A program made the translations under genes and the position numbers. A stretch of 63,493 nucleotides of DNA, counting the filler. It is 3 parts of 3 records of this genome, joined end to end, with 100 filler letters (N's around TTAATTAATTAA, not from the genome) between each part and the next. Parts side by side here need not be neighbours in the genome. Positions count along the whole stretch, not along the records: positions 1 to 15,721 come from SRR31156797_4461; 2 more parts are not named here. One strand, 5' to 3'. A model generated the notes under the pieces. The model saw only the letters and a list, made by a program, of their open reading frames with translations, was not told where the DNA came from and made no database searches. This document shows, in pieces, positions 1 through 63,493 of the stretch (position 1 is the stretch's first letter; every line of letters starts with the position of its first letter).

Positions 1-1
1 G

Positions 2-898
2 GTAACCATTTATTCCGGCACCGAGTTTGGCCGCACACTGGGTACGCCCATCATGCTGCTTGTGCATAATAAAGATCAGCGGCCGCAAGATTATGGTGAG
101 ATGAGTAAGATCCCCAGGCCGTCTCATGCCGATTTTACCTATCAGCTTAAGTACGGAACCAGGGCCTCAAGTGGTGGTGGTCGTTCCAGTGCCAGAGAGA
201 CCATCGGTCGAGTTGCTGCTGGTGCGATTGCTGAAAAGTGGCTTCGGGAATCTTACGGGACAGAAATTATAGCCTGGGTTAGTTCTGTTGGCGATATAGA
301 AGCCCCTGAAATAGACCATGCAGCAATTAGTCGCAGCGAGGTAGATTCTACCATTATTCGGTGTCCGCATGCAGAGACAGCAGCCAAAATGGAGCAGAGG
401 GTTTCGGAAATACTTGAAGCTAAAGACTCCACTGGTGGTATCCTTACCTGTGTTTGCCGGAATGTTCCCATTGGTTTGGGAGAACCTATTTTTGATAAAC
501 TGGAAGCACGACTGGCTCAAGCCATGCTGTCCCTGCCTGCAACCAAAGGGTTTGACATCGGCAGCGGGTTTGCGGGCACTCAAATGCGCGGTAGTCAGCA
601 TAATGACCCTTTTGTACAAAAAGGGAAGAAGTTGGGGACTGTTACTAATAATTCCGGTGGCGTTCAGGGAGGGATCAGTAATGGTGAGCCTGTCATCTTT
701 CGGGTGGCTTTTAAGCCGGTGGCAACGATAGGCATGATGCAGGATACCGTTGATTTTGAAGGTAAAAGGGTTACTTTGGAAGCAAAGGGGCGTCACGACC
801 CATGTGTAGTTCCAAGAGCAGTGCCCATTGTTGAGTCCATGGCAGCTTTGGTTTTAATGGACATGGCCTTGCAGCAGCGATCCAGAGGAAATTTGTAA
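2..898 (+). CDS. aroC: Chorismate synthase (5' end outside window)
   Basis: The frame is open from nt 2 ([18 protein letters not shown]). It contains the signature motifs [23 protein letters not shown] and RHDPC. Confidence 0.97.
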
Positions 899-942
899 CC
901 AGTAGGAAGTTTTTTGTCCTACTCCTTCAACGATACACATCT

Positions 943-2007
943 ATGGATACATTGAAAGGACATATTCTGGTTGTAGAAGACTCCAAGGTCAATCAGAAGT
1001 TGCTGCAAAGGCTTTTGGTGAAAAGTGGTTACGAGGTGGCTTTGGCAGGAGACTCCAACGAGGCGTTGGCAATTCTTCAGGCAAAGGGTAGGGTACCGCC
1101 GGACTTAATTTTACTTGATATCATCATGCCGGGGATGGATGGCTTTGAGCTGTGTAAACGGCTCAAACAGGATGCATTTTTTCAGGATATCCCTGTTATT
1201 TTTATTTCTTCTCTGGATGCAGCTGACGATAAGGTGCGAGGATTTGAAGCGGGGGGGGTTGATTACATTACCAAACCATTTCACTTCGGGGAAGTTTTGG
1301 CAAGAATTTCCACCCATCTTAAGCTCTGCCGCCTTCAGCGGCAGGTGGAGGAAAGAAACAAACAACTGCATCTTGAAAAACAAAAGTCAGAATCTCTCCT
1401 GCTCAATGTGCTGCCAGCTCGGGTAGCTCAGGAACTGATTGAGAAGGGTAGCTTTAGGCCGCAGTCCTACACAGATGTAACTGTTTGTTTCATAGATCTC
1501 GTTCAGTTCACTGCTGCATCATCCCTCTTGGATCCCGAGATTTTAATCCGAGAGCTTAATGATATTTTTTCCGGTTTTGACGATATCGCCTGCAGGCATG
1601 GGTGTGAACGAATGAAGACTGTTGGCGATGCTTATCTTTGTACCTGCGGAATACCTAAAGCCGACCCTCTTCATGACCAGAAAATGGCAGATGCGGCCTT
1701 AGCAATGATTGCCTTTCTTGAGCAGCGAAATCTCCATGCAGATCATCAGTGGCAGGTGCGGATTGGGATACATTCTGGTAATGTTGTCGGGGGGATAGTG
1801 GGTATCGATAAATACCTGTATGATATTTTTGGAGATACGGTAAATATCGCCTCCCGTTTAGAATCATTATCCTTGCCCATGCAGATAAATGTTTCGCAAG
1901 AAGTCTATGATAGCCTTGAGGACGATTTTTGTTTTACTGGCCCGGCTATGGTTGAAATGAAAGGCAAAGGCGCTCGCTCGACCTATTTTCTTACCGGCCG
2001 TCAGTAA
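943..2007 (+). CDS. Response regulator (REC) fused to class III adenylate cyclase
   Basis: N-terminal REC domain (VVEDS, LLDIIMP, YITKP), then a coiled coil, then cyclase motifs FIDLVQFT, KTVGDAY and YDIFGDTVNIASRLE. The K and D specificity residues suggest ATP as substrate. Confidence 0.92.
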   Translation: MDTLKGHILVVEDSKVNQKLLQRLLVKSGYEVALAGDSNEALAILQAKGRVPPDLILLDIIMPGMDGFELCKRLKQDAFFQDIPVIFISSLDAADDKVRGFEAGGVDYITKPFHFGEVLARISTHLKLCRLQRQVEERNKQLHLEKQKSESLLLNVLPARVAQELIEKGSFRPQSYTDVTVCFIDLVQFTAASSLLDPEILIRELNDIFSGFDDIACRHGCERMKTVGDAYLCTCGIPKADPLHDQKMADAALAMIAFLEQRNLHADHQWQVRIGIHSGNVVGGIVGIDKYLYDIFGDTVNIASRLESLSLPMQINVSQEVYDSLEDDFCFTGPAMVEMKGKGARSTYFLTGRQ

Positions 2008-2053
2008 GACGATTGATGAGCTTCATCTTATTTCCCTCCTTGTGTATGTCTGT

Positions 2054-2377
2054 CTACAGTAATAATCCTGCAAGCCAGTAGAGCAACATTCCCGCAATGA
2101 CAGTACCTCCCAAACTTTTTGTTTTCCAGGCAATAAGAAAAGTGGGGACTGCAATCAGCAGTTCAGGCTGGGTGATATCCAGGGTGCGTGGCTCCGTATG
2201 GGTGAGGAGAATAGGGGCCAGAAGTGCACTGAGGATAGCCACAGGAATCAGACTGAGCCAGTCAATCAGCCACTGGGGAAGACGTCTATGGGCTAGGTAA
2301 AGGAGCGGGAGCCATCGTGGTACATAGGTAACCAAGCCCATGGCGGCAAAGAGTAGAAAATATTCAGGAAGGTGCAT
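2054..2377 (-). CDS. azlD: AzlD-family branched-chain amino acid exporter small subunit
   Basis: Hydrophobic 107-aa protein with MGLVTYVPRWLP and IPVAILSAL motifs. It overlaps the azlC stop. Start taken at the ATG at 2377. Confidence 0.88.
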   Translation of the reverse strand: MHLPEYFLLFAAMGLVTYVPRWLPLLYLAHRRLPQWLIDWLSLIPVAILSALLAPILLTHTEPRTLDITQPELLIAVPTFLIAWKTKSLGGTVIAGMLLYWLAGLLL

Positions 2378-3101
2378 GACTGCCTCTCGTCCTTTTTTTG
2401 ATGAGGAAACCAATGGTTGCTGCACTCATGGAGGCACCTACAATATAAGAGTCTCCTGGAATAAACAGGTACCAGCCTACAGAAATTGCAGCAGCAATAC
2501 ATGCTGTGGCAACAAAAATGATGCCCTGCATTTGATAAACAAGCAGACAGATAAACATCGCGGTTAATGCGTAATCAATGCCAAAGGCTCCTTGGGGAAT
2601 AAACTGGCCAATCACTGTTCCAGTTATGGTGGAGATAATCCAGACCGAGTTTGCCAAGTGATGTACTGAGAGTGCGCTCCATTTGCTCCAGTCACTATTG
2701 TTAAACCGGGTCATGTTTACGGCAAAACTTTCGTCAGTGATGCCGTAGGCAAAGACGGAAAGAAACCAGCGGTTGACGCCTTGAAGATGGACTGCCAGGG
2801 CTGAACTCATCAAGGCATGGCGAAGATTGACAACAAAGGTGGTAAGGATGATTGAAGTGACAGAAGCGCCGCTGGCAAGCATGGCAACGCAGATAAATTG
2901 GGCGCTACCGGCAAAAACAAGGATGGACATCATCCCGACCGCCCATACGGGTATTTTTGCCTGCTGGGCAAGAACGCCCAGAGCCAGACCTATTGGAAAG
3001 TAACCCAGACAGATAGGCCAGGCTGCACCAAAACCTTTGCGCACTTTATTTTGCAGAGGAGTGTGCAGGGTTGGCTGATGTTGAAGGTTGTCGTTCTTCA
3101 T
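2364..3101 (-). CDS. azlC: AzlC-family branched-chain amino acid exporter permease
   Basis: Motifs PICLGYFPIG, FAGSAQF, NLRHALMS and GITDESF. Confidence 0.93.
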   Translation of the reverse strand: MKNDNLQHQPTLHTPLQNKVRKGFGAAWPICLGYFPIGLALGVLAQQAKIPVWAVGMMSILVFAGSAQFICVAMLASGASVTSIILTTFVVNLRHALMSSALAVHLQGVNRWFLSVFAYGITDESFAVNMTRFNNSDWSKWSALSVHHLANSVWIISTITGTVIGQFIPQGAFGIDYALTAMFICLLVYQMQGIIFVATACIAAAISVGWYLFIPGDSYIVGASMSAATIGFLIKKRTRGSHAPS

Positions 3102-3271
3102 GAATTTAGATATGTATGCCTAGTATTTATGAGTTTAAAGAAAAACCCACGTTCTACCTGCTATGAATTGTAAAAAATACTCGTTTAGTAAAGGGAATGT
3201 TCTATACAAATTAGTACGCTCTCGCAATTGTTTTTCAGTGTCGTTGTTGTGGCGAAAAAGAGCATGCTGCC

Positions 3272-4864
3272 ATGAGTAACGTGCGCTGGAAGATCCGTGA
3301 TATTCTTGATCTGGAGTTTTTTCTTCACCAAGACAGAAAACGTGCTGATAGTGAAGGAGAGGCACCGCTGGTGCAGCGTGACCGCACTCTTTATACCGAA
3401 AAAATTATTCCGCAGTCTGGGGCTAATCCTGAACGGCGTTTGCTGGTAAGGAAGTGGCTGCAGCTAAGGAGGAAGGCTGTACAGGTAGACGGCGATGAGC
3501 AGATTCTACCCGGTAAAATATGGCAGGATGTTTTTTTTGGGGCCAAGGTGATCGCTTTAGGCATCGGGCTGCTCAGTGGCATCAGTATGACCATCCCCTT
3601 TTTAGTTTATTCGGGGCAGGCTCCGGTTAATGTAACCGGATATTTTGCGGTCTTTGTCCTGTTGCAGCTATTTTTGTTTACTGGACAATTGTTTTCCCTG
3701 TGCTGGCGAAAGCTTAGAAAACGTCAGCTGGCAGCCTCGTTATTGGGGATGCTGCTGGGCAGGTTGAGTTTTTTGTTAATGGGTAAGCTGCTGCAATTTG
3801 TTTACCGAAAACGTTCTGCTGCGGCGCAGAGAGCTCTCGATCTATTTCGTAACCAGATTAAGGAGCAGGCATCTTTGGCTCCGTTTTTTCTCTGGTCGGT
3901 TTTTTTACTGCTACAGCTTGCAGGGATAGGCTTTAATTGTGGTGTCATCGGGGCAACTCTAGGTAAGGTTTTTGTTGCTGATACCGCCTTTGGCTGGCAA
4001 TCAACATTGCAGGTGCAGGAAATCGTTATTGCTGAGGCGGTTCGATGGGTTGCATTGCCGTGGAGCTGGCTGCTGCCCGAATATTTCGCCTATCCCACTC
4101 TTGAGGCAATCGAAGGAAGCAGGATAGTGCTCAAAGACGGAATGTACAGCCTGACGACCATGGATCTTGTTTCCTGGTGGCCCTTTTTGTGTTGTTCAGT
4201 TTTGTTTTACGGTCTGTTTCCCCGTGTGGTTATGATGTTTTTTGGGGTTTTTTCCAGGAGTAGTCTCTTGCGAAAGGTTCCGTCCACAGAAGAGCCAGAG
4301 TTGCGTTGTCTGGTACGACGAATGGTAACCCCGACAGTGGAAACCGCAGGAGATAGCAGGCACACCACAAAGATAAGAGAACCGTCAGTTAGCCTGGAGA
4401 GTGAAGAGGAGAAAGAGACTCAACCTGTAGAGGTTGCGGGGGCGGAAGTCACCTGGCTGCTGATACCCGATGAACTGCATGACATTTTACCACTTGGCCG
4501 GCTGACATCATTTCTTGCTGGTGATGGTGCTAATCGAGTAGTGGACATCATACGTTTTGACGATCTGGATAACAATGATGAACAACTCCTTGGACTGCTT
4601 GCAGAGAAAGCAAAGACAAAGGAGATTGCTGGTATCACTTTGCTGCAGGAAGCATGGCAGCCACCCATTGAGGAAATATTATCTATGATTCGCGATATTC
4701 GACAAGCAGTAGGCGCAGAAACGGAGATCGTGATTGGCCTGATTGGTAAGCCTGAGGCCGATGAAGTGCTTACCCCAGCAGATAAAGAACAACTCGCCAT
4801 TTGGGCGATGAAAATAAGACCACTTGCTGATCCTGCTTTAGCAGTCATATCACTGATGCGATGA
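3272..4864 (+). CDS. DUF2868-like multi-pass membrane protein
   Basis: Several TM segments, FGWQSTL and WWPFL..YGLFPR motifs, C-terminal AWQPP. Translationally coupled (ATGA) to the downstream GTPase. Confidence 0.75.
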   Translation: MSNVRWKIRDILDLEFFLHQDRKRADSEGEAPLVQRDRTLYTEKIIPQSGANPERRLLVRKWLQLRRKAVQVDGDEQILPGKIWQDVFFGAKVIALGIGLLSGISMTIPFLVYSGQAPVNVTGYFAVFVLLQLFLFTGQLFSLCWRKLRKRQLAASLLGMLLGRLSFLLMGKLLQFVYRKRSAAAQRALDLFRNQIKEQASLAPFFLWSVFLLLQLAGIGFNCGVIGATLGKVFVADTAFGWQSTLQVQEIVIAEAVRWVALPWSWLLPEYFAYPTLEAIEGSRIVLKDGMYSLTTMDLVSWWPFLCCSVLFYGLFPRVVMMFFGVFSRSSLLRKVPSTEEPELRCLVRRMVTPTVETAGDSRHTTKIREPSVSLESEEEKETQPVEVAGAEVTWLLIPDELHDILPLGRLTSFLAGDGANRVVDIIRFDDLDNNDEQLLGLLAEKAKTKEIAGITLLQEAWQPPIEEILSMIRDIRQAVGAETEIVIGLIGKPEADEVLTPADKEQLAIWAMKIRPLADPALAVISLMR

Positions 4865-6288
4865 AAAAAATAAACCATATTCCTGAATTTGCCATCATCG
4901 GGCACCCGAATGAAGGTAAGTCGTCCGTGCTTTCCACCCTGGCAGAAGATGATTCGGTGCGTGTTAGCCCCATTCCTGGGGAAACCGTTACTTGCCAGAA
5001 TTTTCCTGTAATGGTGGATGGACGTGAGATAATTCGTTTTGTCGATACGCCAGGGTTTCAAAACCCTCGCAAAACGCTGCAGTGGATGCAGGGCTGGCAG
5101 GGACAAGATGAACAGATGATAGCCTCCTTTATCGAGGTTCATGCCGATGATCCTGCATTCCGAGATGATTGTGAGTTGCTGGGACCTGTTGCCGGCGGAG
5201 CAGGCGTTATTTTTGTGGTTGATGGCTCCCGGCCGGTGCGTAATATGGATCGTGCTGAAATGGAAATCCTTCGGCTCAGTGGGGCTCCAAGGATGGCTGT
5301 TATAAACAGTAAGGAAGACGACACTGCTTACCTCAGCCAGTGGCAATCTGAGTTTCGCAAACACTTTAATGCCATCCGTGTTTTTAATTCCAGCAGAGCC
5401 ACTTACATTCAGCGGATTGAGCTGTTGGAAAGCCTTAAAGCAATTGATCAGCAGTGGGAACCTGCCCTGCGTGGGGTGGTCGAGGCATTTAAAACTGACT
5501 GGCAGGCACGGAGCGAACAGAGTGTCGACATCTTGCTTGGCTTTATCGGCGAAGCATTGGCGTATCGTAAAACCGTTCCCTGTGAAAAAGAAAATCAGCA
5601 GGATGTGTGTCGCCAAATGTGGCAGGAATACCAGGCAATGGTAACCCACAAAGAGCACCGAGCCCATAAGGCTATCCGGAGCTTATTCAAACATAATATT
5701 TTCAATATTGATTTGCCTGAGCATTCAATCCTGGAAAAAGATCTTTTCAGCAAGACGACCTGGGAGTTTCTCGGCTTAACCGACAAGCAGATTATTCTGG
5801 CAGGAGCAATGAGCGGGGCTGCCCTCGGGGCTGGTTTGGATCTGGCAGCGGCCGGTATTTCGTTTGGTGTTTTCTCTACCCTTGGAGGGTTGTTTGGGGC
5901 AGCAGGAACAGCAGTTAAGGGAAAAAAATGGCTCTCTGGAATCAAATTGCTTGGTATGCATATTGGAGGCGAACAACTGCGTATAGGTCCTGTCACTAAT
6001 AGCCAGTTACTCTATATTCTTCTGGATAGAAGCCTGCTGTTCTATGGGCATATTATCAACTGGTCCCATGGCAGGCGCGATTATGATGCTGGCCAGCAAG
6101 AGGTTGCTGCAGATACCAGGAAGGAAGGAGTTACTGCATACTGGAGCAAAAATGAGCGGAAAATAGGTGAGCATTTTTTTCGTGCTGCCATTGCAGGTAG
6201 TGGCTGGGCAACCTCTGAAGCTGCACAGAAAATGCGTGATTTACTGCTCCAGCAGATGCAGCAGATTGCAGAAAGCAACAGTAAATGA
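4861..6288 (+). CDS. GTPase with C-terminal DUF3482-like domain
   Basis: G1 GHPNEGKS, G2 GETV and G3 DTPG motifs. A C-terminal Gly/Ala-rich membrane hairpin (GAMSGAALGAGLDLAAAG) is followed by SHGRRD. Confidence 0.82.
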   Translation: MKKINHIPEFAIIGHPNEGKSSVLSTLAEDDSVRVSPIPGETVTCQNFPVMVDGREIIRFVDTPGFQNPRKTLQWMQGWQGQDEQMIASFIEVHADDPAFRDDCELLGPVAGGAGVIFVVDGSRPVRNMDRAEMEILRLSGAPRMAVINSKEDDTAYLSQWQSEFRKHFNAIRVFNSSRATYIQRIELLESLKAIDQQWEPALRGVVEAFKTDWQARSEQSVDILLGFIGEALAYRKTVPCEKENQQDVCRQMWQEYQAMVTHKEHRAHKAIRSLFKHNIFNIDLPEHSILEKDLFSKTTWEFLGLTDKQIILAGAMSGAALGAGLDLAAAGISFGVFSTLGGLFGAAGTAVKGKKWLSGIKLLGMHIGGEQLRIGPVTNSQLLYILLDRSLLFYGHIINWSHGRRDYDAGQQEVAADTRKEGVTAYWSKNERKIGEHFFRAAIAGSGWATSEAAQKMRDLLLQQMQQIAESNSK

Positions 6289-6345
6289 GGTAGTATATTT
6301 ACGGGTTACTTCCCTGTTTACGACAATGCCTTACCGCTGGCTCAA

Positions 6346-7119
6346 TTAACCCCCAAAAGCTTTTTCTGTCAGTGTCTCTTCTGTGTTTTGGTCCAGTTCA
6401 CCCGTTTCGGTTAAGCCTGACTGTACCTGGAATTGTATGATCGCAGAACGTGTTCGGCGGCCCCGCAAGCCGTCAGTCGGTCCTGGGTCAAAACCAAGAT
6501 ATTTCAGTGCTGCCTGACCTGCACGAAGGGAAAGGTCAGGGAGTATGATCTTGTATTTTGCATGGGCTGCTGCCAATCTGGTGTCATATTCATTTTTCTT
6601 AAAGTCTCGGCCGTTATAGCCGCGTGCAAAAGATACCCAATTGTTACGTTGCAGTGCACCTGCAAGGCTATTTCCTTTAATAAAATTTGCCATAGCCAGC
6701 AGTTGTTTGTTTTCACTTTTGACCATCCCCTGCACCAAGGCTTTGACTGTAGAAAACCCTGCAATATCATGGTTGAAGCCCATGACTTGACCGATACCCC
6801 AGGAGGCACTTTTTAGCGCAGCGTCCTGGTCCAATTTAATCGCTTTTTTTAAACGGTCGTATTCTCCTGAACCACCTTGGTAGCCGCCTGGCTTTTTGTG
6901 GCTGATATCTGCATTCCCGTCATCATAAAGCCCGTTTGTCTGTCGATGAAAAATGTGGCGTTCGAAGAGTATTTGTGGGGTTCGGTCATGGAAAAAACCG
7001 AACCCGCGAGTCTCTACAGTCAGTATCGCCCATATTTCGCATTCAGAAACACCCAACGTGCTGCATACTTTATCCATTCCATCATCGCCTAAAGGTTTAC
7101 CTTTGCTTTTAAACTTCAT
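6346..7119 (-). CDS. N-acetylmuramidase (DUF3380-type) with C-terminal PG_binding_1 domain
   Basis: Motifs VETRGFG, ILFERHIF, SASWGIGQVMGFN and FARGYNG. C-terminal LKYLGFDPGPTDGLRGRRTRSAIIQFQ..GL..TG is a peptidoglycan-binding repeat. GGAGA RBS before the ATGs at 7125/7119. No signal peptide. Confidence 0.9.
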   Translation of the reverse strand: MKFKSKGKPLGDDGMDKVCSTLGVSECEIWAILTVETRGFGFFHDRTPQILFERHIFHRQTNGLYDDGNADISHKKPGGYQGGSGEYDRLKKAIKLDQDAALKSASWGIGQVMGFNHDIAGFSTVKALVQGMVKSENKQLLAMANFIKGNSLAGALQRNNWVSFARGYNGRDFKKNEYDTRLAAAHAKYKIILPDLSLRAGQAALKYLGFDPGPTDGLRGRRTRSAIIQFQVQSGLTETGELDQNTEETLTEKAFGG

Positions 7120-7199
7120 AATCATTTCTCCACAAAGATGAGAGGGGGGGAACGTACTCATTACATCTTCTTCAGGAATGAAACTTAATTTCGTAAGAA

Positions 7200-8036
7200 T
7201 TAATCGGTCACGACTGTCAGGCCGGTCGGGGGATCGTTATGTTCTATGCCATCTTGGTTTCCTCGAGGTTGAACTGATTCGTGGACTTTATCAGTCGTCT
7301 CAATCTTGCGCATAGGGTCAGGTACGGGGTCTAAATTTTTTGAGATTGACGCTCCAGGATCCCGCATTTCTTTAAATCGTTCGAGTTCATCAGCCGCTAT
7401 CGGGAGTCCACAGGCAATTGCTCTATGCATCATCCAGCACAGGGCAATAGTGGAAAGGCCAATACTCATCCCTCCTCCGACATCTGAATGTACCCCACGA
7501 AACCAAACCTCTTCGAGTCGTCCTTCAGTTGTTTCTCCTGCCTTTAATGGTTTAACTCTGGTTGGTTTAAAGTTACCTCTTCGTTCATCCAAAGCCATGG
7601 CATGGCAGCATTGTTCCACGCTTCCAGGCAGCTTGAGGTCCCACCCGATATTTATATCATTTCCTGGAATCCCAAAAGACGCGACCACATCCCATAGGCC
7701 CAGAAAACGGACTTGTGCATCTGGTACTTCTGTGGCAGCTTCGTTCGCAAAATGCAGTGCTAAAGCAGCACCACGGCTAAAACCTATGATGTCGACTGTT
7801 TTGTCTCCATTCTCAACGTTTTTTTCCAGTTCGTCCATGGCTTCATTGATACGGAACCATCCGCCGGCCCCGGCCAGGCCTCCGAGAATTTTGCCTATAA
7901 AACTCAGGCGAGTACCCACGCCTTCAAGGTAAAATTTAGGTCCTTGGAAGGCATTATAAAATTTAATGACGTTTGTATCTTTTCCTTCCCCTTTTTCGTC
8001 TTCATTCCACGTACCATCAAATGCATAGAGTGCCAT
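7200..8036 (-). CDS. DUF2235 / Tle1-family alpha/beta-hydrolase (phospholipase-like)
   Basis: Motifs FDGTWN, TNV, GVGT, GFSRGA (GxSxG), LGLWDVV, HAMALDERR and EVWFRGVHSDVGGG. No signal peptide. Confidence 0.9.
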   Translation of the reverse strand: MALYAFDGTWNEDEKGEGKDTNVIKFYNAFQGPKFYLEGVGTRLSFIGKILGGLAGAGGWFRINEAMDELEKNVENGDKTVDIIGFSRGAALALHFANEAATEVPDAQVRFLGLWDVVASFGIPGNDINIGWDLKLPGSVEQCCHAMALDERRGNFKPTRVKPLKAGETTEGRLEEVWFRGVHSDVGGGMSIGLSTIALCWMMHRAIACGLPIAADELERFKEMRDPGASISKNLDPVPDPMRKIETTDKVHESVQPRGNQDGIEHNDPPTGLTVVTD

Positions 8037-8108
8037 CGATTTATCCCCCAATGTACTTATTGTTGATGCTCAACTGTATGGAGCTTCTGCCAAAATATGC
8101 TCTGTAAT

Positions 8109-8144
8109 AAAAAAAACCGAATTGCCCTCTTAAAGGCAACCTGG
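8109..8144 (-). terminator. Intrinsic terminator forming the riboswitch expression platform
   Basis: The minus strand reads CCAGGTTGCCT-TTAAGA-GGGCAATTCGG-TTTTTTTT. The 5' arm is the 3' end of the aptamer. Confidence 0.8.
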
Positions 8145-8210
8145 CTTTCTTGAAAAGATCCTAGGCTTTCCGACCCTACCTCACGGCAGGTTTGGCTTTC
8201 TCTGTCTCTT
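8130..8210 (-). ncRNA. Cyclic-di-GMP-I (GEMM-I) riboswitch aptamer
   Basis: The minus strand reads GAAAGCCAAACC-UGCC-GUGA-GGUA-GGGUCGGAAAGC-CUAGG-AUCUUUUCAAGAAAGC-CAGG-UUGCC. This fits the GEMM consensus: CAAACC, P2 with a GNRA loop, GGGaCGsAAAGC, P3, and a 3' RCC. Confidence 0.88.
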
Positions 8211-8227
8211 ATTTGGTTTATATTGAC

Positions 8228-8256
8228 ATGTTATGTTGCTAAGTGGGGGGAGTCAA
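8228..8256 (-). promoter_or_regulatory. Sigma70-type promoter for the riboswitch leader
   Basis: TTGACT (8256-8251), a 17-nt spacer, then TAACAT (8233-8228), immediately upstream of the aptamer. Confidence 0.65.
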
Positions 8257-8486
8257 GTCAGTGAGGCCGTTTTTGTAGCTGAAATAACGGGGAAAAGTAA
8301 TGGTTTTCCGTAAAGGGATTTAGTCATTGCCGGGGATGGGGATTCATTGCTTTACTGGTAGAATGCAATAGAACGACCTCTTGATGCCTTATTGAATGCG
8401 GCAAGGTCGTTCTATGCAGATTGTACAGTTAGTTTTGCATTGGGATTGTTTATCCTGGATTTGATATGGCAGGATGAACTGTAATT

Positions 8487-9755
8487 TCAGGTGCTTTTGG
8501 GGGCCGCCGTATCTGGTGGCGAGTTAGGGTTGGGCTTTATTTTGGGGGATCTATCGACTTGTAACCCGATCGCTTTTGCACGTTTCTCCCATTGTTTCCG
8601 CGCCAAAGCTTGCATGTCTTCTACCTTATCTGTCTCGTCTACAATTTCCATACCAAGCAGTGTTTCTACAATATCCTCAAGCGTCACCAGACCTTTCGTG
8701 CCACCGTATTCGTCAACAACAAGAGCAATATGCTGTCGATGATCGAGAAAAGATTCCAGCAGTTCCGATAACGGCATCTGACCGGAAACCGTCATGAGGT
8801 CACGCCTCAAGGTCGCAAGTTTTTTTTCTGTTTGCTCCTGTGCATTTGATATCAACATGTCCGTTTTTAGAATAAACCCCGTAATATCATCAAGACCCTT
8901 TCCGTACACTGGCAGGCGAGAGAATGAAGTGTGCGACTGTAAGTTCAGAGCTTCTGCAACGGTCATATCCTGTTGGAGCGAAACAATCACCGTACTTGGT
9001 GTCATAATATCTTTTGCTTCTATTGACTCAAATCGGAAGAGATTACGAATAATTCCTGATTCACGTTCTCTTAGCTGGCCGGCTTGTTCCCCTATCTCCG
9101 CCATAGCAATAAACTCTTTTCGGCTAAAAACATGCAGGCTTTTCCCGCGAGCAATCAGTTTGGTTAATTTTTCTGAAACCCAGATCAAAGGGAGAAGGGT
9201 GAAAATCAGACTGCGCACAAAAAACGCGGTGGGTCCTACGAGCTTTCGCCAGTAAACGGCGCCTAATGTCTTGGGTATAATTTCGGAGAGAAAGAGAATC
9301 AACAAGGTCATGATTGCCGAAAAGAGTCCGAACCAGGTGCTGCCGAATACGATCGTAGCCTTTGCACCGGAACCTATCGCGCCGACCGTATGGGCGATGG
9401 TATTCAAGGTGAGGATAGCCGCAAGTGATTGGTCAACATCCTCCTGCTTTAATCGTTTTAAAAGCGCCGCAAGTTTAGGCCGGTCTTGTTGCAATCCAGC
9501 AATATAAGAGGGTGTAATGCTCAAAAGGACAGCTTCTGCCACAGAACAAAGAAAGGAAAAAACGAGCGCCATCAGAATGTATGTTACTAATAGTACAACA
9601 TCAGTATGCGTATATTCAGTACCTGAGGCTGGAGTACTTTCCGTACCTAGCGCGAATACTGTACTGGCTGTAATGAAAAACAACCCGAAGACGACTGACC
9701 AACGGAACCGATTACGTGTTAATTTCATCCTTGCTATCCTTATGTCTACGTTCAA
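8487..9755 (-). CDS. CNNM/DUF21 + CBS-pair protein (CorB/HlyC-like Mg2+ homeostasis)
   Basis: Motifs SFLCSVAEAVLLS, LTLNTIAHTVG, SEIIPKTLG, FSRLPVY and VVDEYGGTKGLVTLEDIVE. Exact start uncertain. Confidence 0.9.
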   Translation of the reverse strand: MNVDIRIARMKLTRNRFRWSVVFGLFFITASTVFALGTESTPASGTEYTHTDVVLLVTYILMALVFSFLCSVAEAVLLSITPSYIAGLQQDRPKLAALLKRLKQEDVDQSLAAILTLNTIAHTVGAIGSGAKATIVFGSTWFGLFSAIMTLLILFLSEIIPKTLGAVYWRKLVGPTAFFVRSLIFTLLPLIWVSEKLTKLIARGKSLHVFSRKEFIAMAEIGEQAGQLRERESGIIRNLFRFESIEAKDIMTPSTVIVSLQQDMTVAEALNLQSHTSFSRLPVYGKGLDDITGFILKTDMLISNAQEQTEKKLATLRRDLMTVSGQMPLSELLESFLDHRQHIALVVDEYGGTKGLVTLEDIVETLLGMEIVDETDKVEDMQALARKQWEKRAKAIGLQVDRSPKIKPNPNSPPDTAAPKST

Positions 9756-9837
9756 AATTTTCTATTGACCATGGTGGAGTCGGTGTGCTTCTATACGGTG
9801 AGCATTGAATTCTTTCTTTTATATGAGGTACTATACC

Positions 9838-9999
9838 ATGCAAGAAGATAAGATAATCACCGTTTCCTGCCCCAAATGCGGCTCCAAAATTACGGAAAAG
9901 CTCAGCTACTTTCAAACACCTGGAAAATCCTGTACCGCTTGCTGCCGACCTTTCTCCTCAACCCGGTTTAAAATGGCCATTGAAAAGGCATTGGAGTAG
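9838..9999 (+). CDS. Small zinc-ribbon protein
   Basis: 53 aa with CPKCG and CTAC motifs. GAGG RBS upstream of the ATG at 9838. Confidence 0.6.
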   Translation: MQEDKIITVSCPKCGSKITEKLSYFQTPGKSCTACCRPFSSTRFKMAIEKALE

Positions 10000-10274
10000 T
10001 TGTCGCTAAGGGCGAGGAGCGCAGGCGGTAACGATGCTGGCTATTATGTGGCTGATCCTTTTCGGTCAGATGTTAATGTAATTCACATTTAGAGTCATAA
10101 ATAATCCTTGCAGCCTTGCTGAATACTTTACGGGAACAAACCGTAACCTGATTGTTAGGTGTACAAAGTGGATTTGATATTTTAACCTAACTTCAGTGGC
10201 ACTCGTCTGTCCTCGAATAGGGCAGATATTCTGTTCTTGAATAATTTGGTGTTCAGACTCCGTGGGACGATATT

Positions 10275-11603
10275 TCATTTTTCGTTATCTATATTGTCAA
10301 ATATATCACCCTGGAAAAGTGGCTCTTTCAAGGCTACAATAGCTTTTGCTGGCGGTGGTGGTCGAAACAGGTGGCCAGTTATCATACCTCTTGTTGTTCC
10401 AAAAGCAGCAACTGTCCACGCTCCAAGCAGCCCTATGTAGTAGAGAATACTTGTCCATTCAAACAGCGGTAATCCTGTGTGGTTTGCCAACTGCGCTATA
10501 CCGGTTACGCAAGTGCCGACTGGAAATGTAAATGCCCAATAAGTAAGGGCAAATTTCATTTGTCTATAGTGCGCTCGAATTGATAACAGTATTGCCATAC
10601 AGGTCCAGAGCAGCACAAAACCCAGAACAGGGACACCATAAAGTACTGCAAATACCTCAAATCCAGATGCTATTTCGGAAGGTACTGCACCCTTTGAAAC
10701 GGTACCAAGTATACCTGCAGCTGTCATTGACTGCCCAAGCGGCCCCAGTACAATCCAAAGGGTAGGGACACGGGAAGTACCTGATGTTCCATGATGAGCC
10801 AAACGGCTCCATATCATACAAATAATAATCATTACGGCTATCAGGCTAAGGCCAAACATGGAGAAACAGAGGTAGAACATTGTTTCTCTCTGTACACCTT
10901 CCGGGGCATACGGTACAAGCATAGCGCCTGTGGCAGCTGATACCATAGGAGGAACAACCGGCATGAGCCAACCACCAAAGGCAGAGTCCGGCCGGACCCT
11001 GAATTTGGTAAACAGGCGATAAGGAATAACAAGAGCCGAACCAAGCCCGGCAAAGGTGCCTAAAAACCAAAGGCCCCAGGCAATGTTCAGGGCAGCTTGA
11101 TGGCCGAGCACACTTTCTCCAACTAATAACGTCCCCCCGGCTACTGTGAGCATAGCCATAGGTGGTGCTCCATAGAACTGGGCCATCATAGGGTCTCTAA
11201 AGTGCTTGCTCCAAACACTATGCCCAGTAACCAGGAGAACGAATGTCCACGTGACCAGTCCGATCAACATGATGGAGGCAAGGCACCAAGTTATCAGGGC
11301 GAAAGAGTGGAGCCTATCTGAAAATAGAGGTAAAGAAGCAGCAGCATTTGCTATAATGCCAGTTCCCATAACCGAAGCAAACCAGTTGGGGCCTAACTCA
11401 TAATCATCGTTAGCCCCGGTGACTGAATAAAGGAAGCGTTTCCACCAGAATCCTTTTGAACTTGCATTTTTGAGTTCATCGTCCAATTTTACCATCCTGT
11501 ATTGGGTATATGGTTTAAAAAGACCTCTCCTGCGTTCTGCATCCAAGTCTATTATATACTGGTTCATCTTATATCTCATAAAATGAAGACAGAAGCTCCC
11601 CAA
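10275..11603 (-). CDS. TDT/SLAC1-family (TehA/Mae1-like) transporter
   Basis: Motifs GPNWFASVMGTG, WLMPVVPPMVSA, LGPLGQS and YWAFTFPVG, with about 10 TM segments. The true start may lie slightly downstream. Confidence 0.88.
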   Translation of the reverse strand: MGSFCLHFMRYKMNQYIIDLDAERRRGLFKPYTQYRMVKLDDELKNASSKGFWWKRFLYSVTGANDDYELGPNWFASVMGTGIIANAAASLPLFSDRLHSFALITWCLASIMLIGLVTWTFVLLVTGHSVWSKHFRDPMMAQFYGAPPMAMLTVAGGTLLVGESVLGHQAALNIAWGLWFLGTFAGLGSALVIPYRLFTKFRVRPDSAFGGWLMPVVPPMVSAATGAMLVPYAPEGVQRETMFYLCFSMFGLSLIAVMIIICMIWSRLAHHGTSGTSRVPTLWIVLGPLGQSMTAAGILGTVSKGAVPSEIASGFEVFAVLYGVPVLGFVLLWTCMAILLSIRAHYRQMKFALTYWAFTFPVGTCVTGIAQLANHTGLPLFEWTSILYYIGLLGAWTVAAFGTTRGMITGHLFRPPPPAKAIVALKEPLFQGDIFDNIDNEK

Positions 11604-11756
11604 AAAATAAAACTACCCTCGTGAATTTTCACTGTATTGCGGCCAGATCAGTATAATTTATTTGAGTTTTACCATATTGACTTTGGCCGTCCCGTGCTCT
11701 TGTGATAGCATCTTTAGTATCAGGGACTAATTGTCTCAACATTGATGGGAGCATAT

Positions 11757-11933
11757 ATGCAAGATGGAACCGTAAAGAAGAGAGTTAACATTTCGGAAAA
11801 TCGACTGTATTTATAGGCTTGTGACTGTTTTGGGAAAAAGCAGGCTAAGAGTCTTTATACTGATGGAAGGTTAGCTATTGTTGATCTGAAGCCTGGTTTT
11901 GATGTCTTAATGATCTTTCTACATGCACAATAA
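11757..11933 (+). pseudogene. Short interrupted ORF remnant
   Basis: GGGAG RBS then ATG. Reads MQDGTVKKRVNISENRLYL*ACDCFGKKQAKSLYTDGRLAIVDLKPGFDVLMIFLHAQ, with an in-frame TAG at 11814-11816. The NRLY...LKPGFDV pattern recalls small STAS/SEC14-like proteins (recollection only). Confidence 0.35.
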
Positions 11934-12021
11934 CGGTGCGCTTGCCGGCAGCCAACGTTAAACAAAATGAAAAATTGCTTGATAGTCTATCTGGAGCTGG
12001 TCAGGCACAAATAAGGAATAT

Positions 12022-12783
12022 ATGATGAAATGGTATCATCGGGAGAGTGCCTTGGGAGACATAAATGATAGGATGAGCAGAATGAATAGGGGCGTGCTTG
12101 TGCTTGCCCTTACCCTTTTGCTTCTCTCCCCATGCTCCTTTGCTGCTGACGAGCCTTTCCCTTGGCGGACATTCATACCAGCAATTATCGGACAAGAAAA
12201 AACTGACCAACCTGCTCAATCGGTTACTATTCTGCCAACATATACATTGCAAATGAATGATTATGGCGTCCTCCTTATTGTTGGCGAGGTCTATAATAAC
12301 ACGAGTTCACCCATACGGTTTACACAGGTAACTGCCGATGTCCTTAACGACCAAGATGTCGTTGCCACAGATTGGACTTACGTGATCAGGGAAATTGTTA
12401 TGCCTAAAACAAAGTCCTGCTTTAGGATGCACTCAGGGTATCGTGGTGACTATACTAAGGTGAGGTTTGGACCTGTATTGTTTGATAAAACAGTCGAAAG
12501 ACTTCAAGATTTTACTTTGAGCGGGGTTACCCTGTCTTCAGATGAATCTGGCGACTTTAAACTAACTGGGCTTGCTAAGAACACAACCAGCAGTTCAACA
12601 TCTTTTACCAGTGTTATCGGAACAATCTACGACCAAAATGGGCAAGTAATCGACTGCGATTATACATATTTAAATAACCATACACTGGCTCCACAGGAGT
12701 CGAGTTCTTTTGAAATGCTGACGTCAACCCCGGCAAGTTCGGTTTTCAGCTACCAGCTTCAAACAGATTACAAAGACGATTAA
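12022..12783 (+). CDS. Exported protein with two tandem FxLYD-like domains
   Basis: Signal-like segment (VLVLALTLLLLSPCSFA) followed by two G-x-x-x-N...(I/L)YD..G.V...F repeats. Confidence 0.7.
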   Translation: MMKWYHRESALGDINDRMSRMNRGVLVLALTLLLLSPCSFAADEPFPWRTFIPAIIGQEKTDQPAQSVTILPTYTLQMNDYGVLLIVGEVYNNTSSPIRFTQVTADVLNDQDVVATDWTYVIREIVMPKTKSCFRMHSGYRGDYTKVRFGPVLFDKTVERLQDFTLSGVTLSSDESGDFKLTGLAKNTTSSSTSFTSVIGTIYDQNGQVIDCDYTYLNNHTLAPQESSSFEMLTSTPASSVFSYQLQTDYKDD

Positions 12784-12806
12784 CCCCTGGCAGTTCCCTG
12801 TCTTCC

Positions 12807-12838
12807 CCAAAGCCCACGGCACCCGCTGTGGGCTTTGG
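12807..12838 (+). terminator. Stem-loop downstream of the FxLYD gene
   Basis: CCAAAGCCCACGGC-ACCC-GCTGTGGGCTTTGG forms a 14-bp stem. The U-tract is weak. Confidence 0.55.
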
Positions 12839-12942
12839 CCTGCCATATCAGGAAGAAAATCAAAGTACGATTTGAAATTTTCCCTAGTATTCTTTAACGT
12901 TTATCCTTTGTGTCCAGTGTGTGTCCCTTTTTTTATAAGAAT

Positions 12943-13325
12943 TTATGGCTTGAGCCGGCCAATTCCGGTCACCCTAATCAGATGCCCAGAATCATCATAT
13001 TGTAATGAGGATGACCACATTACACTTCGTACCTCGCCAGTTTGCTTATTTATCTGAGGATCCACTATATGCATAATCTTCTTTTATTCTGCAATGCCTT
13101 TGCTGAACCATTGTATTGTTCGTTCAGCATCATCAAAATGGACAAATTCGAAGACTTGTATACCCATACACTTTCAGGGCTGAGTTCCAGTATTGTTTTT
13201 GCCACGTGGTTTAAAAATAGAAACTTACCCTCTACATCTTTTATTGTGATAAGGTCATGTGTTCCTTCAATAACCTCCCTGTATTTTTCTTTACTCTGTG
13301 ATAAGCCTTTTGTCCTTTTCTGAGC
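12943..13325 (-). pseudogene. PAS-PAC domain remnant (one frameshift, one stop)
   Basis: The minus strand reads AQKRTKGLSQSKEKYREVIEGTHDLITIKDVEGKFLFLNHVAKTILELSPE, then after a frameshift CMGIQVFEFVHFDDAERTIQWFSKGIAE*KKIMHIVDPQINKQTGEVRSVMWSSSLQYDDSGHLIRVTGIGR. Not in the ORF track. Confidence 0.75.
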
Positions 13326-13570
13326 GGTTTCCTCCGGGATGTGTTTTGCATGAACAGTTTGGGTAAAAAAAACGCACTTCCAGCTGGAATAAAGATAAAA
13401 ACAGGAACGCTCAAAAAAAGATGAAGTGATTTATAGAAATGCTCGATTACAGACAGTGGTAGAAGTTGTTCGAATAGAAGCCGAATCGTTTGCAGTGAAA
13501 TTTATAGATATTAACGGGGGGGAAGGAAAAAAGAATGTGGGCACAACTTAAACAGGAGCTGAATCGGTAA
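13326..13570 (+). pseudogene. Possible PilZ-domain C-terminal remnant
   Basis: Pieces in shifting frames: VSSGMCFA*, then DEVIYRNARLQTVVEVVRIEAESFAVKFIDING, then MWAQLKQELNR*. VVR...F(A/G)VKF is typical of PilZ C-termini. Confidence 0.35.
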
Positions 13571-13735
13571 AGCTATTTCAGAACCTCTATAAAGAAAGCC
13601 CATCGACACCAATAAGTAATTTTTTCGTCTTTATTTCGCCTGGTGGGGAAGTAATTCGGTAATGGCCATAGAGAGCAGGCGTACACAGCTTGTACTTTAC
13701 TGGTTACTATAAACCCTATTCTCATTATACAGTGC

Positions 13736-15453
13736 ATGTTCTTTTTTAATGAAATTAATATAAAAAAAACGATTCTTATCTGCTCGCTCACTCTGGTCGC
13801 TTTACTGAGTAGTATTTTTTTGCGCTCTATGTAACTGAAAAATATCTGGTTTTTGAAAAAGAGATGCCGCTCATAGAGCAGGATTTCCTTCAACAACAGC
13901 AGCAACTGCTTAAAAGTATAGTTGATCTCCAAGTTCAGCAGATTGATTTCCGTCGAGACCATATTTATTCCCTTCTGCGGGAAACGCTTGTAAATCGAGT
14001 TCATGAAGCACAAGCTATTGCGGAAAATCTCTATGAAACGAGCAAAGTTGACCATGAGTTGGAACATATTGGCCTGATGATCCGGGAAGCCCTTCGCCCT
14101 ATTCGCTTTGACAATCATCAAGGGTATTTTTTTGCACATTCGATGGAAGGTGTGATCCAGCTTTATCCTCCAGATCGAAGCTATGAAAATCACAATATAA
14201 GTGTTTTAGGTCCGCAACCTTTTGCAATATTTCAAAGAATGAGCAAACTGATCCGTGAAAAAGGCGAAGGTTTTATTGACTATAACTGGCCACTGCCAGG
14301 TGGACCTGGAAAAGGGCATGAAAAAAAGTTGAGCTATATCGCTGCAGTTGAACCTCTTAACTGGTTTATTGGCTCTGGGCACTGCCTTGCTGATTTTGTT
14401 TCGATGACTAAACAGAAAATTATCGATGACATAAATAACAACATAGGCGCTAACCCACTCAACTATTTTTTTGTTTATCAACTCCACAATATTGAAGGGG
14501 GAAAAAATTTTGCTACGATGCTGATAAATCCCAACCGCCCGGATCTTATAGGTAAGTCACTTTCAGACGATTATAAAGATGCACGTGGCAAGAAATTCCG
14601 TAAAGAGTTTCTCCAAGGGCTAAGGCAGAATGGAGAGGCATTTGTTACCTACTGGTATAAAAAACCAGGTATGGTGAAACCTAAGAAAAAAATTAGTTTT
14701 TTTAAACTGTACCCTGAGTGGAATTGGGTTATTGCCAAAGGTACATACCTTGACGATCTTGACGGCATCATTGCCAGCAAAAAAACAGAATTTGAGTATC
14801 AGGTCAAAAAGCAATTAATCGTTTTCACCATCCTTTTCATGGTGTCCGTTGTTGTTATCCTCGTGGTCGCTCACTATTTTGCCAGGGGCATTAATGCGAT
14901 TCTTGATGACTATAAAAGAACTCAAAAAAATCAGCAGGAAAAGCTTGAACAAGCCAACAGTGTACTACATAAACAGGCCACTACTGATAATCTCACGGGT
15001 CTGTATAATCGCCAGTTTTTTAACGAACTATTAAGCAAAGAAATCGCACGTTCCGAGCGCTATCATTCGCCCCTCTCACTCATTATATTTGATATTGATC
15101 GCTTTAAACTGATTAACGATACATTGGGACACCTTAACGGCGACAAAGTCCTTCAGGAACTGGCCATTCTCATTGGTAACCATGTTCGGAAATCAGAGCT
15201 ATTGGCTCGATGGGGCGGGGAGGAGTTTATTCTGCTTGTTCCTGAAAATGACCAGGAGCAGACAACTGTTATTGCAAGAAAAATTTGTACACTTGTATCT
15301 TCATATGATTTTTCTATTGATCGCGTAGTGACCTGCAGTTTCGGTGTCACCCAATTTCGGACCGACGAATCTGCCGGTGATTTTATCAACAGAGCCGACC
15401 AAGCCCTCTACAGCGCCAAGGGAGCGGGGAGAAATACTGTCAAAACCTTGTAA
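13736..15453 (+). CDS. Cache-Cache-TM-GGDEF diguanylate cyclase, frameshifted near the 5' end
   Basis: ORF 13864-15453 has two single-Cache-like domains (GEGFIDYNW, GEAFVTYWYKKP), one TM, TDNLTGLYNR and RWGGEEF. The missing first TM (MFFFNEINIKKTILICSLTLVALLSSIF) starts at ATG 13736 in another frame and joins if the T7 run at 13815-13821 is T8. Confidence 0.88.
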
Positions 15454-15647
15454 TGGCTAACCGTGTTTGATTGAACGAAAAGAAAGGAAAGGGTCGGCCA
15501 GCTTGATTGTAATTCAGAATTAACGACTCATGTATCGAGAAGACAGTAGTGTTATTTTCACAGGCTTGAAATCAGTTTAGCCGGTGGGTACTAACTATTC
15601 ACCTTCTTTGGTGTAGAGCCAAATCGTCTAAAATTACTTGCAGAAAT

Positions 15648-15683
15648 AAAAAAGGGTTAACTCGTGTTGAGTTAACCCTTTTT
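15648..15683 (-). terminator. Bidirectional intrinsic terminator after tRNA-Ala
   Basis: AAAAAAGGGTTAACTC-GTGTT-GAGTTAACCCTTTTT. Confidence 0.85.
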
Positions 15684-15691
15684 CATATACT

Positions 15692-15721
15692 TGGTGGAGC
15701 TATGCGGGATCGAACCGCAGA
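15692..15721 (-). tRNA. tRNA-Ala, 3' part only (T-arm, acceptor stem, CCA), truncated by contig end
   Basis: The reverse complement TCTGCGGTTCGATCCCGCATAGCTCCACCA is the classic bacterial tRNA-Ala 3' end. The anticodon is not visible. Confidence 0.88.
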
Positions 15722-15821
15722 NNNNNNNNNNNNNNNNNNNNNNNNNNNNNNNNNNNNNNNNNNNNTTAATTAATTAANNNNNNNNNNNNNNNNNNNNNNN
15801 NNNNNNNNNNNNNNNNNNNNN
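15722..15821. other. Artificial contig spacer
   Basis: 100 nt of N with a central TTAATTAATTAA (stops in all six frames). Composition changes abruptly across it. Confidence 0.99.
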
Positions 15822-15931
15822 TTAAAATTTAGTTTTTAGTGGATTGAGCTAATAAATTAGTAAAATATCCATTTATTAATATTAGATTAAAAATATTTTG
15901 TTACAATTTTATATCAATTCAAGGATATATT

Positions 15932-16153
15932 ATGAAAATCTCACAAGACAATACGATAAAAGCGCTCCTTGTTCAAAAACAATCACAATCTAATAACTTT
16001 TTAAACGATGGTTTTAGCTCACTACTTGAACAAAATGAGTCAGATTTGGAAAAAGAGATTGAGACGACAACATCCACACACTTAGAGAATCATCAACAAA
16101 ACTTACAATATAAAGCGTATCTTAATAAGCTTACTTTAGAGATTGCAGTGTAA
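15932..16153 (+). CDS. Hypothetical protein
   Basis: AAGGA RBS and an upstream TGnTACAAT extended -10 element. 73 aa with no recognised motif. Confidence 0.5.
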   Translation: MKISQDNTIKALLVQKQSQSNNFLNDGFSSLLEQNESDLEKEIETTTSTHLENHQQNLQYKAYLNKLTLEIAV

Positions 16154-16260
16154 AATCTGCACTCTTTTACATCTAAAAACCACATAATAAATACGATCTT
16201 AAAATAAATTAATCTATAATATCACTTATACACTAACACTTATACAAAAGGAAGATTTGA

Positions 16261-16482
16261 GTGGGACACCTTCAAGTAAAAGAATCTCTCATAGATTCAG
16301 ATGCAAACAATCTTTATAACTCTATTATAAACACTGAAAAACATAGTATTAAATATAACTATGGAGGATATAACAAAAATGATCAAGCGTATGATTTCTC
16401 TTTGATCTGCCCAAATGGTCTGTATAGAGGAAACTATAACAAATCTAGCAAAATTGCGAACTTTATCATTAGAATATTATAG
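16261..16482 (+). CDS. Hypothetical protein
   Basis: GTG start with an AAGGA RBS and TATAAT upstream. No recognised motif. Confidence 0.45.
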   Translation: MGHLQVKESLIDSDANNLYNSIINTEKHSIKYNYGGYNKNDQAYDFSLICPNGLYRGNYNKSSKIANFIIRIL

Positions 16483-16500
16483 ATTCAACTCTCTTATATT

Positions 16501-18507
16501 TTATAAAGTGAGTCCAATAACTGTGATATCATCGTTTCTATCATTTTGTGGGATCATCTCCTCATACTCAGCATGTTCATATATAAACATCTCTTGTTGT
16601 TCAGCCATTGGCTCAGCGCCATAGTTCTCTATCAACTGTAATAATCGTCGCTTTCCAAAAGGGAAACCTTTCTCCCCACCATTTTGATCTATAAACCAAT
16701 CAGTTGTCAAATAAAACTTCATCCCCTCTTCCACTTTGATCACTGTTTCATCATACTTGTAATTAGATGGACATTTTTTATATCCTACAGATTGTCGTGT
16801 TCCTTTAACTGTAATGATCTCACCATCATTTGTTCTATAAAAAAGTGGAGACTCTGCTCCACTATATTTAATGATCTTTTCCTCTTTATTGTAGTATAAA
16901 ATAATACCATCTAACCCTACATTTGAGATACTTGTATCTTCATCTTGTTTCAAAAGTTTTTTGATATTTCTATTAAAATATCCCATAATTTCTGAAGTAC
17001 TGATCACCATATCAGGGTTATTATAAATATCTGAGATAAGTTGTGCTTCGATCGCTTTTACAAGCATTGTAATAAATGCTCCAGGTACTCCATGGCCAGT
17101 ACAGTCAATACACATAAGCAGACATTCTTTTTTATCTCTAAGCTCACTAAAAAGATACACATCTCCACCTACAATATCTTTTGGATGCCAGATCACAAAG
17201 TAGTCTTGAAAATATTTTCTAAACACTTTATTTTCAGGAACTAAAGAGCTTTGAATAATTGCAGCATATTCAATAGAATCTTTGGTATGTTTATGCATTC
17301 TTCTAATCTCTTGCTCCATATCTTTTTGTTTTGTAATATCTGCTACCATACAAATATAACACTCTTGATCATAATAAAATGTTGGGATCAAAGAAAGAAG
17401 AGCTTTAAATACTTTTCCATGGAAAGTTATAAACTCATCCTCTATATTTTCAACCATATCGAAGCTATTGATCTTTTCAAATATAGACTCAGAACTACTC
17501 AGCATGTAAATATCATCAACACTCTTTCCAATAATATCATTTGTAGATACACTGTATTGACGTTCTGCATATCTATTGGCATATATGATTTTTTTATCCT
17601 CTTTTGAGATCACTAAAATAGGTAAGAGAATATTAGAAAGAATATTTTCAACCTCTTTTTTTGTCTTTTCTAACTCTTTTGTTCTTTGTTCCACTTTTAA
17701 CTCTAAAGAGTTATTTAATATCTCAATCTCTTTTCTTAAGCCTATATCCTCTCTTATAGAGACATACCCTATTTTATTTCCTTTATAATCATAATCTGGC
17801 TTAATAGTTGATTCTACCCAATATGAGTGACCCTCTTTATGAAGATTTTTTATCTCTCCTACCCATGTTTTATTACTCTCTATCTGTTCCCACATATATT
17901 TAAAAACTTCAGTTGGCATATCTGGATGACGAACAATTTTATGTGGCTGCCCTATTAACTCCTCTTTTGAAAAACCACTAATTTTACAAAAAGCTGAGCT
18001 TGTATAGGTAATAATACCCTCTAGGTCTGTTTTTGAAACGATTACATTTTTATCAAGAGTATTTAATAAAGACTCTTTATTAAACTCATTGATCTTTTTT
18101 TCTGTTATGTTTTTGACAAGCTTTTGCATACTCTCAAAAAGCTTCTCTTTATTTAAAGGCTTGATAATATAATCAGAAATCCCAATAGTATAACTTTGTA
18201 AAAGACTCTCCTCTTTTGAATGTCCAGTTAAAAGGATGATAGGCATTTGAAAATCATCCTCTTTGATCTTGTTTGCAAGCTCCAAACCATTCATCTTTGG
18301 CATCTCTATATCAGTGATTACTAGATCTATAGATTCTTTATCTCCTATAAACACTTCTAATGCTTCTACTCCATCATTGGCTGTATACACAGTATGAAAA
18401 TACTTTTTCAATAAGAGTTCTGTTGCTAAAAGATTGACTTTATTATCATCAACTAAAAGGAGATTTATATCTTTAAGCTCATTAATTAAAATATTTGAAT
18501 CTACCAT
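16501..18507 (-). CDS. REC-PAS-PAS-SpoIIE (PP2C) phosphatase, SiaA-like catalytic domain
   Basis: Intact REC domain (VDD, TDIEMP, IKP), PAS (RHPDMP), and PP2C motifs PKDIVGGD, DCTGHGVPGA, GLDG, TTDWFIDQ and RNDDITVIG. Confidence 0.9.
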   Translation of the reverse strand: MVDSNILINELKDINLLLVDDNKVNLLATELLLKKYFHTVYTANDGVEALEVFIGDKESIDLVITDIEMPKMNGLELANKIKEDDFQMPIILLTGHSKEESLLQSYTIGISDYIIKPLNKEKLFESMQKLVKNITEKKINEFNKESLLNTLDKNVIVSKTDLEGIITYTSSAFCKISGFSKEELIGQPHKIVRHPDMPTEVFKYMWEQIESNKTWVGEIKNLHKEGHSYWVESTIKPDYDYKGNKIGYVSIREDIGLRKEIEILNNSLELKVEQRTKELEKTKKEVENILSNILLPILVISKEDKKIIYANRYAERQYSVSTNDIIGKSVDDIYMLSSSESIFEKINSFDMVENIEDEFITFHGKVFKALLSLIPTFYYDQECYICMVADITKQKDMEQEIRRMHKHTKDSIEYAAIIQSSLVPENKVFRKYFQDYFVIWHPKDIVGGDVYLFSELRDKKECLLMCIDCTGHGVPGAFITMLVKAIEAQLISDIYNNPDMVISTSEIMGYFNRNIKKLLKQDEDTSISNVGLDGIILYYNKEEKIIKYSGAESPLFYRTNDGEIITVKGTRQSVGYKKCPSNYKYDETVIKVEEGMKFYLTTDWFIDQNGGEKGFPFGKRRLLQLIENYGAEPMAEQQEMFIYEHAEYEEMIPQNDRNDDITVIGLTL

Positions 18508-18517
18508 CTCACCTTAC

Positions 18518-19531
18518 CTATGTAATACTATTGATGATCTTGGCCACATCATTTAAAGCCACCTGCTTTTCAACTGCACCGATCTCATAAGCCACTTTTG
18601 GCATACCATACACAACAGATGTTGCTTCATCTTGTCCATAGGTCATACCACCTGAGTCTTTTATCTTTTTTAAACCATTTGCACCATCTTTTCCCATTCC
18701 TGTTAAGATAAACGCTATAGTATTAACTTTTACTTCTTTAGAAAAAGAGGTAAAAAGTACATCTACACTTGGTTTATGATTGGAAACTTTTGGATAGTTT
18801 TTTAAAACCACTTCATATTTATCTATTCCAATATTTTTAATCTCCATATGTAGATCCCCTGGAGCAATTAATATCTTTCCAGAACAGATCTCTTCCCCAT
18901 CTTCAGCTTCTTTTACATAAGAGTTTTTACAGTTTTTATTTAATCTATTGGCAAAAGAGTGGGTAAATCCTGCTGGCATATGCTGTGTGATCAGTATTGG
19001 AGCATGATTTGGCTGTAAATTTTCCAAAATAGTCTCTAATACTTTGACTCCTCCTGTACTTGAACCGATCGCTACTACTTTATTAGTATCAGCAAGAGGG
19101 GTATTATTGTGAATAATTTTATGATCTTCTAAAATTACTTTTGAATTATATGCAGCTTTTATTTTTGATATAAACTCATTGAACATATCTGTATCTATTG
19201 ATCCTATTTTTGGTTTTTGAATAATATCTATGGCTCCAAGTTCAAGTGCTTCAAGTGCTTTAGAAGAGCCTTTTTCTGCAATGGAAGAGCAGATTATAGT
19301 TGGGATTGGTCTTTCGTTTTTTAATTTTTCTAAAAACTCGATCCCATTCATTTTAGGCATCTCAATATCAAGTAAAAATACATCAGGTAAGCCAATCTTT
19401 GTAAACTCTTTAAAAGCATCTACAGGATTTGGAGCTTCCCCTATTACTTCTATCTCATTTGAACCTTTTAGCACTTTTTTAATACTGTTTCTTACAAGCA
19501 TTGAATCATCAATAATAAATACTTTAATCAT
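18518..19531 (-). CDS. cheB: Chemotaxis methylesterase CheB (REC + methylesterase)
   Basis: Motifs GSSTGG, QHMP, HKPSVD, LTGMGKDG and VYGMP. Confidence 0.96.
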   Translation of the reverse strand: MIKVFIIDDSMLVRNSIKKVLKGSNEIEVIGEAPNPVDAFKEFTKIGLPDVFLLDIEMPKMNGIEFLEKLKNERPIPTIICSSIAEKGSSKALEALELGAIDIIQKPKIGSIDTDMFNEFISKIKAAYNSKVILEDHKIIHNNTPLADTNKVVAIGSSTGGVKVLETILENLQPNHAPILITQHMPAGFTHSFANRLNKNCKNSYVKEAEDGEEICSGKILIAPGDLHMEIKNIGIDKYEVVLKNYPKVSNHKPSVDVLFTSFSKEVKVNTIAFILTGMGKDGANGLKKIKDSGGMTYGQDEATSVVYGMPKVAYEIGAVEKQVALNDVAKIINSIT

Positions 19532-20409
19532 TAAAAAAACTCCAAATTATCATCATCTTCATTGGCATCAAGTCCATAAAGTTTTGCCTCAAAAAATTCT
19601 ATATTATTTAAAAGGGAATCTTCAAATATTTTTACATCTTTAAAAACTTTATAGATAAAAAGCTCATCTATATAAATAGTGATATCATTTAGTATATCAA
19701 TTAAATAATCAAAAGAAGATAATTGCTGTGGCTGTAACTCTTCAAGCTCTATACTTTGTATAAACTGCCCCAATTGTACAAAAACATCTGTAACACTTTG
19801 AAGCTTTTCATTCTCTTTAAATATCTCACTAAGACTTATCAAGTTTTTAGTGATATCAGATAAAAGTTCTGATGAGAGTTCAAAGTTGTTTAACCTTGTA
19901 ATATATTCATTTAAATCCTCATTTAAAAACATAATACTTCCAGTATTTCGCTCTAAAAACTCTGTAAGATCAACGGAATCCTCCACATGATATTTTTTTG
20001 CTAGTTTTTGTTTTGTTTTTACTACAGATTCCATCTCTTTTGAAGCTAATAAAATATATACCCTTTGTAAAAACTCTTCAGAAGAGATAGTATCAATTAA
20101 TGTAAAACAGAACTTATTTAAAAAGCTATCAATATTTGAAGATAGTTCACTTTTAAGGATTACTATAGACTCAAAAGGAATATAATCTATATCTTTTATA
20201 TCATTTGGAACAAATATCACAAGATCATATTCACTCAAAAAAGTTTGATTGAGAATATCTTTTGTCTCTTCATTAAAGCTGTATTTTTGCACCCCATGAA
20301 AAGCTTTTTGCATCACTTCATATAATGGCTCTTCTAAGTCCCCTATCACCAAAGCTTTGCAGTTTTCATTTAATAGTTTTATTTTATTTATCATTGGATT
20401 TGTATTCAT
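19531..20409 (-). CDS. Uncharacterised acidic protein inside the che operon
   Basis: Coupled to both neighbours. Possible degenerate REC-like N-terminal region, helical C-terminal region, and the tail EDDDNLEFF. Start taken at ATG 20409. Confidence 0.7.
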   Translation of the reverse strand: MNTNPMINKIKLLNENCKALVIGDLEEPLYEVMQKAFHGVQKYSFNEETKDILNQTFLSEYDLVIFVPNDIKDIDYIPFESIVILKSELSSNIDSFLNKFCFTLIDTISSEEFLQRVYILLASKEMESVVKTKQKLAKKYHVEDSVDLTEFLERNTGSIMFLNEDLNEYITRLNNFELSSELLSDITKNLISLSEIFKENEKLQSVTDVFVQLGQFIQSIELEELQPQQLSSFDYLIDILNDITIYIDELFIYKVFKDVKIFEDSLLNNIEFFEAKLYGLDANEDDDNLEFF

Positions 20410-20411
20410 AC

Positions 20412-21218
20412 TTACTCTTTTATCATGGAATCTAATTTTAAAAATATCGGCTCTAACGTGCTCTCGTAATATTTTTTGCACTGTTGATATACATAGTGTT
20501 TAAAGCCTAAAAGCTTTTTCTTTCTCTCTTCATTTGCTGTTTTAAATTCAGCTACAAAATCTCTTTGCTGCACTGCTATTTCAAATATGCTCAATCCAAA
20601 ACGTCTGCTAAATTTTATCATATCACTATTTTCTACTACTATATAGTTCTCTTTTTCATTCTCTTCTATATTATTGATAATTGCAGTAGAATCATCAAAA
20701 ATACCTCGTACATCTCCAAAATAGTTTTCAAACTGATACTCTAGATATTTTGGATTATTCGCTCGATTGAGTGCAAAAACTATTGGTATCTCATGATCTA
20801 TCTTTTTAAGATCTGTATAAACATTTAGAGCATTGATAGCATCTTGTTCCCCATCAAGTAAAGGGATAATTACAAGATCTATCATCGATGCCATTCCACT
20901 GCCACTTATTGCATCTAAGCACATAGATGTGGATTTGTTTCCACCCACATCAATACATACAGACTCTTCACTTGAGAGTATCTCTATAAACTTATCCATC
21001 AAGATAAACTCTTCCACATCTATCTGCTCTCTATTGGTAAGCTCACTTCCCCCATAACTTAAAATATCAAGATTCTCATCATCAAACTCATAAAAACTGA
21101 TCTTTTGCTTTTGATTTTTCAAATAAAGATATGGAGCAATCACTTGCATCGATACAGTACTTTTTCCAACTCCACCTTTACTTGATATCACCATCACTTT
21201 AAGAGATCTATTTTCCAT
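20412..21218 (-). CDS. ParA/MinD-family ATPase
   Basis: Deviant Walker A KGGVGKST, Walker B-like IDVGG, and LNR. Confidence 0.8.
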   Translation of the reverse strand: MENRSLKVMVISSKGGVGKSTVSMQVIAPYLYLKNQKQKISFYEFDDENLDILSYGGSELTNREQIDVEEFILMDKFIEILSSEESVCIDVGGNKSTSMCLDAISGSGMASMIDLVIIPLLDGEQDAINALNVYTDLKKIDHEIPIVFALNRANNPKYLEYQFENYFGDVRGIFDDSTAIINNIEENEKENYIVVENSDMIKFSRRFGLSIFEIAVQQRDFVAEFKTANEERKKKLLGFKHYVYQQCKKYYESTLEPIFLKLDSMIKE

Positions 21219-22018
21219 TATGCCACCTTTTGATAGATTGAAGTTTGTACTTTTTGTAAATTCTCTATTTGTAAACTATGAATATTTTCAGTCAACGAGA
21301 TATGAAAGTATCCTCCAGTTTTGAGATTATTCAATACATTCTGAATAATCTTCACCTTTGTTTCATCATCAAAATATATAAGAACATTCCTTAAAAAGAT
21401 CACATCAAACATCCCAAGATCTTTTTGAGGCTCTAAAAGGTTTTTTACTAAAAAACGAATATTTTTCACTAAAGCCCTATCTACTAAAAACCACCCCTCG
21501 TGAGCCCCTTTACCTTTTAGGCAATATTTTTTGACAAACTCTTGTGGTATCTTATCCATCCATTTGATAGGAAATAGTCCAATATTTGCTTTTTTAATCA
21601 CTTCACTATTAATATCTGAGCCTATAATCTCAAATTTTGATACTTTATCAGCACTTAGCATCGCTAAAGTATATGCTTCAGCTCCTACTGAGCTTGCTGC
21701 GCTCCAGATACGGATAGTCTCCGCTTCAAACTTTGGTAAGATATCATTCGCAAAAAAATTAAAATGCTCAATTTCTCTAAAAAAATAGGTCTCATTGGTA
21801 GTGATAAGATTGAGCATTGTAGTTTTTTCTGCACTATTGATCTGAACAAATCTATAATAATCAGAATAAGTATAAAGCTCTAATTCTAAAAGTCTTTTAA
21901 TCAATCTATTTTTGACTAAAAACTTTTTTGAATTTGATAAAGAGATCCCTATCTCTTTATAGATTAACTGAGAAAAGAGTTCAAACTCTTTTTGTGTAAT
22001 ATCCTCTATTTTTTGCAT
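21218..22018 (-). CDS. cheR: Chemotaxis methyltransferase CheR
   Basis: Motifs TTNETYFFRE, IWSAASSVGAEAY, SDIN and RNVLIYF. Confidence 0.96.
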   Translation of the reverse strand: MQKIEDITQKEFELFSQLIYKEIGISLSNSKKFLVKNRLIKRLLELELYTYSDYYRFVQINSAEKTTMLNLITTNETYFFREIEHFNFFANDILPKFEAETIRIWSAASSVGAEAYTLAMLSADKVSKFEIIGSDINSEVIKKANIGLFPIKWMDKIPQEFVKKYCLKGKGAHEGWFLVDRALVKNIRFLVKNLLEPQKDLGMFDVIFLRNVLIYFDDETKVKIIQNVLNNLKTGGYFHISLTENIHSLQIENLQKVQTSIYQKVA

Positions 22019-22956
22019 TAATGAAAATATTCTTTAATAGCTTCTGAGAGCTTTGGCATATTTATTTTTGCAATTACATCATTTGCACCGATACTATTTA
22101 ATGAAGTCTCCATAATATCATTGCTCATATTAGTATGTACAATCACATTGATATCATTAAAAGCTGTATTCTCTCTTATTTTTTTGATCACACTATACCC
22201 ATCCATCACAGGCATCTCTAGATCAGTAATAATAAGACCTATAGTATTTGGATCACTATTTTCTAACACTTCTATAAGTTCCAAACCATTTTCAAAGATC
22301 TGATACTTTAACTCTAAACTATCAAAAAGACCTTTTACCATCTTTCGAATAAACCTACTATCATCGGCAAAAAATACCTGTTTTTCATGGTAAAGAGTAT
22401 CATGCAGTATCTTCTCATCAACTATTGTAGTCTTCGTTTGCTCCTCAAAAATATCAAGTAGCATCTTATCACTATCAAAAATCGTACACAATCTATCTTG
22501 TCCATTGAGTTTGATTTTGGCTATAAAATTTGTTTTAGGATTATTCAAAGAGTTATCTTGCATATTTTGAGGATTAATATTGACTATATATTCAACATTT
22601 TTTACCATAATCCCTAAATGATGTCCACCAAAGCCAGTTAAGATCACCAACTCATACTGAGAATCTTCTAACACAACATTGCCAAACCATTCATCAAAGT
22701 TTATAATCGTGGTCATATTATCTCTAATATCTGCGGTTGATCGTATCAAGCTCTCTTTTTGGGTGTTTTTTACTTGATTTAAATCTTTAAAGACCATTAG
22801 CTCTTTGATCTTTGAAACATTGATCCCAAACACCTCATCATCTGAGCCTACAAAAACCAAATACTGATTAGAACTTTTTGTATCAGAAGAGACTAGCTCT
22901 AAAAGATCCATCTCATCTGAATCTAATAAATCATCATATTCATCATACTCGTACAT
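22018..22956 (-). CDS. cheV: CheV (CheW-REC)
   Basis: N-terminal CheW domain (FGINVSKIKE) and C-terminal REC domain (ADDSRF, TDLEMP). Confidence 0.92.
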   Translation of the reverse strand: MYEYDEYDDLLDSDEMDLLELVSSDTKSSNQYLVFVGSDDEVFGINVSKIKELMVFKDLNQVKNTQKESLIRSTADIRDNMTTIINFDEWFGNVVLEDSQYELVILTGFGGHHLGIMVKNVEYIVNINPQNMQDNSLNNPKTNFIAKIKLNGQDRLCTIFDSDKMLLDIFEEQTKTTIVDEKILHDTLYHEKQVFFADDSRFIRKMVKGLFDSLELKYQIFENGLELIEVLENSDPNTIGLIITDLEMPVMDGYSVIKKIRENTAFNDINVIVHTNMSNDIMETSLNSIGANDVIAKINMPKLSEAIKEYFH

Positions 22957-22965
22957 TTTTGACCT

Positions 22966-23439
22966 TTATAAAACTTTTGATAGTTCTTTGATATTAAGTA
23001 GTGTATCAATATCTAATACATTGATATAATCATCATTAAAATGGATCACATTTTTAATAAAAAGCTTATCGATCTTTGTACCAAACTCTGGAGTTTGTAA
23101 AATATCTGTTTCATTTACATACTCCACCTCATTAACCAAATCAACCATAAAAGCAACCTGAATAGTTTTTGTACTATCTTTGAGGCTTGGAATATTTACA
23201 ATAACAAAAGATCGTCTCTTTGTATCTTGCAATGGCTCTTGTTTAAATACAATGCTTGGATCAACTACAGCGATAATATCCCCTCGAATATTTACTACCC
23301 CCAAAATAGCTTTATTACTTTTTGGCACCCTTGTAATGGGTGTAAAATCAACTATCTCATCAACGATCTGTGCTTCTATAGCATAGGGTTCATTATCTAT
23401 TATAAAGAATAGATATTGTGTCATTTTAGAATCTTTCAA
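22966..23439 (-). CDS. cheW: CheW
   Basis: Motifs [24 protein letters not shown] and VDLVNEV. Confidence 0.94.
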
Positions 23440-25135
23440 AATTTCTTAAATCCAAGTGTTCATCAACTTTATTCTCTTTTTGTGCTGTTGATTGTTCTAT
23501 CTTTTTAGTTTCTTGTTTTAAAACTGGAGCTATCTCTTTTAAAGAAAGTTCTTGTGTTACTTCATTGGAATTTGATGTGCTATAGTATCCCATCATCTGA
23601 TTCATATCATTTGCTTGTGCATCAAGCTCTTCAGCAGCTGAAGAAAGCTCATTTGATGTAGAAACATTAACTTGTGTGATTCTATCTAGTTCACTCATTG
23701 CCGTATTAATTTGGCTGATCCCTATATCTTGCTCTTTTGTAGCTTGTGAGATATCACTTACAAGTTTAGCTGTTTCATCAATCTTTGGAAGCATATTTTT
23801 AATAAGATCCCCTGCATCTTTTGAGATCCCAACGCTCTCTTTTGTGATCTTACTTATCTCTTCTGCTGCTATTTGAGATCTTTTGGCAAGCTTTCTTACC
23901 TCAGTTGCAACTACAGCAAACCCTTTTCCATGCTCCCCAGCTCTTGCTGCTTCAATAGCCGCATTAAGTGCTAAAAGATTGGTTTGATATACGATATCTT
24001 CAATGATTTGAATCTTTTCAGAGATATTTTGCATCGCATCAACTGTTTGAGCTACTGCTTCTCCACCCTTTATTGCCATAGAGGAAGCTTCATTTGCTAC
24101 ACTATTAGTTCTATTGGCATTTTTTGCAGTATCTGAAATACTTCCACTGATCTCCTCAACTGAAGCAGTGGTCTCTTCAAGTGAACTTGCTTGTTGTTCT
24201 GCGCCAGCTGCAATTGATTGAGCTGAACTATTTACATTATTTGCTGCTTGTAAGATCTCATTTGAAGCAGATGAAACTTTCTCAACAATCTCCTCTACAC
24301 TTGATGAAAAGCTATTGATTCCTGAAGCAACTGCAACATATCCACCTTTATAAAATGAGGTATCTATTTTTAGATCAAGCTGACCATTTGATGCTGCTTC
24401 ATTGATATTTGCAATATCTTGGATAAAACGTGTCATAATATCTGCTGTATCATTTACCGCTTGCTTTGCAATGTCAAAATCTCCATAATACTCTTTTTCA
24501 ATTCTTGTATCAAAATCCCCTCTTTGTAAAGCTTTTAATCCAACAATCGCATCGGTAAAAGCATCTTTTGCAAGAGTTGCAAACTGATTTAAAGCTTTAG
24601 CAATAGATTCAAAATCACCCTCATATTTTTCTGCATCAACTTGGATATTTAACTGGCCTCTTAAAGCTGCTCTATTCATAATATAACTATCATTTTGAAG
24701 ATTTAATAAAGTATCTCCTAGACTGTTTAAAGCCTTTTTAATGATCCCAAACTCTCCACTATAGTTATTTAATGCTCGAGACTGAAAGTTTCCTTTTGAA
24801 AGTCCTAAGATCGCATTGTTAAAATCTCTTATAATCCCTACAGGAATATCTATAGCTGAGTTTAAAGACTCTATCATATCTTCATACTCATTTTCATATC
24901 CCTTTGATGAGACCCTAAAATCTAGCTCACCATCTTTTAAAGAGCTTAGCATATGTTTTGAGTTTTGACTTACATACGATAGTTTGTGTGCAATATTTAA
25001 GATCTTTTCATTTATTACTCTTGTATTCTCATCTTCAGCTTCTAACTCAATATCAAAATTTCCATTTTCTATTTGTGTAAGTGCATCGAGTATATTTTTA
25101 TAATCCTCTTTACTGATCTTTACTTTTTTTCCCAT
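23426..25135 (-). CDS. Cytoplasmic poly-HAMP methyl-accepting chemotaxis protein with C-terminal pentapeptide
   Basis: No TM segment, repeated HAMP-like units, signalling hairpin [27 protein letters not shown], and the C-terminus NFERF. Confidence 0.93.
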
Positions 25136-25148
25136 CTCTTACCCCTTA

Positions 25149-25994
25149 CTACTTATAATTATCTATAAGATCACTCATCACATTAAAAAGTGAATCGATA
25201 TCTTGATGTACATTTTGTATGATATATTCTTGGTTTGCCCTCTCAGCATCCACATATTGCTGCATCTTATCATGAACCCCGTTATGTAACTTTTTAATTT
25301 GAGAGAATCTTTCATCTTTTGCAAATGATTCATGTTCTAAAGCTGTAAGATGTTTTCCAAAAGCACAACACGTTGGTTTTGTTACTTCTATATTCTGCTC
25401 ATTTTGTGCTACTTGACTTTCAATTGCACTTCTAAATAATACATGATCCATTTTAAACTGAGTAACATCAATACCAAGCAATCCTTTATTGACTACCTGC
25501 TTATCATTATCAAGTCTATAGATAAACTCATCATAACTAAGATTTCTCTCTTCTAAAAACTTTTGAAAATACTCATACCCTTTTTCAATTCCACCAAGTC
25601 TCTCTTGCTCTTGTATCAAAGCATATACTTGGGAGATCTGCTCAATTGAAAACTCAGAAGCCTTTGTTCTATAAGAATTAAACTGGACAATTTGATCATT
25701 TTTAATAATTGGAACAAGTACAGATTTTACCCAATAGTATTTCTCTTTATCCTTTGTATAGTTTTTAATATATGCTAATACTGTTTTTTTATTATGAAGA
25801 TTTTCCCATAAATATTTAAAGATCGTCTTTGGCATATCTGGATGTCTGATGAGATTATGGTTTCTCCCACACAATTCACCTTTTTCATATTCACTCACCT
25901 CAATAAACTCTTTATTGATATATGTAATGATCCCTTTTGGATCGGTTGTACTTACAATCAGTGCATTATCTTCTAAATACTTTTCATTTTCCAT
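25149..25994 (-). CDS. Stand-alone PAS (Aer/CetB-type) + CZB zinc-binding sensor
   Basis: PAS domain: STTDPKGIITY..HNLIRHPDMP..W..KN..YYWV. CZB domain: DHVLF..CAFGK..LHNGVH (3 His plus Cys). Confidence 0.85.
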   Translation of the reverse strand: MENEKYLEDNALIVSTTDPKGIITYINKEFIEVSEYEKGELCGRNHNLIRHPDMPKTIFKYLWENLHNKKTVLAYIKNYTKDKEKYYWVKSVLVPIIKNDQIVQFNSYRTKASEFSIEQISQVYALIQEQERLGGIEKGYEYFQKFLEERNLSYDEFIYRLDNDKQVVNKGLLGIDVTQFKMDHVLFRSAIESQVAQNEQNIEVTKPTCCAFGKHLTALEHESFAKDERFSQIKKLHNGVHDKMQQYVDAERANQEYIIQNVHQDIDSLFNVMSDLIDNYK

Positions 25995-25995
25995 T

Positions 25996-28011
25996 TTAAT
26001 CCCTTTGCTCCATGATTTTCTTTTCTATAAGCTTTTGAATATCTAATATCAACGCTATCTCTCCACTTCCTAAAATAGTACTTCCTGAGATACCAGCAAC
26101 ATTTTCAAATAACTCCCCTAAAGGTTTTATAACTGTTTGAAACTCACCATACAACTCATCTACTAATAATCCCATCTGAGTATTTCCATATTTCACCACC
26201 ACAATATTTTGTCTCATATCACTTTTTTCCACTTCATCATCAAAATAATGCGCCACATTTAAAACAGGTAAAATATTTGAGCGAAGAGTGATATACCCTT
26301 TTTCTTTAAGTTTTTGTTTTGTTTTATGATCAAACTCTATACACTTTAAGATCATATCAAGTGGAATAATATATTTTAAACTTCCACTTTGGACTAAAAA
26401 TCCATCAATGATCGCTAAAGTGAGTGGTAATCTTATAGTTAAAGTAGTCCCTACTCCTAGAGTACTTTCAATCTCTACAGTTCCTCTGAGCTCTTCAATA
26501 TTTTTACGTACCACATCCATTCCAACTCCACGACCAGAGATATCTGAGATCTCTTTTGCTGTTGAAAACCCTGGAGCAAATATCAATTTATATATTTGAG
26601 AGTCACTTAATACCTCATCACTCTTTACAAGCCCTTTTTCTAGTGCTTTATTGAAAATAAGCTCTTTATCGATCCCTGCTCCATCATCAGATATCTCAAT
26701 TACTATAGTTCCTGCATCAGGATATGCTTTTAAAAGGATATTCCCTTGTGGCGATTTTCCATTTTCTATTCTAATTTCAGGGGTTTCTATAGCATGATCA
26801 ACAGAGTTTCTTAACATATGTACAATAGGATCAGAGATCTTTTCTATCACTGTTTTATCAAGTTCAGTCTCAGCTCCTAAGATTTGAAAATTGATATCTT
26901 TTCCCATTTTTTTTGCAGTATCACTCACTATTCTTCTAAACTTATTAAATGAATCCCCCACTTGCATCATCCGAATATTCATAATCCCTTCTCGAACCTC
27001 TTCAAGCATAGTAGATAGCTCTAAAACAACCTCTTCAAAATCATTATCTTTTATATTTTGTGTGTATTCTATGATCTTAGCATTGGTGATCACCACTTCA
27101 CTGATTTGTTTGATAAGAGTATCTATTTTTGAAGAATCAACCTTTATAGGAAAGGTTTTATTACTATCATCTTTTTTACTAGGGGGAACTATTTTATTTT
27201 GGGTTTCTACCTTTTTTGAAATAGAAGACTCTTCTATTCTAAGCTCTTGTGGGCTATCTTCTTTTTCTTTCTCTTTTTTATCAAGATTTGTAATAGCTAA
27301 TTCTATATCCTCTTGCACAAATTCAAAAGCATCTACAAGCTCTTGCTCACACTCACTTGTGGTATATACAACTATCAGTTTCAAATAGGCATTTAAAGGG
27401 GAGAGTTCAGATATATCTGGGATATTACTTGTATCTATCTTGACACTCCCAATATCCCCAATCACATCAAGATATCGTAAAATAGAAGTAAGCTCCATAC
27501 CTGAAGTGAAAAAATTCTCTTTTAACTCTATCTCTATTTTATAGTTTGTCTCAGCACTTTGATCTTCATTTTTTTGGTCACTATGCATATCATTAGACAC
27601 ACTATTATTTGACTCTTCCTCTCCTAAAAATATATTTAGCTGCTCCAACAACTCATCATGGTACTCTTGAGCATCTGTGTCTAAAGGCTCGTTAGCAACA
27701 GCAAGATCGATCAATGTTTTTGAATGATCATTAATAAGTAAAAAAAGCTCTATCATCTCTTCAGTAATTTTGATCTTACCATTTCGTATCTCATCAAGCA
27801 GGTTTTCTGCCACATGAGCAAAGGCAACAATATGATCAAAGCTAAACATACTAGAGTTTCCTTTCATAGTATGCATAGCACGGAAAAGTTTATTAATCAT
27901 CTCAGAGTCAATCTCATCAATTGATATTTCAGAGATATCCAATAGTGTATCTTCCATTATACTCAATTGCTCATCCATATCCTCGCAAAATAGCTGTAGT
28001 TCTTCTGTCAT
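25996..28011 (-). CDS. cheA: Chemotaxis histidine kinase CheA
   Basis: Hpt FRAMHTMKG, HMLRNSVDH, DDGAG, GFSTA..SGRGVGMDVV, and a C-terminal CheW domain. No fused REC domain. Confidence 0.97.
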   Translation of the reverse strand: MTEELQLFCEDMDEQLSIMEDTLLDISEISIDEIDSEMINKLFRAMHTMKGNSSMFSFDHIVAFAHVAENLLDEIRNGKIKITEEMIELFLLINDHSKTLIDLAVANEPLDTDAQEYHDELLEQLNIFLGEEESNNSVSNDMHSDQKNEDQSAETNYKIEIELKENFFTSGMELTSILRYLDVIGDIGSVKIDTSNIPDISELSPLNAYLKLIVVYTTSECEQELVDAFEFVQEDIELAITNLDKKEKEKEDSPQELRIEESSISKKVETQNKIVPPSKKDDSNKTFPIKVDSSKIDTLIKQISEVVITNAKIIEYTQNIKDNDFEEVVLELSTMLEEVREGIMNIRMMQVGDSFNKFRRIVSDTAKKMGKDINFQILGAETELDKTVIEKISDPIVHMLRNSVDHAIETPEIRIENGKSPQGNILLKAYPDAGTIVIEISDDGAGIDKELIFNKALEKGLVKSDEVLSDSQIYKLIFAPGFSTAKEISDISGRGVGMDVVRKNIEELRGTVEIESTLGVGTTLTIRLPLTLAIIDGFLVQSGSLKYIIPLDMILKCIEFDHKTKQKLKEKGYITLRSNILPVLNVAHYFDDEVEKSDMRQNIVVVKYGNTQMGLLVDELYGEFQTVIKPLGELFENVAGISGSTILGSGEIALILDIQKLIEKKIMEQRD

Positions 28012-28280
28012 AAAGTGATCCCTAGAAGCTCATCTATCCCATAGAGTTTAAAACTATTTTTTAGCTCTTTTGAGTTTATATTAGTGATCTTGAGATCTAT
28101 ACTGTTTTGTTGACAATATTTATGAATCGATAAGATAAGTTGGATATTTCCAAGATCGATCTTTTCCACATTTGCAAAGTTAAGGGTAAAAGATTTTTTT
28201 GCTTTTTTAAGCTCAGTGAAAACTTTTTTATAAAAGTTTTCAAGTTCGTACATATTGAGGTCTGTACTAGAGATTTTCAC
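28008..28280 (-). CDS. STAS-domain protein
   Basis: 90 aa with the LNFANVEKIDLGNIQLI STAS pattern, located between cheY and cheA. Confidence 0.8.
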   Translation of the reverse strand: MKISSTDLNMYELENFYKKVFTELKKAKKSFTLNFANVEKIDLGNIQLILSIHKYCQQNSIDLKITNINSKELKNSFKLYGIDELLGITL

Positions 28281-28283
28281 AAT

Positions 28284-28649
28284 CTATCCAATAAGTTTCA
28301 TAACAGCTTTTAAAAAACTTGTTTCATTAAAAGGCTTCACCATCCAAGCTTTCACACCAAGAGCTCTCCCTTGTGCCTTTAACTCTTCACTAGTTTCAGT
28401 TGTAAGCATCACTATTGGTGTATATTTTTTCTTCTCATTTTGTTTGATTTGTTCAACCATAGACATCCCGTCTAAAACAGGCATATTTATATCAGATAAG
28501 ATCAGATCCACCTCATTTGCTTCAAGTACTTCTAAACCCTCTTGACCATTTGAGGCACTTAAAACATTATATCCTGCATTTTTTGCAGCTTTTGTGACAA
28601 CATGTCTAATCATAGAAGAATCATCTACTACTAATATAGTTTTTGCCAT
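28284..28649 (-). CDS. cheY: CheY response regulator
   Basis: Motifs VVDDS, SDINMP, MLTTE and WMVKPF. Confidence 0.93.
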   Translation of the reverse strand: MAKTILVVDDSSMIRHVVTKAAKNAGYNVLSASNGQEGLEVLEANEVDLILSDINMPVLDGMSMVEQIKQNEKKKYTPIVMLTTETSEELKAQGRALGVKAWMVKPFNETSFLKAVMKLIG

Positions 28650-28658
28650 AATGAACCT

Positions 28659-29018
28659 TTATTCTATTTTCTCTATTAATTTTTTGAGTTTCTCTTCATT
28701 GATAGGTTTTTTAACAGCATCGATTGCCCCTAAAGCTAATATTTTTTTGATGAACTGAGCATTGACAACAGATGTAACCATAGCTACATTAGCTTCACTG
28801 TCATACTCTTTGATTTTTTGAAGCATCCCATACCCATCAAGTTCAGGCATCTCCACATCACTTAAAACGAGATCAGGTTGTAACTCCTTATATTTTTCAA
28901 ACCCCTCTAGTCCATCTGATGCTTCCCCAATTATCTCATGCCCAAGTTTTTTTAAAACCTTACCAACAATGAGCTTGGATGCTTTTGCGTCATCAACTAA
29001 TAATATTCTTTTAGACAA
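28659..29018 (-). CDS. cheY: Second CheY-like single-domain response regulator
   Basis: Motifs LVDDA, GEASDG, SDVEMP, MVTS and KKP. TTG start with an AAGG RBS. Confidence 0.85.
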   Translation of the reverse strand: MSKRILLVDDAKASKLIVGKVLKKLGHEIIGEASDGLEGFEKYKELQPDLVLSDVEMPELDGYGMLQKIKEYDSEANVAMVTSVVNAQFIKKILALGAIDAVKKPINEEKLKKLIEKIE

Positions 29019-29197
29019 ACCACTACCTTTTACTCTATTTCATTTCTTTTACATTGTAATTGTATTGTAATGATATAATACAAAAATATTTATTAAATTA
29101 GATAAAATAATATAACTTTTGTTTGTAATACTTTAAAAATTGCTAATTATCTTTTAAAATATATGATCCTAACAAATTATGTTATTTAGGTTATTTT

Positions 29198-29575
29198 TTA
29201 TTTCTTTACTACTAACTTTATATCAAGCTCTTCAAAATCCTCTTGAAAATCTTCTCCTGCTTCTTCTGAAGAGAAATCCTCTTCATCATATATCCAATTG
29301 ATTTCGATTTGAGTTGTATCTTTGTTTTCTAAAAATAGATCAAACATATCAAAGAATAATTTTGAGCTACTTGAGTTAAAATATGTTATTTCAAAGTTCA
29401 CTATAGTTTCTGGTGCACAATTTGAATCAAAGTATTCTTTTAACCATTCCATTACTGGCTTGTAAAACTCAAATGTATTTTCAGAATAAGATTTTCCAGC
29501 TATTGAAAATACGCCATTTGAATCCAACTCTATAGCAGGGGTATATTGTGTTGCTTCTATATATAATTTTTCCAT
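29198..29575 (-). CDS. siaC: SiaC-family (DUF1987) regulatory phosphoprotein
   Basis: Motifs ATQYTP, GKSYSEN..FYKP..WL, YFNSSSSK and INWIYDEED..E.GEDF. Confidence 0.88.
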   Translation of the reverse strand: MEKLYIEATQYTPAIELDSNGVFSIAGKSYSENTFEFYKPVMEWLKEYFDSNCAPETIVNFEITYFNSSSSKLFFDMFDLFLENKDTTQIEINWIYDEEDFSSEEAGEDFQEDFEELDIKLVVKK

Positions 29576-29591
29576 TTTGTCCTCTTTTTAT

Positions 29592-29747
29592 TTAAACTTT
29601 AAATCCTATTAAAGTTACATCATCATTTCTTTCTTCTTTTCCTTGATAAAGATAAAGTTCTTCTAAAAACACCTCTTGTTGGTCTGCAAAACTCTCTTTA
29701 TAGTACTCTTCAATGATTTTAGCAAATCTTTTCTTACCAAAACAATA
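29592..29747 (-). pseudogene. C-terminal remnant of a SpoIIE/SiaA-like phosphatase
   Basis: Reads YCFGKKRFAKIIEEYYKESFADQQEVFLEELYLYQGKEERNDDVTLIGFKV*, which aligns by eye with the C-terminus of the 16501-18507 protein. There is no ATG/GTG/TTG between it and the upstream in-frame TGA. Confidence 0.8.
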
Positions 29748-29894
29748 GTTTTTTAAAATTATACTAACAACTCAATACTAAACTTTAGCAAACAAATCAA
29801 TTCTCATCTTTTTTAGATCAACGACACAAGATTTATTTAATAATTTGATGTTATACTTCAAGTGTAACTAAAATGTAAAACAAAAGGGGTGTCA

Positions 29895-30434
29895 ATGAGA
29901 GGGGTTGTATTTACTGAACTTATAGAGTTCGTAGAAAATAAATTAGGTTTTGATGTGGCTGATAAAATGATAGAACAAGCTCACTTATCCCATGGAGGTT
30001 CTTTTACTCAAGGTGGAAACTATCCTTTTGCTGAGATGCAAAAACTTCTCATGTCCCTCTCATCCATCACAGGAAAAGCACCAGATGAACTTTTAGAAAT
30101 ATTTGGAGAGCATCTTTTTAATATATTAGTTAAAATCTATGGGAAAGATATTAAAGAGGATCAAAACGCCTTAGATTTTATAGACAGTGTTGAAGAGTAT
30201 GTTCATGTGGAAGTAAAAAAGCTCTATCCTGACGCCGAGCTTCCTACTTTTACTACCACTTATAAAGATGATACTAAACTAATCATTATCTATAAATCAG
30301 AAAAAAGACTTGATGCCTTTGCTATTGGACTTATCAAATCGTGTGGTGAATATTTTGGAGAAAAGCTTAAAGTGAGTAAAAATATTATAAGTGAATCACC
30401 GTATAAGGTGGAATTTACAATTACTAAACTATAA
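29895..30434 (+). CDS. H-NOX (heme NO-binding) protein
   Basis: MRGVVF start, Y..EM motif, FGEHLF, proximal His in VHVEVKKLYPDAELP, and YKSEKR at the YxSxR position. Confidence 0.9.
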   Translation: MRGVVFTELIEFVENKLGFDVADKMIEQAHLSHGGSFTQGGNYPFAEMQKLLMSLSSITGKAPDELLEIFGEHLFNILVKIYGKDIKEDQNALDFIDSVEEYVHVEVKKLYPDAELPTFTTTYKDDTKLIIIYKSEKRLDAFAIGLIKSCGEYFGEKLKVSKNIISESPYKVEFTITKL

Positions 30435-30444
30435 AGTTTGATCT

Positions 30445-31755
30445 ATGGAAACTACTGAAAACCCTTGGCAAAAACGTTTTGAAAGGGAAAGAACAGCACG
30501 AAAAGAGAGTGAAAGGCTTCTAGAAGAGAAAAGCCATGAGCTTTGGCAGATCAACCAAGGTTTAGAAAAAGAGGTTCAAACACGAACAAAATCACTTAAA
30601 CAAGCTCTTTTAGAAGCAGAAAATGCCAATAAAGCAAAATCTACATTTTTAGCAAATATGAGCCATGAGATACGTACTCCACTCAACTCTATTATAGGGT
30701 TTTCAAATATTCTTTTCAGTGATGAGTCTCTCTCTTTGCAAAATAAAAAATTTGCTTCTTTGATCCACTCAAGTGCAGAATCACTCCATACTATTATCAA
30801 TGATATCTTAGATATCTCTAAGATTCAAAGTGGAACATTTGATATTAACTACTCCACAACAGATATCTTTGAGGTGTGTGAACATACCTATCATCTTTTT
30901 GATCAAAGAGCAAAAGATAAAAATGTCCAATTGATCTTTGCTATTGAAGATACTATCCCACAATTTGTGCATATAGACCCAATTAGACTCAAACAAGTAT
31001 TATCAAACTTTTTAAGCAATGCCATTAAATTTACTCCAACAAATGGTTTTATCTTTTTTGATGTGGCTTTAAAAGAAAAGAAACCTTCTCATGTTTCTAT
31101 AGAGTTTTTAGTAAAAGATACTGGTATCGGTATTCCAGAACATAAGTTAAGTGATATTTTTAACCCTTTTATCCAAGTTGATAATCAAACAAATAAAAAA
31201 TATGAAGGAACAGGTTTAGGACTGAGTATCTGTAAACATATCATTGAATCAATGGAGTCTGAGATCATTTTAGAAAGTACTGTAAGTGAGGGAACCACTT
31301 TCTCTTTTACTCTTGATCTAAAAATAATTGATGATAAGATTAACTCACTCAATGATCAAAATAAAGCGGATAAAAAACAACAGTTTGATGGAAAAATATT
31401 AGTAGCTGAAGATAATCTAGCGAATCAAGAACTTATTAAGATACATCTTAATAATTTAAATTTAGAGTTTGATATAGCCAATAATGGGATTGAAGCACTG
31501 GCTCTTTTTCAAAAAAACTCCTATGATGCACTTTTACTTGATGATAATATGCCCGAGCTTAGTGGACAAGATGCATACAAGCAAATTATAGAATATGAAA
31601 AGCTTCATAATCTTTCCCACACTCCAACTGCTATCTTAACAGCAAACGCAATTAAAGGAGATCAAGAAAAGTATCTCTCTTTAGGTTTTGATGCTTATTT
31701 ATCAAAACCTATCCAACTAGATAAAATAGTATCTTTTTTCCAACAATACCTCTAA
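30445..31755 (+). CDS. Soluble hybrid histidine kinase (HisKA-HATPase-REC), H-NOX associated
   Basis: N-terminal [20 protein letters not shown] coil, then [31 protein letters not shown] and a C-terminal REC domain. Confidence 0.93.
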
Positions 31756-31770
31756 GGATAAAAGCAAACT

Positions 31771-32925
31771 TTATATCTGTGGAAAGTTTGCTAACTTCAT
31801 AAAGAGTTTACTCACTGGTTCTATCAAGTTATCATTAAAATCATAGCAAGTATTATGGCATGGATAGTTCTTATTATATTTCTCTCCAGCGCCTATAAGA
31901 ATAAAAGCTCCTGGAATCTGCTCTAAATAATAAGAAAAATCCTCTGAAGCCATAATAGGACTGATATGATCACTTTGCCAATCTTCTCCCCACTCTTTTT
32001 TCAAAAGCTCCCTTACTTTATAAGCTGCATCTGCATTATTTACTGTAGCCCCATACCGTTTTTTAAATACTACTTTAGCCTCTACGCCATACGCTTTTGC
32101 CGTTGCTTGTGCTATCTGTTGAATAGATTCAGCGATCTCATCTCTCATAGTATTATCAGCGATCCTAATACTACCATGAAGTTTTGCTTTTGAGGGGATA
32201 GTAGTCAGTCCACTTGGAGCCATAATAGAAGTCACTGAAACTACGGCTACTTTTTGTGGTGCCATTTGTCTGCTAACTATTTGCTGTAAAGCCATGGTAA
32301 TGGCTGAAGCAGCTAATACAGGATCTTTACAAATTTCTGGTTGAGAAGAGTGTCCTCCCACACCAAGTACTTCTATCTCAAAAGTTCCATTTCCTGCCAT
32401 CACTATTCCATCAGGACATAAAGCTTGACCAAAGTTTATAGCAGGCCAATTATGCCATCCAAAAATTGTATCAACCTCTTTTAACGCTCCACTCTCAAGT
32501 ATAGCTTTTGCTCCATGTCCCCCCTCTTCAGCTGGTTGGAAGATAAGAGTAACTGGCCCTAAAAGCTCTTTTTCATGCTGTTTCATCCAAAGTGCTGCTG
32601 CAATAAGTGTAGCTGTATGCCCATCATGACCACATGCATGCATACAGTTTTCATGATGTGAAGCGTATTCTAGTTTTGTCTCTTCTTGCATTGGAAGTGC
32701 ATCAATATCTGCTCTAAGAGCTACATGCTCCCCTTTTGCATCTGGAGCTAAAGTTGCAACAGTTCCTGTTTTTGCACACTCTTTCCAAGAGATATTATGT
32801 AGATCAAGCACTTTTCTTATCTTTTTTGCTGTTTCATACTCTTCCCAAGAGATCTCAGGATTTGCATGAAGAAGATGTCGAAACTCTTTTGCGAACTTCA
32901 CTACCTCATCAAAACTTTTATACAT
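31771..32925 (-). CDS. M20D amidohydrolase, probably N-acetyl-diaminobutyrate deacetylase by context
   Basis: Motifs LHANPE, RADIDALP, MHACGHDGH, FQPAEE and SEDF. Directly downstream of the ectoine hydrolase gene. Confidence 0.8.
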   Translation of the reverse strand: MYKSFDEVVKFAKEFRHLLHANPEISWEEYETAKKIRKVLDLHNISWKECAKTGTVATLAPDAKGEHVALRADIDALPMQEETKLEYASHHENCMHACGHDGHTATLIAAALWMKQHEKELLGPVTLIFQPAEEGGHGAKAILESGALKEVDTIFGWHNWPAINFGQALCPDGIVMAGNGTFEIEVLGVGGHSSQPEICKDPVLAASAITMALQQIVSRQMAPQKVAVVSVTSIMAPSGLTTIPSKAKLHGSIRIADNTMRDEIAESIQQIAQATAKAYGVEAKVVFKKRYGATVNNADAAYKVRELLKKEWGEDWQSDHISPIMASEDFSYYLEQIPGAFILIGAGEKYNKNYPCHNTCYDFNDNLIEPVSKLFMKLANFPQI

Positions 32926-32931
32926 ATTTTC

Positions 32932-33228
32932 TCACTTTATAAATAATTTTCTTGGAAAATCACAAAGGGTTTCAACTCCCTCTTCAGTGATCAAAATACT
33001 CTCAGTGATCTCCATCCCCCAATCACCTTGCCAAATCCCTGGCATAAAATGAAAGGTCATTCCTGGCTCTAGTACTGTAAGATCACTTGATCGTATACTG
33101 CAAGTTCTTTCACCCCAATCAGGTGGATAACTGACCCCTATAGGATATCCACATCTTGCACCATATCTATCAATTCCCACATCAGCCATCACTTTATCTA
33201 CTGCATTTGCAATATCACAAGTTCTATT
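32932..33228 (-). CDS. doeA: Ectoine hydrolase DoeA/EutD (M24 family), C-terminal part; 5' end beyond contig
   Basis: RCGYPIGVSYPPDWGERT..LEPGMTFHFMPGIW..WGMEITESILIT is the characteristic DoeA C-terminus. Confidence 0.88.
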   Translation of the reverse strand, partial: NRTCDIANAVDKVMADVGIDRYGARCGYPIGVSYPPDWGERTCSIRSSDLTVLEPGMTFHFMPGIWQGDWGMEITESILITEEGVETLCDFPRKLFIK

Positions 33229-33229
33229 T

Positions 33230-33329
33230 NNNNNNNNNNNNNNNNNNNNNNNNNNNNNNNNNNNNNNNNNNNNTTAATTAATTAANNNNNNNNNNNNNNN
33301 NNNNNNNNNNNNNNNNNNNNNNNNNNNNN
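33230..33329. other. Artificial contig spacer
   Basis: 100 nt of N with a central TTAATTAATTAA. Confidence 0.99.
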
Positions 33330-36300
33330 CTCGATCCGCTGACCGGTGAAGTTATTGTAGCTCCGGGAACACCCGCAGGTACCTATGAACTCGTATATGA
33401 AATTTGTGAGATTGTTAACCCCGCAAATTGCGATCAGGCTACGGTTACTGTAATCGTATCTGCTCCTGAAATCATTGCCAATGACGATAATGGAGACGTA
33501 ATCAATAGTTTCACTGGTGGCGTTTCCGTTGCCGATGTGCTGGAGAACGATCTCCTCAATGGCGATCCTGTGGAAATAGCTGAAGTAACCTTAACTGATA
33601 TCAGCTCTACCCATCCGGACGTGACCCTCGATCCGCTTACCGGTGAGGTAAACGTTGCTTCCGGAACTCCGGCAGGAGACTATGAACTGGTTTATGAGAT
33701 TTGTGAGATTCTCAATCCGACAAATTGTGACCAGGCCACTGCTTTTGTTCCTGTTGAAGCTCCTGCAATCATCGCTAACGATGACAACGGAACAGCCGTT
33801 AATGGATATGAAGGAGGTGTTTCGGTTGTGGATGTGCTGGTGAACGACCTGCTCAATGGTGAACCTGTTGACCCAACGGACATCACACTTACAGAGATAA
33901 GCAGTGAGAATCCGGGTGTTTCGCTGAATCCGTTAACAGGTGAAGTGGTTGTTGCACCCGGAACGCCTGAAGGCGTTTATGAACTGGTGTATGAGATTTG
34001 CGAAATTGTGAATCCGACAAACTGCGACCAGGCTACAGTTACTGTTCCTGTGGAAGCACCCGATATCGATGCAATAGATGATATCGGCACACCACTTAAC
34101 GGTTTTGCCGGAGGCGTTGCAGTACCGGATGTTCTGGTTAATGACGAACTCAACGGTGAACTTGTTGACCCGGCTGAAATAACGCTTACGGAGATCAGTT
34201 CAACGCATCCTGGGGTCACCCTCGATCCAGTATCCGGTGCAGTAAATGTTGCTGCAGGAACCCCTGCAGGTAACTATGAGCTGGTATATGAGATTTGCGA
34301 AATCCTGAATCCGGCAAACTGCGATCAGGCCACCGTGTTTGTTGAGGTACTGTTTTCCACAATTGTTGCCAATGATGATTTGGGCAATCCGGTTAATGGA
34401 TATGTGGGAGGTTCATCATTGCCAAATGTACTGGTAAACGATGAGTTAAACGGACTTCCTGTTGATATTGCTGATGTTACCATAACCCAGAACAGCACTA
34501 CTATCTCATCCGTTGCACTAAACGAATTAACCGGTGAAGTAACTGTAGGGCCGGGAACACCGGCAGATACTTATGAAATTGTTTATGAGATTTGCGAGAT
34601 TCTGAATCCGGATAACTGCGATATTGCTACGGTAACCGTTCCGGTGGTAGCAGCAGAAATCATTGCCAATGATGATACCGGCGATCCGGTAAACGGATTT
34701 GTTGGTGGAACTTCATTTTTCGATGTGTTGACCAACGACCTCCTGAATGGCGTTCAGGTTGATCCTACCGAAATTACACTTACTGAAATCAGTTCAACAA
34801 ATCCTGGCGTAACCCTCGATCCGGTTACCGGTAACGTGAATGTTGCTGCCGGAACGCCAGCAGGCAATTATGAGCTGGTGTATAAGATTTGCGAAATCCT
34901 GAATCCTGAAAACTGCGATCAGGCAACGGTAACTGTTCCGGTTACTGCACCTGAAATCATCGCCAATGATGACAATGGTGGCCCTGTAAATGGTTATGAA
35001 GGTGGTGTAGGTGTTCCCAATGTGTTGGTCAATGATTTGCTAAACGGTGATCCTGTCGATCCGGCTGATGTAACCCTAACTGAGATCAGCAGCGAAAATC
35101 CGGGTATCACCCTCGATCCGATAACCGGTGAAGTGAACGTTGCCCCCGGCACATCTGCCGGAACCTTTGAGCTGGTATATGAAATTTGTGAGGTCACCAA
35201 TCCGACAAACTGCGATCAGGCTGTTGTAACTGTTGAAGTTGTAGCTCCTGAAATTATTGCAAACGATGATTTCGGTGGCCCGGTTAACGGATATGAAGGT
35301 GGTGTGGGCGTTGCAGATGTCTTGGTAAATGACCTGCTCAACGGACTTGCTATCGATCCCACCGAAGTCACGCTTTCACAAATCAGTACAGAAGATCCTG
35401 GAATAACCCTTGATCCGCTATCCGGTGAGGTAACGGTAGCAGCAGGTACAGCTGCCGGAATCTATGAGCTGGTTTACGAAATTTGTGAAGTGATCAACCC
35501 GACAAATTGTGACCAGGCTGTGGTAACGATTGAAGTGGTTGCTCCTGAAATCATCGCCAATGATGATACCGGAACCGCTGTGAACGGTGCAGTTGGCGGT
35601 GTTTCATTTGACGATGTGCTTGTAAACGACCTCCTGAATGGTGATCCCGTTGATCCTGCTGACATCACCCTTTCCGAAATCAGTTCATCCAACCCGGGTG
35701 TTTCATTGGATCCGGTTACCGGTGAAGTGATTGTCGCGCCGGGAACACCTGCAGGCAACTACGAGCTGGTTTATGAGATTTGCGAAATTCTCAATCCAAC
35801 AAATTGCGACCAGGCCACAGTAACCGTTCCCGTGTTTGTGGAACCGGTACTTGAATTTTGTTTCAACGAGGAGGAAGCAGTAAATGGAAATACACAGTTC
35901 TTCTGTTCAACTGAAGAAATTGCATTCACACTCTGTGATATCTTTGAAGGCCAGGCACCATTTAGCATTTGCTGGGAAGTGGAAGGTGTTCCGGATTGCG
36001 ATTTGATCGTGAATCTGGGCGACACACTGTTTATCGATTTCTTCGATCCGGGCACCTACAATGTACATGTTACATCCATTGCGGATAACCTCGGAACAAG
36101 TGTTACAGACCTTTCTTCATATGATTTCTCCTTTGAAGTGGTTACCGGCCCAGAAGCGTTCGCCGGCCCTGATGCACTGGTATGCGAAAATTTCAACCAT
36201 CCGCTTAGTGCTGCAGTAGCAAGCAATTACAGTGAGCTGCAATGGACAGGTGGTGATGGTAGTTTCGTGCCTTCCGCACAGATGTTGAATCCACTTTATA

Positions 36301-38438
36301 TTCCTGGAACACAGGACATCCTGCATGGTTCAGTAGAACTTTGTCTTGCGGCCATGCCACAGGATCCATGTACCACCGAATTCACCGATTGTCTCACATT
36401 AACCATTCAACCCAATGCTATTGCTGATGCCGGCGCCGATATAAGCGTTTGTGCAACGGATGGTTTTGTTGAACTGAATGGCGTGGTCGAAAATGGGAAT
36501 CCGGTTTGGGAAGCCTCAGTATTTACCGGCGGTTTCTTTGAGGATGCAAATATGGCCACAACCAAATATTTCTTCTCAGCACAGGATATCCAGCTTGGAA
36601 CCATTGAGCTGTGCCTTACATCCATTGCAAATCCACCCTGTTTTATCCCGGATACCGATTGTTTGAATGTCACCATCATTCAAAGCCCTAACGCCGATGC
36701 CGGTATAGATAAATCAGTGTGTGAAGGAGATGATGCAATACTTGATGATGCCACCGCTGAAAATACCGCGGGTGTGCTTTGGTCAACTGATGGAGATGGT
36801 ACGTTTGCCGATCCAATGCAACTGAACACAAGTTATACGCCTGGCGCAGCTGATATTCTGGCCGGAGAAGCACAATTGTGCCTCACTGCTTATCCACTTT
36901 CAGGATGTACAGATTTAAGTATCAACTGCCTCAACCTGGTAATCTTCAATGCTCCGACTGCTGATCTGGGTCCGGATCGTGAACTGGTATGTGATGATTA
37001 CGATGTTGACAACGGACAATGGTTGCCTGTGAATTTTGACAATACCATTACAGGCGACTACCAGTCTGTTTCCTGGTCAACAGATGGTGATGGAACCTTT
37101 GATGATCCTTCTGCTGTAAGCCCCAACTTTTATCCTGGACTCAGCGATATCTGGGATGGCGATGTAGAAATCTGCATCAATATCCAGGCTGCCGGAGATT
37201 GTGAGTTTAATGTTACTCAATGCGTTACCATTTACATTCCGCAGCAGCTCATCTATTTCCACAAAAACGGATGGTGGGGCATTTCTTCCTACCTCGAAAC
37301 CGATCTGCCAACGGTACCAGAAGTTATGGAACCACTTGTTTTGATCCCGGGTTCACAACACCTGATCAACATGGTGGATAAGCAGGGTAAATATTACTGG
37401 CCGGAGGCAATACCACCACAGAGTACACTGGGCGACTGGATGCCGATTGGATATAAGCTTAAGATGAAGAACACCCCGGCATGTTTGCCAATTTACGGCG
37501 ACTCATTGGTCGATCAAACCTTTGAAGTGACCGGGTCGTTTACCTACCTCCCAACACTTACAAATGTGCCTGTTGAGGTGGAAACATTGTTTGAAGGCCA
37601 TATCGATGATGTGTTGCTGATCTTCCACTGGGCTGCCAACGAATTGTGGACACCGGCAGCTTCCGACTTCGATTCGATTTATCCGGGCTATGCCTACCTG
37701 CTGGTAAACAGGATTGGGGCAGGAAACTATACGGTTGAATACCCGCATTTTGTGCCGGATGCACCACACCTCTACCCTGTGCAGGTGCCAACCAAGGATG
37801 CATGGATCAATAATTCACCATGGGAGGATGTGCAAAACACAGCATTGCCACATATTTTTATGTTCAATGAAAATGCGCTGAACAGACTGCAACCGGGAGA
37901 TATCCTGGGAGCGTTCAACAAATCGGGCGACTGCTTCGGCATGGCTGAGTACGGAAATACAAAAGCTATATTCAAGCTTGTGGCCATGGGAGCCGACAAC
38001 ATCACGAAGGATAGCAAGGGATTTGATAACGGTAATGAAATTCAGTTCAGAATTTTCAACAAAAATACCGGAATCGAATCTGAGGTCGAATTCATTTTCG
38101 ACGAAAGCTATCCATCATTCAATGGGGCATTCAGTTCCAACAGCGTTTCAATGGTGAAGGATATCCTGAAATCTGCCACTTCAATTGGCGAGGTTACTGG
38201 TCAGCATTATGAGATCAACCTCTATCCGAATCCGGCTACTGATATGCTGAACATTGTTTCCAACGAAAGTATCCGTGAGATTACCATCACCAACAGTGTT
38301 GGGCAGGTGGTTTACCAGGAGCAAACTGGAAATATTTCTACTACGGTGAATGTTTCAGGTTTGAACAAAGGATTGTACTTTGTAACCGTACAACATGAAA
38401 GTAACAGGGTTACCATAAAACGGGTAACCATCCAATAA
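33330..38438 (+). CDS. Large repetitive T9SS-secreted surface protein (5' end beyond contig)
   Basis: The frame is open from the first base. It has 99-aa Ig-like repeats, four Cys-containing AG.D..VC repeats, and a C-terminal T9SS signal (LYPNPA...GLYFV...KRVTIQ). Confidence 0.92.
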   Translation, partial: LDPLTGEVIVAPGTPAGTYELVYEICEIVNPANCDQATVTVIVSAPEIIANDDNGDVINSFTGGVSVADVLENDLLNGDPVEIAEVTLTDISSTHPDVTLDPLTGEVNVASGTPAGDYELVYEICEILNPTNCDQATAFVPVEAPAIIANDDNGTAVNGYEGGVSVVDVLVNDLLNGEPVDPTDITLTEISSENPGVSLNPLTGEVVVAPGTPEGVYELVYEICEIVNPTNCDQATVTVPVEAPDIDAIDDIGTPLNGFAGGVAVPDVLVNDELNGELVDPAEITLTEISSTHPGVTLDPVSGAVNVAAGTPAGNYELVYEICEILNPANCDQATVFVEVLFSTIVANDDLGNPVNGYVGGSSLPNVLVNDELNGLPVDIADVTITQNSTTISSVALNELTGEVTVGPGTPADTYEIVYEICEILNPDNCDIATVTVPVVAAEIIANDDTGDPVNGFVGGTSFFDVLTNDLLNGVQVDPTEITLTEISSTNPGVTLDPVTGNVNVAAGTPAGNYELVYKICEILNPENCDQATVTVPVTAPEIIANDDNGGPVNGYEGGVGVPNVLVNDLLNGDPVDPADVTLTEISSENPGITLDPITGEVNVAPGTSAGTFELVYEICEVTNPTNCDQAVVTVEVVAPEIIANDDFGGPVNGYEGGVGVADVLVNDLLNGLAIDPTEVTLSQISTEDPGITLDPLSGEVTVAAGTAAGIYELVYEICEVINPTNCDQAVVTIEVVAPEIIANDDTGTAVNGAVGGVSFDDVLVNDLLNGDPVDPADITLSEISSSNPGVSLDPVTGEVIVAPGTPAGNYELVYEICEILNPTNCDQATVTVPVFVEPVLEFCFNEEEAVNGNTQFFCSTEEIAFTLCDIFEGQAPFSICWEVEGVPDCDLIVNLGDTLFIDFFDPGTYNVHVTSIADNLGTSVTDLSSYDFSFEVVTGPEAFAGPDALVCENFNHPLSAAVASNYSELQWTGGDGSFVPSAQMLNPLYIPGTQDILHGSVELCLAAMPQDPCTTEFTDCLTLTIQPNAIADAGADISVCATDGFVELNGVVENGNPVWEASVFTGGFFEDANMATTKYFFSAQDIQLGTIELCLTSIANPPCFIPDTDCLNVTIIQSPNADAGIDKSVCEGDDAILDDATAENTAGVLWSTDGDGTFADPMQLNTSYTPGAADILAGEAQLCLTAYPLSGCTDLSINCLNLVIFNAPTADLGPDRELVCDDYDVDNGQWLPVNFDNTITGDYQSVSWSTDGDGTFDDPSAVSPNFYPGLSDIWDGDVEICINIQAAGDCEFNVTQCVTIYIPQQLIYFHKNGWWGISSYLETDLPTVPEVMEPLVLIPGSQHLINMVDKQGKYYWPEAIPPQSTLGDWMPIGYKLKMKNTPACLPIYGDSLVDQTFEVTGSFTYLPTLTNVPVEVETLFEGHIDDVLLIFHWAANELWTPAASDFDSIYPGYAYLLVNRIGAGNYTVEYPHFVPDAPHLYPVQVPTKDAWINNSPWEDVQNTALPHIFMFNENALNRLQPGDILGAFNKSGDCFGMAEYGNTKAIFKLVAMGADNITKDSKGFDNGNEIQFRIFNKNTGIESEVEFIFDESYPSFNGAFSSNSVSMVKDILKSATSIGEVTGQHYEINLYPNPATDMLNIVSNESIREITITNSVGQVVYQEQTGNISTTVNVSGLNKGLYFVTVQHESNRVTIKRVTIQ
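33462..35837 (+). repeat. Eight complete 297-bp coding tandem repeats (plus a partial unit from 33330)
   Basis: Unit starts at 33462, 33759, ... 35541, an exact 297-nt period. Consensus APEIIANDD..VNG..GG...VLVNDLLNG..VDP...TL.EISS.NPG.TLDP.TGEV.VA.GTPAG.YELVYEICEI.NPTNCDQATVTV.V. Confidence 0.95.
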
Positions 38439-38443
38439 AAATG

Positions 38444-38473
38444 AAAAGGGCTGCCTGATGGTGGCCCTTTTTT
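38444..38473 (+). terminator. Intrinsic terminator
   Basis: AAAAGGGCTGCC-TGAT-GGTGGCCCTTTTTT directly after the stop codon. Confidence 0.85.
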
Positions 38474-38575
38474 ATTTAAGAATTCCGATGTCCGATATTT
38501 GATGTGGGATATTTCCATTCCCATCCGAAATCACGCTGGTTTCCGGGATGTACAATCAATATATCATAGTTCAAA

Positions 38576-38618
38576 CCTGCCTCGCCGGCCCGCTTCGCAG
38601 CGAGGCGAGCAAGGCGGG
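38576..38618. repeat. Nested GC-rich palindromes (REP-like)
   Basis: The outer palindrome CCTGCCTCGCC..GCAAGGCGGG encloses the inner palindrome GCCCGCTTCGC-A-GCGAGGCGAGC. Confidence 0.55.
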
Positions 38619-38692
38619 CATCGGACATCAAATATTTCTTTGGAGTCTGATTGATAAATAGAACTAATTTTGCTGCCTGAAAGATAATAAAG

Positions 38693-39937
38693 ATGACAGC
38701 AAACGATATTGAGATAATGGCCCCTGTGGGGTCCTATGAATCACTGATGGGAGCCATACAGGGCGGGGGCAATTCAGTTTATTTCGGGATTGGGAAGCTC
38801 AACATGCGGTCACGCTCCTCTAAAAATTTTACCATCGAAGACCTGGCAAAGATTTCCGGCATTTGCCGGGAAAACAATATCCGCTCCTACATTACCCTCA
38901 ACACCATCATCTATGACAAAGAACTGGATGAGATGAAAATCATTGTGGATGCGGCCAAAGCCAATCAAATCTCCGCCATTATCGCCTCCGACTTTTCGGT
39001 GATCCAGTATGCCAGGTCGCAGGGCGTGGAGGTACACATGTCAACCCAAACCAACATCACCAACATTGAAACGGTGAAATTCTGGGCCAACTTTGCAGAT
39101 GTGATGGTTACTGCCCGTGAGCTTTCGCTGGAGCAGGTAAAACAAATCACCCGGCAAATTGAGGAGGAGCAGATCAAAGGTCCTTCCGGGAATTTGGTTC
39201 AGATCGAGATTTTTGCCCACGGGGCGCTTTGCATGGCGGTTTCCGGCAAATGCTACCTAAGCCTCGATAACCTGAATTACTCAGCCAATCGTGGGGCGTG
39301 CCTGCAAACATGCCGGAGAAGCTATATTGTAAAAGATAAAGAAAGCGATCTGGAGTTGGAGGTTGACAACGAATACATCATGTCGCCCAAGGATTTAAAA
39401 ACCCTGGATTTCATCGATAAAATTCTGGATGCCGGTGTTCGGGTTTTAAAAATCGAAGGCCGGGGTCGCCAGGGCGATTATGTAAAAACCGTTTCATCGG
39501 TTTACCGCGAAGCTGTAGATGCATATTTTGATGGAAGTTTCACCCGGGAAAACATCGACCGGTGGAATGAAAAGCTGGCATCAGTTTACAACCGGGGATT
39601 TTGGGATGGATATTACCGGGGAAAAAAGTTAGGAGAGTGGACAGAGGAATACGGATCTATGGCTACAAAACGAAAAGAATACGTGGGTAAAGTGACCAAC
39701 TACTTTTCGAAGATCGGGGTTACTGAAATTAAAATGGAAACCAAGCAACTTTCCGTAGGGGATGAAATCCAGATCAACGGGCCCACTACCGGGGTGTATG
39801 AGGATGTAATTAAGGAAATCCGGGTGGATGAAAAATCGGTTGAAAAAACCGTGAAAGGTGAATTTTGCTCTATCCCCACATCAGAATTGGTGCGCCGCCA
39901 GGATAAGGTATTCCGGGTTTTTGATGCGGAGGAATAA
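38693..39937 (+). CDS. Peptidase U32 family protein (Fe-S RNA hydroxylation type)
   Basis: Motifs EIMAPVG, HMSTQ, ARELS, HGALCMAVSGKC, NRGACLQTCR and LKIEGR. A Bacteroidetes -7 element TAATTTTG lies at 38665-38672. Confidence 0.92.
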   Translation: MTANDIEIMAPVGSYESLMGAIQGGGNSVYFGIGKLNMRSRSSKNFTIEDLAKISGICRENNIRSYITLNTIIYDKELDEMKIIVDAAKANQISAIIASDFSVIQYARSQGVEVHMSTQTNITNIETVKFWANFADVMVTARELSLEQVKQITRQIEEEQIKGPSGNLVQIEIFAHGALCMAVSGKCYLSLDNLNYSANRGACLQTCRRSYIVKDKESDLELEVDNEYIMSPKDLKTLDFIDKILDAGVRVLKIEGRGRQGDYVKTVSSVYREAVDAYFDGSFTRENIDRWNEKLASVYNRGFWDGYYRGKKLGEWTEEYGSMATKRKEYVGKVTNYFSKIGVTEIKMETKQLSVGDEIQINGPTTGVYEDVIKEIRVDEKSVEKTVKGEFCSIPTSELVRRQDKVFRVFDAEE

Positions 39938-40063
39938 AGATTATGGAATAATGGAATGATGGAGTTCATTTTTCCAGTAAAACAACCTTTCAACACTTCA
40001 ATCCTAAAGCCTCTCAAACACGCTCTTACGGCGCATCTCGCCATGCGCTATACGCTTCGCCTC

Positions 40064-40852
40064 CTATACCTCAAACGCATCCCAGTCCATTGCAAACGGA
40101 AGCTTCTTCCTCGTTTCTTCCAGTTCGGCTTTAGAAATATTCGTCGTAATGATTTCTTCCTTATGAGGTTCTGCTTTGGCAATGATATGCCCAAGTGCAT
40201 CCACCAGCATGGAATCGCCGGAATGATCGATATCTCCGGCAGCTTTGCCAACGCGGTTCACCCCAACCACATAAGCCAGGTTTTCGATGGCACGGGAAAT
40301 CAGCAGTTGTTTCCAGGCGTAAATCCGGGGAATGGGCCAGTTGGCAACATAAATGGCCAGGTCGTATTCAAAATTTCCATCGATCAGCCGGTTTTTGCTC
40401 CAGACCGGAAATCTCAGGTCATAGCAAACCAGCGGCAAAATTTTCCACTCCTTGAAATCAACAATTGTTTTTTCATGGCCTGGTGTAAATACCTGCCATT
40501 CTTTGCCCAGCCTGAAAAGGTGTTTTTTATCGTATTGGTGATGGGCCCCGTCCGGGTTAACCCAGTAAAAGCGGTTGTAATATTTTCCGTTTTCATCCGT
40601 AAGCACGCTACCTGCCATTGCAACATCTTTTTCTTTGGCTTTTTGTTGCATCCATGTAAAAGTTCTCCCACCCGGTTTTTCGGCAATGCCATCAGGATTG
40701 ATTGAAAAGCCGGTGTTGAACATCTCCGGCAGAATGATCACATCTGTTTTTTTTGTGATCCCGTCAATTTTCCGGGTGAAGTTCTCAATATTTTTTTCGG
40801 TGTTTTCCCAGGCCAGGTTAGCCTGAATGAATGTCAGTGTTAAATCTTGCAT
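40064..40852 (-). CDS. Nitrilase-family omega-amidase (YafV-like)
   Basis: E-K-C triad in LPEMF, YDKKHLF and VCYDLRFP. Coupled to the upstream aminotransferase. Confidence 0.9.
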   Translation of the reverse strand: MQDLTLTFIQANLAWENTEKNIENFTRKIDGITKKTDVIILPEMFNTGFSINPDGIAEKPGGRTFTWMQQKAKEKDVAMAGSVLTDENGKYYNRFYWVNPDGAHHQYDKKHLFRLGKEWQVFTPGHEKTIVDFKEWKILPLVCYDLRFPVWSKNRLIDGNFEYDLAIYVANWPIPRIYAWKQLLISRAIENLAYVVGVNRVGKAAGDIDHSGDSMLVDALGHIIAKAEPHKEEIITTNISKAELEETRKKLPFAMDWDAFEV

Positions 40853-41994
40853 AGAATTTCAGCAGCTTTTTCTAAGGTTTCATCTTTCTTGGCAAAACAA
40901 AAACGAAGGATGTTGTTGTCGTTGCCGTTTTTATAAAACGGAGATAATGGGATAGAGGCAATTTTATGATCTGCGATTAGCTTTTTGGCAAACTCCATTT
41001 CTGGTTTATCTGATATTTCACTGTAATCCAGGCACTGGAAATAGGTGCCATTTGAAGGAACAATCTTAAATCTTGATTCTTCGATAAGCTTCAGAAAACT
41101 GTCACGCTTGTCCTGGTAAAAAACCGGAAGGTTGAGGTAGGTTTCAGGATCGGCTAAGTAATCGGCCATAGCCATCTGGATGGGTGTATTCACGGCAAAA
41201 ACCACCCACTGATGCACTTTTCTGAATTCGGCCATCAGGTTTTCAGGTGCCAGAGCATAACCGATCTTCCAGCCCGTGGCATGAAAGGTCTTCCCAAATG
41301 ATCCTACCGCAATGCTTTTGGAGGCCAGTTCAGGAAACCGGCAAACACTCTCGTGTTGTATATTATCATAGATCAGGTGTTCGTATACTTCGTCGCTAAG
41401 CACCACGATATCACGGTTTCGGGTCAGGCGCTCCAACTGTTCCAGGTCATCTTTATGCAGCACAGCTCCGGTTGGGTTATGCGGTGTGTTGATGATGATC
41501 ATCCGTGTGTTGGTGCTCAGCATGCGTGTGGTCTGTTCCCAGTTGATCCGGAATCCGGGCTGTTCCATTTGTGCATATTTCACCGTGCCGCCATTAACCT
41601 TCACAGCTGGGGCGTAAGCATCATAGGCTGGCTCAAAAATGATCACTTCATCGTTGTCGCGGACAAAAGCGGCAATGGCTGTATATATTGCCTGGGTGGC
41701 TCCTGCGGTGATATTGATTTCTTTGACAGGGTCATATTTTGCACCATGCATTTTTTCTACCTTTTTTGAAATGGCGTTGGTGAGTCCGGGTACGCCGGTC
41801 ATCGGAGCATACTGATTGTGGCCTGCTTTCATGTAATGGTTTATCCTTTCGATGAGCTCCTCAGAAACATCAAAATCAGGAAAGCCCTGCGAAAGGTTGA
41901 TGGCTTGGTGTTTGGCAGCAAGCCCTGACATGACAGCAAAAATAGAGGTGGTAGTGTTGGGAAGCTTACTGGTGATGGTGCCCTTGAATTTCAT
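40840..41994 (-). CDS. Methionine aminotransferase (YbdL-like, PLP class I)
   Basis: Motifs INLSQGFPDF, NTPHNPTG, SDEVYEH and SFGKTFHATGWKIGY. Confidence 0.92.
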   Translation of the reverse strand: MKFKGTITSKLPNTTTSIFAVMSGLAAKHQAINLSQGFPDFDVSEELIERINHYMKAGHNQYAPMTGVPGLTNAISKKVEKMHGAKYDPVKEINITAGATQAIYTAIAAFVRDNDEVIIFEPAYDAYAPAVKVNGGTVKYAQMEQPGFRINWEQTTRMLSTNTRMIIINTPHNPTGAVLHKDDLEQLERLTRNRDIVVLSDEVYEHLIYDNIQHESVCRFPELASKSIAVGSFGKTFHATGWKIGYALAPENLMAEFRKVHQWVVFAVNTPIQMAMADYLADPETYLNLPVFYQDKRDSFLKLIEESRFKIVPSNGTYFQCLDYSEISDKPEMEFAKKLIADHKIASIPLSPFYKNGNDNNILRFCFAKKDETLEKAAEILCKI

Positions 41995-42047
41995 GTAGTG
42001 TGTATTTTCAGCAAAAATAGAATTTGTTGCGCATCAGGTGAGGATTT

Positions 42048-42827
42048 TCAGGATTTTTCGGCTGCCTCCCTTGCATAGAGGTCGCACATGGTATTTTCAA
42101 AATGCCCTGAATGCCCTTTTACCCATGCCACTTCGATGTATTTGTTTTGGGTGAGCCTGTCAATTTTTTTCCATATCTCAATGTTCTTGGCTGAATTGCC
42201 ATTTGATGTTTTCCAGTTGTTAAGCCTCCAGTTAAACATCCATTCGGTGAGGCCCTTTCGCACATACCTGCTGTCGGAGATGATCCTGATCTCTTTCACT
42301 TCCCTGAGAATTTCCAATCCGGCAGCCACAGCTTCCAACTCTGCCTCGCAATTTCCAAGTGCGTTGCTCGCAATGGAATGCAACCGGTAACTTTTATCGG
42401 GATATTGAATGATTGCTGCAATTCCACTGCTGCCGGTTTTCTCCAGGAAACTGGCATCCGTAAAAAGCTGGTGAATTTCAGTTTTACCTGATGATTCAAC
42501 AGAAATCTCATCCTCCATTCCTTTACGATCAAGCATGATGGTTGTGTCCATGTCGTTGAAAAGGGTAACATTTTTGTTTTCAGTGAGTACAAACCTCAAC
42601 CCGAAACCCACATAAAAGCTCTGCCTGTTTTTAGTTCTAAGGATTTTGAGTAGTTGAGATTGATTTCTTGAAAGCATTAAATTGACCTCCCCTTCATCCG
42701 GAATATCCAGCCTTTGATTTTTTGGGTTATAAGCGAAGCTGCCGGATTTTGTATCGCATAGCACACGGTGTAGATAAGTATCTCCTGCTGTGCCGGTAAT
42801 CTCCATATCGAGGGTAAACAGCTTCAT
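42048..42827 (-). CDS. Ribonuclease HI with an extra N-terminal domain of about 115 aa
   Basis: Motifs FTDAS, AELEA, SDSRYV..G..W, WVKGHSG and ENTMCD (D-E-D-D). Start taken at ATG 42827, just after TAAATTTG. Confidence 0.85.
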   Translation of the reverse strand: MKLFTLDMEITGTAGDTYLHRVLCDTKSGSFAYNPKNQRLDIPDEGEVNLMLSRNQSQLLKILRTKNRQSFYVGFGLRFVLTENKNVTLFNDMDTTIMLDRKGMEDEISVESSGKTEIHQLFTDASFLEKTGSSGIAAIIQYPDKSYRLHSIASNALGNCEAELEAVAAGLEILREVKEIRIISDSRYVRKGLTEWMFNWRLNNWKTSNGNSAKNIEIWKKIDRLTQNKYIEVAWVKGHSGHFENTMCDLYAREAAEKS

Positions 42828-42895
42828 TCTGCCAAATTTAAACAATTTCACAACCTTATGGATCATGTTTCGTTTATTTGATCAAAACCACAAAA

Positions 42896-44698
42896 ATGGC
42901 ACACCATCACGAAGAAAGCTTTAACGAAAGGGAAACTCCAAAAAAGAAGGTTACAAAGGACGGGCTAAAACGGCTGATGCGTTTGTTCAGATTCATCAAA
43001 CCACAACAATGGACTTTTATTTTGGGCTTGTTTTTCCTTGTGTTGTCGAGTCTCACAACATTAATTTTTCCTGCGCTGCTGGGCGACCTGCTGGATTCGG
43101 CTACTACTAAAAGCCTGGATCAGATCAACAGGATAGGTTGGATTCTGGTGGGTATTTTTATCGTGAATGCCGTTTTATCGTATTTCAGAATTTACCTTTT
43201 TGCCGTGGTTACCCAAAAAACACTGGCTTTACTCAGGCAAACAACCTATAACCATCTCATTAAACTGCCCATGGCTTTTTTCTCAGGCCACAGGGTGGGT
43301 GAGTTGAACAGTCGCATTTCTGCTGATATTGCTTTGTTACAGGAAACATTCACACAAACCATTGCCCAATTTATCCGGCAGATGATCACCATCATTGGGG
43401 GGATTGTCATCCTTGCCTGGATTTCTCCCAGGCTCACCATTTTTATGCTGGCTATTGTCCCGGTTGTGGCGATTGTTGCACGGCTCTTCGGTACTTACAT
43501 CCGTAAAATGTCGAAAGACGCCCAGACTAAAGTTGCCGAATCCAACTCGATTGTAGAGGAAACCCTGCAGGCCATCACCAATGTAAAGGCTTTTGCCAAT
43601 GAGGCTTTTGAAACGTTGCGCTATAAAAAGAAAACTGATGAAGTGGTCGAAATTTCCCTGAAAGGTGCCAAATGGCGGGGATTGTTTGTGTCGTTTATTT
43701 TCCTTGCTATGTTTGGTTCCATAGTGGGTGTGATCTGGTACGGGGTGTATCTTGTGAACCAGGGATCGGGGATAACCCTCGGCGATTTGTTCAAGTTTGT
43801 TTTGTACACGGTTTTTATCGCAGGGTCAATAAGCGGACTGGCGGATTTTTATTCACAAATCCAAAAAGCTATCGGTGCTACCGAAAACCTGATGGATATC
43901 CTGGAGGAAATTCCTGAACCCATTGGCCTGAAAGAAAAGGCATCAAAATCATGTTGTACCGGGAAAGTGGTATTCGACCATGTCAGGTTTGCGTATCCCG
44001 GAAGGAAAGACACACAGGTGCTTAATGATGTATCGTTCAGCGTGGATCACGGACAACAGATTGCATTGGTAGGGCCGTCAGGTGCAGGTAAGACAACAAT
44101 CGGCGCTTTGATATTCAGGTTTTATGAACCCACCTCGGGACAGATTCTCATCGATGATAACCCCGCTACTTCTTACGATCTCACGGAATTACGAAGCCAT
44201 ATGGCTATTGTCCCCCAGGAGGTGTTGTTGTTTGGTGGCACCATCCGCGAAAATATTGAATACGGCCGACCCGGAGCTGATGAAGAGGCCATCATCCGGG
44301 CGGCGAAGCAGGCCAACGCCTGGGAGTTTATCGAATCATTCCCTGAAGGCCTGGAGACCAGGGTTGGGGATAGAGGTATCCAATTATCGGGAGGTCAGCG
44401 GCAGCGCATCGCCATCGGACGGGCCATCCTTAAAGATCCCGATATCCTTATCCTCGATGAGGCCACCAGTTCTCTCGATGCTGAGTCGGAAAGGCTTGTG
44501 CAGGAGGCTCTGGAAACGCTCATGCACAACCGTACTTCCATCATCATAGCACACCGACTGTCAACCATCCGCAAAGCCGATAAAATCATTGTCATCGACA
44601 AGGGCCATGTGGCAGAATCCGGCAGCCACGATGAACTCATCGCCCTCACCGGCGGCATCTACAAGAGTTTGAATGCACTGCAGCTGGAGGTTGGGTGA
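42896..44698 (+). CDS. ABC exporter, fused TMD + NBD (ABCB/MsbA-like)
   Basis: Six-TM region, GPSGAGKT, LSGGQRQR, LDEATS and IAHRLST. Confidence 0.95.
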   Translation: MAHHHEESFNERETPKKKVTKDGLKRLMRLFRFIKPQQWTFILGLFFLVLSSLTTLIFPALLGDLLDSATTKSLDQINRIGWILVGIFIVNAVLSYFRIYLFAVVTQKTLALLRQTTYNHLIKLPMAFFSGHRVGELNSRISADIALLQETFTQTIAQFIRQMITIIGGIVILAWISPRLTIFMLAIVPVVAIVARLFGTYIRKMSKDAQTKVAESNSIVEETLQAITNVKAFANEAFETLRYKKKTDEVVEISLKGAKWRGLFVSFIFLAMFGSIVGVIWYGVYLVNQGSGITLGDLFKFVLYTVFIAGSISGLADFYSQIQKAIGATENLMDILEEIPEPIGLKEKASKSCCTGKVVFDHVRFAYPGRKDTQVLNDVSFSVDHGQQIALVGPSGAGKTTIGALIFRFYEPTSGQILIDDNPATSYDLTELRSHMAIVPQEVLLFGGTIRENIEYGRPGADEEAIIRAAKQANAWEFIESFPEGLETRVGDRGIQLSGGQRQRIAIGRAILKDPDILILDEATSSLDAESERLVQEALETLMHNRTSIIIAHRLSTIRKADKIIVIDKGHVAESGSHDELIALTGGIYKSLNALQLEVG

Positions 44699-44714
44699 AA
44701 GTCAGGATCAGCGC

Positions 44715-44927
44715 TTAATTGGTGTTACCGGAATTCGTGCATTTCTTTTGTTTATCCTGTTTGCGTTTTTGTGCCATCGCACTGATCAAAACAAATCCAC
44801 CAATGGCAATCAATACCGTGCCTAATGATCCTGCCGATTCTGATAATGTTGTTGACAGGTTTATGCCCAATGTAATGATGATAATCGCTGCGATTCCCTT
44901 TTTTTTGTGAGGTTCTGTTGTTTGCAT
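44715..44927 (-). CDS. Small two-TM membrane protein
   Basis: 70 aa starting at ATG 44927. Last gene of the XRE operon. Confidence 0.6.
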   Translation of the reverse strand: MQTTEPHKKKGIAAIIIITLGINLSTTLSESAGSLGTVLIAIGGFVLISAMAQKRKQDKQKKCTNSGNTN

Positions 44928-44937
44928 AACATTATTT

Positions 44938-45399
44938 TTAGTCAAGTTTCTTTTCAATCCGGCGATTGCCCAGATAGGCAAGCAATACCCAAAACCCCAT
45001 GATAAGACCAATAATGAAGATGACGATCTTAATTTTGTCGAACATCTGGTTAATTGTTAATGCCGGGCTTTGCAAAAGGTTGTACTTTGCATAGGTGAAT
45101 AAACTTCCAAGTATCACAAACCCGAGGAAGATCAACAGTATGTTTTTAATTTTAAGTTTCCTGATGGGTAGTGCTCCAAAATAGAGCAATGCACTGATTA
45201 GAAAAAGTGAGTTGATGGTCATGATGATGGCAAAATCTTCGAATTCGGCCATTTCCTGCCCAAGCACAATCTGACGGTAAAGCACGATTCCCTGCATGGC
45301 TATTATAGTCAGAAAATACATAATGGCAATTACCCTGTAGGCGATGAGCTTGTTTCTTTCATCCATGTTCATAAACGGTTTGCTTGATTTAGTTTTCAT
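44938..45399 (-). CDS. Four-TM membrane protein (DER motif, DUF6773-like)
   Basis: MDERN followed by four hydrophobic segments. Overlaps the XRE gene stop. Confidence 0.7.
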   Translation of the reverse strand: MKTKSSKPFMNMDERNKLIAYRVIAIMYFLTIIAMQGIVLYRQIVLGQEMAEFEDFAIIMTINSLFLISALLYFGALPIRKLKIKNILLIFLGFVILGSLFTYAKYNLLQSPALTINQMFDKIKIVIFIIGLIMGFWVLLAYLGNRRIEKKLD

Positions 45400-45586
45400 A
45401 CCAGAATAAGTCGTTTAAAGTTTTGTTAAGTGTTTTGGCGATGTTAATACATAAATTTAGTGACGGGTTATACTTGCCTTTTTCAATCAGCCCTATGGTT
45501 TGACGCGTAGCTCCCACGAGGTCGGCAAGTTCTTGTTGCGACAAACCTTTTTCTACCCTTGCTATCTTTAATTTTAAATTTTCCAC
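45389..45586 (-). CDS. XRE-family helix-turn-helix regulator
   Basis: LKIARVEKGLSQQELADLVGATRQTIGLIEKGKYNPSL..LNDLFW. The GTG start lies 4 nt after a TACATTTG -7 element. Confidence 0.92.
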   Translation of the reverse strand: MENLKLKIARVEKGLSQQELADLVGATRQTIGLIEKGKYNPSLNLCINIAKTLNKTLNDLFWYEN

Positions 45587-45641
45587 GGCACAAATGTAAG
45601 ATATATATTGCATTATGCAAAATAAATATTGCTTTTTTTTA

Positions 45642-45687
45642 AGTCAGGGGATGAGTCTACCGCTAGAGATAGACTCATCCCCTGACT
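45642..45687. repeat. Perfect 18-bp inverted repeat
   Basis: AGTCAGGGGATGAGTCTA, a 10-nt spacer, then TAGACTCATCCCCTGACT. Confidence 0.9.
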
Positions 45688-45717
45688 GTCGGTAGTTCTA
45701 CTGGAAAAGAAATCCAT

Positions 45718-45725
45718 TACCTTTG
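45718..45725 (+). promoter_or_regulatory. Bacteroidetes sigma-A -7 element for smpB
   Basis: TACCTTTG fits TAnnTTTG and lies 8 nt before the ATG. Confidence 0.65.
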
Positions 45726-45733
45726 CAAATTCA

Positions 45734-46180
45734 ATGAATAAAACGATTGAAATAAAGAATAAAAAAGCATCTTACCAGTATTTCCTGGTGGAAGAAATTA
45801 CCGCAGGCATTCAACTTACCGGCACGGAGATCAAATCTATCCGCCTCGGAAAGGCCAACATTGCTGATGCTTTTTGTGCATTTAAGGGTGATGAGCTTTT
45901 TGTGAAGGAGATGCACATCGCCATTTACACCCAGGGCACCATCTACAATCATGAACCCAAGCGGGATCGCAAGTTACTGCTTACCCGCCGTGAGCTCAAA
46001 AAAATGTTGGGAAAGGTCAACGAAAAGGGATTCACGATTATTCCAACATTATTGTTTATCAATGATAAAGGGTTGGCTAAACTAAAAATCGCCCTGGCCA
46101 AAGGGAAGCACTTTTACGATAAAAGAGACACCATCAAGAAAAAAGATATCAAACGCGACATCGATCGCAGCCTGATTTAA
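45734..46180 (+). CDS. smpB: SsrA-binding protein
   Basis: Motifs NKKA..Y, AGIQLTGTEIKSIR, NHEPKRDRKLLL and GKHFYDKR. Confidence 0.97.
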   Translation: MNKTIEIKNKKASYQYFLVEEITAGIQLTGTEIKSIRLGKANIADAFCAFKGDELFVKEMHIAIYTQGTIYNHEPKRDRKLLLTRRELKKMLGKVNEKGFTIIPTLLFINDKGLAKLKIALAKGKHFYDKRDTIKKKDIKRDIDRSLI

Positions 46181-46254
46181 CAATTCTTTCAATTTTGATA
46201 AAATAACCAGACCTACTTTTGGGTTTTTAAATATGTAAATTTCAACATACGAAT

Positions 46255-46797
46255 ATGAAACCATTTACCTCAGGATTTTTAGCCGCAATATTTTTAACAA
46301 TGATTTCGGCATCTGTAATTGCACAGGATGCTGCCAAAATCAAATGGTACACCATCGAAGAAGCTGTAGAGTTAAACAAGAAAACGAAAAAGAAATTCTT
46401 CATCGACCTGTACACCGACTGGTGTGGCTGGTGTAAAAAGATGGACGCCAATACCTTTACCGATCCGGTAATTGCAGAATTCATGAACGAGAATTTCTGG
46501 CCGGTTAAATTTGATGCCGAATCTGCTGAGCCGGTAACCGTGCACGGGCAGGAATTTGTAAATCCAAATCCCGATAAACGCCGTTCATCACACCAGTTCG
46601 CAGTTGCGCTGCTCAACGGCAAAATGTCATATCCTTCATTTGCATTCCTCGATCAGGATGTGAAATTAATAACTGTACTTCCGGGATATAATCCACCTGA
46701 GAAACTGGAGCCGGTATTGCATTTCATCTCTGAAGAAGCTTACAAGGAAGAGACCTTCCAGGAATTTAGCGGGAAGTTTCAGGGTAGTTTCAAGTAA
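46255..46797 (+). CDS. Exported thioredoxin-fold protein (DUF255/SoxW-like)
   Basis: Signal peptide, YTDWCGWCKKMD, and cis-Pro motif SYP. Confidence 0.9.
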   Translation: MKPFTSGFLAAIFLTMISASVIAQDAAKIKWYTIEEAVELNKKTKKKFFIDLYTDWCGWCKKMDANTFTDPVIAEFMNENFWPVKFDAESAEPVTVHGQEFVNPNPDKRRSSHQFAVALLNGKMSYPSFAFLDQDVKLITVLPGYNPPEKLEPVLHFISEEAYKEETFQEFSGKFQGSFK

Positions 46798-47910
46798 ATG
46801 AAATCAGCTTTTACATCTGTTTTAATATTTCTTTTTTCAATCCTTTCCGTTGCACAAAATGGGAAGGATTTTGATTATGTGGACAGCATTACCAGGCTGA
46901 TTCCTGATCCTTTGACCTATTCCACTGATGAAATTACCAGGTGGGTAAATGATAGGTTTGAAACCGATGAAGAAAGGGTGCGTGCCTATTTCACGTGGCT
47001 GGCATCCAATATTTCGTACGACCTGAAAGATGACAGGACAACGCTTGCTGAAGGTGAGCTGGATGCGTTTATTTCAGGAACACTGGTCTGGCGAAAAGGC
47101 AAGTGCCAAGCCTACGCAGAGGTGTTCCACGATTTGTGCAAGAAGTCGGGCATCGAATCCTATGTTGTGCCCGGAATTGTGATACCACACCCCGATGAAC
47201 CCGTGGCAACACATGCCTGGATTGCTGCCTTTTATGATAACGAATGGCGTTTAATCGATCCAACGTATGGCGCTGGTTATGTTATTGATGGTAAATTTTA
47301 CAGCGAATTTGATGACAAATTTTTTGATATTGATGCTGATGAAATCATAAAAACCCATTTCCCCTACGATCCCATCTGGCAATTGCTGGAGCAGCCATTC
47401 ACTTTAAGACATTATTTCAGAGACCCGGGAGCAAGTTTTCCAACTGAAGAACCATTTGATTTTACCGATTCCATTGCCGTTTTTCTGAGTCAGGAGAATC
47501 TTGACAAACTTTTTTCTGAAAGAAGACGGGTGCTGCAATATGGAGCTGACCATCCGTTATTTGTAAACTACCTTGAGCGTCTGAACGATCACATCCGCTA
47601 TGAGGAAAATCTGATCACTTACAATGTTTTGAACGTATGTATTGAAGCATATAACAAAGCTGTAAACACTTACAACGTGACCTGCCATAACAGTAACCTG
47701 AGCCGCATTCCGAAAAGTGAAAGAGAATCTTGCCTTGAGACCCTTGACGGATTAAGTGAAAATCTTGATTACACACGTAAAACCCTCTCAGAAATTGAAA
47801 CACAGGATGAGGAAATGTGGGAAAAGATCATCGAACTCAAGCAATCAATTTTAAGTATTCAACAAGGCATCAGCGACAAAGCTGCTATGATCGAGCGGTC
47901 GATGAGATAG
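46798..47910 (+). CDS. Exported transglutaminase-like (KY-type) cysteine peptidase
   Basis: Signal peptide and a C-H-D triad in GKCQAYA, THAW and LIDPT. Confidence 0.85.
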   Translation: MKSAFTSVLIFLFSILSVAQNGKDFDYVDSITRLIPDPLTYSTDEITRWVNDRFETDEERVRAYFTWLASNISYDLKDDRTTLAEGELDAFISGTLVWRKGKCQAYAEVFHDLCKKSGIESYVVPGIVIPHPDEPVATHAWIAAFYDNEWRLIDPTYGAGYVIDGKFYSEFDDKFFDIDADEIIKTHFPYDPIWQLLEQPFTLRHYFRDPGASFPTEEPFDFTDSIAVFLSQENLDKLFSERRRVLQYGADHPLFVNYLERLNDHIRYEENLITYNVLNVCIEAYNKAVNTYNVTCHNSNLSRIPKSERESCLETLDGLSENLDYTRKTLSEIETQDEEMWEKIIELKQSILSIQQGISDKAAMIERSMR

Positions 47911-47949
47911 GAGTCATTGTTTTTTCTATTCTGGAAAAACGTAATCTTT

Positions 47950-48861
47950 TTAGTCGAAATACTCGTAATAATAATAATACAAATTGCCCTGAGAATGCGG
48001 ATACCCATCGTCGTCATGCTCAAAAATAAGGTAGGTCGGTTCACCAAAAGGTACTTTTAATCCTCCGTCTTCATAGGTAAATGATTGAAACCCATTGATG
48101 GTATTTGATGATAAAATTTGTTCGACATTAATTCCATGGAGCGACATATAATATTTTGGTATGCCCTGACGATCGATGATTCGATACTTATCAGTGAAAT
48201 AGTTTTCCCTGCTGGAATAAGGATACTGCCCTTCAAACCGAAAACGCAAAACCTCACATACATTACCTGAAGAATCGCGCAAAAAAACGTTTTTGGTTGG
48301 CATTTCAAAGTTATAGTATCGAATATAATGATACTCAATTATGGAGTCGATTGATGGGTAGATAAATTCGCTGAAAACACTCAGTTCGAAATTTTCATTC
48401 TCATCACCTGGTTTAAATGTAGAAATTTTTGTAAACCTTCTCTGCAAATCATATTCAACATCGTCGTATTGCAACAAGCTACTATCAGGAGCTAATAACT
48501 TAACCCGTATTGCATTGCCATCTATATCATATTCCGGCAAAACGTAACCTGCTATATCAGTATGATCATATTCCCTGAAAAGATAGGATTTTATATATTT
48601 CTTTTCATCATATATGAACTCTACTTTTGTTCCTGAGATACCCATGCCCGGATCCTCCAGATATATAGATTTTAAATATCTCCCGGCAGGTTTTTCGGGA
48701 TAATCCGGTGGGACATAACTAAATTGATTTTCGGGATATTGCTCAAGTCTATCCTTCCGGCATGAAAGCATTACTACACTAAAAAACAACACAAATACCA
48801 ATATAAATTTAAATTTATGAGGGTGTGAGAAAACCTTTGCAATTGTGGCGATGATCTTCAT
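47950..48861 (-). CDS. Hypothetical lipoprotein
   Basis: Hydrophobic stretch followed by the LSC-RKD lipobox. The body is Tyr-rich with a beta-strand character. Confidence 0.7.
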   Translation of the reverse strand: MKIIATIAKVFSHPHKFKFILVFVLFFSVVMLSCRKDRLEQYPENQFSYVPPDYPEKPAGRYLKSIYLEDPGMGISGTKVEFIYDEKKYIKSYLFREYDHTDIAGYVLPEYDIDGNAIRVKLLAPDSSLLQYDDVEYDLQRRFTKISTFKPGDENENFELSVFSEFIYPSIDSIIEYHYIRYYNFEMPTKNVFLRDSSGNVCEVLRFRFEGQYPYSSRENYFTDKYRIIDRQGIPKYYMSLHGINVEQILSSNTINGFQSFTYEDGGLKVPFGEPTYLIFEHDDDGYPHSQGNLYYYYYEYFD

Positions 48862-49085
48862 ATAATCGTTTTTAACAAAGGTAAGGTAAATACTTTTGGT
48901 ATCAAAAATGCGAATTGGTAGTTACTACATCCTGATGGTTCCAGGGTTTGGGGTAGATGATGAAGCCTTTATCAAATTTAGTTACTCAGCACAAGCATCA
49001 GGGAAAAATCAGCAATGATAGAAAGATCTTTGAGGGAGTATCTGGCAACCAGTCAGCGGATCACAAATAAAATACGTTGAAGAGT

Positions 49086-49433
49086 TTATCTCTTCTTCTT
49101 CTTGCTCGATGTGGCCTGCGGGTTATATGCCAGACACAGGTCTATCCAGCTTTCCAAATCCCGATCCATGTCCCACCCTTCCGGATCAACAAACACAAAA
49201 CCCTTCATAGGCCGTTTGGTAAAATCCATCTCCCGGGCGCCTTTTCTGGTCAAAGCTTCAGGATATAAATCCGGGCCAACACGTGCCATCAGGTTATCCT
49301 TCACTACGCCTGCGCACATCTTATCATCCACCATATAGCACACACCGCCCATCATTTTCTTTTCCTCAAAAGGAATTCGTTTTGTTTTAAAAACATTTTT
49401 AATTCTGTCGGCAAGATGTTCATTGTAAGGCAT
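49086..49433 (-). CDS. TfoX N-terminal domain protein
   Basis: EKKMMGG..YMVDDKM..GV..LMARV...MDFT.RPMKGFVFV. Confidence 0.88.
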   Translation of the reverse strand: MPYNEHLADRIKNVFKTKRIPFEEKKMMGGVCYMVDDKMCAGVVKDNLMARVGPDLYPEALTRKGAREMDFTKRPMKGFVFVDPEGWDMDRDLESWIDLCLAYNPQATSSKKKKR

Positions 49434-49685
49434 ATTCGTAAGTTTTTATGTCCTATTAAATTTCAGTTTGGGTTGATTTGTTCATTTCGGATTTCAATGG
49501 ATTGAAATGTTTTCCGGATTGGCTCAGGCCTGATGTTGATTTCATGATACAGCAAAATATGTTAATCCCGTATCTGATTAGTCGAGCTTACAATTTTGGT
49601 GATTAACTTTTATTAAAGGTTAAGATTTGATATTCAGGTATTTCATTATTATAATTGTTAAAATAATAATCTTGGAGGTTCAATT

Positions 49686-49934
49686 ATGTATTTTATAAAA
49701 CATGGAAATTTAAATCGACTAGCAACGATTGGAATTACATTTTTTTTAACGCTGATAAATGTTTTGGCATGGGCACAAGTGCCTACACATGTCCCCTCAC
49801 CTGAAGCAGAACCAGTGGATTTTATTGGAACATGGGAAAATATCATTATTTACATCGTTATTCCGGCTTTCATCATCTTAATTTATTTTGTTTGGCGCAA
49901 ACGAAACAAAAAAAATCAGGAAGCAAATAAATAA
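49686..49934 (+). CDS. Small membrane-anchored protein
   Basis: Signal-like N-terminus, QVP..P linker, one TM segment and a basic tail (WRKRNKK). Confidence 0.65.
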   Translation: MYFIKHGNLNRLATIGITFFLTLINVLAWAQVPTHVPSPEAEPVDFIGTWENIIIYIVIPAFIILIYFVWRKRNKKNQEANK

Positions 49935-50015
49935 ACAGAACAAAGAGCCTGAATAAATTGAAGTATTTTATGATCTGTTCCGGGGTAAACCCGGAGGAAT
50001 GGAAAAACAGCCGGA

Positions 50016-52985
50016 TTAATTTCTTAGAATGATACACTTCTCCGTAAATTGCTTTTTTCCTGCCTCGATATTGATAAAATATATTCCGGGATCGGCAACT
50101 TTTCCATCAGCTTGTTTTCCATTCCAGCTAAAAAGGTTTGTTCCGTTTCCGATGTTCAGGTTTTGCCGGAGTATTATTTTTCCGGTATAATCGTAAACTA
50201 TGAGCAGACCTTCGCCCTGCCATGACGATTTAAACTTTAAAACAGCAGAACCTTTTTCAGGTTTTAACGGGTTTGGATAGATATGAAATGAATTTGTAGT
50301 ATTGTTTTCCACTGCCCGAATTTCATCTACAGCAACAACAATCTTCTCAAAAGTACTTTCAGTGTAATCGAGCTTGATTTGATCAACAGCTACATTTGAT
50401 TTAACCTGTATATGGTAAAAATCATTGGGAAAGGGGATTGGATTCTGCAGGCTAAATTCTCCCCACGGCTCCCAACAAATCAGGCTCACATCATCAAACC
50501 AGGCCAGTCCATCACCTTCGTCTGGTCCTGTGCTCCTTAACCTGATGTCAAAATAATTGGTACCTGCCGGAACAATCAGTTCATGATGGAAGAATGTCCA
50601 GTCCGTGTCTCCGGAAATCTCAACACCGATTTGCTCTGTTCCGATAGCTGATCCTGATGGCCTGGTTTCAAAATATTGAACCTCAATGGTTGTATTTTTG
50701 GCATTTTGGGTTTTTATCCAACCGCATAATGAATAACTGATTGTATCGGAGGGGCAAATAATGCGCTCTTCAAAATTTGTTAGCAGGTTGTATGTGTTTC
50801 CTTCTTCCCGAAATTGCTGGATTGACCTTTCTCCCAAATGACAAAGTGTATCGCACCAGGTTTCATCCTCATGGTTCAGATTCCAGAGAGTGCATCCTTC
50901 ATCCTCCATATTTCCCCACCAAATGAGTTCGCGCCCCAGTCTGAATTCATAATCTCCCGCAGGATTGATTGAATTCACGGAGGTAATGCTCCCGGTTTTT
51001 TCAATTTTATGGGGTGATGAAATCCAGGTTGTGTCCGCAGGTTGCACCGGTAATTCCGTAAAATATACAACCTCAAAAATCTCCATTTGGGTGGTGTCCA
51101 TAATCACAGAGGCAGTTATGCTGTCATTATCTATTTGGAGCCAGGTATCCAGGTCTTTTGATTTTTTGGCCAGGTCGTACAGGATATATTTCCCGAGTTC
51201 CCCGGTAGCCCTTTTTGGGATATAATCATCAAGGTAAACTGGCGTAAGGGTGAAGGCTGAGAATCCGGATTCATCCACTTCGGTATTTAAAACCATCGAA
51301 GGGTAGGTTTCGGGATAATCCAGGTCGAAAACAAAATCACCGAGTGAATGCGCTATCAGTTTTCCCTCATAAAGCTCCACAGCCTGCATGATGTGTGGAT
51401 GATGGCAAATCACCAGGTCAGCTCCGTTGTCGATGGCAAACTGCCTGATTTCCCTATCGGTTTTGAATGGACGAATGGCAAAAGGATCAAATCCTTCATC
51501 TTCAAAAACAGTGGTTGAATCATCCATTGGGGCCAGCGAATATTCAACACCGGCATGCCATTCCATCACGATCAGATCGGCAACATCTTTTACTTCATTG
51601 ATTTGGTTCTGGATATTAAATTCGGTGAGGTTGTAAAAACCGGGTTTGTTATAGCCGGCATTCAGGAAAGGTTGATAATTGTTGTATTGACCATGCCTGT
51701 CGCTGGCTGCAAGCAATGCAAACTGCACCCCCGATTTTGAAACAAACAGTGGCCGTGCAGCTTCGTAAGCAGTTTCCCCGGCGCCGGAGTACTTAATATC
51801 TGCGGCTTCCAGCACGTCCTGAGTTTCGAGCAGTCCGGGAGTTAAATAATCGAGGATGTGATTGTTTGCGAGCGTAACCACATCGATTCCGGCAAAAGCC
51901 AGCCCGGAAACATTTTCAGGCGAGCCTTTAAAATAGATGCTTTTGGTGGGGTGATTTTCCCAGGCATCAGTAAGGGGGCATTCAAGGTTGGCAATCGAGA
52001 TATCTGCCCTTTCACCAAAAATCTCAAGTGTAGGTTCAAAAATGGCATTCACGCCCTGTGTGGGAATGATGCCGCCTGGATATTCGAATTTACGGGCCAG
52101 CATGATATCGCCAACAAAGTTTAAAGTCACAGGGAACGAGGTTCCTCCAGGACCAACCTCAACTTTGCAGCTGGCATAACCCTCCATCCCGGATTCATCT
52201 GTTACGGTTACCATGACGGTGAATGCGTGATCATCAGAAACCTGGAATGTATGCACAGGATGCTGCTCAGTGCTGGTGTTGTCATCCCCAAAGTCCCAGA
52301 GAAACTGATGTTCATCACTATCGGGATCGATGACCTGGGCATTAAATTGATATTCAATTTCTTTTCCTCCGGAACTAATTTCGTAATAATCGATCGTTAC
52401 CTTTGGGGTTATCGGTAGCTCATCAGTAACGTCAAGGATTTCATCAAAGTAAACACTGCCAAAATAAGTATCGTCCCGGTCATTGATATAAACCAGTCCG
52501 GTGATTTCGGGCAGGTATCCAAAATATTCCAGCCAGTCTTCTCCCACAGGCAAGTAGTATTCGTTCCATGCCCAATTATCGAAAGCACCCTGGTAAACCG
52601 GAATCCAGGTTTCCGGGTTCACTTCCTGCGTACCTTCAAAAGCATATCGAAGCAGGTTTGTCCCATCGGTGATTCCAAATCCCTGTATTTCAGCAACCGA
52701 TTCAATGAGGGCTGAAACTTTCCAAACCGCGGCAGTATCAATAGCATATGCATCGATATTTTGTAGTTTCCAGGTGTTGCCAAAAAGTTTGAGAGACCAG
52801 GGTGAATCGTTCCAGGTTACGGCGGAATTCAGCTCCCAGGCCTCCGGGTCAACATCTTCTGAGGAATACGAAATCAGGCCTATGAATCCTGAATCGAAGT
52901 TTTCAAGTGTATCGGCTTTTTGACCAAAACCCTTAAAAGTAAAGATCAAAAAAAAGATTGTGAAATAAATGGATAAAGTTTTCAC
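50016..52985 (-). CDS. T9SS-secreted CapA/PGA_cap-type metallophosphoesterase with PKD and carbohydrate-binding-like domains
   Basis: Signal peptide, PKD motif WDFGD, metallophosphoesterase motifs VGDIML, NLECP, ANNHILDY, HAGVE, HHPH and SLGDFVFD, and a C-terminal YPNP..WNG..GIYF domain. Confidence 0.88.
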   Translation of the reverse strand: MKTLSIYFTIFFLIFTFKGFGQKADTLENFDSGFIGLISYSSEDVDPEAWELNSAVTWNDSPWSLKLFGNTWKLQNIDAYAIDTAAVWKVSALIESVAEIQGFGITDGTNLLRYAFEGTQEVNPETWIPVYQGAFDNWAWNEYYLPVGEDWLEYFGYLPEITGLVYINDRDDTYFGSVYFDEILDVTDELPITPKVTIDYYEISSGGKEIEYQFNAQVIDPDSDEHQFLWDFGDDNTSTEQHPVHTFQVSDDHAFTVMVTVTDESGMEGYASCKVEVGPGGTSFPVTLNFVGDIMLARKFEYPGGIIPTQGVNAIFEPTLEIFGERADISIANLECPLTDAWENHPTKSIYFKGSPENVSGLAFAGIDVVTLANNHILDYLTPGLLETQDVLEAADIKYSGAGETAYEAARPLFVSKSGVQFALLAASDRHGQYNNYQPFLNAGYNKPGFYNLTEFNIQNQINEVKDVADLIVMEWHAGVEYSLAPMDDSTTVFEDEGFDPFAIRPFKTDREIRQFAIDNGADLVICHHPHIMQAVELYEGKLIAHSLGDFVFDLDYPETYPSMVLNTEVDESGFSAFTLTPVYLDDYIPKRATGELGKYILYDLAKKSKDLDTWLQIDNDSITASVIMDTTQMEIFEVVYFTELPVQPADTTWISSPHKIEKTGSITSVNSINPAGDYEFRLGRELIWWGNMEDEGCTLWNLNHEDETWCDTLCHLGERSIQQFREEGNTYNLLTNFEERIICPSDTISYSLCGWIKTQNAKNTTIEVQYFETRPSGSAIGTEQIGVEISGDTDWTFFHHELIVPAGTNYFDIRLRSTGPDEGDGLAWFDDVSLICWEPWGEFSLQNPIPFPNDFYHIQVKSNVAVDQIKLDYTESTFEKIVVAVDEIRAVENNTTNSFHIYPNPLKPEKGSAVLKFKSSWQGEGLLIVYDYTGKIILRQNLNIGNGTNLFSWNGKQADGKVADPGIYFINIEAGKKQFTEKCIILRN

Positions 52986-53322
52986 CTGCGGGGGATTAAA
53001 TCACGTAATCCGTAAATTTTTGTTTAACAATGTAAAGATGTGCATTTTTTAGAAAGTTGCACTCTGCAAGGTGTTTATTTTTAGCATACATCAAATTAGA
53101 TTAGAATTGGGCTGCTCACTCCGAAATGTAATAAAGGAATTCTCCAAAGTTCTTGAGCCTGACAATCAATGATTAGCGGAAATCAGGATTTCGGCGTTCA
53201 AATAATGTAATGTTTGTTTAGGATTTTTTAAACCTTTTGTGACATTTTCGTGATACTTAAGTATATCCTTTGGTGTGATAAACAGATTATTAAAATGTTA
53301 AACCTATAAAGCCATATTTATT

Positions 53323-54960
53323 ATGAAAAATGTTTTTTTATTTTTTATTGCACTTTTTATCAGCACCAGTATGTTTGCCCAGAACGTGAGTGGTGTAGCC
53401 ACAAATGCTGAAACGGGTGAACCTTTGTCTGGATTGTATCTTTTGTTAACCTACACCAACGGTGGCATTGCAAGTGAAACGGAAGTAGCTTCTGATGGTA
53501 GTTTTGTCTTTACTGATATTGAGGATGGGACGTATAATCTGGAATTTTATTCGTATCCTGACCCGGTGATACTGGGTGGCGATTATTTTCTGCTGACAAA
53601 CTATCCTGATGATATCATCGTGGATGGTGGCAATGTATCCGGAATAGAATTCAATATTCCGCCACACCACCCTGAACATATCCTCACCGGAACCTTGTAC
53701 GATGCGGTGACCAACGAGCCAATTACAATACAGGATTTTGAGGTGCGATTGAAGCTTCAGTACTATGTTGAGTTTTTTAGCGATTATTCTACCGAAAACG
53801 GAACCTACATCATTGAGGGTTTGCCCGACTGGACCTATGAACTTAATGTTTTTGAAAATGATTATTACGAAGGGATTTACACAGATATAACTATCGAGCC
53901 GATGAACTCCGATACAGTTCATATGGACTTTTACCTGCAACCAAAAATGGGAGCAACCGTTGCAGGAGTACTGCTCAACAGCAATACAAATGAGCCTATA
54001 ATGCAGGCTGGCCGGACGATTAAACTGAATGCCATCAATGCGTTGTTTACTGAAACCAACGAGCAGGGTGAATTTACTTTCGTGAATGTTCCACCAGGAA
54101 ATTACGCCGGAATTTCTGTAACCTCACAAGATACCAGTTACGTAAACACTGAACAAAGTGAGATTGATGCCATTTATGTTCCGGAGGAAGGATTGGATAA
54201 TATTGAATTGTATCAACAACCGTGGGTTTCGGTGCATGAAATTTCTGCTGATGACCTGATGTTTGAACCCGGAGAAACCAAGACAGTCCAGTTCTCCATT
54301 GTTAACGACGACCTTGTTTATGGTGCCATCTGGGGTGTAAACCTGGTATTACCTGAAGGAGTAACCGTGCTCAACTCCACACCATTTTACAGTCAAAGCA
54401 CTGATGAAATAATTTTTGAACCCAAACCCGAATGTAGCAGTGATGCGATAATAGCATGGGAAGGCTGGCACTGGGTTGGCATTCCGCCATATGCTTCCTC
54501 CGAAGGTAATCTGGATGTACTGAATGAAGCAGCATGGGCTGAGGTAACCCTTGAGTTTGCCGATAGCGCTTCAATGGATAATGCACCCATATTTTATGAG
54601 ATATTCTATGATATTCACTGCTATTCAATCCAGCCATTTAGCTTTGGTACCATCATGATGCAAAATGATGAATTGACAGGTATTAATAAGCCCTTAACAA
54701 CGGATAACAAGGTAACCAGTTACCCAAATCCTGCCGCTGACCAGACAAATATCAATGTTGACCTGGATCAGCGCAGAAGAGGTAAAATCGTATTGTATGA
54801 CCTTACCGGACAAGAAGTATTGAATACCGGACAGGAAGTTTTCGGAGAAGGCAGCAATTCTGTTCACCTCAACACCAGTGAGTTACAAAATGGTATTTAT
54901 TATTACAACTTTGTGGCTGATGATATGAAACTTACCGGCAAACTTGTTGTATCAAGATAA
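53323..54960 (+). CDS. T9SS-secreted protein with three carboxypeptidase-regulatory-like beta-sandwiches
   Basis: Signal peptide, three G.......T.EP(L/I)....G.(F/Y) repeats, and a C-terminal YPNPA..GIYY..KLVV domain. Confidence 0.85.
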   Translation: MKNVFLFFIALFISTSMFAQNVSGVATNAETGEPLSGLYLLLTYTNGGIASETEVASDGSFVFTDIEDGTYNLEFYSYPDPVILGGDYFLLTNYPDDIIVDGGNVSGIEFNIPPHHPEHILTGTLYDAVTNEPITIQDFEVRLKLQYYVEFFSDYSTENGTYIIEGLPDWTYELNVFENDYYEGIYTDITIEPMNSDTVHMDFYLQPKMGATVAGVLLNSNTNEPIMQAGRTIKLNAINALFTETNEQGEFTFVNVPPGNYAGISVTSQDTSYVNTEQSEIDAIYVPEEGLDNIELYQQPWVSVHEISADDLMFEPGETKTVQFSIVNDDLVYGAIWGVNLVLPEGVTVLNSTPFYSQSTDEIIFEPKPECSSDAIIAWEGWHWVGIPPYASSEGNLDVLNEAAWAEVTLEFADSASMDNAPIFYEIFYDIHCYSIQPFSFGTIMMQNDELTGINKPLTTDNKVTSYPNPAADQTNINVDLDQRRRGKIVLYDLTGQEVLNTGQEVFGEGSNSVHLNTSELQNGIYYYNFVADDMKLTGKLVVSR

Positions 54961-54982
54961 TCAAAACCACGTTTCTGCTCAT

Positions 54983-55020
54983 ATCCCGGGGCTTCACATG
55001 AAGTCCCGGGATTTTTTTTT
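54983..55020 (+). terminator. Intrinsic terminator
   Basis: ATCCCGGGGCTTCA-CA-TGAAGTCCCGGGAT followed by T8. Confidence 0.88.
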
Positions 55021-55153
55021 GATGTACACTTCAAGCCCTGCTTAAACCAGCGTTTCATGATATGTTGTAAATCTCAATACCTTAATTGCAGCAGTTTTCG
55101 TAACCAGGCAGGTATTTCTTGCGTCATATCTATATAATTCAATATTTAAGACC

Positions 55154-56623
55154 ATGATACCAAAAAACGGAATGACATTTTTACTGATTTTTTCCATATT
55201 TTTCCAATTTCAGAATATCGATGCACAGCAAAACGATTCCATTAAAACAACCAGGTTTCTTCAGTCCATCCGTGATACATTTCCGGAAATACCTGGAATT
55301 TATGCGATTGCTGTCGATCGTGAACGGATTTTGTTCACCGCTTCTGCAGGTTACGCTGATTCTGAAAACAAAAAAACATTCAATATGCAAACAGAACTGT
55401 ATGTTGCTTCCAACACGAAAGCGTTCATCGGGCTGGCTTTAGCACAGCTCAGTGCCAATGGTAGTCTTTCGTATGATGACCCCATCGTAGATTATCTCGA
55501 TGCAGACCGGTTCCCGGACTCACTAAATATTGATGAAATCACCATCCGCAATTTGTTGGGCCATACCCATGGCTACTCCAACGATGTAATTACCTTCAGA
55601 ACGGCCTTTGCCGGGAATGCTCCCGACAGTGTCCTGCCTGGTTTGCTACGATTCACGTCCTGGTACGGAGAACCCGGAAACCACGATTTCAGGTATAACA
55701 ACTTCAGTTATCTGTTGGCAGGAATGGTGATCGAACAGGTTACAGGAAGTTCCTGGCAAAAATATTTAAAGGACAGCCTGCTAATTCCGGCTGGCTTGAA
55801 ACAAACCACACCGTTTATTTCGGATCTTGACCCGGCAACTCTGGCGAAACCTTATATCTATAGCCCGTCAGGCAATATTTGTGGAAAGGTAAAATCAGAA
55901 AATACGATGCATGCAGCGGGTGGATTGATGAGCACGGCCACTGATATGGGCAGGTGGTTAAGGCTGTTTATCGACAATGGTAATTCTGCACTTAGCAGTG
56001 AAATAATCAGTTGGGCAATTCGGCCTCTTGTTGCTGATACCGGCAGGATGGGCCCTTTCATGCGATATGGATATGCCAGCGGCTGGATAACCGGAAACTA
56101 CAATGGCGATAAAATGCTTTTCCACTTTGGGAGTTACCCCGGTTATGGTTCGATGATGTCTTTCATGCCCGAAAAGGATCTGGGTGTTTTTGTATTTGTG
56201 AATGAAGGAAAAACCGGTATGATGGTAAGCGCTATGGCGCTCACTTACATATACGATCTTCTCCTGAATAAAAATCATAACCCGCAGACGCAGGCCATGA
56301 TAAAAAATATGGTTATAAAAACACTCGGCAAACAGACTGATCCTCCATCCCGTATATTATCACCAGGTGATGCTCCCGTAAAGGAAAAAGTCTGCTTTAA
56401 CAGCGAGAAATACGGCGACCTTTGGATTTACCCTGAAGGGGATCAGGTCCATGCAAAACTTGGAAACCTCATCGGTACGCTTTATCACAGCGATACAATC
56501 GCCACATACCTTGTGGACTGGATACCCGGTTCACCTGAAATCCTCACATTTGAAAAGGACAGCTCAGGGATCAGGGTTGTTTATAAGGATTATGGTATTT
56601 TTATCCAGGCTATTGGCGAGTAA
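55154..56623 (+). CDS. Serine hydrolase, beta-lactamase/class C family
   Basis: Signal peptide, SxxK (ASNTK), LLGHTHG, YxN (YNN) and HFG. Confidence 0.9.
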   Translation: MIPKNGMTFLLIFSIFFQFQNIDAQQNDSIKTTRFLQSIRDTFPEIPGIYAIAVDRERILFTASAGYADSENKKTFNMQTELYVASNTKAFIGLALAQLSANGSLSYDDPIVDYLDADRFPDSLNIDEITIRNLLGHTHGYSNDVITFRTAFAGNAPDSVLPGLLRFTSWYGEPGNHDFRYNNFSYLLAGMVIEQVTGSSWQKYLKDSLLIPAGLKQTTPFISDLDPATLAKPYIYSPSGNICGKVKSENTMHAAGGLMSTATDMGRWLRLFIDNGNSALSSEIISWAIRPLVADTGRMGPFMRYGYASGWITGNYNGDKMLFHFGSYPGYGSMMSFMPEKDLGVFVFVNEGKTGMMVSAMALTYIYDLLLNKNHNPQTQAMIKNMVIKTLGKQTDPPSRILSPGDAPVKEKVCFNSEKYGDLWIYPEGDQVHAKLGNLIGTLYHSDTIATYLVDWIPGSPEILTFEKDSSGIRVVYKDYGIFIQAIGE

Positions 56624-56649
56624 AAGAGCAAATGCGTTGGAAGCACTAT

Positions 56650-56967
56650 TCATCCGGTTATTTGCAACAAATCAATTCCTCGTCTGTCGATGTGTTCTTT
56701 CAATGCAGGTTCGTTTATTCGGTCGTAAATCACAAGGTCGATGTGATAAGGAAGGTCCAGTTCATCGAAACCTCTGGAAAGCTTAAGAATATCCTTTAAA
56801 TTTAGATCAGCTCCTTTTAAGGCAATGTCAATATCTGAACCCGGCTGGTAATTTCCTTTGGCCCGTGATCCAAACACGAGTGCTTCCCGGATGTTTCCAG
56901 CACTCAAAATGACATTTGCTATCCTGTTGATATCATCAGTTTTTAATCCGGTATCAGGCTTGTTCAT
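56650..56967 (-). CDS. Minimal nucleotidyltransferase (MNT) antitoxin
   Basis: FGSRAKGNYQPGSDID (GS-x10-DxD) and IDLV. Start taken at ATG 56967. Confidence 0.9.
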   Translation of the reverse strand: MNKPDTGLKTDDINRIANVILSAGNIREALVFGSRAKGNYQPGSDIDIALKGADLNLKDILKLSRGFDELDLPYHIDLVIYDRINEPALKEHIDRRGIDLLQITG

Positions 56968-57394
56968 TAAACAGCTCTCCTTGTTTTCCGTATTTTTCCT
57001 CAATTAACTTTTTTTCCAGGGCATCAAAAAGATTAACGAAACTATCCCTGATCAGATCAATCACATCCTTTGCGGTATTTTCATCGTAAGTATGACTGGT
57101 AAGGTTCCTGCTTTTGTGCATGTCGACCCAGGCCTGCCCGTCGGTTATATAACCAGTTTTGAATGCTTCGCTAACAACCGGTTTTGGTCCGACAATGTTT
57201 GTTATACCCTTTTCCAGAAAAAGGTCCTGAGGTGTTTTCCACGATAGCTTGTATGTATATTCAAAGGCTTTAATCAACCCTTGTTGTTCCATTTCATTCA
57301 GTTCGGTTTTCTGGAGGAATCTATGTAACTGCGCATTTGCCTTTTTGAAATTTGTAAATCTTTGTTCCCAACGTATATCCTTTTGTGCTGTCAT
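56954..57394 (-). CDS. HEPN toxin (HI0074/NTase substrate-binding family)
   Basis: RWEQRF, FEYTY and RNLTSHTYD (R-x4-H-x-Y). Overlaps the MNT start. Confidence 0.9.
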   Translation of the reverse strand: MTAQKDIRWEQRFTNFKKANAQLHRFLQKTELNEMEQQGLIKAFEYTYKLSWKTPQDLFLEKGITNIVGPKPVVSEAFKTGYITDGQAWVDMHKSRNLTSHTYDENTAKDVIDLIRDSFVNLFDALEKKLIEEKYGKQGELFNEQA

Positions 57395-57456
57395 TGTCCT
57401 TTCTGTTTTGGCTTTCGAATTTACAACAATTTTGCAGTTAATAAAAAACACTTCAA

Positions 57457-57628
57457 CTAATACATTTCAGAATATCCATCACAAATCTCAAACAGTCTTC
57501 CCACTGCTGCCTGATCAGTGCCAAACCTGCAAGGATTTTCCCGCTGGTGTTCGAAGTATTTCCCGGTAACATTTTCCAGTTCGGGAGCCGTGGCAACCCA
57601 AATTGGTGTGTCGGCACCTCGGTCGGGG
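57457..57628 (-). pseudogene. Displaced duplicate of the SDR gene 3' end (left direct repeat, 57476-57628)
   Basis: Ungapped 153-nt match to 61342-61494 with 21 mismatches by manual count. Reads PDRGADTPIWVATAPELENVTGKYFEHQRENPCRFGTDQAAVGRLFEICDGYSEMY*. Confidence 0.92.
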
Positions 57629-58362
57629 AAAAGATCACCAAAGCGATTATGATAGAATTCGATTATATATGATCCGTTTTAAATCATTACGAGATGAAGA
57701 AAATAACGCATGAAGCTAAGGTGAATTTTTTTAGGACATGTTGCAACTTATGATTGCTTAAATTTCACAATGTAGAAGGGACTAATTTAATGGTAAAATA
57801 ATTCCCTCCAAACTATAATAAAGCATAAGTAATACTTATTTTTTTATTAAAGCTAATCTCCTCAAGAACTTTTAATATTGGTTAAAACAAGATTTTTCCT
57901 GCTTCATAGTTGTCAATCAGAGAAAAACACGGATTAACATTTTAAACAAACTTTGGAATCTATATTATTAATGTGCAGGGCCAAATGAATTTTAGTTTGG
58001 AAACTATTTCATTAAAATACTCAAATAACCATAGCCATGTCTTAATATATTTTGTGATAATTTAACGTTTTGTATTTCTGATTATTTTTTGTAACGGTAC
58101 GCTATTGTTGGGTTAAATTCATTTGGAGAAAAAATAACTTGACTTCCGATAATACTTTTATTATATTCGTTTCTTTTTTCATTCAGCTTTATGCCTTTAA
58201 ATGAGAACATATCATATTCATTTTACATTCGAGTTTATTGTTCATACAATATTAGTCTAAATAATTTTAGAGCCCCAAAAAAAATTACTAGTACAACATT
58301 ATTATTAAGATTTAATTTGCTTTTGATAAGCAAATTAGTTTAGCTCAATTAACCCAATCACT

Positions 58363-59034
58363 ATGAAAAAAAATTGCAAAAACAAAAGTAACATTCCTTT
58401 AACTGAACTTCAAGGATTATCATTTCGGATCAGACAAAACTTTAGAACAATCTTATTAATTTTATTTTTTTCTCTATCAGCAATTTTTACAATAACTTGT
58501 TCGAAAAATGAAAATCAAGAAACACCAAGTTTTTCAAATCATAAGCTAAAAAAGGGTGATGAGGGCAAGATTGTGCAAATAGGAAAAATAATAAACGGAC
58601 TTCCCGAAATCGATATGGGCATAAAAGATAAGCTTGTTGAAGGTATTTACAATGACCCATACACTTATCGAAGATTATTTCCAAGTAATACCAATTTCTC
58701 ATTTGATGAAAATTCCTTAACTTTTGAAACGAATGAACAATATTCAGGTATTTATTACCTAATTATTCGTGGTAACGCAAGTTATTCAAATGCAAATCAA
58801 AGTTTTATCATTGCCTATCAGCTAATTTTTGATCAAAATGGCACCCTTTACAACATTTCTGATGTGCAACATGTTTGCGAGGGAGTCAATTGCCCTGAAT
58901 GTACGTTTAAGTATCAAAATAACAATATCATTGGATGTTTAACATGTACATCAAATAGTGTTGGATTATGTGACCATAGCACATTTGTGATTGATGGAAA
59001 CGGGTATATAACCATACCTATTGAAATCAAATAG
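58363..59034 (+). CDS. Hypothetical probable lipoprotein with Cys-rich C-terminus
   Basis: Hydrophobic stretch followed by TC-SKNE. C-terminal HVCEGVNCPEC..GCLTC..LCDH. Confidence 0.65.
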   Translation: MKKNCKNKSNIPLTELQGLSFRIRQNFRTILLILFFSLSAIFTITCSKNENQETPSFSNHKLKKGDEGKIVQIGKIINGLPEIDMGIKDKLVEGIYNDPYTYRRLFPSNTNFSFDENSLTFETNEQYSGIYYLIIRGNASYSNANQSFIIAYQLIFDQNGTLYNISDVQHVCEGVNCPECTFKYQNNNIIGCLTCTSNSVGLCDHSTFVIDGNGYITIPIEIK

Positions 59035-59073
59035 TAAATTATCGAACTCACACTTTTTCCTAAAATAAATATT

Positions 59074-61311
59074 ATGGATAGTGCTGTAAAGTCTGTGAGT
59101 TTTTGGTGTTTTGTCTTTCTTTTTTCATGTTTTGTAGTGTTGTACCATATATTAAGTATCTCCCAACTTGATATACTTATGGCAAGAACACCATTTACGT
59201 TTACCTATTATTCATTTCAATTGAACTTTACATTTAAGCTTTATTTTTTATTATTACCTTTCATTTTTATTTTTATCCACGGGATCTCAATGTATGTTCT
59301 TGGACAATTCATTGAAAAGATTAACGAGAAGCAAAGCTCAAACGACTTAATTTCTCCATTTAAATTCTTACAATTAAAGGATTTGAGAGATGAAAAAAAC
59401 TCTTTTACTGAGCGATTTTCAATCACGTTTTTGTACTTTATCTTTTATATAATTCCCCCAATACTTCTCATTTCATTACAAATATACTATTCGAAATATC
59501 AAAACTTCTTTCTAACCACTTGTCATTTCTTGCTTTTGGTATTTGATTTATTTGTTATTGTTACATATGGTAAAGGATTATTTCAATTTTTCAAGCGTAA
59601 TAGATCTATGGATCGAAAATTTACATCTAATGTTAATCTTAAAAACAAATCATTTAAAGAGAAGTTCACAATCATTTATCAATATATTAAGAAAGGAATC
59701 AGAGAATATTTTAGAAGTGTTTATTTCAGACATATTGGTCCTGAATATAAAAACAAATCAAATAAGAAAAAAGCAATTATACTTTTTAAGTATATCTATG
59801 AATTAGTTAAATTCTTCGTGGTGCAATTTATAAATCGTACTCTTGTCTTAATAACCAGGGTTAATATCATTTTTATTTATCCAATTATTTTGTTTTTTGT
59901 GAAGTTTGTCTATGAGCTACTTATTTTGAACATTGTTTTCGGAAGCAATGATAGAAACATCCACCCAAATAGAATCACAAAAAGTATTTCACGATTAAAA
60001 GGGTATTCTGTCTTATTATTGATCGCAGAAATTCATTTAACTTTTTTTGCAATTTTCTTTATCTACCCTGCGATTTTTTCTAGCTATATTGAAACTCCGT
60101 TATTTCCAAATATCAAACTCTCTAATTACGATGAAGCAATTAGCTCGACATCTGTCCTACAAGACAGAAACTTTAATTTTATCAAACTCTCCAAAGTAAG
60201 CTTCTCTTCATGTGTTTTCACAAAGTCAGATTTTTTCGGAGCAACAATCGAGAAATCAACATTTAATAATTGTGTTTTTGATTTATGTAAATTTAAATTT
60301 GTGACCTCAAGTGATTGCGATTTTGAAGGCTCATCTTTTGAAAACACAAAATTTATTTTTACAATAAGTAATTCTACAAATTACTGTAAAACTTATTTTA
60401 TAAAATCTGAAATATATTATTCATCATTTAATTTTTCAGATTTTTCACTTGCAAACTTTTTAGAGGCAGATGTTTATATGAGTAAGTTTGTAGAATCAAA
60501 TCTGACTGGCTCAAATACTTGTAAAACAAAAATCTATTTGAGTAACTTAAGTGAATCAACATTGATAGGTGTGGATTTAAGAAGAACATATATTATTAAT
60601 TCGAATCTTACTGATTGTAACCTAAATGGTGCAATTTTACGAAATACCGACACAGATGTTCTAGAAATAGCTTTTGGTGGATTATATAAACAAATGTCCA
60701 ATCAACCGGGTATCACATTAAATAACTACATTGGCTCTAATTTTGACAGAATAATTGGAATCATTTTTATTGACTCATTACTTGATCATAAAATTTCGCA
60801 TGAATTCACAGTTAATAGTATTAATTCCAATGGTGTAAATGAAAGATTGATAATGCAAGAAATTGACTATGATTTCCATAAATATATTAATAATACATTT
60901 CTTATCGAATCTGCTATGAGAAAAATCAATTCTTTTTCCTGCAGATATATTAATGCGTCAGTTTTCGCAACTCCAAAAATTCTTCAATACATAAAAGTTA
61001 ACACCCCATGGATCATAAACTTCCAAAATTTTAAAAATGAACAAGTAAAAGGGTTGGTTAAAATAAATGGAAAATTCTTTGAACAACATAGAAATCCGAA
61101 TTACAAATGTATTAGCGAAAAACCTATACAATCCTTTAAGGACGATCGATTAAATAGCTTTTTAAAGTTAAGGCAACAAGTATTTTTTGATAGACCTTTT
61201 GAATTTATAACTAAACCTGAATATTGTATTTCTTCGAATGACCCATTTTACAAAGACTTAAAAGTAGCATCTAGACGAAAAATTGAAGGGCACAGATACT
61301 TAGATAATTAG
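59074..61311 (+). CDS. Multi-TM pentapeptide-repeat protein
   Basis: N-terminal hydrophobic helices, then runs of S(D/N)F / (A/S)(N/D)L pentapeptides (SDFFG ATIEK STFNN ... SNLTD CNLNG AILRN). Confidence 0.8.
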   Translation: MDSAVKSVSFWCFVFLFSCFVVLYHILSISQLDILMARTPFTFTYYSFQLNFTFKLYFLLLPFIFIFIHGISMYVLGQFIEKINEKQSSNDLISPFKFLQLKDLRDEKNSFTERFSITFLYFIFYIIPPILLISLQIYYSKYQNFFLTTCHFLLLVFDLFVIVTYGKGLFQFFKRNRSMDRKFTSNVNLKNKSFKEKFTIIYQYIKKGIREYFRSVYFRHIGPEYKNKSNKKKAIILFKYIYELVKFFVVQFINRTLVLITRVNIIFIYPIILFFVKFVYELLILNIVFGSNDRNIHPNRITKSISRLKGYSVLLLIAEIHLTFFAIFFIYPAIFSSYIETPLFPNIKLSNYDEAISSTSVLQDRNFNFIKLSKVSFSSCVFTKSDFFGATIEKSTFNNCVFDLCKFKFVTSSDCDFEGSSFENTKFIFTISNSTNYCKTYFIKSEIYYSSFNFSDFSLANFLEADVYMSKFVESNLTGSNTCKTKIYLSNLSESTLIGVDLRRTYIINSNLTDCNLNGAILRNTDTDVLEIAFGGLYKQMSNQPGITLNNYIGSNFDRIIGIIFIDSLLDHKISHEFTVNSINSNGVNERLIMQEIDYDFHKYINNTFLIESAMRKINSFSCRYINASVFATPKILQYIKVNTPWIINFQNFKNEQVKGLVKINGKFFEQHRNPNYKCISEKPIQSFKDDRLNSFLKLRQQVFFDRPFEFITKPEYCISSNDPFYKDLKVASRRKIEGHRYLDN

Positions 61312-62114
61312 TGATTTTTATACTTTGAATCACTTTTCCACCCATCACAAATCTCAAACAGCCTTTCCACCGCTTCCCGATCCGCCCCAAACCTGCAAGA
61401 AGTTTCCCTACGGTGCTCGAAGTATTTCCCGGTTACATTTTCCAGTTCGGGAGCCGTGGCAGCCCAAACGGGTGTGTCGGCGCCCTGGTCGGGGGATTCG
61501 TGACCGCCATAACCGAGGTTGTTGCTGAGTTGGGAATTCACATCTCCGGGATGGGCAGCATTTACTATAATACCATCAGCTTTTAGCCTTTCGGCAAAAG
61601 CAACAGTAAGCATGCGGTTGGCTTGCTTGGTGGTGCGGTACACATGATCGTTATTGTAATGGCCGCGCTTGTTTTCGGGGTCGTCAAGGTTTAGGCCGCC
61701 GGCCCAGTAGCTGGCCACATTCACGATGCGGGAAGGAGTGCCGAGTTTAAGATATGGCACAAAATATCTGATCATCCTGAAGTAACCCAGCACATTGGTC
61801 GCAAACTGCATTTCCGTACCATCGCTGTTGGTTTCACGGTTCCGGGGTGTTACTGCGGCATTATTGATTAACACATCCACCGGGTCTTCCCACTTTTCGG
61901 CTGCCTCGCGAATGGATTCCTCCTCTGCTAGATCGATCAGTAAAAACTCCACATCGGGATTTCCTGTTGCTTCCTGGATTTGCTCTATCGTTGATTTTGC
62001 TTTTTGCGGATTGCGGGCCACAGTTACTACATGATAGTTTTTTTCAGCCATTTGCATTGCAATGGCTGTTCCGATGGCGCCAGTTGCTCCTGTTATGATT
62101 GCAGTTTTTTTCAT
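61308..62114 (-). CDS. Short-chain dehydrogenase/reductase (retinol-dehydrogenase-like)
   Basis: Motifs TGATGAIG, LINNAA, VNVAS, YxxxK (YRTTK) and HPG. Confidence 0.93.
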   Translation of the reverse strand: MKKTAIITGATGAIGTAIAMQMAEKNYHVVTVARNPQKAKSTIEQIQEATGNPDVEFLLIDLAEEESIREAAEKWEDPVDVLINNAAVTPRNRETNSDGTEMQFATNVLGYFRMIRYFVPYLKLGTPSRIVNVASYWAGGLNLDDPENKRGHYNNDHVYRTTKQANRMLTVAFAERLKADGIIVNAAHPGDVNSQLSNNLGYGGHESPDQGADTPVWAATAPELENVTGKYFEHRRETSCRFGADREAVERLFEICDGWKSDSKYKNH

Positions 62115-62226
62115 CCTAAATCAAATTTTAATCGCACCCATTTAGCAAATCAGGCTGAAATTTTAAAATGGATTTTAAAAATCCGGCCTAAATTTTAAAG
62201 CGTAGGTGGATTGCATATTTCTATTA

Positions 62227-63493
62227 TCATGAAATCCTGAACACCCAGGCATGCTTACAAGGAAGATTATTCAAAGCTTTTTGAGGCACAGAAATTATCA
62301 GGCCTGAACCTTTCCTTTCCCATTTTATCTTTTCCTCAACACCAATCAATTTGATGTTTTTTATTTCCATCCCTGGCATATCCAAAATTTCAATTTTTTC
62401 TGGTAACATTTCTTCATTCTCCCCGGCAAGGTAGATGGCATACACATCTCCGGAATTCCCTTGTGTAAAACAAACATTCCCGGATTTGTAAGGTTCGATG
62501 GCGCGGGTATTGTATATGGCTTCCCCGTTTGCAGCCAGCCAGTCACCCACTTCTTCCAGCAAACCATAAGCTTCATCATGCCACTGCCCTTCCGGGCCGG
62601 GGGCAATGTTGAGCAACAAGTTGCCGCCTTTGGCCACGATGTCCACCAGCATGTGTACCAGTTCTTTGTCACTCATGTATTTGGCATCCGGTACCCAGGA
62701 CCAGCCACCTCCGGCGATAATACATGATTCCCAGGGATAAGGCAGTTCGACTTCCGGTACCCGGTTTTCTGGTGTGAGGTAATTTTGGTTTTTACCATGC
62801 ACAGCCCGATCTACAACAATCAGCCCGGGTTGCTTTTTACGGGCCTTTTCAACAAGCTCATCCATCCTGATATCCTGGTTTACAACATCGGTTTTTACAA
62901 ATCCGGAACCTAAATTCCCCAGCCGTTCTTTATAAATCTCTTGTAATCGTTCGTCGGAAATCTTTTGCACCCAGCCGCCATCCAGCCACAGAATATCCAG
63001 AGATCCATAATCGGTGCAAAGTTCCAGGATTTGATTGTGGGTGAACTGCACATAATTTTCCCACTTGTCCGGATAGGCCGCAGGATCGTAATTTACATTC
63101 CTGTCCATGGGTGGAAAGTATGGGTCCCAGTAATCATCGCAGTGCCAGTCGGGTTTGGAGAAATAGGCGCCAGTCCATAAGCCTGCATTCCTGAAAGCAT
63201 TAAAAACCTCTTTGGTGATATTGGATTTAGGGTTGCTGCTGAATGGGCAGCCCGGATCGGTTATTTTGTAATCCGTATATTCCGAATCGAACATACAAAA
63301 TCCATCGTGGTGTTTGGTGGTGAAAACCACGTATTTCATGCCGGCATCTTTTGCTGCTATAGCCCAGCGATTAGGATCAAACTGCACCGGATTGAATGTA
63401 GATTTGAGGTTTTCGTAATCCTCCACATACTCAAAATAATTTTCGTTCCTGCCGTTTTTTCGCTCGCACCAGCCGTAATCTTCCGGGCAGATC
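62227..63493 (-). CDS. Alpha-L-fucosidase (GH29), 5' end outside window
   Basis: Motifs AKDAGMKY..TTKHHDGF, LWLDGG, PWE, GGNLLLN and NGEAIY.TR. Confidence 0.93.
   Translation of the reverse strand, partial: ICPEDYGWCERKNGRNENYFEYVEDYENLKSTFNPVQFDPNRWAIAAKDAGMKYVVFTTKHHDGFCMFDSEYTDYKITDPGCPFSSNPKSNITKEVFNAFRNAGLWTGAYFSKPDWHCDDYWDPYFPPMDRNVNYDPAAYPDKWENYVQFTHNQILELCTDYGSLDILWLDGGWVQKISDERLQEIYKERLGNLGSGFVKTDVVNQDIRMDELVEKARKKQPGLIVVDRAVHGKNQNYLTPENRVPEVELPYPWESCIIAGGGWSWVPDAKYMSDKELVHMLVDIVAKGGNLLLNIAPGPEGQWHDEAYGLLEEVGDWLAANGEAIYNTRAIEPYKSGNVCFTQGNSGDVYAIYLAGENEEMLPEKIEILDMPGMEIKNIKLIGVEEKIKWERKGSGLIISVPQKALNNLPCKHAWVFRIS

Follow-up and report, generated by a model that had tools for sequence, protein, structure and literature searches.

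A lipase–muramidase operon behind a predicted c-di-GMP-I riboswitch in a sulfate-reducer-like genome

The minus strand of the window (the whole 63,493-nucleotide stretch of DNA analysed here, filler included) carries, in a sulfate-reducer-like genome, a lipase–muramidase operon whose leader contains a c-di-GMP-I (GEMM-I) aptamer overlapping an intrinsic terminator. We tentatively propose, at slightly less than even chances, that through this operon c-di-GMP gates the breaching of the cell's envelope by its own enzymes, from the inside. A sequence-only reading of the same DNA had placed promoter, aptamer, terminator, lipase and muramidase in this order, and every one of these elements is present as claimed:

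8228..8256, minus strand: sigma-70-like promoter candidate (TTGACT, 17 nt, TAACAT; 9 of 12 positions match)
8132..8206, minus strand: c-di-GMP-I (GEMM-I) aptamer, RF01051, with P1a, P1b with the GNRA loop GUGA, and a short P2
8109..8151, minus strand: intrinsic terminator, with core hairpin 8141-8120, extended stem 8151-8110 and U8 run 8116-8109
7200..8036, minus strand: DUF2235/Tle1-like alpha/beta-hydrolase core of 278 aa (P0001), PF09994
6346..7119, minus strand: N-acetylmuramidase (DUF3380) with a C-terminal PG_binding_1 domain, 257 aa, PF11860 and PF01471

The two genes lie on the same strand, separated by an 80-nt gap in which a pattern scan found no terminator-like site on this strand, and the muramidase gene is the only other gene of the lipase unit. 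The operon is flanked by CNNM/CBS and DUF3482/DUF2868 genes.

Aptamer, terminator and predicted switching logic

The RF01051 covariance model matches positions 8132-8206 of the minus strand over its full length (model positions 1-87) with 52.6 bits against a gathering cut-off of 35 (E = 2e-07); nothing else in the 63.5-kb window reaches the gathering score of an Rfam family. Three orthologous leaders score 51.3, 50.7 and 47.0 bits. Across 12 aptamers of the lineage, 94% of cells are paired, as compared with 25-49% in slid controls of the alignment, and 8 of 18 pairs have changed on both sides. None of 500 shuffles reaches the observed values on four of five covariation measures and 2 of 500 do so for the remaining one (further pair types); paralogous aptamers, and not the four orthologues, contribute most of the variation.

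In all 12 lineage aptamers (alignment A3), model position 11 holds G and the AGCC block is unchanged; a mapping made in this analysis equates that G with G20 of Vc2, and the block corresponds to C92. The available text of PMC6140456 describes G20 as the Hoogsteen partner of G-alpha and C92 as the Watson–Crick partner of G-beta, and gives an A at position 20 as the mark of cGAMP sensors. Because G is kept at the G20 position, the expected ligand is c-di-GMP rather than cGAMP; sensing of cGAMP, or a CBASS-like role, was set aside on the same ground, the specificity position holding G and not A. The operon aptamer resembles Vibrio cholerae Vc2 in its full-length RF01051 match, its G at G20 and its C at C92. 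Unlike the c-di-GMP-I model, it has a very short P2 (3 nt, against a 14-nt insert in the model) with two mismatches, which are absent from the nine paralogues in the alignment and common to its three orthologous rows (window, L001 and L099).

These mismatches, together with the position of the operon aptamers as the lowest-scoring group of the lineage's full-length aptamers (47-52.6 against 52-78 bits), would fit a decaying or non-responsive copy behind which a constitutive terminator keeps the operon off. We consider this highly improbable: the score is well above the Rfam cut-off, the mismatches are shared among orthologues while the positions invariant across the 12 aptamers are kept, and the downstream genes are intact and conserved.

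Pattern scans of the region returned promoter-like and terminator-like sites at chance level (6 found against 4.1±1.9 expected, and 4 found against 3.8±2.0 expected, respectively), and our calls of the two elements carry weight because of their position and their conservation in orthologues. Four orthologous leaders share the −35 block CTGACTTGACT without change and have TAACAT or TAAAAT as the −10 element; this conservation of the promoter says little, as the four leaders are 87% identical overall. The minimum-free-energy fold forms the terminator stem at 8151-8110 with −35.6 kcal/mol (z = −2.73; 3 of 200 shuffles fold equally well), and its core at 8141-8120 on the minus strand is followed by a T run.

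Terminator and aptamer overlap by 20 nt (8132-8151), which correspond to the entire P2 3′ strand serving as the 5′ arm of the terminator; the sequence-only reading had described this arm as the 3′ strand of the aptamer. In all four orthologues, the minimum-free-energy fold of the full leader forms the terminator and breaks P2, and the 5′ part of the leader alone folds into P1b and P2. Since the terminator shares the whole P2 3′ strand, ligand binding should permit read-through; the mutual exclusion of terminator and P2 supports the transcriptional ON logic that had been predicted from their competition. Aptamer and terminator folds also exclude each other in the experimentally studied ON-type pilM GEMM-Ib riboswitch of Geobacter metallireducens, where the terminator likewise sequesters the ligand-pairing C, according to the accessible part of PMC9262584; unlike pilM, the operon leader is expected to sense c-di-GMP and not cGAMP. 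As far as the literature was searched, lipase and muramidase genes are new as targets of the c-di-GMP-I class. No published description of the arrangement was found, in line with the earlier impression that it is undescribed; genes of this kind may already appear as hypothetical in supplementary tables to the original GEMM papers.

The two encoded hydrolases

The lipase ORF (8036-7200, minus strand) matches PF09994 (T6SS_Tle1-like_cat, E = 8e-39). Its catalytic residues are S87 within GFSRG, D116 and H183, a Ser-Asp-His set that we take to be the Tle1 triad; D116 and H183 do not vary among 20 family members, 19 of which have S87. The GxSxG, WD and HSDxGGG motifs align with those of the EAEC Tle1 protein (6sjl), and an AF2 model (pLDDT 79, pTM 0.84) has Tle1 4o5p, TleB 9j3f, Tle1 6sjl/6ski and lpg2422 4m0m as its best Foldseek matches. 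Although the Tle1 effectors (P. aeruginosa PA3290 4o5p, EAEC 6sjl and TleB 9j3f) share the PF09994 domain and motifs with the lipase and are its best structural matches, they span 520-780 aa as compared with 278 aa, the core alone aligns (TM normalised to target 0.22-0.27), and the similarity of the solved Tle1 proteins to the lipase is marginal in sequence (E about 1e-6). Their accessory spike-binding or membrane-anchoring domains are absent from the lipase, which begins at the first core strand without an N-terminal extension and, unlike them, has neither T6SS genes nor an immunity gene nearby. The label of a Tle1 T6SS lipase proposed from the sequence alone holds at the level of the domain and not beyond it. 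The protein consists of the bare core alone, 278 aa long, and its stand-alone family is very widespread (5526 matches). This family is sporadic yet strongly conserved, with 58-88% identity among the matches listed. NCBIfam gave no match for the lipase, and its Protein Atlas label was again DUF2235 and nothing further.

Cores 40-45% identical to that of P0001 take the place of the C-terminal toxin in RHS proteins: RHS domains are present in 8 of the 120 long DUF2235 homologues listed, the core being C-terminal in the four checked. A CHAT domain is fused to the core in one further long homologue. Unlike in these RHS and CHAT fusions, the core of P0001 is free-standing, with no delivery or sensor module attached. 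Short DUF2235 genes have nSTAND1/TIR/FGE, TPR-S, patatin/Lipase_3, CHAT, DUF4231, eCIS_core or a second Tle1-like gene as immediate neighbours in 15 of the 65 loci examined at ±1, although most of these conflict-type neighbourhoods are from Nitrospira MAGs and cannot be counted as independent; in one such locus (L064), the short DUF2235 gene adjoins that of an eCIS_core protein. Pairing of the lipase with a leaderless wall hydrolase involves three unrelated folds, that of the operon muramidase plus Amidase_2 (L003) and Amidase_3 (L073), in only 3 lineages among 87 loci.

The assignment of the second gene as a DUF3380 muramidase with a PG-binding domain is borne out by matches of its ORF (7161-6346, minus strand) to PF11860 (Muramidase, E = 4e-57) and PF01471 (PG_binding_1, E = 4e-12). 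The frame is open from 7161, a GGAG lies 8 nt upstream of M15, and the closest database homologues are 257-258 aa long; M15 at 7119 is most likely the start. The catalytic domain spans about 6550-7035 and the PG-binding domain about 6373-6525. The protein matches the PHROG endolysin family phrog_1224 (E = 2e-73) and aligns with the endolysins 7q4s, 7rum and 5nm7 of the PDB over about 180 catalytic-domain residues (E = 8e-42 to 5e-30). The catalytic glutamate is kept, E50 (ORF numbering) aligning with Glu101 of AP3gp15, whose substitution with alanine abolished 99.4% of activity. Alignment with a free endolysin begins at residue 27, which leaves no N-terminal extension, and NCBIfam returned only sub-threshold PG-binding matches. 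This family too is sporadic yet strongly conserved (66-89% identity among the matches listed, the Pseudomonas homologues among them being about 70% identical).

The muramidase shares its catalytic domain, catalytic Glu and PG_binding_1 module with the DUF3380 endolysins (Burkholderia phage AP3 gp15 5nm7, 7q4s, 7rum and Salmonella phage 10 Gp110), whereas the PG-binding module is C-terminal in the muramidase and N-terminal in AP3gp15 and 7rum. Unlike the genes of phage endolysins, that of the muramidase lies outside a phage context and without a holin or spanin. We rejected a phage origin, as all 826 matching phage records fall below 60% identity, with 36-37% for the best full-length matches. 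No close relatives were found on viral contigs, and no lysis cassette was apparent, with no holin among the operon-strand ORFs and no phage families in the window. Plasmid records hold stand-alone copies only, at ≤49% identity, and 401 sampled genomes of another class gave no match at E ≤ 1e-40.

Neither protein has a signal peptide or a membrane segment, as had been read from the sequence (maximum Kyte–Doolittle 19-mer hydropathy of 1.49 for one and 1.12 for the other), and both are apparently active hydrolases without export signals, as judged from their sequences. A holin-like ORF was not found among the operon-strand ORFs of at least 25 aa in the window, L001 and L004, all of which have a hydropathy of ≤1.6. 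Neither the lipase nor the muramidase matches a PADLOC defence-system profile.

Conservation and genomic context

The search for synteny in relatives that the sequence-only reading had suggested found the three-part arrangement of aptamer, lipase and muramidase conserved in close relatives, namely Desulfogranum marinum, a MAG of Desulfobulbus and a single metagenome contig. The arrangement recurs in such relatives only, occurring at none of 82 other DUF2235 loci, which all lack the aptamer, and at none of 10 other muramidase loci. The gene pair and the leader are conserved in the two relatives' genomes G001 and G002, and the leader accompanies the two genes in all orthologues open to checking.

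Beyond this group, the two families mostly occur apart, and we rejected a general link between them: of 80 genome loci with the lipase, two have the muramidase next to it, and a search with the window muramidase as query found it in none of five other DUF2235-bearing genomes. The muramidase is present in 10 of 301 sampled genomes of the order, in 8 of the 10 at 41-53% identity and in other contexts. Nor did a general partner of the lipase family emerge from 398 neighbours at 67 loci, the largest neighbour cluster being present in 10 loci; this clustering left out 13 of the 80 loci, where ORF picking missed the lipase gene. As both families are mostly found alone and without a riboswitch, each must also have a function that is independent of its partner.

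A family scan of the 50 window ORFs detected no T6SS, eCIS, phage or holin families and no linkage to vgrG, PAAR, hcp or other T6SS genes; an adjacent immunity (Tli) gene is also absent, in agreement with the earlier statement that the operon adjoins neither immunity nor holin, vgrG/PAAR or phage genes. In the relatives, where a search for T6SS and eCIS loci had been proposed, TssC and PAAR were each found in neither G001 nor G002, which are fragmented assemblies, whereas both genomes hold an eCIS locus with sheath, gp19-like tube, T4_baseplate, Pvc16_N, AAA ATPase and eCIS_core components. In both genomes the operon and the eCIS locus are on different contigs, and no Rfam aptamer was detected on the eCIS contig of G002. 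The operon proteins are encoded outside the eCIS loci of G001 and G002 and have no N-terminal packaging region. A T6SS reading of the operon is weak, and DUF2235 and DUF3380 domains do occur in T6SS effectors, as reported in the available part of PMC5361080.

Proposed function and alternatives

In the scheme that we infer, from ligand response and co-transcription to lipase substrate and lytic outcome, a sigma-70-type promoter would drive a leader in which the P2 3′ strand of the c-di-GMP-I aptamer doubles as the terminator 5′ arm. Without ligand, the terminator would win and transcription would stop upstream of the genes; bound c-di-GMP would lock P2 and block the terminator, so that RNA polymerase reads through. 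The message would yield two hydrolases made in the cytoplasm, a minimal toxin-type DUF2235 serine lipase/esterase and a phage-endolysin-type N-acetylmuramidase. The lipase may damage the cytoplasmic membrane from inside, substituting for the missing holin, and thereby allow the muramidase to reach and cut the wall. Cells with very high c-di-GMP would then lyse or rupture and release DNA, vesicles and contents in the sessile state, and the two P2 mismatches may prevent leaky read-through below a high level of c-di-GMP.

In holin–endolysin cassettes, a leaderless endolysin needs a membrane lesion to reach the wall, and an endolysin drives explosive cell lysis in Pseudomonas aeruginosa biofilms. 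The proposed system would resemble both in its leaderless endolysin and in the release of DNA and vesicles in biofilm. It differs in having no holin, for which the lipase is proposed instead, and in its control by a second-messenger riboswitch as opposed to phage or SOS control. The toxin character of DUF2235 cores (their RHS C-terminal position, the CHAT fusion and the conflict-type neighbours) and the recurrence of a lipase with a leaderless wall hydrolase of three unrelated folds are consistent with the proposed breach. Against it, Tle1-type lipases reportedly exert their toxicity in the periplasm but not when present in the cytoplasm, and if so a cytoplasmic DUF2235 protein need not breach the membrane; self-lysis on a biofilm signal is costly unless restricted to a subpopulation, a restriction that we assume; and both families mostly occur without each other and without a riboswitch. 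A bolder version, which we regard as doubtful, is a holin-free suicide cassette in which the weakened P2 would hold until c-di-GMP is extreme and a subset of the biofilm would burst. Short DUF2235 proteins would here be general 'executioner' lipases, paired by lineage with wall hydrolases or with TIR/STAND/caspase-like sensors.

The eCIS loci of both relatives leave room for cargo delivery, and the pair could be orphan cargo or weapons against other cells, loaded into an eCIS or otherwise released, with c-di-GMP timing production for dense communities. The occurrence of both domains in T6SS effectors (PMC5361080, in the part available), the DUF2235 cores at RHS toxin tips and the eCIS_core neighbour in L064 would all suit such a role. 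We nevertheless find it clearly unlikely, and favour the envelope breach over it, as the operon and eCIS loci are on different contigs, the eCIS contig of G002 has no aptamer match, neither protein has an N-terminal packaging or adaptor extension, an immunity gene is absent, TssC and PAAR are missing from G001 and G002, and the sequences are conserved much above expectation for diversifying effectors.

A non-lethal remodelling of the envelope at high c-di-GMP, in which a limited cleavage of wall and lipid would lead to release of outer-membrane vesicles, loosening of the sacculus for matrix or appendages, or a change in aggregation, appears unlikely. ON logic tied to a sessile-state signal and a PG_binding_1 domain that points to intact sacculi as substrate argue for it, as do the other c-di-GMP-I aptamers of G002, which lie ahead of genes for large proteins of surface type (LRR, RCC1/Fib_succ_major) and for an alpha/beta-hydrolase domain. 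In Erwinia amylovora, c-di-GMP acts on autoaggregation via a putative peptidoglycan hydrolase, according to the available part of PMC7705223. A controlled, sub-lethal dose of wall cleavage is hard to picture, however, because neither protein has a route to the periplasm, and the lipase has a toxin-type core. Unrelated cytoplasmic housekeeping, such as muropeptide or lipid turnover, with adjacency and riboswitch as a lineage-specific accident or with control of the first gene only, would accord with the largely solitary occurrence of each family, with the unremarkable surroundings of other muramidase genes (CorA, an MCP gene, transposases) and with a possible internal promoter in the 80-nt gap. 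We judge it very unlikely, as a PG-binding domain and an endolysin fold are ill-suited to soluble cytoplasmic substrates, the leader and both genes stay together wherever orthologues could be checked, and the lipase core is found in toxin-position fusions.

Cyclic di-GMP is a master signal for sessile life and, to our knowledge, its triggering of the cell lysis that feeds biofilms is poorly understood outside a few model species. If correct, the proposed breach would connect c-di-GMP directly, at the RNA level, with a lipase and endolysin pair, and would provide a simple and testable lysis route and a first functional handle on the widespread short DUF2235 proteins, which now bear only a T6SS-derived name. 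If the pair is non-lytic, it would be one more gene association of a well-known riboswitch class, in a small clade only. The idea is testable, since the cultured strain Desulfogranum marinum DSM 2058 has the same arrangement.

A weak LeoA match made the neighbouring DUF2868/DUF3482 GTPase pair a candidate partner of the operon. This pair keeps its synteny in the three relatives but is missing from the other muramidase loci, and we therefore treat it as context.

Architecture of the operon

The operon is arranged on the minus strand as a promoter-like site, an aptamer, a terminator, a lipase gene and a muramidase gene, an order proposed in the sequence-only reading and confirmed here reading from 8300 down to 6300.

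Features of the operon and its flanks
8487-9755, minus: CNNM/CBS membrane protein, immediate upstream neighbour (Pfam)
8256-8228, minus: promoter-like site TTGACT-17-TAACAT (pattern scan)
8132-8206, minus: c-di-GMP-I aptamer, RF01051 (Rfam covariance model)
8151-8110, minus: extended terminator stem (thermodynamic fold of 8230-8100)
8141-8120, minus: terminator-like hairpin, 9-pair core, then eight U (pattern scan)
8036-7200, minus: lipase ORF, 278 aa, PF09994 (T6SS_Tle1-like_cat), E 8e-39
7161-6346, minus: muramidase ORF, PF11860 (Muramidase) E 4e-57, C-terminal PF01471 (PG_binding_1) E 4e-12
3272-6288, plus: DUF2868 membrane protein and DUF3482-GTPase pair, convergent, downstream (Pfam)

Both pattern scans perform at chance level in the 3-kb region (six promoter-like sites with 4.1 expected, four terminator-like sites with 3.8 expected), so the promoter and terminator calls rest on position and context: the hairpin lies directly downstream of the aptamer and overlaps it. 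The same scan detected no terminator-like site on the operon strand in the 80-nt gap between the genes. The muramidase probably starts at M15 (ATG at 7119), since GGAG precedes that codon by 8 nt and the nearest homologues in the databases have 257-258 residues.

A signal peptide or membrane segment is absent from both proteins, as had been noted for signal peptides. No hydrophobic 19-mer above 1.6 occurs in operon-strand ORFs of at least 25 aa in the window or two orthologous loci, so a holin-like gene is absent from these, and Pfam annotation of 50 window ORFs revealed no family of T6SS, contractile-tail, phage or immunity type. These scans agree with the earlier statement that no immunity, holin, vgrG/PAAR or phage gene is adjacent. 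The DUF3482/DUF2868 pair, which has weak LeoA/dynamin-like matches and is syntenic in both relatives, has a possible link to membrane remodelling.

A leader with predicted ON logic

The GEMM-I aptamer first recognized from the sequence alone is supported by the covariance model: RF01051 is the sole Rfam family at gathering score across the 63,493 bases (52.6 bits, cut-off 35, E 2e-07, full model). The leader (8230-8100) folds at -35.6 kcal/mol (z -2.73), a value equalled in 3 of 200 shuffles. We assessed covariation on the Rfam architecture using the window aptamer and 11 others from two relatives' genomes; 94% of cells pair and both sides have changed in 8 of 18 pairs, with variation mostly between paralogues. 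None of 500 shuffles reached the observed value on four of five measures (two did for further pair types), and sliding the partners reduced pairing to 25-49%.

Neither the G at model position 11 nor the AGCC block varies among the 12 aptamers. In the Vibrio cholerae Vc2 riboswitch, G20 and C92 read the two guanines of c-di-GMP, and cGAMP sensors carry A for G20, as stated in part of PMC6140456. By our own mapping of the Rfam alignment, position 11 would be the G20 equivalent, making c-di-GMP the expected ligand.

The terminator 5' arm takes in the entire ten-nucleotide 3' strand of P2. Folding the full leader, for the window as for its three orthologues, gives an intact terminator and a disrupted P2, whereas the part upstream of the terminator 3' arm folds as P1b and P2. 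The layout matches that of the ON-type pilM riboswitch, whose terminator sequesters the ligand-pairing C and whose aptamer and terminator folds are mutually exclusive, according to a section of PMC9262584. This exclusivity and shared layout make the predicted ON logic, proposed earlier from reuse of the aptamer 3' strand, well founded structurally. P2 contains two non-pairs (columns 45-76 and 48-71) in the window, L001 (Desulfobulbus MAG) and L099 (Desulfogranum marinum) rows of the 12-aptamer alignment, which are absent from the nine paralogues, and the window and orthologous aptamers are the lowest-scoring group among the full-length aptamers of the lineage; together these may reflect a high-threshold setting of the switch.

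The D. marinum genome (loci L088, L090, L092-L098 and L118) contains 10 RF01051 matches, nine of them outside the lipase operon. The genes behind these nine include a response-regulator/PAS gene, DUF6345, a metallo-beta-lactamase-like protein, several Pfam-less ORFs and two giants 6 kb apart on one contig and adjoining an AbiGi gene (1110 aa, LRR/MopE; 1301 aa, PGAP1-like alpha/beta-hydrolase, RCC1 repeats and Fib_succ_major).

The two enzymes and the conservation of their pairing

The muramidase is a DUF3380 protein with a peptidoglycan-binding domain, as first described, and retains the catalytic glutamate. Solved phage endolysins are close sequence relatives (7q4s, E 8e-42; 7rum; 5nm7), and PHROG endolysin families also match. 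Its E50 aligns with Glu101 of the Burkholderia phage endolysin AP3gp15, the alanine mutant of which lost 99.4% of activity (PMC5674055). The peptidoglycan-binding module is C-terminal in the window protein, whereas it is N-terminal in AP3gp15 and 7rum. We rejected a phage-borne origin, as all 826 matching phage records fall below 60% identity (best full-length 36-37%), and no close relative was found on viral contigs. Among the matches listed, the closest homologues are 66-89% identical and nearly all 255-260 aa, and homologues are scattered over Pseudomonas, Thiovibrio, Binatia and many metagenomes. The muramidase occurs in 10 of 301 genomes sampled from the order, eight at 41-53% identity in unrelated contexts, and alone on two chromid/plasmid records.

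At E<=1e-3 the lipase family has 5526 members; the 120 best are 276-325 aa long and 58-88% identical, with sources including Nitrospira, Parabeggiatoa and Syntrophaceae. Across 20 aligned members D116 and H183 never vary, and 19 of the 20 have S87 (GFSRG); the motifs align with those of EAEC Tle1. The AlphaFold model (pLDDT 79, pTM 0.84) best matches Tle1 4o5p, TleB 9j3f, Tle1 6sjl/6ski and lpg2422 4m0m, over the core alone (TM ~0.5 by query, 0.22-0.27 by targets), so the lipase is a bare catalytic core, unlike T6SS Tle1 effectors, which span 520-780 aa with extra domains. The initial assignment as a Tle1/DUF2235 lipase holds at domain level; the T6SS label is too strong for a bare core of a widespread family, neither TssC nor PAAR having been found in the genomes of two relatives that carry the operon. 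Eight of the 120 longer DUF2235 homologues listed carry RHS domains, with the core at the extreme C-terminus, the toxin position, in all four RHS proteins scanned, and one further long homologue is fused to a CHAT domain.

Scanning the lipase-family alignment against one genome per species (185,579 species) gave 393 relatives. The muramidase adjoins the lipase in two of the best 80, so that the three-part synteny sought in relatives was recovered: in L001 (lipase 88%, muramidase 87% identical; aptamer 51.3 bits) and in D. marinum DSM 2058 (L004; 81% and 83%), whose contig breaks within the lipase gene, the other piece (L099) holding a 47.0-bit aptamer and the first 64 lipase residues at 95% identity. 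Metagenome contig L081 carries aptamer and lipase and then ends. The four leaders are 87% identical. CNNM upstream (L119) and DUF3482/DUF2868 downstream are likewise syntenic in the relatives, making this a single locus passed down vertically within a small Desulfobulbaceae-like clade.

No cyclic-dinucleotide aptamer reached the Rfam gathering score at the 31 other lipase loci (34 scanned, including orthologues L001, L004 and L081) or at eight other muramidase loci. When run on 98 sources (the window, L099, 86 lipase loci and 10 muramidase loci), a covariance model derived from these 12 aptamers, tuned to the lineage's short-P2 type and liable to miss others, retrieved the same four instances and no more. 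The muramidase was found in none of five other lipase-bearing genomes.

At 65 short-lipase loci, 95 neighbours of 90 aa or more directly adjoin the lipase (+-1), and we scanned 89 of these; three of the other six were covered in a separate scan, leaving out L029:4869-5189, L030:4973-5293 and L074:11-352. At 15 of the 65 loci a neighbour carries one of the tabulated domain sets, which we take to be of conflict or cell-death type; many of these loci are from Nitrospira MAGs and hence not independent.

Tabulated domains beside the lipase
L012, L020, L023, L025, L029: nSTAND1 and/or TIR_2 with FGE-sulfatase
L014, L038: TPR-S
L019, L024, L055, L038: Patatin or Lipase_3 giants
L030: CHAT
L076: DUF4231
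L064: eCIS_core
L006, L032: second Tle1-like gene

In the Nitrospira MAGs (L012, L020, L023, L025, L029 and others of a 10-locus blast cluster, cluster 1), a 730-940-aa protein combining TIR_2 or DUF4062 with an nSTAND1 NTPase and FGE-sulfatase lies within three genes of the lipase. The giants at L019 and L024 (Accumulibacter MAGs), L055 and L038 are 920-1250-aa Lipase_3 and/or patatin proteins; that of L038 is combined with TPR-S, and a TIR_2 gene lies on the other side of the lipase.

Neighbour clustering gave no universal lipase partner. A leaderless Amidase_2 with an SH3-like tail lies just upstream of the lipase at L003, and a leaderless Amidase_3 downstream at L073, each a singleton. With the muramidase clade, these make three independent lipase and wall-hydrolase pairings among 87 loci, which is suggestive, not decisive. 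At L003:3085-7288 (Thermodesulfovibrionia MAG), a thermolysin-type M4 peptidase with propeptide and P-domain follows the amidase and lipase on one strand.

Proposed self-lysis, possible delivery and genomic surroundings

We favour self-lysis as the best supported of several readings, although we put it slightly short of an even chance. High c-di-GMP would stabilise P2, the terminator would fail and both genes would be transcribed; the toxin-type lipase, in the cytoplasm, would damage the inner membrane, standing in for a holin, and the leaderless muramidase would then reach and cut the wall. The aptamer, its overlap, the domains, the catalytic residues, conservation, and the lack of a holin or export signals are directly established; we infer ligand response, co-transcription, substrate, lytic outcome and restriction to a subpopulation. 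Counting against self-lysis, Tle1-type enzymes have been reported to be toxic when in the periplasm, not in the cytoplasm, and each family usually occurs without the other.

Alternatively, both enzymes could be cargo of a contractile injection system. TssC and PAAR were found in neither relative's genome (G001, Desulfobulbus MAG; G002, D. marinum), but each has a phage-sheath match within an annotated eCIS locus (L117, G001:C267; L116, G002:C11:52000-71900) with sheath, gp19-type tube, T4_baseplate, Pvc16_N, AAA ATPase, eCIS_core and CIS_tube. The earlier proposal to look for T6SS/eCIS loci in relatives thus yielded eCIS, on other contigs than the operon in both genomes, and neither of these T6SS markers. 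The G002 eCIS contig has no Rfam aptamer match, and neither protein has an N-terminal extension: the first core strand of the lipase is the protein start, and the alignment of the muramidase to a free endolysin starts at residue 27. These findings lead us to rank delivery below self-lysis, as the less likely reading. Trypsin-like and caspase (Peptidase_C14) genes border the G002 eCIS, which also encodes a 1044-aa eCIS_core-LysM protein.

An aptamer within a phage lysis module of Clostridioides difficile was reportedly noted in the paper that first described c-di-GMP riboswitches. Titles and abstract openings of the papers listed yielded no description of a c-di-GMP riboswitch with DUF2235/Tle1 or an endolysin/muramidase; early GEMM supplementary gene tables, outside that search, could list such genes as hypothetical. 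Among the matches listed, DUF2235 titles nearly all concern T6SS or toxin systems, the others being Pectobacterium comparative genomics, Xanthomonas machine learning and Trichoderma dual RNA-seq, and DUF3380 titles mostly concern endolysins or phages, with some T6SS. A predicted DUF3380 T6SS effector type is named in a passage of PMC5361080, and passages of PMC10100999, a T6SS paper, only cite the DUF3380 paper. The operon adds a new cargo to those regulated by a known riboswitch class, in a small clade as far as seen, and could be a lysis unit of a new, holin-free kind. It may provide the large, unnamed lipase family with a function, and a cultured relative carrying it makes the idea directly testable.

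The surroundings are rich in signalling genes (Pfam; window 943-2007, 13864-15453 and 16501-31755), including a response-regulator adenylate/guanylate cyclase, a dCache-GGDEF diguanylate cyclase 5.6 kb from the riboswitch, a full che cluster with SpoIIE phosphatase and SiaC, and an H-NOX gene followed by a hybrid histidine kinase. Por_Secre_tail (T9SS C-terminal sorting) ends three large proteins (33537-38438, 50016-52985, 53323-54960), which is unexpected as the nearest relatives by lipase and muramidase are Desulfobulbaceae. Genes resembling tfoX are classic GEMM-associated genes in Vibrio; a small TfoX_N protein is encoded at 49086-49433 (minus), where Rfam detected no aptamer. An overlapping nucleotidyltransferase (Polbeta/NTP_transf_2) and NTase_sub_bind pair lies at 56650-57451 (minus), a pairing commonly interpreted as a toxin-antitoxin module.
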